The notes under the pieces were generated by a model, which did not search any database, was not told the origin of the DNA, and worked only from the letters and a program-made list of their open reading frames with translations. Positions 1 to 64,000 of a DNA stretch of 64,000 nt are shown here, in pieces. The position numbers and the translations under genes are program-made. The stretch is from Hemiscyllium ocellatum. Lineage: Eukaryota. The stretch is from positions 11,773,052 through 11,837,051 of the forward strand of contig NC_083409.1 of assembly GCF_020745735.1 (NCBI RefSeq), given 5' to 3'. How positions within the stretch are numbered: position 1 is the stretch's first letter; each line of letters begins with the position of its first letter.

Positions 1-82
1 GTTCTAAATGGAAGTGAACGTGGGTTGGAAGGGAAACCAAAAGAACTGCAGATGCTGTCAATCCGAGACAAAAATAGAAAGT

Positions 83-207
83 GCTGGAAAAGCTCAGCAG
101 GTCTGGCAGCATCTGTGAAGAGAAATCAGAGTTAATATTTCATGCTCAACCAGAAATGTCAATTCTGATTTCTCTCCAAGATGCTGCCAGACCTGCTGAG
201 CTTTTCC
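83..207. repeat. Inverted-repeat (fold-back) element, probably Penelope-derived
   Basis: Arm GCTGGAAAAGCTCAGCAGGTCTGGCAGCATC (83-113) is mirrored by GATGCTGCCAGACCTGCTGAGCTTTTCC (180-207); a related motif terminates the Penelope remnant at ~61.46 kb. Confidence 0.6.
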
Positions 208-225
208 TGCAATTTTTATTTTTGT

Positions 226-1870
226 CCATGGGTTTGGAAGGTGCTACCTGAAGATCGGTGATGAATTTCTGCAGTGCATCTTATCGATAATACACACTGC
301 TGCTATGGAGCGTCAGTGACGGTGAGTTTGGATGCTTTGAGAATGCGATGCCAATCAAGGAGTTTGCTTTGCTCTGGATGGTATCAAGTTTTTTGAGTGG
401 ATAAGAAAGACATAGGATACAATAGACATAGATAGGAAAGATTTCAAGGGATATGTGTGAAATGCAGGCAAATAAGATGAGTTCACTTCAGAAAACCTGG
501 TCAGCGTGTAGAAGTTTGGCTTAAGGGTTTGTTTCTGTGCTGCATGACTCTGTGACACTATCAATCTATGAATGTTGTTGGAGCTGCACCTGTCCAGGCA
601 AGTGGGGAGTATTTGCTCACACTCCTGACTTGGTTGACAGGCTTTGGGGGGATCAGGAGGTGAGTTACTGGATGCAGTATTCGTAGCCTCTAACTTGCTC
701 TTGTAACCACTGTGTTTCTTTGGTGAATCGAGTTGTGTTTCTGGTCAATGGCACCTCAAGAATGTTCATAGTGGGGATTCAGTGATGGTAATAGCATTGA
801 TTATCAAGGGGCTATGTTTAGATTGTCTCTTATTGGTGATGGTGATTGGCTGGCATTTGCATGGCACCAATGGGAAATGTCACTTCTCAGACAAAACCTG
901 GATATTGTCCAGATATTGTTGCATTTGCACGTGGACTGCGTCAGTATCTGAGGAGTTGGGAAGAGTGCTGAGCATTGTGCAATATGAGTTTGCCTTGAGT
1001 TGCAATATCTGTTTGGAGTCTGTCCTATTTAGTACGGTGATAGTACCACACAACACAATGGAGGGGATTCTCAATGTGAAGGTCAGACTTTGTTTCCACA
1101 AGGACTGTGTGATGGTCACTCTTACCAATACTGTCAAGGACAGATGCATCTACAGCCACAAGATTGGTGAGGATGGGGTCAAGCATCTTTTTCCATCTTT
1201 TGGTTCCAGCTGCAGAGCCAGTCCCTCAGCTACATCCATGAGGAACCAACCAGCTCGATCAGTAATGCTGCTGCCGAGCCACTCTCAGTGGTAGACATTG
1301 AAACCCCCCATCCAGTGTACACTCTCTGCTGTCATCACCCTCAGTGCTTCCTCCAAATGTTGTTCAACATCCAGGAGAGACTGATTCATCAGCCCAGGGA
1401 GCAAGATATCTTGTAATCACCAGGAGGTTTCCTCGCCCATGTTTAACCTGGTGTCATGAGTCTTTATAGGGTCCAGACCCAACTTTGAGACTTCCCAGGG
1501 TAACTCCCTTCTGGCTGCAGACCACTGTGTCATCAGCTCTGCTGGGTCTGCCTTTCTGGTGGGACAGGACACATGTAGGGACAGTGATGGTGGTGTCTGG
1601 GACATTGTCTGTAAGGTGTGGTTCTGTGAGTATGGCTGTGTCAGGCTGTTGCTTGAGTCATCTGTGAGACAGCTCTCCTGAATTTGGCACTAGCTCCCAG
1701 ATGTCAGTAAGGAGGATGGAGCAGGGTAGACAGGGCTGTTTCTGTCATTGTCTTTTCGGTGTCTAGATCGATGCCTGTGGTCCGTCCGGTCTCATTTCTT
1801 TGTTGAAACATTGTCATAATTGATACAACTGAGAGCCTTGCTCGGCCATTTCAGAGGGCACTAGAGAGTC
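226..1870 (-). mobile_element. Decayed CR1/L2-clade LINE ORF2 fragment
   Basis: Minus-strand RT-like peptides (QMQQYLDNIQ in ORF 880..1149; KKLDTIQSKA near 340-390); the same family recurs at ~39.85-40.15, 45.75-46.1 and 51.7-52.25 kb. Confidence 0.65.
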
Positions 1871-2714
1871 AACCACATTGCTAGAGGACAGTGCCGTGTA
1901 CCCCGGCAGTACATTCCGACCGCCCCCACTTCCCCATTCTGTATATGGAAGGCGGAAGCCTGCCAGCAGGATATTCACCCGCAGGAGCTATCACAGCCCG
2001 TGCGCAATTCTGTCCCCACATTAAATCCACACAAATCTTGAATTCACATAGCAACTTCAATGTCCAAACATTCCAAGAATGTTCACAAAATTGCAGTAAG
2101 AGGGATGGGGGAGAGGGTGGAGGAACATAAGAACTAGGAGCAGGAGCAGGCAATTCAGCCCCTCGAGCCCGCTCCACCATTTAATACAATCATGGCTGAT
2201 CCCATCTCAGACTCAACTCCACTTTCCTGCCCACTCTCCATCATCCTTTAACCCATTACCCATTAAATATCTGTCCATCTCCTCCTTGGTGTGAGACAGG
2301 GAAGGGACCACTCCATTTCAGAAAAGACTGACCATGGAAGGGGAAGGAGAGGGGAAAGGATTGGAACATGTTGTGAATGGACAGGATGGGTCAGTGGGTC
2401 AGAGCCTGTCCTGTCTCCCCTCCAACTCGCGCTGATGATCTGAGGATCTCCTCTCTCTGCTAGGCCTTCATGGAATGAGCTTTGTGTCCAAATCAGTCCC
2501 CAGTGAGAATAGGCCAACAGCACAGAACTGCACAGAACTGCCCTTCATTTGACCAGAATCTGTCCATCTTCCTGAGAGAGGCCAAACCCCGGTCAACGTG
2601 GAAATAGGGCCTTACTCCAGAAGAAGACAGGGGTCAAGGGTTAACATCCATTAGTGGGGCAGAGTAGAGGGAGATTTATCCTGCATTCAACTGTCACCAC
2701 CCAGGACACTGTCA

Positions 2715-3430
2715 GAAAGAGAGAGCAGTGAGGCAGAGAGAGAGAGAGATGGAGGGAAAAATAGTGTGTGTGTGTGTGTGTGTGTGAGTGAGAGAGAGAG
2801 AGAAAGAAAGAAAGTGAAAGAGAGAGAGAGATAGAGGGACGAGCATCTGATATGGTGTAAGATATGTGAGGGAACCGAGAGAGGTAGATGGAGGTAAAAA
2901 TGGTGAGGTTGAGGGATAGAGAGAGAAACAAGATGTGAGACAGTGTGACTGAGAGGGATGGAGAGAGACAAAGAGACAAGGGAGAGAGAGAGAGAGTGAG
3001 AGACAGGATGGGTGTGAGACTAAGCATGAAGAGAGTTGAAAGGGAGGGTAGGGTTGAGTGTGAGAGAGAGAGATGAGTATGGGTAGATTTATAATGACAG
3101 AGAGAGACGGAGAGAGAATGTAAATTGGGAAGTAGAGAGGGAAGGAGAGAGAAAGAGGGAGGAATAGAGAGTGACAGATAACAATTGGAGGCTTTTATTG
3201 AAGTGAGAGAGGGAACGAGTAACAGAGACAGTGAGAGATGGAGAAACAGATGATAAGATGGAGTGAGAAAGCATCAGTGAGTTGGAGAGAGTGGCTATGA
3301 GACAGAGTGTGTGTGTATGTGTGAGAGAGAGGGAGAGAGAGAGAGAACATGAAAGAGATTAACAGTGGAAGAGAGAGATAGAGGTAGAGAGAAAGAAATG
3401 GCAGATGTGAGTCAGAGAGAGAGGGACAGG
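2715..3430. repeat. (GA)n/(GT)n-rich low-complexity tract
   Basis: Directly visible GA and GT runs; explains the S/L/H-rich spurious ORFs at 2641-3443. Confidence 0.9.
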
Positions 3431-4451
3431 TCCTGGTCACCACACTCTGGGAAGAATGTGATTGTACCTGAGAGGGTACAGGGGAGATTTCCCAGGATGC
3501 TGCCTGAATGTGAGCTTTGAGCAGTGAAGGCTTAAAAGGGACCTGATAGAGAGAGATAAGATTATTCAGGACAGTGATAGGGTGGGTAGGATGGCACTTT
3601 TTACATGAGTAAAGGACTTAATAACCTGGTACAGAGATTGAAGGTAACACAGACATGGACACGTAGAAACTTGGAGCAGCAGTAGGCCATTCGGCCCTTT
3701 GAGTCTGCTCTGTCATTCAGTATGATCATGGCTGTATCAATTTTTGAATGTCATCATTTCTTCGAGGGTCGGTGTGGGCTTGTCGGGCCAAATGGCCTGT
3801 TTCCACACTGTAGGCATTCTATGATCTATGTCTGATCCTCTCTCTCAAAGCCATATTCCTGCCTTCTCCCCATTCTCTTCAAGCTGTTAAAATGCAAAAC
3901 AATTATCTCTCTCTTTTTCTTGAATATATTCAGTTCCTTGTCCTCCACAGCCTTCAGTGGTAGAGAATTCCACAGGTTGACCACCCTCTGAGTGAAGAAA
4001 TGTTTCCTCATCTCAGTCCTAAATGGTCTACCCCGTACCTCCCTTAAACTGTGTTCCCTGGTTCCAGACTCCCCAACCAGGGGAAACCTCCTCCCTGCCC
4101 AGCCCTGTTACAATTTTATATCTTTCAATCAGATCCCCTCTTATCGTTCTGAACACGAGTGAGTCCATGGCCAGGCGAGTTCGAGAGTTGGAGAGTGAGA
4201 GGAGAGTTGAGAAGAAATGCTCTCACCCAGAGGGTGGTGGGAGTCTGGAACTCACTGCCTGAAAGGCTGGTTGAGTCAGAAAATCTCGTGACATTGGAGC
4301 AGTGTTTAGATATTCCCTTGTGTTGTTGTAACCTCCAGGGTAACGGGCCAAGAGCTGGAGGATGGGATTAGTGTCATCAGATCTTTGTTTACCAGCACAG
4401 ACACAATGGGCCAAATGGCCTCATTCAGTGCTATTCACATCAATGACTCTG

Positions 4452-4494
4452 AGACAGAGAGAGTGAGAGAGAGAGAGAGAGAGAGAAGAGGAAG
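4452..4494. repeat. (GA)n microsatellite just upstream of the V promoter
   Basis: GAGACAGAGAGAGTGAGAGAGAGAGAGAGAGAGAAGAGGAAG. Confidence 0.9.
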
Positions 4495-4504
4495 TGTGAG
4501 GGGT

Positions 4505-4584
4505 TGACGTGGCTCTCCCTGCCTGATGCCATTTACATACTGAGGAACACCCAGTCAGACTCTCACAGGCTGCAGCTTTATAAA
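4505..4584 (+). promoter_or_regulatory. Ig light-chain V promoter: CRE-like TGACGT (4505-4510), octamer variant ATTTACAT (4531-4538), TATA TTTATAAA (4577-4584)
   Basis: Motif order and spacing upstream of the ATG at 4645 match the octamer-TATA layout of vertebrate Ig VL promoters; the octamer differs from ATTTGCAT by one base. Confidence 0.7.
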
Positions 4585-4644
4585 GCAGAGCCCAGTGAAG
4601 GGAGAGTTTATCAGGAACCAGGCACAGGGACAGGAGCACACACC

Positions 4645-4693
4645 ATGATTTCACACATCCAGTTAATTTGGCCCCTGGCATTCTGTGTCGCAG
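4645..4693 (+). CDS. IGKV: Ig kappa leader exon (MISHIQLIWPLAFCVA-G)
   Basis: ATG at 4645, hydrophobic 16 codons, phase-1 donor G|GTAC at 4693/4694; the intron ends CCCCTCAG at 4879. Confidence 0.95.
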
Positions 4694-4879
4694 GTACAAA
4701 TCTCTCTCCTTCCACCTTGAATCTTTAGCTGCTCTCCATTTCACTCCAATTCCACTGACTTGTGATTGAAGGGAAAATGCTGAAACCAGAGGAATGCTCA
4801 GTGTCTCCAACAATCTCTCATTTGACAGGCTCTTTCTGTGACAGTTCTGACTGCATTGTGTTTCTCTCTGACCCCTCAG

Positions 4880-5209
4880 GTATCAGTGGGGACATCAGCA
4901 TGACCCAGTCTCCCCCGGTGCTGTCAGTGGGACGGGGCCAGACCACAACCATCACCTGTAAGGCCAGTCAAAGCATTAGCATCAACCTTGCTTGGTACCA
5001 GCAGCGAGAAGGTCAGAAACCCTCTCTCCTGATCTACAATGCAGCAACTCGATTCACAGGAGTCTCCGATCGATTCACCGGCAGTGGATCAGGGACCAGT
5101 TTCACCCTGAAAATCAGCAACATTCAGAATGAGGATGTCGCTGACTATTACTGTCAGCAGTATTACCGCTACCCTTTTACGTTCGGCAAAGGAACCAAGC
5201 TCAGACTGA
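4880..5209 (+). CDS. IGKV: Joined Vkappa-Jkappa exon ([14 protein letters not shown]...[21 protein letters not shown])
   Basis: Cys23, Trp35 (WYQQ), Cys88 (DYYC) and FGKG J motif at canonical positions; 9-aa CDR3; continuous frame with no intervening RSS; donor A|GTAAGT at 5209/5210. Confidence 0.97.
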
Positions 5210-5580
5210 GTAAGTAAACCTCAATCCTCTGTTATTAACCCTGTCAATACTGAAACATGGTAAAATACAGTTACTGATTTGTTGAAGGTGTTAGTGGGGA
5301 GCTGCAGTGAATGAAATGGTTGATTGAGGAGCACTGTGTCTAACAGGGTGTCCAGCTGTATTTCTTTACTTTCATGCCCTCTTTAAAAAAAACAAGATAT
5401 AAGTCAGTCAGTTTTACTCACCGTGTGGAGGAGCTCTGTCCATTTGCAGCCTGTGGTCCCATTCCTGCAGCATGGAGTGAAATCAGTGAGTAGCCTCCTG
5501 CCAGTCTCAGTGTGACGGACACGGGGCAGAGTTTGATGTGAGCTCTGGCTCCCTGTCCCAGTCTCTGATCTCACTGACCT

Positions 5581-5619
<39 letters not shown>
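5581..5619. repeat. (CAG)13 microsatellite
   Basis: Counted directly. Confidence 0.95.
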
Positions 5620-5621
<2 letters not shown>

Positions 5622-6419
5622 CAGTGAGACACCGAGCTCCCACCTCCCCCAGCTTTAACTCTGCTCAATCACACAATCGCAGAACTGTTACAGTACACAA
5701 AGAGGCCATTCCGTCCATCCTGTCTGGACTAGCTCTCCGATTGAGTAATTCACTGAGTGTCATTCTCCTGCCTTCTCCCTGTCACCCTGCACATTGTTAT
5801 TTGAAAAGCAACAGTCTCATTCCCTTCGGAATGTTTCAATTGAAGCTGCCTCCACCACACTCTCAGGCAGTGCATTCCACACCTTAACCACCCACTGGCT
5901 GAAAATGTTATTCCCCATCTCACTTTTGTTACTTTTCCAATTACTTTCAATCTGTGGCCTCTCGGTCTCAATCCTTTCACAAGTGGAATCATTTTCTCCC
6001 TATTCTCTGTTCCAGGCCTCTCCTGATTTTGAATTTCTGGAACAATTCTCCTCGCTGCCTTCTCCAAAAACTTGGAGGTGCCGGTGTTGGACTGGGGTGG
6101 ACAAAGTTAAAAATCACACAACACCAGGAAGCTAGTGCTTCCACATTAACCTGTTGGACTATAACCTGAAGTTGTGTGATCTGTAACTTTCTCCAAAGAA
6201 GACAGTCCCAAATTCTCCAATCTATCTTCATAACCGATATTCCTCATCCCTGGAATGATCTTTGTGCATATGTTTGCCAGCTCCACAAAACATTCACCTC
6301 TTTCCTGCATTATTCACATTATTTATGTCCCTCATGATTTTATAAACCTCTATAAGGTCACTCCTCAACCTCCGGCACTTCAGGGTAAAAGATCTCAGCT
6401 TTTCCAGCCTCTAATGGTC

Positions 6420-9400
6420 ACGGAGTCATACAGCGTGGAAACAGGTCTTTCAGTCTAACGTCTCCATGCTAACTAGATATCCAAAACTGACCTCATCCCA
6501 TTTGCCAGCATTTAGCCCACATTCCTCTAAACACTTCCTATTCATGTACCCATCCAAACATCTTTTAAATGCTATAATTGTATCCGTCTCCAGGACTTTT
6601 TCTGACAGCTCGATCAATGCACTCACCACCCTCTGTGTGACAAGTTACCCCTCAGGTCCCTTTTGGATCTTTTGCCTCTCATCTTAAACCTATACCCTCG
6701 AGTTTTGGATTCCCTTTCCCATGGCAAAGACCTGGGATGTACACCCTGTCCATGCCCGTCATGATTTTATAAACATCTATAAGGCCACCCCTCCGATCCT
6801 GCAGGAAAAATAACCCGTCTATTGAGCCTCTTCTGACAGCTCAAAGCCTCCAGTTCCAGGCAACATCCATGTAAATCTTTTCTGCAGAATTTTAAGTTTA
6901 ACAGCATCCTTCCTATCACAGGATGATCAGAATTGTTCACATTATTCCCAAATTTCCTGTACAGCTGCAAATGATGTCCCAACTCTGATACTTAGTGCAG
7001 TGACCAATAAAGGGAGTTAACCTTCATCTCCCTGTGACTGCATTGTCAAGGAATAATGCCCCTACCCCTGCCCCTGCACCTGCCACTGCACCCCGAGGTC
7101 ACTTTGTTGAGCAACACTCCACAGGGCCCCACCATTAACAGTATAACTCCTGCCCTGGTTTGACTTGCCAAAATGCAACATCTCACATTTATCTAAATTG
7201 AACTCCATTTGTCACACGTTTAGATCAGAGCGGTGCTGGAAAAGCACAGCAGGTCAGGCAACATCCGAGGAGCAGGAAAATCGACGTTTCGGGCAAAAGT
7301 CCTTCATCAGGATTCCTCTCATCGAAACGTCGATTTTTCTGCTCCTCGGATGCTGCCTGACATGCTGTGCTTTTCCAGCACCACTCTGATCTAAAGTCTG
7401 GTTTCCAGCATCTGCAGTCTGCACTTTTGTCCATTTGCCACACCTCTGCCCATTTCCCCAAATGATCAAGGTCCCACTGTACTCTCAGATAAGCTTCTTC
7501 ATTATCCACTGTACCACCAATTTTGATGTCATTTAACAAACTTGCCATAATTCCTATATTCACATCCAAATCATTTATTTAAATGATGAAAAGCCGTGGA
7601 CCCAGCACCAATCCTTGTGGCACACAGCTGACATCTGATCTCCAGTCTGAAATGCAACCCCGTACCACCATTCTCTGTCTCCTATCTTGAAGTCATTTTT
7701 TTTACCCAAATGGCTAGCTCCCCCTGGATCCCATGTGGTCTAACCTTACTAATCAGTCTACCATGTGGAGCCTTGTCAAATGCTTTGCTGAAGTCCATAG
7801 TGTCTACTGTTCTGCCTACATCAATCTTCTCTTCAAACAACCTCAATCATGTTAGTGAGACACGATTACCATGCACAAAACTGCATTGATTGTCCAAATG
7901 CATGTAAATCCTGTCCCTCAGAATTCACTCCAATAACTTACCCAGCAATGACATCAGGTTCACTGGTTTATAGTTCACTGGCTTTTCCTTACAACCTTTC
8001 TTCAATAATGGCTAACATTAGCCAACCTCTCTGGTTCTCCAGAACCTCACTCATGGCTGTCAGTCAGAAACATACATCAGCAAGGGATCCAGCAATCTCT
8101 TTCCTCGCTTTCCACAATGTCCTGGGATACACCTGATCAGGTCCTGGAGATTTATCTACGGTCTTGCACTTTAACTCATCTTCTTCTGTAATGTGGACTT
8201 GTGTCAAGACATTACTATTTACTTCCCAAGTTCCCAAATTTCCATGTCTTTCTCCATGATAAATACTGACCTGGAATATTCATTTAAGACCTAAACCATT
8301 TCCTGTGGATCCACCCAGAGGTACATTGTTCATCTTCATGGGGCCCTATTCTCTCTCTAGTTACTCTTTTGCCCTTTTCTTATTTACCATAATTCTACCA
8401 CTTTTGCCCTTGAGTAAGTTCAGGAATTGTTTGCCCTCCTTCAAATGTATCTCGACTATACCTGGTCCACATCCTCTACTATTCTTTTCAGGATTTTCCT
8501 GCCAACCTTTGATCCCACTTTATTCAGATCCGATACATCCATATCCTACAGAAGCTGGCATTTTCCCCAGTGAAGATGTTTGACCCTGAAAAGGCCTTTG
8601 TTCTTTTCTACCGTCACCCTCAACTTTGTGATACAATGATCACTCTTCCTTAAGTGTCCTCTCACTGACACTTGATCCACTTGGTCCTCCTCATTCCCAA
8701 GATCCAGATCTAGCAGAGCCTCCTTTCTCATTGGACTGGAAACATGCAGCTGGAGAAAATTCACATGAACACACTCTCACGACTCTGGCCCCTCTGTCCT
8801 TCACACTGCTACTACCCCAGTCTATATTCAGAAATTAAAGAAATGCCCCCCAACCCCATTTATAATGACTATTATATTTGCAGGTCTCTGTAAATTCCTT
8901 ACAAATGTATTCCTCTAAATCCTTCCCACTGGGTGGTGACTTATTGACTGCACTGATGATTCTGTGGACCTTGGTGTTTCTCTCTGATAGTCCCTCCTGG
9001 CTTCCACAGCCCTGCCAAGTTAGTTTAAACCCTCTCCAACAGCATGAGTAGACCACCTCAAAGGAATTCAGTGCCAGCTCTGTTCAGGTCTATCCAGGTC
9101 CCATCTCCCCCAGACGCAGTCCCAATGTCACAAGAATCTAAAACCCTCCCTCCTGGATTCTCTTTCCAGCCCCACAGACACTTGTGTTATCCTCCTGCTC
9201 TTCTTCTCACTTGCCTGGGGCACTGGGAGTAATCTGAAGATTCCTACTTTTGAGTTCCTGATGTTAATTCCCTTCTGAGCTCCCTAAATTCTGACTGCAG
9301 GACTACATCGCTTTTCTCCCTCTGTCACTGGGACCGATGTTGCCTGTTCCCCCCTCCCCTCAGGGTGCTCTGCAGTCGCTCAGTGACATCCTTGACCCTG

Positions 9401-9900
9401 GCACCAGGTAGACAACACACCATCCTGGATTCCCATCTGCAGCTGCAGAAACACCTATCGACTGCCCTCACTCTCCAATCTCCTCTCACTATCACTCTTC
9501 CAGTCTTCCTTATACCACCCCCCTCCCCAATACAGCTGAGCCACCAGTGGTGCCATGGGTTTGGCTCTGGCTGAACTCCCCAGATGAACCATCATTTTCT
9601 TCAGGATTCCAAACTGAATCCTGTTTGGAGAGTGGGATACATTCAGGGGATTCCTGTACTAGCTGCCTGGTCCTTTTGGACTGTCTGCTGCTCCCCCATT
9701 CCCTCTCTCCCTGCATACTCTGAAGCTGCAGAGTGACCACATCTAGAAACGTGCTCTTCACGGATCTCTCAGCCTCACGGATGTTTCGCACTGACACCAG
9801 CTGCTGCTCAAGCTCCGAAACCCAGAGCTTCAACTGCTGTCACTGACCACACTTCCTGCACTCTTGGTATTCCAGGAACTGGGAAGCATTCTGAAATTCC
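6420..9900 (-). mobile_element. CR1 LINE remnant (ORF1, APE endonuclease, RT, 3' end), internally deleted
   Basis: ORF1-like WVSELEQQLVSVRNIREAE (9510..9833); APE-like LLDLDLGNEEDQVDQVSV...SDH (8546..8764); RT-like IKIGGTVDNEE..QWDLDHLGKWAEVWQM (7225..7569). Confidence 0.85.
7221..7393. repeat. Penelope-type fold-back element inserted in the CR1
   Basis: TAGATCAGAGCGGTGCTGGAAAAGCACAGCAGG... is mirrored by ...GCTGTGCTTTTCCAGCACCACTCTGATCTA. Confidence 0.75.
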
Positions 9901-10029
9901 CACATGGATGCACACTCTCTCCACTCTTTGGTTATCTCTTGGCAAAGTTCTGATGACAAACAGCTACAGCAGGTCTCACAGTCCAGTGGGTTCAGTGTTC
10001 CAGGGTTTTGGGAAAACTGTCCAGAAGAC

Positions 10030-13000
10030 TTTAAGAAATAGGAGCAGAAATCAGCCATTCAGCCCATTGAATCTGCTCTGCCATTTGATCTTGGCAGATA
10101 TGTTCCTCACCCCATTCTTCTGCCTACTCCACAGGAACGTTCGATCTCCTTAATAATCACAAACCTATCTATCTCTGTCTTAAATTCACTTCGTGACTTG
10201 GCCTCCACTGCCCTCTGTAGCAATGAGTTCCACAGATTCACCATCCTCTGGCTGAAGAAAGTCTTCCTCATCTCAGCTCGAAAGGTTGGCCCTTCATTCT
10301 GAGGCTGTGCCTTGGTTACTGAGTCTCTCCTGTTTTTGGAAACATCTTCACCATATCCACTCTACCCAGGCCTATCAGTATTCTGTAAATTTCAATTAGG
10401 TCCCTCCTCATCCTTCTAAACTCCAGTGAGTACAGACCCAGAGTCCTCAACCACGCCTCATATGACAAGCCCTTCATCCCCAGGATCATTCTTGTAAACC
10501 CCTCCAATGCCAGCACATTGTTTCTTAGAATATGGGTCCCAAATCTGCTCACAATATTCCAAAGTCAGTCTGACCAGAGCCTTACACAGCCTCAGCAGTA
10601 CATCTCTGCTCTTGTATTCTGGCCCCATTGAAATGGATGCTAACATTTCATTTGCCTTCCCAAGCACAAACTGGACCTGCCTGTTAACCTGAAGGGAAAC
10701 CTGAATAAGGTTTGTGCTTTAGATTTCCAAAGGCTTTCCTTATTTTGCAAACAGTCTTTGCATCTCTTCTTCCTCCCAAAGTACACACCCTCACACTGTT
10801 ACACATTGTATTCTATCTGCCACGTCTTTGCCCACTCTCCAAGCCTATCTAGGAAATTTTACAGCCTTCTCACTTCCTCAACACTACCTGTCCCTCCACC
10901 TATCTCATGTCACCTGCAAACTTAGCAACAATGTCTTCACTTCCTTCATCCAGATTGTTAATGTATAACGTGAATAGTTATGGTCCTAACATTGACACCT
11001 GCAGAACTCTACTCGTCACCAGCGGCCATTGTTCCTCAGGCTCTGCTTTATGCCAACCTGCCAGTCCTCAATCCATGCCCTACATTGCCCCTAATACTGT
11101 GGGCTCTTATCTTATGTTAAATGCCTTGTGGAAATCCAAATAGATTACTTCCTCGGACTCTCCTTTGTCTGACTGGCTCATTGCCTCCTCAAAGAATTCT
11201 AACAGATTTGCCAGGCATGACGTTTCCTTGATGAAGCCATTGCACTTCCAATCCTCTGCAATTTCATCCTTAAATTGAAGTCTAAAACCTTACCAACAAC
11301 TGAGTCCTGGCTAACTGGCTGATAATGTCCCATCTTCTATCTCCCTCCATTCTTAAACAGGGGTGGTATGTGAGCCATTTTCCTGTCCCTTGCCCCCACC
11401 AAATCCGTCCTCATCTCACCTGCACACCGTGACTCCATTGATTACTGAAACATCATCACCAATGCCTCCACAATCTCCTCAGTGATCTCCTTCAGAACAC
11501 ACTGGTGTAGTTCATCCAGTCTGGGTGAGTTATCCACATTCAGACCTTCCAGCTTCCCCAGTACCTCCTCCTTAGTGATGGCCACTACACGCCCCTCCGA
11601 CCCCTGACAGTCTTGAAGTACTGGTACACTGCTGGTGTTTTCCATGATGCAGACTGATTTTAAATAAATATTCAATTCTTCTGCTATTCCTTCATTTCCT
11701 CTTATTCTTTCTCCAGCCTCATTTTCCAGTGATCCATAGTCTATTTTTGACTCCCTCTTCCTTTTTATACACCTGATAAAAATTCTGCAATCTTCTTTTA
11801 TATTACTGGCTAGATAGCTTCCACATTTCACCTTCTCCACCCTTAATGATTTTTCAGTTATCCTCTGCAGGTTTTTAAAGGCTTCCTAATCCTCTGGCTT
11901 CCCACTATTCTCCACCACATTGTGTGCTTTTTCTTTTGCTTTTATGCTGTCCTTGATCTCCCTCATCAGCCATGGTTACATTGTCCTCCCCTTGGTGTGT
12001 TTTTTCCTTTTTGGGATGAATTCCTGCTTTGCTTCCTGGATTACCCCAGAAACTCTGCTGTTTGCTGCCCCACCATCTTACCTGCTCGGCTCCCCTTCCA
12101 ACCAACTCTGGCCAGCTCCTTCCTCATGTCTTTGCAGTTACCTTTACTCAATTGAAATACTGTTCCATCTGATTGCAGCTTCTCCCTCTCAAACTACAGG
12201 GGGAATTCTATCATGTTATGGTCATTTATCCACAGGGATACTTTCACCTTAAACTAACTCATCATGTTTGCTTCAATACGCATCACTGAATCCAGACCTG
12301 CCTGTTCCATCATGGCTCAACCACAAGCTGCTCCAAAATCCATCTCGTCGACATTCTATGAAACCTTTCCTTGAGATACACTACCCAGCCCACCTATCCA
12401 TTGAAGTCTGCCCTGACATTTTCTGTCTCCTGACTGATTTCCTTCCCCACCCCCTGATTACTGCTTGGAGACCTGGACATAACTTGCATCAGATTCTTTA
12501 TTTATTGCAGTTCCTCAGCTCTATCCACACAGATTCTACACCTTCTGACTCTACATCACTTCTTGCTATTGATTTAATTTCATTTCTCACTAACAAGGCA
12601 ACTCTTCCCCCTCTGCCCATCTGCCCGTCCTTTTGATAGGACATGTATCCTTGGGTATTTAGTTCCCAGCCCGGATCCCCTTACAGCCATGTCTCTGTGA
12701 TACCCACAACATCGTACCTGCCAGTTTCAATCTGCACTACAAGCTCATTGTGTATACTGTGTGCATTTAAGTACAACACACTCAGTCCTACATTGATTGC
12801 CCTCCTTCCCATCATTGTCCCCTTATCTGCTGTGCTTTATGTTCGATTCCTGATCCTTTCTGTACTCTTTCCTTTTACATCTTCTAGAAACTTGAATAAC
12901 CTTTCCTGAGCCCTCCTCCACTTTAACTAGTTTAAATTCCTTAGAAACTCAATTTACCTCAATTTGTGGCATCACTTTTACTCCCTTACTCGGAATGCTT

Positions 13001-24937: not shown

Positions 24938-24953
24938 GCTGCCCTCTAGTGGC
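24938..24953 (-). promoter_or_regulatory. CTCF consensus site pointing back toward C1
   Basis: Reverse complement GCCACTAGAGGGCAGC matches the CCASYAGRKGGCRS core. Confidence 0.7.
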
Positions 24954-27669
24954 GAGAGAGCGCTTGCACGGCTGCTGAGGATTATGGGTAAAGTCCCCTT
25001 CCATTCGCGCCCACACAAACCAGCAGCCACTTCAGCTGCTTTATTGAAAACCACAAGCTTTCAAGGCGCTGTTCTTTCAACGGTGGAACTGGACGCACGG
25101 TCATACGAATTAGGGACAAATGAAGGAGATTCATCCTCTTCAGCCTGCTCCCCATGGCTGACCTGATTATTCACCTTCTTACCTTACTCTGACAGATTTT
25201 TGATCAGCAATGACTGTCTACTTCTTCACTACAAGCATTCAGAGGTTTCAATTTCAATTCCAAAGACCTATGACCTTTGCAAGAAATCAAAACCCTGCTC
25301 ATCTAGGTCTTAAATGAGGGAACTTATTTTAGTTTTATATTCTCCCTGAAAAGGAAGCATTCTTTTCACATCCACGCTGTATTCTATGCTCTTGTTGATA
25401 TGACATCTGCTTTAATCACCTGCTCTCCCATGAGAACAGCTGCCTATCCTGCCACCTTCAATGACTGATGCACAGAAACATCCAGGTCCTACTGCCCCTA
25501 CACCCATCCATACTTGTACCCTTTAGTTTGTTTTGTCTCTCCATGTTTTCCTTCCAAAATGAATCAGTGACATCTCTTTCTATTAAATTCTATCTGCGAC
25601 CATTTGTTCATTCCATTACCTATACCCTTTTTGAAGTTCGACACTATCTTTTTCATGAGTCGCAGTAGATCCAAGTTTCATACCATCAGCAAATTTTGAA
25701 ACCATGCCTTGTGCACTCAGATTTAAATATTTTAAATAATTTTAGAATGAACTATTTTATAAACTATTGTAAATTAAACCTCAAATTTATTGCCCATCTC
25801 TAGTTGCTTGGACTGAGTTCTGAGCCAGATCATGGGGCCGTTAAGAATGAATCGCGTCACTGTGTGGGACTGGAGTCACAGACCGGGTGATGACTGGGTT
25901 CCCTTGTCCAAACTACATTCATGAACATGACATTGAGTTTCCAGGGTTTTTTTGTTCAGATCCCAGCACCTTCCTTCCCAGATATTACATGGCTCACCAC
26001 TGCCCTCTCCAGGACAATTAGGGAAGTGCAACAAATAGCAGCCATTTTTGTGCCCGCCCATCCCAGGAGAAATCAAAATAAATGAGATACACTTCAAATG
26101 ATCAAACTGGTGAGGCTTGAATTCATCTCTTTGAAAAACTGGAGCCTAGGTGAGAAATACAGCCATGACATGGGTGACCCTGGTTTGTCAGACTGAAAGG
26201 TGGAGTGTCCTTTGGATTGACACTGGGATCAGACACAAAATGAATTACACTCAAAGACCGAACACACGGCTATCAAAGCGGGTCACCAAAGTGCAAAGAG
26301 CAGCAATTTATCTGGGAGACCTCAACAGGTATCAGTGGGTGTAAGTGCTTTCGGCAGGCAAGTGTCAGATATTGTAGAACACACCAGAAACACAGTCACA
26401 CAGAAAGGGAAGCTATTGGGATAGAGCAGGGAAACAGGAATAACTGAATTTCTCCACTGAGAGCTGGAAGAGGTTTTCTCGGTTGTAACTCCTCTGAGAA
26501 TGATAAAGCTTGAAGGGCTGTTTATTTTATAGACAATACTGCAGCGCGCAAGAAAGGATGGGGAGTGACAGATCTCCTCTAAATTGGAAACAATATCAGA
26601 AATAAAGGTCAATGTGATTTTGGATTGAATATTGAGAGTAAGGAGATGGAGGGGAGAGTGACCATGGCAGCTGTCCTGAAGAATGGTTAGGTCATGGCTA
26701 GAATGGTGCACAGTTAGAGGCTGCTTTGAGGGACAATACATAGTGGGACATGGACAGGGGATCTAGGGTCACCAGAGATGTGCAGGATAGCAAATGGAAA
26801 ATGCCATGGAAAATGCAGGATTACAGGGATAGGTCGGGTAGGTGTGGGTCGGGGTGGGGTGACCTTCAAAGGGTCTGTATGAGCTTGCTGGACTGTGTGG
26901 CCTGCTTCCACTCTGTAGGAATTCCTCGATTCTGTGATTCTATGAAGGCCAGAACAGGATCTCAACAGTGGAGGGAGGGTATTCTGATGTTCAAAAATTC
27001 TGAAACAAATAAACACAGTAAATGTAGATTTATCGTCAGTGCAGACAAACTGAAAGGCAAAATGACTTATTCTCCAGTCATATACCAGGTACAGAAAATA
27101 GATCAGGAAAAATATTTTGTTGCAATTATTGGAACTTAATGATGAATGATGATAAACAGAGTGCTCCATTCAAAAAAAGACAGAATTACTTTTTAGAATT
27201 TCAACAGGCCTGAAGCAAAAGAGGAAATCAGGATCAAATAGTCATTTGAGAATATAGTACTTGAGTGAGACAAAGCTCTTCTTGTGAAAGCATTTCATTT
27301 TGCCTTGCTTTCTCTCCATGGATGCTGCCTGACCCGCTGGGATCTCCAGAGTTTTGCTGTGCAATTTCTTACAAAATGTCTTGTTGTGTGCAAGACAAAA
27401 GCTTTGACAAAATGTCTCTTTTTTTTCAGCAACACTTGAATTTGGATCAGTTTGGAGAGAAAGCAGGGCCATGGAATCATCTTTCCCTGCAGGGAGGGAG
27501 GGAGTGTGTGTGGAATCTCCCATGGGCAGGGTTCTCCTGGCTGCCACCACATCAGGAAGGCTGGAGCTTGATGATCGAGCTGAATGGACAGGGCTCACTC
27601 TCACAGTCCTCAGGGCCATGGAGTCTCTTGTGATGGGAGCATCTGCTTGGTGTCAGGGCAGACAATGAC

Positions 27670-28490
27670 ATTGCAGTGGGATTGGAAATGGGACAACTCG
27701 ACAATGGATGCTGCACAATGGCTGCACTGCTTCTTCCCCTCTGCCTGATCCCTCCCCACACACAGGAGAAGTTGCATTAGGAACCTGTTCTAAAGGGCTA
27801 CAACCCACTGCAGCACTCCCAATCTGCAAAGAGAAGAACACTTCTACAAAGACTTTGCCAAGAACAGATATTCCCGCAACTTCATCCACAGATGCAAACA
27901 ACGCGATGAGGGTATGCCACGACCTAACTCACTAGCCACACTACCTTATATAAAAACATCACAGAACTCCAACCACTCATAAACTGCCCAGAAACTGACA
28001 GCCACGCTCAGACAACCCACGAGAACAAAAGGCCCATACCCACCGTGTGAAAGACAGATGTAATTTACAAGAATCCATGCAACGTTTGCACGAAACACCT
28101 CGGACAAACAGGCAGACAACTAGCCATGCACATCCATGAACACCAACGAGCCACTAAACCCCATGAGCAGCTGTCCCGAGTAGCTATACACACAGATGAC
28201 AAGGACCACAAATTCGACTGGGCCAACACTATGATCATAGGACAAGCTCAACAGAGGACAGCCAGAGAATTTCTAGAGGCATGACACTTATCCATGGGCT
28301 CCATCAATAAGCACATTGACCTAGACCCAGTATACCGACCACTGCAATGAACATCAGGAACCAATAACTGGAAACAGCAGGAATGGAACCAAATAAGTTC
28401 CAGAAGACACAGCACAACAGCACTTCACAGGAAGCTCCAAAGCTCTGAAGATGTCACCGAGACACGGGACAAAATGTTTACAAATCAACT
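27670..28490 (+). mobile_element. Penelope-like element 3' remnant (GIY-YIG)
   Basis: Translation near 28055-28290: TDVIYKNPCNVCTKHLGQTGRQLAMHIHEHQ...HKFDWANT..AREFLEA. Confidence 0.8.
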
Positions 28491-28899
28491 TCCCAGCTCA
28501 GTGGGCATACCCACAACTACAGCAAGGGGTGGGGGGGGGGGGGGTTCCTGTCCTACAGTGCTCTCCAAATCCTTACCTGCCATCTTCATAGTCAGATATT
28601 CATGCCCCTTACTACACATGGAATTGGACTGCCTGGTCCTGAGGCTTATAACATCCTTCTGGGACAAAGTCTCCAGGTATCTCTGCACCTCCCTGATGTG
28701 TCACCAATACTTTCAACTTAGCCTCCAGTCCAAACACTCTGTGTGGGAGTTGTTGTAGATTTATACATTCACTACAGATGTATTTAACCTGAGTCACTTT
28801 AACTCAATAAAGAAATGTTGATCCCATTTACAAATGAAAGATATCCATTCCTCTATTAAACCAGTAATTGTCTTCAGTATCTGAATTAAAGTTTTAGTG

Positions 28900-29600
28900 C
28901 TTTCCATTTATTGACCCTCCCGAATTGGGGTGTCCCGAAGCAGTACAAGATGACATGAGGATATAGATGGGCTGGGAGGGTCCGATGGGCTGATCAGTAA
29001 CAAGTGGAATTCTTTCAGATAAATGTGAGTCAGTGGACTGAGCTCCCCCTGACCATGTGAGTGAGGTGAGGGCAGAGTGACAGCACTTGACATCAAGGCC
29101 TGAGCAATGCAGCAGTTTTTCACCTGCTATTCCAGGGAAGGGATCAACATCGGGATCCCTCCGAGCAACTCCTGGGAATTCTGTCATCCCAAAGGGACAC
29201 GTCCTCCTCTTCAGTTCCCACAACCAGCAGCAAGTCAGCCACACACTGTGCAAACTGTTTGGGGGAGCTGACCTGAACTCTCACAGCCCTGTGCCACTCT
29301 CTGCTGGAAGATGGAGAGACTATTGGGGAACCCTTGGCACAGGCAGCTCCATCAATATTGTTGGTCTTTAAATGTGAAGGTGAACTTGTCCTGGTCCTCA
29401 GCCTTCCCTGACCCGATATGGACCAGAACATGTTCAAAATGACCAACTGTGTAATGACCCACTGCCAGTCCGACAGCAATGAGCCAATCTGCTCTGAACA
29501 CTCCCTGAGTGAGCTCACTCCATTATGTTCAGATACACTGCCATTGAGTGCCCAGGGAGCCCACCCTTCCACTCTCTGGTTTTGATAGCCCTCCCATCAC
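28900..29600 (-). mobile_element. Decayed endogenous retrovirus pol (RT) fragment
   Basis: With two frameshifts: LVILNMFWSI/EDQDKFTFTFKDQQY*WSCLCQGFPNSLSIFQQ/QCVADLLL, matching retroviral RT motifs LD..xxFWSI, FAFT..QY.W..LPQGF.NSP..F and QYVDDLLL. Confidence 0.7.
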
Positions 29601-30135
29601 AGAGACCCCCAGGAACCCCTTCAGTTCGTTCTCCACTGGAGGGGGCTGGTCTCAGTGGTTTTGATGGATGCATCTGTGGGTGAGATATAATGATATATAA
29701 CTCAATATGTTCCCTATTCCCCACCCACACACGTATGGACACAAGCTCTTCTCCATTCATCAGGCACAGGTATTCAGGATGGGTACTGCCCCTTCAGAGC
29801 ACCCCCATGGTGGATGGAGGGTTATGGAGTGAAAGGTACCCTCCCCACTCTGGGTTTGGACCTTCCCCATCTACACTCTGAGTTCAGCTCACTCTCAACA
29901 TGATTCTTCGTTCTTTCTAAACTCCAACATACCTTCCTTCTTTACTCCATTTATTGGGGATGATTTTCTCAGGGCCCTGCATTCCTGCTGAAAGTGCCCC
30001 TTCTGTCCCTAACTGTAGTAATGCCCTCCTGCTCCCGGGACCCCATTGCCCTCTCTATTCTCCCCCTCGTGTTCCGTGCCTTGAGGGTGAAGGTTAACAC
30101 TTCACACACCCTTTCCCTGAGGCTTCAGCTCGGGC

Positions 30136-31140
30136 CATTTCCAAAGCACACACAGAGACAGAGACTGAATCTTCTTCATCTTTATTCCCTTTTCCAGATT
30201 GACATTGACAGAAAACAGACTGCAATTAACAGCCCAGACAGAGGAAGCTGCTCAAATTCACAGCCACAATGGAGCTTGAGGAAAACACTTGTGGAGATTT
30301 TCTCAATAACCTGAGAATCCTGTCCCTTTAAACAGTGACTAAACCTTAAATTGGAACTGGCGGCTGAGCAGGAAGGAGATCTGGTTTACTGAAGCAGAGA
30401 CTTCTGAGGTTCACATTGTTTTTATACAGCTCACAGTTTTCAATCTTTGAAAGGTTATGCTTGTTATTACAACTCAACACTGTCCCCAACAAACAGTCTC
30501 CTGGACAGGGACAGAATAGGGTCAGATACAGAGTAAAGCTCTTTCCGTACTGTTCCCACCAAAACACCCAGGACAGGGACAGGATAAGAAACAGAATAAA
30601 GCTGTCTCCACACTGTCCTCGTCAAACACTCCCAGGACAGGGACAGCACTGTTTGGGTACAGAGTGAAGCTCTCTCTACAGTGTCACAGTCACAGTAACC
30701 TGCGTTAACCCCTGAACCTCAGAGTCTCCCAGAGGCCAGTCTCAAGAAGGAAGAGAGTTGAAATTCAGTGCTGACAATGACCTTTGTCCTGCCAGCTCAG
30801 CCCTGTTCTATTTAAAGTTGTGTCTCCTCTGTGGACTGTCTCAAACACACTACACACATTCTGATCTCCTGGTGCTCTTGCTGAGGGGAGAGGGGAGGGT
30901 CACGTGGGTGAGGACACAGGAGAATGAGCGTTGGACCGCAGAAGTATCAGTTTGAATATTTGTATCGGATACCTAACAAACCCGATGTTTTTTAAATTCC
31001 TTTTTGATTGTGGACATTGAAGTCCCCCACCCAGAGTACAGTCTGTGCCCTCACTACCCTCAGAGCTTCCTCCAAGTGCTGTTCAACATGGAGGAGAGAC
31101 TGACTCATCAGCCGAGGGCGGACAGAACATGGTCATCACC
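30136..31140 (-). pseudogene. IGKC: Ckappa remnant C2: 3' UTR with AATAAA (30181-30186), last ~87 nt of exon (30850-30936) and a piece of upstream intron
   Basis: Reverse complement encodes ..FSCVLTHVTLPSPLSKSTRRSECV*; it is joined directly to intron sequence homologous to 44262 onward, so the acceptor and most of the exon are missing. Confidence 0.9.
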
Positions 31141-31439
31141 AGAGGTTTCACAGAATCAGAGAATCATACAGTGTAGAAGAGGTCCCTCATCTGATCATGT
31201 CTGTCCCACCAAGGCAAAACTAAAGCTACTCTCCATCAGCTTTCCAGAACTGGGTCCAAAGCATTGAATGTTCGGATATTTCAGGTGCCCATCCAGGTTT
31301 TTTTTAAAAGGTATATTTGTTAAATATTGACCAGGACACCATGGGGATCTGCTCTGCTCTTCTAATAGTGTCATGGCATCTTCTACTGCCCCCTGAGAGG
31401 GCAGACATCAGAACATCCCATCTGAAAGATAGTCTTTGA

Positions 31440-31712
31440 GCACTGAACCTCTGACAGTGTTGCACTCCCTCAGTATTGACACACCAGCAGTGCAGCACTC
31501 CCTCAGCATGAAATATCTGATAGTGCAGCACTCTCACGGTACTGACTTTCTGACAGTGCGGCATTCCCTCAGTACGAACCCTCTGACAGTGTGGCACTGT
31601 CTCAGTACTGACCTTCTGACAGTGCAGCACTCCCTCAGTACTGACCCATCATTAGGGCAACATTCCCTCAGTACTGACCCTCTGACAGTGCTGCACTCCC
31701 TCAGCGCTGCAC
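31440..31712. repeat. 33-bp tandem repeat, ~8-9 degenerate units
   Basis: Unit CACTCCCTCAGTACTGACCCTCTGACAGTGCAG; starts at 31628, 31661 and 31694 are 33 nt apart. Confidence 0.85.
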
Positions 31713-34689
31713 TGCACTCTCGGCCTTGACAATTTGCTTCAGTGATAGAATCACGTAATGATGGAATCTGTACAATGTTGAAGCAGGCCATTCACCCCAA
31801 TGAGTTCACACCAATCCTCCGAAGAGCATCCCACCCAGATCTAAACCACTGCACTATCCCTGCAACCTGCATTTCCCAATGGCTCATCCACCCAGTCTGC
31901 TACATTGTGAGTGTGAGGGGAGAGTGCTCCCCACTGAGACCAGGTTGATACCTCCCAGTCCAATGGCCTGCCTTGCTTCCCAATCCCAGCCCAAACTTGG
32001 AGGAATGAGACCACCTGGGGAGGCTCGAGATGTTTCCCAGCCAGAGATAGTGCCTTCAGGAGAGAGATGGTGAACAGATGATAGGGGCAGCGGGCAGGGG
32101 GGTCTGTTGTCTTGAGGTGGGGTGTAGGACACATTGAAGCAGGCGATGGCAGGTGCTGAACCCTTTCCCCAGAAAGAGTTTGTAAGTTGATGGGTGAAAG
32201 TAGCGGGGGGGGGGGGCACTAGAGTAATCTTTTGTTGCTGCTGAAACTCTTGCTGCCTGCTCAGTCACGTCTGAGAGACACACAGACACATCAGACACAC
32301 AGGAGGCAGCTTTCTGTGGATGTTCTCCTGGGGCAGGTCTCATCAATCATGGAGCTATGGTCAGTAACAGTGTAAGCTGTGCGGCCCTGAAAGCCTGAGT
32401 CTGCAACTCAGCTCAGAAGGACATCAGCTCATTCGTCAAACCTGGTTCTGTCCCTCTGCAGCCTAGCCGGTCTGCCTGTGCCTTTTCACCACTCCCAGGT
32501 TTTCCCTTGTGTTACAGCTCATTCTCCTGAGGGACAGCTGTACTAAGGCCCAGTGGAGTGGACTCGATGGGCCGAATGGCCTTACTTCCACTCCAAGTCT
32601 CATGATCTTGTTACTCTGTCAGATCCTCAGCAAGAAACTCATGGCTAACCATCGCCCTCTCCAGGATAGTTAGGGAAGGACAATAAATAGCAGACACGTC
32701 AATGCTCTCCCCATCCCAGGAGTAATCAACATAACTGATGGACAATTCAAACAATCAAACTGATGGAAGGTGGTTAACTCAGTCCAGTGATTAAACTTCA
32801 CCTGGTAATTCCTGTATTAAGTTCAAGGTGAAACTATCCTGGTCTCTGCTGAATTTAGATCAATTTTCATTGTTAACTTAATACATTTCCATCTTCATTC
32901 TTTCTCTCCAAACTGATCCCAATTTGAATGTTGCGAAAAACAAAACATTTTGTTGAAGTTTTTTGTCTTGCATTCATCAGGAGAATTTACAAGAAATGCC
33001 ACAGCAAAGGAAAACAATATTTAAACTGGCGTGTTCATAGTGACAACATCTCAACCTATCAGCGCTTTCCTCATATGCAATATCAATGTCATGTTTTTCT
33101 CCTTTGATTGGTACTTTTACAATTATCCTGATGAAGGCAAAATGAAAAGCTGCCAAACACTGGGCATTTTTCAGGCCAGTTCAATATTCTCAAATGACTA
33201 TTTGATCCTAATTTGCTCTTTTGCTTCAGACCTGTTCAAATTCCAAGAAGTAATTCTGTCCCATTTTGAATGGAGGACCCAGTTTACCAGAACTTACTAA
33301 ATTCCAATCTCTGCATCAAAATATTTTTCCTGATCTCCTTCCTGTACCTGGTGAATGACCAGAGAATGTGTCATTTTGCCTTTCTATTTGTCAGTATTGA
33401 CAGTAAATCTACATTTACTGTGTCGATTTCATAAAGAAGTTTTGTTATCAGAATACCATCCCTCCCCCCCTCGAGATCCTATTCTGGTGTTTCCCTGTAA
33501 CCTGGATCCCCTGTCCCTGGACCATTCTGCAATGCCCCTCAATGAAGCTCCTAACTGTACACCATATCCCAGATGTGACCTAACCATTCTTCAGTACAGC
33601 TGTCCTGGCCACTCTCTCCTTACTCTCAATATTCATTCCAAAATCCTGCTGGCTTCACCCATTTTTTTTTTCTGATTTTCTTTCCCAATTTTAAGTATTT
33701 ATGTTGCTCAACATCCTTTCTTGCCCACTGCTGTACATTGTTTACAATATGAGCTGCATTTCATCCTTTAACGTTCTGAGTCATTACAACCAGGAAAGCT
33801 GTCAACAGAAAAAATCAATTAATCCCATTGCCCTGCTCTATCCCAACAGCTTCAATGTATTTATGGTGCATTCAATGGCATCTGACACTTGTCTGTCTTA
33901 CCCTCTTACACCCACTAATGGCTTTCTCTTGTGTTCTTCCTGACAAATTGCTGTTTATTGCAGTTTGGTGACACACTTTGGTAGCCGTTTGTTCGGTCTT
34001 TGAGTGTAACTCATTTTGTGCCTGATCCGTAGGGGACTCCACCTTGCAATTTAAAAATGCAGGCTCACCCATATCATGGCCGATGCTCCAGTCTTTAAAA
34101 GCGATGAGTTCAAGCCTCACCAGTTTAATCATTTGAATTGTATGTCATTTATTTTCATTTCTCCTGGGACAGGGCAAGCTTTGATTTGTCTGCTATTTGT
34201 TGTCCTTCCCTAATTGTCCTGGAGAGGGCAGTGGTGAGCAATGTCAAATCTGGAACATAAAACATTACAGCGCAGTACAGGCCCTTTAACCCTCTGTGTT
34301 GCACCGACCTGGGGAACTATTCTCTTCTTCCGCCTGGGAACCCTCCAACCACAAGGGATGAACTCAGATTTCTCCAGTTTCCTCATTTCCCCTCCCCCCA
34401 CCTTGTCTCAGTCGATTCCCTCGAACTCAGCACCACCCTCCTAACCTGCAATCTTCTTCCTGACCTCTCCGTCCCCACCCCACTCCGGCCTATCACCCTC
34501 ACCTTGACCTCCTTCCACCTATCACATCTCCATCGCCCGTCCCCCAAGTCCCTCCTCCCTACCTTTTATCTTAGCCTGCCTGGCACACTCTCCTCATTCC
34601 TGATGAAGGGCTCTGGCCCGAAACGTCGAATTTCCTGTTCCTTGGATGCTGCCTAGCCTGCTGTGCTTTAACCAGCAACACATTTTCAG

Positions 34690-37100
34690 AACTATTCTGA
34701 AGCCCATCTATCCTACACTATTCCATTTTTATCCATATGTTTATCCCGTGACCATTTAATTGCCTTTAGTGTTGGCGAGTCTGCTACTGTTGCAGGCTGT
34801 GCATTCCATGCCCCTACTAGTCTCTGAGTAAAGAAACTACTTCTGACATCTCTCCTATATCTATCACCCCTCAATTTAAACCTATGTCCTCTCAGCATCT
34901 GAGGGAAAAGGCTCTCATTGTCCACCCTATATAACCTTGTGATTATCTTAGTATATCGCAATTAAGACAACTCTCAACCTTCTTCTCTCTAACAAAAACA
35001 GCCACAAGTCCCCCATCCTTTCCTCATAACGCCTTCCCTCCATGCCAGGCAACATCCTAGTATATTTCCTCTGAATTCTTAAATTCCCACATCCTTTTTT
35101 TAATGCGGTGACCACAACTGAATGAAATACTCCAATTGTGGCCACACCAGAGTTTTGTACAGCTGCAACATGATCTCATGGCTCCTAAATCCAATCTCTC
35201 TACCAATAAAAGTTAACCCACCATAAGCCTTCTTAACCACCCTATCAAACTGGATGGCAACTTTCAAGGATCTGTGTACATGGACACTGAGATCTCTCTG
35301 CTCATCTACACTACTAAGCACCTTACCATTAGCCCAGTGCTCTTTATTCCTATTGCTCCTTTCAAAGTGAATCACCTCACATTTTTCTGCATTAAACTCT
35401 GCATTTCCCACCTCTCAGCCCAGCTCTGCAGCTTATCCATGTCTCTGTGTAACCTGCAATATCCTTCAGCACTATCCACAACTCCACAAACCTCAGAGTC
35501 ATCCGCAAATTTATTCACCCATCCTTCTATGCCCTCATTCAGGTAATTTATAAAAATGACAAACAGCAGTGGTCCCAAAAGAAATGTTTGCGTTACACCA
35601 CTAGTAACTAAACTCCAGGATGAACATTATCCATCAATAACCATGTTCTGTCTTCTTTCAGCTAGCCAACTTCTGATAAAACCGCTAAATCACCCTCAAT
35701 CCCATGCCTCTGTATTTTGTGCAATAGTCTATCGTGGGGAACTTTATCCAATGCCTTACTGAAGTGCATATCCACCACATCAACCGCTTTACCCTCATGC
35801 ACCTGTTTGGTCACCTTCTCAAAGAACCCAATAAGGTTTGTGAGACCCGATCTACCGTGTTGACTATCCCTAATCAATTTATTCCTTTCTAGATGATTAT
35901 AAATCCTATCTCTGCTAACCTTTTCCAACATTTTACCCACAACTGAAGTAAGGCTCACTGGTCTATAATTACCAGGGTTGTCTCTACTCCACTTCTTAAA
36001 CAAGGGGACAACATTTGCTATCCTCCAGTCTTCTGGCACTATTCCTATAGACAATGACAACATAAAGATCAAAGGTAAGGTCTCTGTAACCTCCTGGCTT
36101 CCCAGAGAATCCCAGGATAAATCCCACCCAGCCCAGGGGACTTATCTATTTTCACACTTTCCAGAATTGCTAGTACCTCCTCCTTGTGAATGTCAATCCT
36201 GTCAGTCTAGTAGCCTGTATCCCAGTATTCTCCTTGACAACGTTGTCTTTTTCCAGTGTGAATACTGAAGAAAAATATTCATTAGCACTTCCCCATCTCT
36301 TTGCACTCCACGTACAACTTTCTACTACTCTCTTTGATTGGCCCTAATCTTTCTCCAGTCATTCTTTTATTCCTGATATACCTATACAAAGCTTTCGCAT
36401 TATCCTTAATCCTATCCACCAACAACATCTCATGTCCCTTCCTGGCTTCCTAGCTCTCTCTTTTGGTCTTTCCTAGCTAACTTGTAACTCTCAAGCACCC
36501 AAACTGAGCCTTCAGGTCTCATCCTCACATAACCTCCTTCTTCCTCTTGACAAAAGATTCAACTTCTTTCGTAAACCACAGCTCCCTCGCTCGGCCACTT
36601 GCTTCCTGCTTGACAGGTGCATACTTATCAAAGACATGCAGTCGCTGTTCCTTGAATAAGGTCCACATTTCAGTTGTGCCCATCCCCTGCAGTTTCCTTC
36701 CCCGATCCTATTCATCCTAAATCTTGCCTAATCGTATCATAGTAGCCTGACTCCACCAATAACCTTTGCCCTGCAGTATATATCTATCTCTTTCCATTGG
36801 TCTGGTAAACAAAACCAAATTGTGGTCACTATCATCAAAGTGCTCACCTACCTCCAAATCTAATAACTGGCCAGTTTCATTAACCAGCACCAAACCCAAC
36901 GTGGCGTTCCCATTCTGGGAAGGAAGGTGCTGGGATGGGTACAAACAAAAACCATGAAACTCAATGTCATGTTCACAAATGTTCTTTAGGCAAGGGATCC
37001 CAGTCATCACCCGGTCTGTGACCCCAGTCCCACAGTGACATGATTCATTCTTAACGGCCCTATGACCATCCTCAGTAAAGAACTCAGTCCGAGCAGCTGG
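34690..37100 (-). mobile_element. CR1 LINE ORF2 remnant
   Basis: IVPEDWRIANVVPLFKK..PGNYRPVSLTSVVGKMLE..SQHG..DFSKALDKVPH (35662..36072); GPLLFVIFIN..KFADD (35372..35578). Confidence 0.9.
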
Positions 37101-37867
37101 AGATGGCAATAAACATGAGGCTTGTCAATTACATTAATGCCCCGAGAAGGAATAATGCAGCTCTTTGCTGTCTGCCTTTGAGCCTCTGGTCCACCACACT
37201 CTCGCTGTCATGGGTCTCTAATCCTCTCACATTAATTCATTAGATGATGGCAATATGTGGGCGGCACGGTGGCACAGTATTCAATTCCCACCTCAGGCTA
37301 CTCTCTGTGTGGAGTTTGCACATTCTCCCCGTGTCTGCGTGGGTTTCCTCCGGGTGCTCTGGTTTCCTCCCACAATCCAAAAATGTGCAGGTTAGGTGAA
37401 TTGGCCACGCTAAATTGCCCATAGTGTTAGGCGTGGATTTGTTGGGCCGAAGGGCCTGTTTCCACACTGTAAGTAATCTAAAAAAAATGCGTTGAGCTTT
37501 TACTTTGAACTGTCAGGTCTCTTTTCCCATGCCTCTCTCCTCCCACCTCCTTCCAAGCCTTTCACCATATGTTTCCTGTGACAGCCTTGCTGTGCAGAGT
37601 GAAAGCTCTCTGTGTTCTCTGAGCCCTTGCTCTGTCTTGTGTCTGTCTACTCTCCAATGTTCATTTACTCAGGAAGGTAAGTGTTACAGAATTAAGTGGG
37701 AATATGTTCCAGGTCAGCCATGGCCTGACTGACTGACTGGGGAACCAGGCCGAAACAACTGATAATTCATTCCCACTGGAATCCACCGGAATGGCTGCAG
37801 TTTCGTTCAGATGCTCAATGCCCGGGACTTGACGCGTGGTTCTCAGCAGCGGTACCAGCACTCTATA

Positions 37868-37883
37868 GCCACTAGAGGGCAGC
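37868..37883 (+). promoter_or_regulatory. CTCF consensus site pointing back toward C3
   Basis: GCCACTAGAGGGCAGC, identical core to 24938-24953. Confidence 0.7.
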
Positions 37884-38222
37884 TGTTTCACTGTCCCTGA
37901 ACAGAACAAATGAACTGGGGCCCTGCTCGGGTCTAACCGGTTCAATCTGGAGAAATGAGGAGAGAGAGAGGGGGGGGGGGGGGTGGAAAAGCTTCTGAAC
38001 CAGGATATTTATCCCACCCCAATGAAATGTCCTCTGTGATTTGTTTGTCTTCAAAGTGTGTTTTTTTATTCATTCTCTGATACACATAGACAATGTCAGT
38101 ACTGAGTGGGACAAAGTATATTTCCTCCTCCAACCCCTTTCCAACACACCCTCTCCATCTTGTTTTACTCCTTATTGCCTCTTCTACAATTGTCCCTGTT
38201 CCCTCACTCCGCTCCGGTCCCT

Positions 38223-38349
38223 GAGGGATTGATGGCCGGAGTTCATGACCCCGCACTGTGTGAAGGTTGGTGTGAAGTGAGGCCAGTGTGTTGGAGCTTG
38301 GGCTCCTGCCTCAGGCCCAGGTGTAGGGGCCTGTTCAACAATCTGCACA
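38223..38349 (-). promoter_or_regulatory. 127-bp invariant element, copy 2
   Basis: Identical to copies 1 and 3. Confidence 0.55.
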
Positions 38350-41300
38350 ATGTTTTCGTTTTTCTTTCTGATCACAGACATTTTAATATTGCTTAACAAA
38401 CTAAAGATGGAAATATGTCAGTGCCGGGATTATTTAACATCTTGGTCCTAGTTGTTAATGGACCCTCACGCGTGATAACACAGTTTTCAATGTTTCTCTC
38501 CCCTTACGTGTTACGAAGAGCTTTGCAAACATGTTTTGATGAGGACAGTGTGTCTTCAACACCATGTAACGGAGTGGGTGGGTTTATGAATTCTCATCCC
38601 ACTACGTCCACTTTCAAGGAAAATTACCTCCACTGACCCATTTCTTTGGCCGCCATTTGCAGCAAAAGCAAATCTCTCCCTTTGCCAGCACAAAGAGAAA
38701 GTGCCTGTCAGATTCCCTCGTGTGTGATGGATTAGCCCAATAGGAGCAGCACTGGTAGATCATGCTGTATCAGCCTGGACAGAAACCTGGGCAACCTCCA
38801 AATGAAAGGATGACCTTCAGTAGATCTACTGCCACATGAAATATGGAATTGGAATCCTTGTTCCCGAATCACCTCATCAAAGCCAAATACAACTGAGAAA
38901 ATATAAACCAAACCAACTTCCCAAGGTCATTCATCAGAACATAACAAGAAATTGGTTAACAGACAGTTACTGTCTCCTTTCTCTGGAGAGTGTCACTGTA
39001 ACTGTCCCCTCTCTCTCAGGGGAGTGTAGTTGTTCCTCTCCCCTCCCTCTTTGGGGCCATGCCATTTTGAGCATCCTTTCTGTCTGAGGATGTGACTGTT
39101 CCTGTCCCCCAACTCTCTCAGCATCAGGGAGGGGCTTGACAGCACCTGGTTTGTTAATTCCATTTACTTTCTTGTGAAATGGGTAATCCCTGCTTCACTA
39201 TACTGACCCGTGTGTCAATACCCGGTACAGCTCACCCTCCATCTCAATCAGATCACAGGGTCTAAGGTTGGTCAGTACTGTCTGGCCCCAGAACAATAAC
39301 ACTGACTGACTGGAGACAACCCAGATCAAGTCCCAATAAGAGTGTTATTGACCTTCACACTCAAAGCCCACCGAGAAGGTGGTCATCAGTCTCTAATGTT
39401 GTCGCAGTGTAATGTTTCCCAGAGAAGTAGGAGTCAGTCTAGATTTTAAACAAGGGAGGGATGTTGTGAGGAGACAGATGGGAAGGCATGGAGAGGAAAC
39501 AAAAAGGAGAGAGAATTGTATTTCTGTTACACCATTCATGAGCTCATGATGTTCAATGCTGTTTACAGTCAATGGAATACTTCTGATGTGGAGACAATGT
39601 TGTAATGTGGGGAATGCATCAGCCCATTTACTCTCAGCAGGCTCCCACAATAACAGCGAGCTATTGACCAGGACATTGGGGCTAGGACACGGAGCAGAGA
39701 ATGGAAGAGGCTGGAAAATAAAACCCAAGCAGTCAGTGAGGCCTGAGTATTGGCTGGGTAGGAGGGAGATGGCAAAGCAAAGGGGCTTCTTAAAATTCAT
39801 TCATGAGATGTGGGCATCACTGGTTTTGCTGGCATTTTATACCCATCTCTAGCTGCACTGTGAAGGTGGTGGTGCACTGCCTTCTTGAACTGCTGCAGTC
39901 CATGTACTGTAGAAAGACCCACAATGCTCTTTGGGAGGGATTTCCAGATTTTTTTTCCCAGTGACAGTGAAGGAATAATGATATATTTCCAAGTCAGGGC
40001 GGTGAGTGACCGGAAGGGGATGTTTCAGGGTGTGATGTCCTTATATGTCTGTTGCCCCTATTCTTTGAGATGGAACTATTGGTGGGTTTGGAAGGTGCTA
40101 TCTCAAGGAAGATTGGTGAGCTGGTGGTGATGGTACAGCTGGCTGAAAATGATCACCTCTCCACAGCCAGTGGTCACTCCCTTTCCTTTTATATCAGTGA
40201 AACCTGTCAATAAATGACTTCTAGTCAGTAATAGCAACAATAACAATTTGTATTGACATAACATCTTTAATGTAGGAACCATCCAAAAGTTGGGCACATA
40301 TAGTGTTTTTGCTGATGACCAAAAGAAGACAAAGAACTCGTTTGAAGAAGTGAGAGGGGTTTGTGGAGGAAATCCCCGTGCTGAGGGCCTGGGAGACTGA
40401 AGGCACAGCTGCCAGTCATGAGGTGGAAGGCCAGACTGGAGGGTTTGGGAGATGGGGGAGGGATTGAGGATAACCGAGTGGTCCATTATATCACCGCCCC
40501 ACCTGCTGCAGCAGGAGACTGGGGAGAGGAATTGGGAGGAGAAAGTGAGGTCTGCAGATGCTGGAGATCAGAGCTGAAAATGTGTTGCTGAAAAAGCGCA
40601 GCAGGTCAGGCAGCATCCAAGGAACAGGAGATTCGACATTTCGGGCATAAGCCCTTCCTCAGGAAGAAGGGCTTATGCCCGAAATGTCGAATCTCCTGTT
40701 CCTTGGATACAGAGAGGAATCAGGAGGCTGGGCAAGGCACCACCCAGAGGCTGGAGGCTGCTACTGCAGGCAGTCTCCAAACCAGTTCTCTCTGAGGGAA
40801 TGGCACTGGAGCACACAAGACCATGGGAAATAAGAGCAGGAGGAGGAATCCAATGCCAGTTAATGCTTTCGTAAGTACAGGGACCAAAACTGCACACAGT
40901 ACTCCACGTGCAGACTCACGAACACCTTGTACAGTTATAACAAGGTTTCTCTACTTTAACATTCCAAGCCAAGCAATAAAGGCCTCAATTCCATTCACCT
41001 TCTCAATGACTTGCTGCACCTGCACTAACTTTTTGTGTTTCTTGCAGAAAAACACCCAGATCCCTCTGCACTGCACTTTGCTAGAATCTCTCACCATTTA
41101 AATAATAATCTGTATTTTGATTATGCCTACTGAAGTGCATGACCTTCCACTTTCTGTCTTTAAACTCCACCTACTGTGTATTAGTGTCTCATTTCTAGTT
41201 TGGTCTTCTCTATGTGATTGTCCGTCTCTGTGCATCTGCCCGTACCATGTCCCATTCCCATTTGCTTACGGACCAGAGACTTGGGTGTCCAGCCCTTTCC

Positions 41301-41475
41301 TGCTGGTTCCATTCAATATTGAACAGCTTCCTCGAGACAACGTAGCCCAGCATGTCATCCCCTCCTTCAACTGGGATTTTCCTTGCTGTCCTGTGGTGGC
41401 ACATTCAAGGCTCGGAGAGTTACTTCATGACTCGGTCCCAGACTCTGTGACAGGGGGAGGGGGTGGGAACAGAGG

Positions 41476-41871
41476 GAGATCCAGGCTGCATGACTGGGGA
41501 GTAAGGGGGAGCCCCAGGGTCCAGGCTCCGTGACTGCGGAGTGAGGTGGAGACTCAGGCCCAGGGTCCGTGACTGGGGAGTGAGGTGGAGACCCAAGGCC
41601 TAGGCTCCGTGACTGGGGAGTGAGGGGAGACCCAGAGCCCATGCTCCATGACTGGGGAGTGAGGGGGAGACCCAGGGCCCAGGCTCTGTGACTGGGGAGT
41701 GAGGTGGAGACCCAGGGCCCAGGCTCCATGACTGGGGAGTGAGGTGGAGACCCAGGGCCCAGGCTCCGTGACTGGGGAGTGAGGTGGAGACCCAGGGCCC
41801 AGGCTCCGTGACTGGGGAGTGAGGGGGAGACCCAGGGCCCAGGCTCCGTGACTGGGGAGTGAGGTGGAGAC
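41476..41871. repeat. 40-bp G-rich minisatellite, ~10 units
   Basis: Unit GAGGTGGAGACCCAGGGCCCAGGCTCCGTGACTGGGGAGT. Confidence 0.95.
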
Positions 41872-43129
41872 TGCTAGATGATGGTGGGCTGTGAGAAACA
41901 AATGACAGTCGGCAACTGGAGGCCTTCACTGCTTTTCAAAATTAGTCCTAAGGCAAGTTTTCCACTCATCTCAGAGGGCTGGTGTTTCGACAGGGTTAAT
42001 GGCTTATCCAAAAGTCTGTCCGTGTGAGAAAGCAGGATTCCCCTTCCTGTGTACATCACAATGTTAAAGCACAACACCATTCCCAAATCTCTGGCACAGT
42101 CCTTGAAACTACATCATTTTGGTTGGAAGCAGAGAGCACAGGCTGGTCATGCTGTGTACCCCATCAGAAAGACCTGTGTGTGATCAGTTATACTGTATGG
42201 TATGCTCACAGACTGGGTGGCTAGGAGCTGGGCAATTGAATACAGCTCCATCTCCTGAGCAGGATGTGCTCCCCCTCCCCTCCACCATCTCCAGCTGGCT
42301 GAGATTGGGAAAGAGGATCCGAGTGTCCGATTGTACTGTCCGCAAGCTTGTATGTCAGCCAAGTGGATCGAACAGAATATGAATTCCCTGATTGGGGTGG
42401 ATAATCTGATCCAATCAGGGAGATATGGCTGACAGAAATAAACAGAGCCACACATCAAATGACACCAGGTTATAGTCCAACAGATTTTTTTTGAAATTCT
42501 TCACATGACTAAGGAGCAGCAACCTGATTTCAAATAAACTTGGTGAACTATAACCTGGTGTTGTGTGAATTCTGACTTGTCCACCGCAGTCCGACACCAC
42601 ATCAGAAAGAAACAGGAGTGTCAGACATCCTGTTTGCTCTGAGAGCTGCCTCTGAAGGAGCTGGGTCAGTGTCAAGGACCCTCCACATGACGGGCTACTG
42701 GCCTCTGTGCAGGTGTTACAGTAACAGTGGGACCCACACTGACAGACACACACCTACAGACAGCATTGAATGACAGTCACACCCACACTGACCAACATAC
42801 CAACAGACAGTTTTGGGTAAATGTCACACCCATAAGGGGCATGTATGTCATGAGATCCTGACTGATGCTCTCTCTGAACTAAGACCTCACTCAGTTCAGT
42901 TTTGAGCTGTCGCTGTGAGGAACAGGGTCAGGTGGGAGAAGTGAACGTCACGACTGCAGCGTCCAGCATCTGTGACTGGCCTAAGTTTGTTTCAGGTGTT
43001 ACCCAGCAGCAGAGAGGGCACAGTGCGATCACACCAGCTGAGTCTGGACCAACAGTTTGAAGAGGGAATGTCTCAGACTGTAATGATTCAGCCCCAGCAG
43101 CTTTCAGTTTCTGTTTTGTTTGGAATCTA

Positions 43130-43300
43130 GTAAACTCAACAGATTCCCAAACAAAGGGATCACTTGGAAATGATTGATGATTGGCTGTCAGTCCAAATTT
43201 CAGCCAATGTGTCATTCATTGACAGGTCAAGCAGTCAATCATGACAATCATTTGCTGACATTCTGCCAATCACCTGAGGGGGCGGTGGGACATTTCCAAA
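43130..43300. promoter_or_regulatory. CCAAT/PBX-motif block 3' of C3, with GC box
   Basis: TGATTGGCTG 43178-43187, CAGCCAAT 43201-43208, TCATTGACAG 43216-43225, CTGCCAATCA 43263-43272, GGGGCGG ~43279. Confidence 0.45.
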
Positions 43301-43331
43301 GCACTCACAAGACAGAGACTGAATCTTCATG

Positions 43332-43337
43332 TTTATT
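43332..43337 (-). terminator. Polyadenylation signal of C3
   Basis: TTTATT at the position homologous to the C1 AATAAA. Confidence 0.65.
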
Positions 43338-43860
43338 CCCTTTCCCAAGTTGTCATCAACAGAAAAAACTGTAATTAACAGCCCAGACAGAGGAAGTTGT
43401 ACACGTTCATAGTCACAATGGAGGCTGAGGAAAACACTTGCGGAGATTTTCTCAATAACATGAGAATCCTGTCCCTTTAAACAGTGACAAAACCTTAAAT
43501 TGGAACTGGCGGCTGAGCAGGAAGGAGATCTGGTTTACTGAAACAGAGACTTCTGAGGTTCACATTGTTTTGTACAACTGACAGTCTTCAGCAACTTCAA
43601 ATGATTTTACGTGGCATCACATGTAATCCCTGTCCTCATCAAACACTCACTGGTCAAGGACAGCGACGTTTAGATTCAGATTAAAGCTCCTTCTCCACTG
43701 TCCCAATGAACTGGCGTGAGCCCTGAACCTCAGAAGTGTCTCTGAGCCAGTCCTGAGAAGGAAGAGAGTTGAAATTCAGTGCTGACAATGACCTTTGTCC
43801 TGCCAGCTCAGCCCTGTTCTATTTAAAGTTGTGTCTCCTCTGTGGACTGTCTCCAACACT

Positions 43861-44191
43861 CTACACACATTCTGATCTCCTGATGCTCTTGCTGAGGGGA
43901 GAGGGGAGGGTCACGTGGGTGAGGGCACAGGAGAAGTGAGCGTTGGCCTCCCAGTCAGACCCAGAGAGGGTCAGCAGGCTGCTGACACTGTAGGTGCTGT
44001 CCGCAGCTCGCAGGTAGTTGCTGGTCTGAACCCCGTCGAAATGACTGCACCGTCCTTCTTCCACTGCACCTCCAGCTCATCGGGATAGAAGTGATTGGCA
44101 AGGCACACCAGGGTGGCAGTGCCCTTGGCATTGACCTGCTCTGGGGAGGGGGGGGGGCAGCAGGGTCAGCTTGGGCTGAGAGTTCTCATGG
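43861..44191 (-). pseudogene. IGKC: Ckappa copy C3, full length but frameshifted as assembled
   Basis: About 10 substitutions versus C4, plus three indels: one G missing after the acceptor, CCTCCC changed to C10 (44148-44157), and TCGGAC changed to TCGAC (~44037). Confidence 0.85.
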
Positions 44192-46860
44192 CTGAAAGAC
44201 AAAAGAACCAATTTTAGTCCCTGCCATTTGGCAGGATTTTCAACTCTCCAAACATTAACTAGCAGAACTAGTAGTTTGAACATTTGTATCCAATACAGAA
44301 CAAACCTAACAAAAGAATGGCCGTTTGTTAAAATTCCTTTTTGCTGGTGCAGTTTGAAGTCCCCCACCCAGTGTACACTCTGTGTTCAACGTGGCCGAGA
44401 GACTGATTCATCAGCCGAGGGAGAACAGTACATGGTAATCAGCGGGAGAATTCATAGAATCATACAGAATAGAAGAGGCCCTTCGCCCCATCAGGTCTAT
44501 GTCACCAACGCAACACTAAATCAACACAACACCCACATTCCAGAAGTGGGCCCATAATCCTAAATGTTCAGTCATTTCAGGTGCTCATCCAAGTACTTTG
44601 TGGAGGTTGTGAGGTTTCCCACCTCAACTCTCCTCCCAGGCATTCCCGACCCCCACCCTCTGTGAAAAAGCGTTTCCTCAAATCCCCTCTAAAGCTGCTG
44701 CCTTTCACATTGAATGTGAGCCAACTTGTTCTTGACCCTCCCAGTCAGGGGTACAGCTATTTACTATCACCCTGTCTATTCCCCTCATAACCTTGTCCCC
44801 CTCCATCAGGATCCCCCCCACTCCCCAAACCTTCTCTGCTCCAAAGAAAACAGCAGGAGCTTATTCATCCTCTTCACATCTGAAATGTTCCATCCCTGGG
44901 AACATTCTGGTGAATCTCCTCTGCACCCCCTCTAGTGTAATCACATCCCTCCTGCAGTGCGGAGACTACAACTGCACACAATGCTCCAGCTATGGCCTAA
45001 CTACTGTTCTGTATTGCTCTAACATATCCTCCATGCTCTTTTAGTCTCCACCTAAAATGATTAAGGCAAGTACCCCCCGATCACCTTCATAACTGCCATG
45101 TTAGCATTTTACATCTTCAAAAGTGCATCACCTCACATTTATCTGGTTTAAATTCCATCTGCCTCAGATCTGCCCATCTGACCAATCTGGTTATATCCTG
45201 CTGTAACTGAAAACCTTCTTCTTCACTGTCAACCACCCGACCAATCTTCACATCAAGCACAAACCCAGTTATTATCCACCTCCACATTCCCTTCGGCATT
45301 GTTCCTGTATATCACGAGCAATGTGGGACCCAACACTGATCCCTGTGATATCCCACTGCACCCTGGACCCAGTCACACAAACAGCCTTCTAGCATCACCT
45401 TCTGTCACCTGTCACAAAGCCAAGTTTGGATCCAACTTGCCAAGTTACCCTGGGTCCCATAGCCGTGTATATCTTCTTTATCAGTCTCCCAAGTACAACC
45501 TTGTCAAAGGCCTTACTGAAATTCATATAAACCTCCTGCACCTCCCTCATCCACACAACTGGTCACCTTCTCGACAAAATTCCAAAAGATTTGTTGGGCA
45601 TGGCCTCCCTCTGACAAAGCCGCGCTGACTACCCCAATATGGAGATTCATTCGACCTTCAGAATTTTCTCCAATTGTATCCCTACCGCTGATGAGACACC
45701 CACTGGTTTCCTTGTCCATATCTGGCCTGATGCCATGTGACCTCATCAGGCCTGGGGTCAATGTTGAGGATTTCCAGGGGTCACTCCCTCCTGGCTCTAT
45801 ATCACTGTGCCATCACCTCTGCTGAGTCTTTCCTGCTGGTGGGACAGGACCTACACAAGGGATGGTGAAGGTGGTGCCTGGGACACTGTTCGGTATAATT
45901 ATGTGAGTATGACTGTGTCAGGCTGTTGCTTGTCAGTCTAGTCTGTGAGACAGCTCTCCTGAATTTGACACTAGCCCGCAGATATTAGTAAGGAGGATGC
46001 AACAGGGTCGACAGGGCTGTGTTTGATGTTGTTTCCGGTGCCAAGGTCGAGGCCAGGTGGCCCATCAGGTTTCATTCTGTTTCTGAGACTTCCCAGCGAT
46101 TGTTAGAATGGAGGGCCTTGCTCGGCCATTACAGAAGGTGGTTAACAGTTAACCTCATTGCTGTGGGTCTGGAGTCACGTGTAGGCCAGACAAGGTAAGG
46201 ACGGCAGATTTCCTTCCCGAAAGGACATCGGTCCTTCGTCTCAATATCTCTTTAACATAACCCTGATCACTCACAGATCAGAACTACTTTATCCGAGAAC
46301 ATTGGAGCAGACTTGAATCAACGCACTTCAGGAAGGAGTCACGTTGGAAGAGCAACAAACAAGGATGGAGATGGAGACGTGGAGCTTCAAATACTGATCT
46401 TTGTACTTTGGTGGCACGCTTTGATGGCTGTTTGTTAGATCTTTGCGTATATTTTTTTTGCTGATCCCACTGCTAATCCGAAGGACACTCCACCCTTCAG
46501 TCTGACAAACCAGATTCACCACCTTGCAGTCTGACAAACCAGGTTCACCCATTTCAAGGCTCTGTTTCTGGGCAAGGCTCCAGTCTTTCAAAGAGATGAA
46601 TTCAAGCCTCACCAGTTTGATCATTTGAATTGTATGCCATTTATTTTGATTTCTCCTGGGATGGGGTGGGCGTTGACGTGTCGGTTATTTGTTGCTCTTC
46701 CCGAATTGTCCTGGAGATGGCGATGGTGAACCATGTAATATCTGGGAAGCAACTGACAGGTCATTCCCACTGGAATCCACTGGAATGACTGCAGGTTTGT
46801 TTGTGGCTAATGGAAGGAGGCATTACCCATAATCCTCAGCAGCAGTGCAAGTACTCTATA

Positions 46861-46876
46861 GTTACTGGAAGGCAGC
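46861..46876 (+). promoter_or_regulatory. Degenerate homolog of the CTCF site
   Basis: GTTACTGGAAGGCAGC, 4 mismatches to GCCACTAGAGGGCAGC, in the same flanking context (CTCTATA...TGTTTCACTGT) as 37868. Confidence 0.6.
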
Positions 46877-47342
46877 TGTTTCACTGTGCCCGCACAATAC
46901 AAAGTCAGAAGTCACACAACACCAGGCTCTAGCTCAACAGGTTAATTTGAAATCACAAGTTTTTGAAGCGCTGCTCCTTCATCAGGATAACCCCAGTCTG
47001 CCATCGGTAACCCCACATTACTGAATAGTACAAATAAACTGGGGGTCTGCGAGGATCCAACTGGCTCAATCTTAGAGAGTACAGCTCTTGAATCAGGATG
47101 CCACAATGAAAATGTCCTGCATGCTGTGATATATCAAAAAGAAATACATTGATGTGACTTTAGATTGTCTTCAGATTGTGCTTTTTTTTCATTCTATGAT
47201 ACACGGAGACAATGTCAGTGTTGTCGGTATCACAAAGAATGTTTCCTCCATTAAACACTTTCCAACACACTCTCTCCATCTTGCTTTACTCCTTATTGAC
47301 TCTTTGACATTGTCCCTGTTCCCTCACTCCGTCCCGGTCCCA

Positions 47343-47469
47343 GAGGGATTGATGGCCGGAGTTCATGACCCCGCACTGTGTGAAGGTTGGTGTGAAGTGA
47401 GGCCAGTGTGTTGGAGCTTGGGCTCCTGCCTCAGGCCCAGGTGTAGGGGCCTGTTCAACAATCTGCACA
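47343..47469 (-). promoter_or_regulatory. 127-bp invariant element, copy 3
   Basis: Identical to copies 1 and 2. Confidence 0.55.
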
Positions 47470-47529
47470 TTGTCCTATTTCTCTTTCTGAATGAACTGGA
47501 TCAAGGTGCAGTAACGATCTGGCAACAAG

Positions 47530-48600
47530 GTGTCTTGTCTAAAATGTTCGCAGCATTGGGCACAGATCTAGGTGAGTCACAGGAGACAAAGGGTAACGCT
47601 GGAAGAACGGTTTTCAGAATGGAGGGCTGTGACTAGTGATGTTCCACAGGAATCAGTGGTGGGAACTCTCCTGTTCATGATGTCCATAAATGATTTGAAG
47701 CAAAGCGTAGCTGGTCCAATGAGTAAGTTTACGGTTGATACAAAGATTGGTAGAGTTGCAGATAATGAGAAGGATTGTCGGAGGATACAGCAGGATATTA
47801 TATCAGTTGGATGCATGGACAGAAAAATGGCAGATGTAGTTTAATGCAGCCAAATGAGAGGTGATGCACTTTGAAAGGTGATGGACAGGTGGGAATTATA
47901 CAGTGAATGGCAGAATCCTTTGGAGTATTGATATGCAGAGGGATCTGGGTGTTTATGTTCACAGATCACTGAAGGTGGCAGCACAGGGAGGTAAGGCGAT
48001 AAAAAAAGGCTTATGACCTGCTTGCCTTCATTGGAAGGGGCATTGAGTATAAGGATAGACAAGTTATGCTGCAGCTTTATCGAACATTAGTTAGACCACA
48101 CTTGGAATATTGCACTCAGTTCTGGTCACCACACCATCAGAAGGATGTGGATGTTTTGAAGATGGTGCAGAAAATGTTTACCAGGATATTGTCTGGTATG
48201 GCGGATAGCAGTCCTGAAGAAAGGTTGGTTAGACAAGGTTTGTTTTCACTGGAATGCGGAAAAATGAGGCGTGTCCTGATAGAAGTTTATAAAGTTGTGA
48301 ATGGGATATGTAGAGTGGAGAATATGAGGCTTTTTTCCCCAGGGTGGAGGGGTCACTTATTGGGAACAGAGGTTCAAAGGGTGAGGGAATTAAAAAGAGA
48401 TGTGCGTGGCAAGTATTTCACACAAAGGGAGTTGAATACCTGGAACACACTGCCAGAGGAAGGGGTGGAAGCAGACATAATAGAAATATTCAAGAAATAC
48501 CTGCACAAATGCATGAATAGGAAGGGAATATAGGGATATGAATCCTGTAGGTGAAGACAGTTTCAGTGAGGAAGGGCACAATGTGCCAGCACAGGCTTGA
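47530..48600 (+). mobile_element. CR1 LINE 3' fragment
   Basis: SDVPQESVVGTLLF..SKFTVDTKIG (47572..47844); MLQLYRTLVRPHLEYCTQFWSPH (48066..48533). Confidence 0.9.
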
Positions 48601-51600
48601 AGGGCCGAAGGGCCTGTTCCTGTGCTGTATTGCTCCTTGTTCTTTGGTCCCTGCTGTTGAATTGGATTCTCGGGAGCCAGCTCCATATGAAGAGCCTGTT
48701 CTCATTCTTTTGTTGGAGTTCATGGGGCAGCTGCTGCTTCCTTGCTACGTCACTGATCAAACCATCAATGGGGAAAGCCTCTTGATATTTTAAATACACT
48801 GTCTGCAGGAAAATGTTTGACCGAGGTTTTAATATTGTTTAATAAGATAATGACGTCAATACATCAGTGTTGTTTACGGCTGGGAACATTTTACATCATA
48901 GTCTTTGTTTCAAATGGACCCTCACTCATGATAATACAGTTTTCAATGTTTCTCTCCCTGACGTGTTGTGAAGAAGTTTTTAAACGTGTTTTGCTGAGGA
49001 CAGTGCATCTTAGCACCGTGTGATAGAGTGGGTGTCTGTTTGAATTCTCACTTGTGATAATACAGTTTTAAATGTGTCAGTGTTACTTTCCCCACTCTCT
49101 GGGGGGAGTCGTTGTCACTGTCTGCACTCACCCTTCACTCTCGGGGTGATACCATTTTTAGCATCCTTTCTGTCTGAGAATGTCCCTGTTCTTGTCCCCC
49201 GCTCTCAGGGATGGGGTGGATATTTCACATGCACCTGGTATGTTAGTTCCATTTACTCTCTTGTGAAATGGATAATTCCTGTTTTACTCTGGTAACAGTG
49301 AGTTAAAGCCCAGCACAGTCCACCCTTCATCTACATCATATCTCAGGCCTAATGCTGGTCAGTACTGTCTGGGCCCAGAACAATCCCACCACTTCCCGCA
49401 GTTTTCCTTCTTTCCTATCTTTACTGAACACCTTGTATCCAGGAATCCCCAGTCCCGCCCGAACTCTGTTAGAGCCACAGCATCTGATTTCCACTTGGCA
49501 ATCTGCATCTGTAACTCCCCAATACTGTATTATTGACCCATTTCAGTCTGTTTCCCATCAGTCAGGGTCCTTAATTGGCAAAGGTTGCATTTAACGAATC
49601 TCAATGATTGTGGAGACCTGGTGAGGTTGGGAAAAATCAGAAGGATCAGTTGCTCCATTTGTATTATGTACAGGGTCCGGGACGCAACAAGCGGTACCCG
49701 GGACTCCAGGGGCCCGTTGTGCTCGGGTCTGGGACTGAGGAGCAAGAGCGGGGCCTGTAATCTCTGGTCTCTGTCCCTGATTTGTGGGTCCTCTCTGATG
49801 GAGACCATTGTCAAATCCATTGTCAAGATCGCCACCTCCTGGCCTGGAGAAGCAAGAACATGCAGTGCTCGTAGTCATAGCCTGAATGTGATCAGAGGAC
49901 AAGGTAAAAAATCATACGACACCAGATTTATTAGAACAGCAGGTTTATTAGAAACCATACTCTTTCAGAGCCTCGCCCCTTATTCAGGTGATCAGAGGAG
50001 CAAGCAAGGTGAATTTAATCAAGAGGAAAACAAACTCTGCTGTTCATTTCCTTCTCGGTTGACTCCGTTCTCCTCAATGACATGAACAAGAGACAAGGCA
50101 GGAATAAAGAATATCAGGACACCACCAGTGACCTCCTGAAATTCATAAGAAACCTCACCCAGCACTTTGATGAAAAGTAGGAGTATGTGAATAATTCTTA
50201 GTGACAATATTTTCCTGCTTTTTCAGTTTTTAGCATCGATTCAAAGCAGAAAGAGTCTTTCTTTCTCCTTCCCTCCTTGAAACGCTTACTGAGATGATCA
50301 AACCCAGCCACAGTTCATGTGACGGGCTGAGGGATTGTCTAATGGTTGAGAGAGGGGACTGGGTCAGGATTCCCTAGAATTCAGAAGGCTGGGATGAGAT
50401 TTCACTGAAACATTTCAAATTCTCCAGGGCCCTGACAGGGTATATTTTGAAAGGATGAACCCCTACCTGGGGATTCTAAAGCAGAGTCCCAGTCTGGGAA
50501 TAAGGGGTTACACATTTTGATCAGAGATGAGGAATGGGTGGCACAGTGGCTGGCGTCACTACCTCACAGCGCCAGGGTCCTGGGTTTGATCCCACCTTCA
50601 GGCAACTGTCTGTGTTGAATGTGTATGTTCTCCTTGTGTCAGAATGGGTTTCCTCCGGGTGCCTCAGTTTCCTCTCTCAGTCCAGAGATGTGCAGGTTAG
50701 TTGGATTGGCCATGGAAGTGTAGGGTTAGGAGAGAGGGCTGGTTCTGGGTGAAATGCTGCTTGTACTTGATGGGCTGAATGGCCTTCTTCCACACAGTAG
50801 GGATTCTATGATTCTACGTTGCTGTGGGTCTGGAGTCATATGTCAGTCAGGATGGGCAAGGACAGCAATCTGATGGACATTAGTGGGCCCGATGGGGTTC
50901 TCCCCCAACAATGGTTGTCATTAGACTCTTAACTCCAGAGTCTTTTTGGATTTAAAATTCCACTCCATACATTGCCAGGATTTAGATTAGATTCCCTGCA
51001 GTATGTAAACAGGCCCTTCCGTCGAACAAGTCCACCCCGACCCTCCGAAGAGCAACCCACCCAGACTCATTCCCCATATTCACCCCTGACTATGGGCAAT
51101 TTAGCGTGACCAATTCACCTAACCTGCACATCTTTGGACTGTGGGGGGAGACCGGAACACCCGGAGGAAACCCATGCAGACACAGGGAGAATGTGCAAAC
51201 TCCATAAAAGGCAGTCACCCGAGGCTAAAGTCGAACCTGGGATTCTGGTGCTGTGAGGCAGCAGTGCTAACCACTGTACCACCATGCTGCCCCAGATCCC
51301 AGATCCCAGATCTCCCAGAACCTTACTTGGCTCTTGTGATTAAGAATCTAGTGATGATACCATTAACTCATTGCCTCCCCACATGTGTATTATCTCTATC
51401 TTGAATTTATTCAAATGCCTAAGTATCGATGAGTATCCCAAAGATTCAAAACCCTCTGAGTGAAGAAATTCATAGAATCCCTACAATGTGGAAATAGGCC
51501 AATCAACCCAAACCGCTTCTCCAAAGAACATCTCACCCAGACCCACTCCCCTATAACCTTGCATTTCCCATGACCATTCCACCCAACCCGCATGTTTGTG

Positions 51601-54600
51601 GACTGTGGGAGGAAACCAGATCACCGGGAGGGAACACAGGCAGACATAGGGAGAACGTGCACAGGGAGAACAGTCAGTTGCCTGAGGATGGAATTAAATA
51701 TTGGTCCCAATGCTGTACCACCCCACTTGATTCTGGGCAATGAATGCTGACATAGCAAGTGATGCGCAATCCAGTAAATGAATTAAGAAAAGATCAGTTA
51801 AGTTCTGGATAGGACTGTGATGGGTTACTCCCCACTTGCCTGGATGGATGCAGCTCCAAAAACAATCAAGAAGCTTGATATCTTCCAGTACAGAGCAGCC
51901 TGCTTGATTGGCACCACATCGATAAACATCCATTCCCTCCACCACTGATGCTCAGTAACAGCCGTGTGCACCATCTACAAGATGCACTGCGGGAATTCAC
52001 ATCAAGTCTCTTGAGACAGCACCTTCCAAACCCACGATCATTTCCATGTAGAAGGACACAGAACACGAGCAAAAACAGGTTCCCCTCCAATCCACATAGA
52101 ATCTTGATTTGAAAATATATTACTGTTCCTCCAGTGTCACTGGATGAAAATCCTGAAATTCCCTCCCGAAGAGCATTGTGGGTTTATCTACAGCAGATTG
52201 TCTGCAGCGGTTCATGAAGGCAGCTCACCACCACCAAAAGGCAGAATTCTGGGTCAGTGGTTTGTGCTGCTACCTCACAGCACCAGGGACCTGGGTTCAA
52301 ATCCATGTCTGTGTGGAGGTTGCACATTTTCAACATGTCTGTGTGGGCTTCTTCCACACAGTCCATAGATATGTTGGTTAGGTGGATTAGCCATGCTAAA
52401 TTGCACATAGTGTTGAGGGATGTGTTGGCTGGGTGAGTTGGCCATAGGAAATGCTGCAGTACAGGAATGGAGTCAGTCCAGATGGGATGCTGTTTTGTGG
52501 GTTGGTGTCGATTTGATGGGCTGAATGACCAACTTCTACACTGTATGATGATTCCATGATTCACAAGACAACACAGAATGTGTAATAAACGCTGGCCCAG
52601 ATAGCAACACCCATGTCCTCAGAGTGAGTTTTAAATAAAAAGACCATCTGCACTGCTTACTATTCCATCAGTCTTTGTGTCAATGTGGAACTATGATTCT
52701 CATTATTACATACAGTAAGTAGTTAAGGCCTCACCACAGAATCCTTGTGGAACACCACTTGTCACTTTCTTTCCCTGTTGTCTGTCACTAAACCAGCCTC
52801 CAAACCAAGTCAAACATTCATCTTCAATCCCATGGATTTTAACTTTGATCAGCAGACTGTTTTGTGGGAAATTATCGAGTACTTCTGAACTTGCTGGCCT
52901 ATCGACTGTTTAGTTTATGCATTTGGTTCATTAGTCAGAACCTCCACATCACAAATCTATGTGGGCTATTTCCAATTCTCTACATGTTCATTCTCTCGGC
53001 GGTTAATTATAGATTCCAATGGAACCCTCAAAAGAGATGTTAGATTGACCAGAATGTAATTTCCACAGTTCCCGTTCTCATCTTTCTTGAACCTGTGGAG
53101 TTACAGCAGGATATTTTCCAAACTAAAGGAGTGGTTGCTGCTTTGGAACCTGATGGGAAAAGCCTCTGAAACTTCTCCCCCCTCCCCGTCCCTTTAAATT
53201 CCTGAGGTCCTGAAGATCTGTCGGCCTATAGAGCTGCTCGCTTTCCAATGCTGTTTTCTGGCATGTATCAAGTTTTGCAAATTCCAGTCATCAATTGTGG
53301 CAGGACCTCCCTGGAATATAAGCTGCATTATGTCATTCATTGACTATGAAGACTGACACAACTAATTATTGTACATATCAGCCATTCCCTTAGGCTCATT
53401 CATGGAATTCCCAGTTTGTTTTTAAGGGTCTCACATTGCACTGGAGCCCCTTTGGTTTTCTAATTTTCGAGTAAAACATTTGTATTATTCTTGTGACCCC
53501 TTGCAGGTCTCTTTCTCCATCACTTTTCTGTAATTCGCTTCCTTTTTGTCTTCCTTTGCAGTTCTTCATGTCTTCCTTCAGTTGCCTGAATTTTCACTGA
53601 TATTCCCACATGTGAGTGTTCTCACCTTTCGTTTTCTGTTTTCTCTCACTTATTTTGTCAACAATGATGTGTAAACAAGTGGGGATCTGTTCCGTACTGA
53701 GCTGAATACATTTGTAACCATCTCCCCATTGGGAGTCTGATCTGACAATTTTGGCTGACACCAATCTCTGTTGCATTCTGTTTTCTGGGAGGTGGGTGTC
53801 ACTGGCATCAATCAGCATTTGTTACCCAAGACTAATTGCCCTTGAACTGCTGGCCTTGCAGTGGCCTCTCAGAAGGCACCTTAGAGTTAACCAGATTGCT
53901 GTGGGGCTGGAGTCACATGAAGTCCAGACTGGGTGAGGCTGAAGCTGGACAGCAATCAGGGATCATTATCGTGGTCACCATTAATGAGGCTTGCTTTGTG
54001 ATTTGAATTCAAATTCCAGCACTTGTCACTGGGGAAGATAGTACAGTTGGATATATTGTGTCAGGACCTCTGTTTTGTATCTCACCTGAAAGACAACAGC
54101 TCCCTCAGTTTTGCAGTGTCAGCCTTGACTGTGTGTTCAACATCGGAATTAGGAGCGGGAGGAGGCAATTCAGCCCTTCGAGCCCGCTCCGCCATTTAAC
54201 AGGACCATGGCTGATCTTATCCTGGTCTCAACTCCACTCTCCTGCCTGCTCCCCATCGCTCTTTATCTCACTTTTCATCAGGAACACATCTTTCTTGAAC
54301 CTGTTGATTGATTCTGCCTCCACTGCACTCTGGAGCATTGAGTTTCACAGATTCACAACCCTCTGGGAGAAGTAGTTTCTCCTCATCTCAGTTTTGAACT
54401 GACCTCCTCTCACTCCATATCGATGACCTCTTGTTCCAGACTGTCCCACAAGGGGAGCATCTATTCAACGTCCTCCTTATCAATCCCCTTTCACATTTTC
54501 TATCCCTCAATCAGATCCCTCCTCATTCTTTTGAACTCCAGTGAGTACAAGCCCAAGCTCTTTAACTGCTCCTCATGGGACAGCACTTTCATCCCTGGGA

Positions 54601-57600
54601 TCAGTCTGGGGATTATCCTCTGAACAGCCTCCAGTGCTGAAGGACTCTATGATCAAAACAGACTCCCCAAAGCTTCTGAGACAGAGGTGACAGTGCTCCC
54701 ACTGACCAGGTTCCAGTTTGTACAGGGTTCCACTCTCAGCTGGATGGTTGGGAGTTTGAGCTGATTTTAAGCTGTATTTTGGAGAGGAGTAAGCAACCTT
54801 TCTGATCAAAGCCACCAGAAATGTGAAGATGAAATTTATGAGCAATTCAGAGCAATGATCTACTCGGTTATTTTGACTCCTGGGGCCTGCTGAGTACTAA
54901 ACCTCAGCATTTAGGGATTGCTGAGAAATATCTTCATTGACTTGGACATTAATTGTACTTTTCAGTTTCCACAGTTTAATGAAGAGTCCAGAAGATTATA
55001 GATTTGGGTTATTTCCCGATCTCATTGTTGCTGTCTACAAGGCTGTGAAGGACACAGAGTGGAAGAAGTACTTTCCAAAAGAATAGAGGCTGCTCCTGTC
55101 TTCAAAGGGTTGCCATCTCTTGAGTGGATATGAGACAGAACCACATGCATGCTTCAGGGCTAGAATGGAAAAAAGGAACTTACATTTGTATCACAGAATC
55201 CCTATTGTGTTGAAATAGGCCATTCAGCCCATTGAGTCCACACTGCCCCTCTGAAGGTCATTCCACCTAGACCCCTATCCTATCTCTGTATTTTTCAATG
55301 GCTACTCCACCGAGCCTGCACATCCCTGTACACTGGACAATTTAGCATGGCTAATTTACCAGCCTGCAGGTCTTTGGACTGTGGGAGGAAACCAGAGCAC
55401 GCGGGGGAAGCCCACACAGACACAGGGAGAATGTGCAGACTCCACACAGACCTCCTGATGTGGGTCCCTGGCGCTGTGAGGCAGTTGTGTTAATTACTGA
55501 GGCTTTGTGTTGCCCATTATTGCTTGCTGTAATGTTTGTTTCATGACTTGTAATGTGTTTTATTGTTTTAAGTAAACCAACTCAGAGAGTTAATGGATTG
55601 ATTATAGGATCAGTATCTTTAACATGTCACGGTGGAAGACTGGAGGAAACACTGTGCAGATGAGACCGATTACACAAGTAGCTTAATCTGCAGGTAGAAA
55701 ATACAAACGACGATCTCCAATTGTGTGAAGGTGTATGAGGCACACATGGGCAAATGAAAAAAGTAGGCGATTCGGCCCTTTGAACCTGCTCCCCCATTCA
55801 ATAAGATTGTGGTTGATCTGATTTTAATCTCAACTCTACATTCTCCGATAATGTTCCATCCCTTCAGTCATCAATAATCTATCCACATCGGCCTTAAAAA
55901 ATCTAAAGATTCTGCATGCCTTTTAAGGAAGGGAATTCCAAAGACTGACAACTCTGAGAGGAAAAACATGTTTCTGAATCTCTGTTTTGAATGGACTCTC
56001 CCTTAATTTTAAACTGTGATCCCTAGTTCTGGATTCTCCCACAAGAGGAAGCATCCTTTCCACATCCACCCGGTCAAGGCCCCTCAGGATCTTGCATGTT
56101 GCAATAAAACCTTGCATTCAGTTTCCCCTCACAATACACCATAACGTTCTATGAGCTTTCCTGATGACTTGCTGTACCTACACACTAACCTTCTGTGATT
56201 AATGCACAGAGACCCAGATGAAGTTCCAGGGACCCAGGTTCAAATCCCACCGTGGCAGATGGGGGAATTTAAATTCAAGAACAAAAAAAATCTGCAATTA
56301 AAAGTCCAATGATGTCCATGAATCCGTGTCGGTTGTCAAAAAAACCCATCTGGTTCACTAACGTCCTTTAGGGAAGGAACTGCCATCCTTCCCTGGTCTG
56401 GCCGACATGGGAATCCAATCCCACAGCAATGTGGATGACTGTTAACTGCCGTCTGGAGCAATTAGGGGTGGGTAATAAATGCTGTCCTAGTCAGTGATGT
56501 CCTCATCCCGTGAATGAATTAAAAAGAAAAATCTGACTATAAATAATTGACGTGACGATTAATTGTAATTATTCCTTTGTAATTAATGAGCAGCCTTTGT
56601 TCCTGACCCTCATTATCTCCTGATTTATTCTCTTTCCCACCATAAAGCTACTGTTAGGAAACATGGAGACTATTCCCACCAGATCTTGGATCTCTTCCCT
56701 ATTTGTGCTGCTTTCCAGAACACAAGCATCTTCCTGCTCCAGCCTCCGTTCCTCACCCTCACACTGTTCTCCCTCTCTCCACTCCTGACCTCTCACACTG
56801 TTCTGCAGCCTCCGCTCCTCACCCAGATCTGTTTAAGACCAGGGGTCATAAGATTAAGGTGAAAGTATGTTTTGACCCAGCTTGTGGTAGCTATGTGGAA
56901 CATGCTTCCTGAGAGGGTGGTGCAGGCTGAAAATCTCACAACCTTTAAAATACATTTGGATGAGCATTTTAATTCCAGGAGACAGTAGGCTCCAGACAAC
57001 TGCGGGTAAATGGGATTAGTGTAGTTTAGTGTGTGGTGGTTGGCATAGACTTGGTGGGCCGAAGGGCCTATTTCTGGGCTGTATGACTGTCGAATCTGGC
57101 TCCCTGGCTCTGTGAGGCAGCAGTGCTGTGTCACCCATATTGAGGAAGGCACACAACAAAATCAGCACAAGGGGCGATAAGAATTCAGCGCTTCCTGTTT
57201 TTGAAAGCCCCACCGCCACATCACCCAGTTAGCAAATTAAAACAAACGATGGGTTATAAGCACAGCTCCCTGCTGGGGTGGTGAAGGGGAGGTGTAGTCA
57301 CTGGTCAGATAACAAAGACAGAGGAAGAGAGGGAGTGGACCCAATTAAAATGGAAGGGGAGTGGTGTGGGTGTTATCTGTGAATGGATACTTACCCATCT
57401 GACAGAGTGCCCTCCACCTGGCAATCTATTTTACGCAATGTAGAAACATAGAGGATAGGAGCAGGAGTAGGCCATCGGCCCCTCCAGCCTGCTCTGCCAC
57501 TCAATATGATTGTGGTTGATCATGGAGCACATTACTGTAATCCCTCCCTACCCCGTATGCCTTGGTTCCTTAGCCTCAAGAGCTATTTCTACCTCCTTGA

Positions 57601-58459
57601 AAACATAATGTTTTGGCCTCAACCACTTTCTGTGACAGAGAATTCCACAGGCTCACCACTCTCTGGGTGAAAACATTTTTCCTCATCTCTGTCCTATAGA
57701 GTTTACCCCTTAACCTTAAACTATGAGCCTGGTTCTGGACTTCCCCACCATTGGGAACATCGTTACTCCATTTGACTTGTCTCATCCTGTTCCAATTTTA
57801 TTGCTTTCTCCAAGGTTCCCTTCCTTCATTCTTCTAACCTCCAGTGAACACAATCCTCACCAACTCAACCTCTCCTTATACATCAGTCCTGCCATCACAG
57901 AAATCAAATAGCATTCAGTCATTAATATTACTCAGCCCATTGTGGAATGTCGTGGAAATTAAATCAGCTCAACTCAACTATTAGCAAGAGCAACCAATAA
58001 GAGCTTTATTATTATTTTTTTAACCTTTGCATTGCAGGGGGACCACATGTACTTGACAAGAATGCCTTGTGCAAGGGCCCTGAGCATAATTCAGATATTC
58101 GTCTTATCCTGTTTCTTATCACACTCTCAAGGACAAAGACTGTGAAGATTTGAGTTGTTTTTCTTTTCATTCCCTTGTTGTGGACAGACTGTTCTTATAT
58201 TTTTCTCTTGTTGAATGTTCACAAATTTCCTCAGAGAGAAGCTGTCCCTCAACTGCATACTTCAGCAAAGTGTCAGAAAGTTTTAATTTTAGTCTAATAC
58301 TGTCTTTTAGATTTCAGAGTAAATGTTAATTTTCCATTACATGGAACACAGACTTTGTAGGTCAGGGCTAAATGACAATCATTGCTGTTTCTAAAATTCA
58401 GGCTTCGGGTGCAGTAATCTCAATGGAATCATTGGATACAATCTTACAACAGCAGCAAG

Positions 58460-58655
58460 ATGGGAGGTGTAGATGGAGGGAGCAGACAGCGGTGTAGACA
58501 GTGGGTGTAGATGGTGGGTGCAAACAGAGGGACTAGACAGTGGCTGTGGATACTGGGTGCAGACAGTGGGTACAGACGGTGGGAGAAGGTAATGTTGTAG
58601 ACAGAAGGTCCAGATGGTAGTTGCAGGTGCTGGTGTAAACAGTAGTGTAGACAAG
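58460..58655. repeat. Degenerate ~13-bp tandem repeat
   Basis: Units such as GTGTAGACAGTGG / GTGTAGATGGTGG / GTGCAGACAGTGG. Confidence 0.7.
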
Positions 58656-60852
58656 AGCCAGATCTTGCGTGGTGACCACATGGGTGGCTGTGTGGAATCA
58701 CATAGAGAGCAGCCAGTGAGCCTGACACAGTCAGGGACACCCCCTGGTGCTGAAGGTCATGCTGTTGCTGGCAAAGGTCGCATTTCAACTGGAACTGCAC
58801 TTCCTCCCTACACACTCCCCTCTTGTCCTCACATGCCTCACTACAAGCCCTGGAGATGCCAGGCTCTCGCTCAGTCTCCATTGACCTTGCCTCCATTAGC
58901 CTTGACCCTCCTCCCAAGCACTTATTTGGGCCTTCATTGAAGATTGAGCCATTTCCTCTGACCCTTGATCATTGATTTGCCATCTTGGAACTGTCTAACC
59001 TAGTCACCTTTGACCTGCACTGCCCTCTCAGCATGGAGCATAGATTGATACAGCACAGAAAAGGCCCTTTGGCCCATTGAGTCTGCACGGACATAACTAC
59101 CACTAAAGGCACTCTAATCCCAATTTCCTGCACTTATCCCAAATCCTTGCATGTTATGATATTTAAATATTATAAGGTTTCCAGCCTCCATTACCTTCCC
59201 TGACAGAGGGTTGTGTATTTATAATTCATTTCACGTCAGGCTCACGGAGTTTACCAAAAGCTCCTGTTCTTTAATGTGCCGTATGGTAGCTCAGTGGTTT
59301 GCACTGCTGCCTCACAGCACCAGGGACCTGGGTTCGATTCCAGCCCGAGGTGACTGTCTTTGTGGAGTTTGCACGCTCCCCCTGTGTCTGTGTGGGTTCC
59401 CTCCCACAATCCAAAGATGTGCAGGTTAGGTGAATTGGCCATTCTAAAATTGCCACAGTGATGAAGAATCTGTCAATCAGGGGAGATGTTGAGTAAAAGG
59501 GTAGGAGAATGTGTCTCAGGGAGTCTGTCTTCAGAGGGTTGGTGTTGGCTTGTTGGGCCAAATGGCCTGTTTCTACACTGTGACAGTCTGTGGAGTCTGT
59601 GACAGTCCATTCCAGATTCCCATCACCCAGAATGAACATCTTATTTCCCAAATCTCATTTATGATGTTCGTAATGAAACCATTCATTTTGTCTTGTCTCG
59701 TTTAGCTCTTGTGCTCCTTGTTCGATAAATGTTTGTTTTCCAATAAAATATAAGTTCCTTGATGGGCTGTTAACCTTGTCCAGTCAGGGAGCCCTGGCTG
59801 ACAGATAAAAAGGGGAGTGTCAGAAGGACTGATACTCTGGTATCTGACTCTGAATAACAACCTGCCAACCAAACCCCTCCTTCTGTTACCCTCAACCTCC
59901 CCATGCTTACTATTGATGCCCCATCAATCCAGCTTGTGCTGCCTCTGGGAGAGATTGGCCTTCCCTCCAATACTGATGAAGAGCTTATGCCCAAAACATT
60001 GATTATCCTGCTCCTCGGATGCTGCCTGACCTGCTCTGATTTCCCAGCAACACACTCTTGACCCTGATCTCCACCATCTGCAGTCTTCACTTTCTCCTTC
60101 CCTCCAGCACCCAAGAAAGTGGACATCATCCCAGAGGAGCATAGTTCCACTTGCTCATTACAGACAGAGATGACTGGTGGTGTGTTTAACCCGAGGGTCA
60201 CCACAGCTGAGGCAGGGGGAGTGAAGGTGGCACCTTCATGGTGGTAGCACCCTTCATTAATCCACTGCAATCCCTCTTGGGGCTGCAAGAATTCAACCTC
60301 ACTCACTGCTCTCCTCCCTGTAAGGTAATATTACTGCATCTAGTTTAGAGCTAATTGACCATTGAAATACGACTATGGCTAGTCAGCATTGGCTGAGCAG
60401 ACAGCCACTACTGCAATGATCCCAGCTCCAGAAAATCCCCTTGTAACTGGGGAGCACATTAGGGAGCACATTGTGCACTGCCTCTGAAATCCCTCTCTTC
60501 CTGAGAATACACTCTCAGTATTCCCCTTTCTCAGCTGCCATCTCAATTTCACTGTAAATTCTGTGAACTATGATCCTGCCCCACTAGCTGCCTGATGAAG
60601 GAACAGTGCTCCGAAAGCTTGTACTTCCAAAGAAACCTGTTGGACTATAACCTGGTGTTGTGTGATTTTTAACCTTGGCCACCTCAATGAGCTGCCATAT
60701 CAGACTGAGGTGTTTTTCATCCGAAATTTGACAACATTAAAGCCTAATCTTCAATCCCCATCACAAAACCCATTCTTTCCCCATCACTCGGAGACAAACA
60801 CCTCAGAGACACCGACAGGCAGCACAGAGTAACTCACTCCCACTCATTGAGA

Positions 60853-61053
60853 TACAAAGTTAAAAATCACACAACACCTGGTTATAGTCCCACAGGTTTA
60901 ATTGGAAGTACACTCGCTTTCGGAGCGCCACTCCATCATCAGGTGGTTGTGGAGGACACTCCCTTGATGAAGGAGTGGCGCTCCAAAAGCTAGTGTACTT
61001 CCAATAAAACCTGTTGGACTATAACCTGGTGTTGTGTGATTTTTAACTTTGTA
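60853..61053. repeat. Fold-back element (second family; related copies ~6.1, 18.2, 42.5, 46.9, 60.6 kb)
   Basis: TACAAAGTTAAAAATCACACAACACCTGGTTATAGTCC is mirrored by GGACTATAACCTGGTGTTGTGTGATTTTTAACTTTGTA. Confidence 0.85.
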
Positions 61054-61454
61054 CACCCCAGTCCAACACCGGCATATCCAAATCATTGTACTGCCTACAG
61101 CCAATGCAGAATAACACACACACACACACCTACAGGCAACACTGAGAGTCAGGCAACACTGAGTAACATGCTCACACTCCATGCTGCCTGTAGGTGTCTC
61201 TCTAAAAAAACTACCCACACTCAGAGTGATACCTACAGGCAGCATTATGTAGTACACTTGCACTCAGAGGGACATGCAGCCTGCAGTGTCAGTGATTGGC
61301 CTCAGATCACTTCAGGAACAACCTCGCATGCAGCAAAGAGTGCAGAGTGCGATCCCAACACCTGAGACCTGGACCACAGAGTGAAGAGGGAGTGCCTAAG
61401 ATTGTAATTATTGAGTCCTCGCAACTTTCTGTTTCTAGGTTAAAAATAAGGACC

Positions 61455-62810
61455 GCAGATGCTGGAAACCGCAGAGTCTAGATCAGAGTGGTGCTGGAAA
61501 AGCACAGCAGGTCAGGCAGCATCCGAGGAGCAGGAAAATCAACATTTTGGGCAAAAGCCTTTCATCAGGAATAGAAGCAGGGTGCCTGCAGAGTGGAGAG
61601 ATAAATGAGAGGGGGTTGGGGAGAAAGTAGCATAGAGTACAATAGGTGAATGGGTGTGGGGATGGAGGTGATAGGTCAGAGAGGAGGGTGGGGAAAGGTT
61701 GCAAAGAGTACAATAGATGAATGCAGGTGGTAGGTCAGAGAGGAGGATGTAGTGGATAGGTGGAAAGGAAGATAAGCAAGTAGGACAGGCCATGAGGATG
61801 GTGCTGAGGCTGCAAGTTTGGAGCTGGGGTGAGGTGGGGGAAGGGGAAATGAGGAAGCTGGTGAAATCCACATTGATTCCATGGGATTGAAGTGTTCTGA
61901 GGCAGAAGATGAGGCGTTCTTCCTCCAGCCGTCGGGTGGTGAGGGAACGGCGGTGGAGGAGGCCTAGGACCTGCATGTCCTCGGCAAGGTGGGAGGGGGA
62001 GTTGAAATGTTGGGCCACAGGGCAGTGGGGTTGATTGGTGTGGTTGTCCCTGAGATGTTCCCTAAAGCGCTCTGCAAGGAGGCGTCCAGTCTCCCCAATA
62101 TAGAGGAAACCGCATCGGGTGCAATGGATACAATAAATGATATTGGTTGATGTGCTGGTAACAATTTGATGGATGTGGAAGGCTCTTTTGGGGCCTTAGA
62201 TGGAGATGAGGGAGGAGGTGTGGGCAGAGGCATTACAATTCATGTGGTGGCAGGGGAGGGTGCCAGGAAGGGAGGGTGGGTTGTCGGGGTACGTGGACCT
62301 GACCAGGTAGTCACGGAGGAACAGTCTTTGCGGAAAGCAGGAATGGGTGGGGAGGGAAATATATCCCTGGTGGTGGAGTCCGTTTGGAGTTGGCGGAAAT
62401 GTCGTCGGATGATGTGGTTAATGTGAAGGTTGGTAGGATGGAAGGTGAGCACCAGGGGGTTCTGTTCTTCTTACGGTTGGAGGGGTGGGGTTTGAGGGCA
62501 GAGTGGTGGGATGTGGACAAGATGCGTTGGAGCACATCTTTGACCATGTGGGAAGGGAAATTGCGATCTCTAAAGAAGGAGGCCATCTGGTGTGTTCTGT
62601 GGTGGAACTGGTCCTACCGGGAGCAAATATGGCGGAGGCGGAGGAATTGGGAATACGGGATGGCATTTTTACAAGAGGTAGGTTGGGAAGAGGTGGAATC
62701 CTCGGTGTCGGTGGGTTATGTAAAAAATGTCAGTGTCAAGTCGGTCATCATTAATGGAGATGGAGTGGTCCAGGAAGGGGAGAGTGGTGTCAGAGATGGT
62801 CCAGGTGGTC
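61455..62810 (-). mobile_element. Penelope-like element remnant
   Basis: AQHFNSPSH..VLGLLH..RRLEEERLIFCLRTLQSHGINVDF (61539..62018); CIHCTRCGFLYIGETG motif near 62085-62135. Confidence 0.85.
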
Positions 62811-62819
62811 ATTAATGGA

Positions 62820-63005
62820 AATCTGTTTGGAATCTTGTAACCTCCAATGATTCCAGATCAAAGGGATCATTTGAAAGTGATTGATGATTGGCTGTCAGTA
62901 TCCTCTACAATGGATGTGTCATTGATTGACAGGCGAATAGCCAATTGTGACAATGCCATGCTGAAATGCAGCCAATCAGCTGAATGGAGTGGCCAATCTT
63001 CAAAG
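62820..63005. promoter_or_regulatory. CCAAT/PBX-motif block 3' of C4
   Basis: TGATTGGCTG 62885-62894, TGATTGACAG 62923-62932, CAGCCAATCA 62969-62978, GGCCAATC 62991-62998. Confidence 0.45.
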
Positions 63006-63037
63006 CGCACAGAGACAGAGACTGAATCTTCTTCATC

Positions 63038-63043
63038 TTTATT
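63038..63043 (-). terminator. Polyadenylation signal of C4
   Basis: TTTATT at the homologous position. Confidence 0.7.
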
Positions 63044-63569
63044 CCCCTTTCCAGATTGACATTGACAGAAAACAGACTGCAATTAACAGCCCAGACAGAG
63101 GAAGCTGCACAAATTCACAGCCACAATGGAGCTTGAGGAAAACACTTGTGGAGATTTTCTCAATAACATGAGAATCCTGTAAATTCAAACAGTGACAAAA
63201 CCTTAAATTGGAACTGGCGGCTGAGCAGGAAGGAGATCTGGTTTACTGAGGCAGAGAATTCTGAGGTTCACATTGTTTTGTACAGCTGACAGTCTTCAGC
63301 AACTTCAATAGATTTTACTTGGCATCACAAGTCAACTCTGTCCCCATCAAACGTTCCCAGAACAGGGACAGCATGGGGTTTGACACAGCGTAAAGCTCTA
63401 TCTACAGTGTCCCAATGAACCTGCCTTAACCCCTGAACCTCAGAAATGTCTCTAACCGGTCCTGAGAAGGAAGAGAGGTGAAATTCAGTGCTGACGATGA
63501 CCTTTGTCCTGCCAGCTCAGCCCTGTTCTATTTAAAGTTGTGTCTCCTCTGTGGACTGTCTTGAACACC

Positions 63570-63898
63570 CTACACACATTCTGATCTCCTGATGCTCTTG
63601 CTGAGGGGAGAGGGGAGGGTCACGTGAGTGAGGGCACAGGAGAAGTGAGCGTCGGACTCCCAGTCAGACCCAGAGAGAGTCAGCAGGCTGCTGACACTGT
63701 AGGTGCTGTCCGAAGCTCGCAGGTAGTTGCTGGTCTGAACCCCGTCCGAAATGACTGCACCATCCTTCTTCCACTGCACCTCCAGCTCATCGGGATAGAA
63801 GTGATTGGCAAGGCACACCAGGGTGGCAGTGCCCTTGGCATTGACCTGCTCCAGGGAGGGAGGCAGCAGGGTCAGCTTGGGCTGAGAGTTCTCACGGC
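63570..63898 (-). CDS. IGKC: Ig kappa constant exon C4 (intact; V/J outside the window)
   Basis: Acceptor TCTTTCAG|GC at 63899/63898; 329 nt like C1; four amino-acid differences from C1 (D>E, P>L, N>D, R>H). Confidence 0.95.
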
Positions 63899-64000
63899 CT
63901 GAAAGACAAGAGAAACAATTTTAATCCCTGTTATTCGAAGGGATTTTAACTCTCTGAACATTCACCGGTAAAACAATCCGTTTGAACATTTGTAGCCAAT

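What the first reader, a model, noticed from the sequence alone, without database searches (positions are those of the whole stretch)
24938..37883. Inward-pointing CTCF sites closing each cluster, forming a divergent pair between tail-to-tail clusters
Seen: the perfect core GCCACTAGAGGGCAGC on - at 24938-24953 and on + at 37868-37883, each ~320-340 bp distal to the 127-bp element and each oriented toward its own C gene; site 1 has a TGCA upstream at roughly the spacing of the CTCF upstream motif. Established: divergent CTCF pairs mark loop-domain boundaries, mammalian Ig loci end in 3' CTCF anchors, and shark Ig clusters rearrange within, not between, clusters. Inference: enhancer + anchor cassettes duplicated with each minilocus give every cluster its own loop-extrusion/RAG domain, a possible mechanism for cluster autonomy. 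I found no convergent partner upstream of the V within this window.
Basis: partly seen in the sequence, partly recalled or inferred. Interest (0 to 1): 0.78.

Follow-up and report, generated by a model that had tools for sequence, protein, structure and literature searches.

The report
CTCF-type motif behind shark kappa genes
Two identical, strong binding motifs for the genome-folding protein CTCF do sit back to back behind shark antibody light-chain genes. They are two copies of one ancestral site carried on an inverted duplication. One of them belongs to a dead gene copy, a third copy has decayed, and nothing yet shows that CTCF binds.

Summary
GCCACTAGAGGGCAGC lies at 24938-24953 (-) and 37868-37883 (+), and these are the two best CTCF-matrix hits in the window (19.8 bits, p about 1.2e-7). 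Each lies 321 or 339 bp beyond an exact copy of the 127-bp element and points toward its own C exon.

The two sites are not independent. They are paralogous positions on a large inverted duplication (about 16.5-27.5 kb against 44.3-32.9 kb).

The window holds three kappa tails:
- A is intact, with a germline-joined VJ and a C exon.
- B has no V, and its C exon carries three indels, so it is a pseudogene.
- C has an intact C exon, but its copy of the motif has 4 of 16 bases changed and scores -1.2 bits.

Evidence for constraint is moderate. In the diverged zone (A-B identity 69%) the only perfect A-B run of 16 bp or more is the one on the motif.

No convergent partner lies 5' of any V examined. 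Four other cartilaginous-fish light-chain clusters had no CTCF hit of 13 bits or more; in one of them the DNA stops short of the homologous position. A RAG-scanning role cannot apply to cluster A, because its VJ is already joined.

Best reading: an ancestral, probably CTCF-bound 3' boundary site of one kappa cassette subfamily, not a device of every cluster. This scan has noted the same motif behind kappa cassettes elsewhere in this genome.

The parts
24938..24953 (-). CTCF-type core, copy A (matrix window 24937-24955), 19.8 bits, pointing toward cluster A
37868..37883 (+). CTCF-type core, copy B (matrix window 37866-37884), 19.8 bits, pointing toward pseudo-cluster B and cluster C
46861..46876 (+). 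Decayed paralogous copy in the tail of cluster C (GTTACTGGAAGGCAGC). It has 4 of 16 bases changed, scores -1.2 bits, and lies next to a SINE-like insertion of about 130 bp.
24490..24616 (+). 127-bp invariant element, copy A (landmark, 321 bp from the motif)
38223..38349 (-). 127-bp invariant element, copy B (339 bp from the motif)
47343..47469 (-). 127-bp invariant element, copy C (466 bp from the decayed motif)
25998..26016 (-). Secondary, weaker CTCF-like motif (15.6 bits) inside a block of about 130 bp that looks repeat-derived. It has the same orientation as the main site. Its paralogues are at 34215-34233 (+, 15.6 bits), 46707-46725 (+, 13.4 bits) and 32650-32668 (-, 12.7 bits).
4646..5214 (+). 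Cluster A leader and germline-joined VJ exon (VJ exon 4879-5214), intact, with a splice donor after J
16656..16949 (+). Cluster A kappa-type C exon, intact
43864..44141 (-). Copy B C exon, a pseudogene with indels of -1, +4 and -1. No V lies upstream. Homology to A begins inside the J-C intron, near 46.35 kb.
63573..63863 (-). Cluster C C exon, intact (97% amino-acid identity to A). Its VJ lies beyond the window end.
30132..30936 (-). Fragment D in the spacer between the inverted arms: the last 24 codons of a C exon plus the 3' UTR
16471..27476 (+). Left arm of the inverted duplication (C exon plus tail of cluster A)
32887..44343 (-). Right arm of the inverted duplication (copy B), interrupted at about 34.25-36.9 kb by a retroelement fragment (an RVT_1 ORF at 35662-36072)

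Best explanation
The two motifs are copies of one ancestral CTCF-type site. That site belongs to the 3' tail of one subfamily of kappa (type III / NS4-like) light-chain cassettes. It sits about 0.3 kb beyond the invariant 127-bp candidate control element and 6-8 kb behind the C exon. An inverted duplication of the C exon plus its tail placed the two copies back to back. Inferred, not shown: CTCF binds the intact copies with its cohesin-blocking side toward the gene. This would stop cohesin and enhancer activity coming from the cassette, so the site would act as a 3' boundary or enhancer blocker rather than as a RAG-scanning anchor. The site is not needed by every cassette. It has decayed in cluster C, whose side of the junction is still faced by the intact site of the dead copy B downstream of it.
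For: Motif strength: 19.8 bits, the two top hits in the window, p 1.24e-7, 0.016 expected per 64 kb. The sites are paralogous within a collinear duplicated unit. Constraint signal: each lineage has changed about 13% of sites in the distal tail, yet A and B have 0 changes in the 16-bp core. In the zone where A-B identity is 69%, the single perfect A-B run of 16 bp or more is the 18-bp run on the motif; 0.69^16 is about 0.003 for a pre-specified place. A is overall closer to C than to B (88.6% against 83.6%, and 89% against 82%), so the shared motif is ancestral and not a recent A-B novelty. Each site points toward its own C exon. CTCF motifs pointing into domains, and divergent pairs at insulation minima, are documented in skate (PMC10115646). 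Mouse Igh ends in 3' CTCF-binding elements (PMC10293834). No known RNA family or protein domain overlaps the sites. Unchecked earlier notes of this scan report the same motif behind other kappa cassettes of this genome.
Against: Copy C, behind an intact C exon, lost the motif at a rate consistent with neutral drift: 4 of 16 changed against a 13% background, binomial tail about 0.14 (my arithmetic). Copy B keeps the motif although its gene is dead. The mosaic identity pattern suggests gene conversion, which could also preserve an 18-bp patch. No forward-facing partner lies 5' of V. Other light-chain clusters have no strong motif.
Confidence: 0.5

Rival explanations
1. Hitch-hiking chance motif. 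A CTCF-like 16-mer arose by chance in an ancestral kappa tail and was copied with the cassette. It survives where duplication or gene conversion is recent and has no function.
For: The two hits are one event, not two. About 1,200 hits of this strength are expected by chance in a genome of about 4.7 Gb (the genome size is my assumption). The copy behind an intact C exon has decayed, while the copy behind a dead one is kept. Mosaic identity suggests conversion. There is no convergent partner.
Against: A hit of this strength is expected 0.016 times per 64 kb. It coincides with the only long perfect A-B run in a 69%-identical zone. It sits a fixed ~0.3 kb from an invariant element and always faces the gene. 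In mammals, most motifs this strong are occupied (general knowledge, not tested here).
Confidence: 0.3
2. Every Ig minilocus has an enhancer plus an inward CTCF anchor that pairs with a convergent site 5' of V, forming a private loop-extrusion and RAG-scanning domain that explains rearrangement within a cluster.
For: The sites point inward and sit next to the 127-bp element. Mouse Igh shows the principle (PMC10293834).
Against: Cluster A is germline-joined, so RAG has nothing to scan there. An unchecked note says the same of cluster C. No convergent partner was found in 4.6, 10 or 14.5 kb 5' of three V genes. The motif is dead in one of three tails here and absent from L001, L003 and L004. One of the two 'clusters' is a pseudogene without a V.
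Confidence: 0.1
3. The conserved patch is a binding site for another factor, and its likeness to a CTCF site is incidental. One candidate is an E-protein on the CAGCTG that overlaps the 3' end of the motif and survives in all three copies, as part of an extended 3' enhancer.
For: CAGCTGCC is identical in A, B and C, even though the CTCF core is broken in C.
Against: Six bases kept in three copies is not significant. The A-B perfect run covers the whole CTCF core, not only the E-box. All the high-information CTCF positions are matched.
Confidence: 0.07

Closest known systems
3' CTCF-binding elements (3' CBEs, 'super-anchor') of the mouse Igh locus
   Same: CTCF motifs lie downstream of the constant region and its 3' control elements and are oriented toward the locus. 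A weaker second motif in the same orientation lies about 0.15-3.6 kb further out in all three tails.
   Different: Mouse has about ten sites with proven occupancy, which pair with convergent V-side CBEs and bound RAG scanning across megabases (PMC10293834). Here there is one strong motif per cassette of 20 kb or less, no convergent partner was found, the genes are pre-joined, and binding is untested.
Enhancer-blocking CTCF insulators (chicken beta-globin 5'HS4 type) and divergent CTCF pairs at TAD boundaries
   Same: A strong core motif sits between a candidate enhancer and neighbouring genes. Back-to-back divergent sites, as at insulation minima, have also been seen in skate (PMC10115646).
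   Different: The divergent geometry here is a by-product of an inverted duplication. The spacer between the sites holds only gene debris and retroelement pieces. No insulation has been measured.
Mouse Igk CTCF elements (Cer, Sis) in the V-J interval
   Same: They are CTCF elements regulating a kappa locus.
   Different: Those lie between V and J and shape V usage during rearrangement. The shark site is 3' of C in a cassette that does not rearrange.
Retroelement-borne CTCF sites (for example mouse B2 SINE)
   Same: The motif has been multiplied by copying of the DNA that carries it. The secondary 15.6-bit motif lies in a block that looks repeat-derived.
   Different: The main motif is not inside a dispersed repeat. 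Within the window its flanks occur only in the three kappa tails.

Membership tests
CTCF-binding element (CBE) | Strong match to the vertebrate CTCF core motif | tested here: met
   19.8 of 27 bits, p 1.24e-7, top two hits in the window.
CTCF-binding element (CBE) | CTCF occupancy in vivo (ChIP, CUT&Tag or footprint) | not testable with these tools
CTCF-binding element (CBE) | Purifying selection on the core across copies or species | tested here: inconclusive
   A and B have 0 of 16 core bases changed in a zone of 69% identity, and this is the only perfect run of 16 bp or more. C has 4 of 16 changed. Orthologous tails from other sharks could not be fetched.
Loop anchor obeying the convergent rule | Motif points into the domain it closes | tested here: met
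   The - site faces cluster A and the + site faces copy B and cluster C.
Loop anchor obeying the convergent rule | A convergent partner at the other end (5' of V) | tested here: not met
   No + hit of 9 bits or more lies in the 4.6 kb 5' of the cluster A leader. The only + hit inside the cluster is 14.4 bits, in a repeat in the J-C intron. There is none of 13 bits or more 5' of V in L001 or L002. Sequence further upstream was not available.
Ig-locus 3' CBE array | Several sites in the same orientation downstream of the 3' enhancer(s) | tested here: inconclusive
   There is one strong site plus one weaker, repeat-like motif in the same orientation in each of the three tails. The enhancer status of the 127-bp element is untested.
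Ig-locus 3' CBE array | Bounds RAG scanning or V(D)J recombination | tested here: not met
   Cluster A has a germline-joined VJ with no RSS to scan.
   Of the two tails behind intact C exons in the window, one has the motif and one does not. L001, L003 and L004 lack any hit of 13 bits or more within 9-26 kb 3' of C. The sample is small.

The most novel reading that the evidence does not exclude
The 127-bp element plus the inward CTCF site form a portable 'enhancer and boundary' module of one kappa cassette subfamily. Only the outermost cassette facing an orientation switch needs to keep the boundary. Here the site of dead copy B serves the intact cluster C, whose own site decayed after the tandem duplication. 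If so, this would be a cartilaginous-fish counterpart, and possibly a forerunner, of tetrapod Ig 3' CBEs. It would act on transcription and on which cluster is expressed, not on RAG scanning.
Probability: 0.15. Interest if true: 0.7.

Novelty: new member of a known kind. Interest (0 to 1): 0.4.

Why it matters
How sharks keep some hundreds of near-identical antibody miniloci transcriptionally and recombinationally independent is an open question. A CTCF boundary attached to the cassette would give a concrete, testable mechanism and would push Ig 3' CTCF elements back to the base of jawed vertebrates. My full-text search found no paper on CTCF in shark Ig clusters. The present evidence, however, shows a subfamily-specific motif that is kept in some copies and lost in others. 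This fits a dispensable boundary element or a passenger, not a universal device. The value of the finding is mainly as a precise target for ChIP, Micro-C and a genome-wide census.

Tried and rejected

2. Other clusters and species through the look-up of encoding contigs. Chromosome-level assemblies of Chiloscyllium punctatum, Hemiscyllium ocellatum and Cetorhinus maximus, and the fragmented S. torazame assembly, returned no DNA. One protein was not on record. Only four loci were obtained. L002, the only one from the same subfamily, ends about 1.6 kb short of the position homologous to the 127-bp element and about 2 kb short of the motif.

3. A protein search with the C exon alone found only three short proteins, two of them contaminants in bacterial assemblies.

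4. A metagenome scan for a 25-mer of the 127-bp element found no match.

5. A search of earlier findings by sequence was blank.

6. Coding or RNA explanations for the conserved patch. Pfam found nothing on the overlapping ORFs and Rfam found nothing in 23.5-39 kb.

7. The idea that the main motif is SINE-borne. Its flanks occur only in the three kappa tails. SINE-like pieces lie beside the motif, not over it.

8. The bamboo-shark paper PMC7932699 as evidence for CTCF-marked open chromatin in sharks. Its ATAC-seq data are from mouse, so I did not use it.

9. The 40-bp tandem array at 41.5-41.9 kb as a CTCF array. It has no matrix hit of 9 bits or more.
Full report
OBSERVATION

The 16-mer GCCACTAGAGGGCAGC occurs exactly twice in the window, at 24938-24953 on the minus strand and 37868-37883 on the plus strand. 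No further match appears with up to two mismatches, and shuffles expect 0.03 matches (sequence read).

I scored the window with a CTCF count matrix typed from my memory of JASPAR MA0139.1, so the numbers are approximate. Both sites score 19.8 of a possible 27 bits and are the two best hits in the window. Exact enumeration of the score distribution gives p = 1.24e-7 per position. That is 0.016 hits expected per 64 kb on both strands.

Exact copies of the 127-bp element lie at 24490-24616 (+), 38223-38349 (-) and 47343-47469 (-).

By the usual convention, a forward CCACNAG...GGCAG motif is a left anchor. The plus-strand site therefore faces rightward, toward the C exon at 43.9-44.1 kb. The minus-strand site faces leftward, toward the C exon at 16.66-16.95 kb. 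The pair is divergent.

WHAT THE LOCUS IS

The window holds kappa-type (type III / NS4-like) light-chain genes of a bamboo-shark-like genome. The best protein matches are Chiloscyllium punctatum, Heterodontus and nurse shark kappa chains.

- **Cluster A (plus strand).** It has a leader at 4646, an in-frame germline-joined VJ exon at 4879-5214 followed by a GTAAGT donor, and an intact C exon at 16656-16949. Its tail can be followed to about 27.5 kb.
- **Cluster C (minus strand).** It has an intact C exon at 63573-63863, 97% identical in protein to A. Its tail is collinear with A's tail down to 46394.
- **Copy B (minus strand).** It lies directly downstream of C's tail. Homology to A starts inside the J-C intron near 46.35 kb, and no V lies upstream. 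Its C exon at 43864-44141 carries three indels of -1, +4 and -1, so it is a pseudogene.
- **Fragment D (30132-30936, minus strand).** It holds the last 24 codons of a C exon plus the 3' UTR.

A and B form the arms of an inverted duplication, 16471-27476 against 44343-32887, around a 5.4-kb spacer that contains D. B's arm is interrupted at about 34.25-36.9 kb by a retroelement fragment that has a reverse-transcriptase ORF.

THE TWO MOTIFS ARE ONE ANCESTRAL SITE

A three-way alignment of the tails puts the motif at the same column in A and B. The third copy, in C's tail at 46861-46876, reads GTTACTGGAAGGCAGC. Four of its 16 bases are changed, including matrix positions 4, 5 and 9, and it scores -1.2 bits. 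A SINE-like insertion of about 130 bp lies beside it.

The back-to-back geometry is therefore a consequence of the inverted duplication. The statistical weight is that of one 19.8-bit hit, not two.

Over most of the unit, A is closer to C than to B: 88.6% against 83.6% around the C exon, and 89% against 82% around the element. The motif shared by A and B is therefore ancestral, and C lost it.

IS THERE CONSTRAINT?

In the diverged part of the tail, each lineage has private changes at about 12-14% of sites. In the 16-bp core, A has 0 changes, B has 0 and C has 4.

In the zone where A-B identity is only 69%, the single perfect A-B run of 16 bp or more is the 18-bp run lying on the motif. For a place fixed in advance by the matrix, 0.69^16 is about 0.003. 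This is a moderate signal of constraint in two lineages.

Two things weaken it. First, the pairwise identities switch in a mosaic way along the alignment, which suggests gene conversion, and conversion could also preserve a patch. Second, C's four changes are within neutral expectation (binomial tail about 0.14 at a 13% rate, my arithmetic).

The 'TGCA upstream motif' claimed for site 1 is a 4-mer. Copy C shares it, but copy B has GTACCAGC in its place. I do not count it as evidence.

OTHER MOTIFS AND PARTNERS

A weaker CTCF-like motif lies further out in all three tails, in the same orientation as the main site: 25998 (-) at 15.6 bits, 34215 (+) at 15.6 bits and 46707 (+) at 13.4 bits. A fourth copy lies at 32650 (-). 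All sit inside a conserved block of about 130 bp that looks repeat-derived.

No plus-strand hit of 9 bits or more lies in the 4.6 kb upstream of cluster A's leader. The only forward hit inside the cluster, at 15230 with 14.4 bits, lies in a repeat in the J-C intron.

OTHER CLUSTERS

Chromosome-level shark assemblies could not be read, and neither could the fragmented S. torazame assembly. Four loci were obtained:

| Locus | What it is |
|---|---|
| L001 | Compact kappa-like cluster of C. punctatum |
| L002 | Same subfamily as the window; its DNA stops about 2 kb before the position homologous to the motif |
| L003 | Another light-chain isotype of C. punctatum |
| L004 | Tandem lambda-like clusters of elephant shark |

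None has a CTCF hit of 13 bits or more anywhere; the best is 12.3 bits. L001 and L002 have nothing of 13 bits or more in the 10 and 14.5 kb 5' of V, although L002 has gaps there. The strong 3' motif is thus a feature of one kappa subfamily, not of cartilaginous-fish light-chain clusters in general.

Earlier notes of this scan say the same motif lies behind other kappa cassettes of this genome, in roughly a third of them, and that another such pair also sits on an inverted duplication. I could not test these notes and they are leads only. They do mean that the scan has found this before on other DNA.

MECHANISM

*Established background.* In skate, CTCF motifs inside open chromatin are enriched at TAD boundaries, point into the domains, and tend to be divergent at insulation minima (PMC10115646). 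Mouse Igh ends in 3' CTCF-binding elements that help bound RAG scanning (PMC10293834). Germline-joined NS4 genes are known in nurse shark and are expressed mainly early in life (PMC2193156).

*Inference.* The intact copies are probably bound by CTCF. From general knowledge, motifs of this strength mostly are. Their cohesin-blocking side would face the cassette. They would therefore confine cohesin and the activity of the neighbouring 127-bp element to the gene side. This is a 3' boundary or enhancer blocker.

It cannot be a RAG-scanning boundary for cluster A, which has nothing left to join.

The pattern 'dead site behind intact cluster C, intact site behind dead copy B' fits a boundary needed only once per same-orientation run, at the end facing the junction. 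It fits neutral decay of a passenger equally well.

My odds are:
- about 0.5 for a real CTCF boundary of a cassette subfamily;
- about 0.3 for a passenger motif;
- under 0.1 for another factor, for example on the CAGCTG that is kept in all three copies.

COMPARISON AND NOVELTY

The element would work like an Ig 3' CBE or a classical enhancer-blocking insulator. Membership as a CBE is met for motif strength and orientation. It is inconclusive for conservation, and occupancy could not be tested. The convergent-partner and RAG-scanning features are not met.

A full-text search found no paper on CTCF in shark Ig clusters. If real, this is a new member of a known kind. Interest is moderate. The target is clear and testable, but it is subfamily-specific, dispensable in at least one intact cluster, has no binding evidence, and has been seen elsewhere in this scan.

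LIMITS

- The matrix came from memory.
- The sample of other clusters is small, and none of them reaches the homologous tail position.

Noticed in passing
window 41481-41871: A tandem array of 40-bp units, 9.8 copies at 90% match, lies in the tail of pseudo-copy B. It has no CTCF-matrix hit of 9 bits or more, so it is not a CTCF array here. I saw no counterpart in cluster A's tail.
   Followed up: partly
window 31439-31705: A 33/66/99-bp tandem repeat array lies in the spacer between the inverted arms, just upstream of fragment D.
   Followed up: no
window 14157-14175 (-) and 49827-49845 (-): Two further CTCF-like hits of 17.0 and 16.4 bits. The first is in cluster A's J-C intron, in the same orientation as the 3' site. 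The second is in a C-specific insert of cluster C's tail and is convergent with the 37.87-kb site, so the two flank the dead copy B. Counting paralogues once, the window has four independent hits of 15 bits or more, against 0.74 expected.
   Followed up: partly
window 46877-47010 and 25040-25100: Pieces of a SINE-like shark repeat (recognised from memory, not checked against a repeat library) lie next to the decayed motif in C and about 90 bp distal to the intact motif in A. The tails are frequent insertion targets.
   Followed up: no
proteins P0001 and P0002: Proteins filed under Aeromonas veronii and Salmonella enterica are 85% and 81% identical to this shark kappa C region and carry V-set or C1-set domains. 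They sit on contigs of 507 and 990 bp and are almost certainly shark contamination in bacterial assemblies.
   Followed up: no
window 4530-4590: Cluster A has a one-mismatch octamer (ATTTACAT) and a TATAAAG box about 110 and 60 bp upstream of the leader ATG. The perfect octamer occurs only twice in the window, both times away from V.
   Followed up: partly
window 6000-14000: The 11.4-kb J-C intron of cluster A has a strong negative GC skew (-0.29 to -0.36) and an internal duplication (6430-7022 against 13421-14025, 71% identical).
   Followed up: no
window 47572-48533 and 35013-36072: Retroelement fragments (an RVT_1 ORF at 35662-36072, with related sequence at 47720-48228) are inserted independently in the tails of B and C.
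   Followed up: partly
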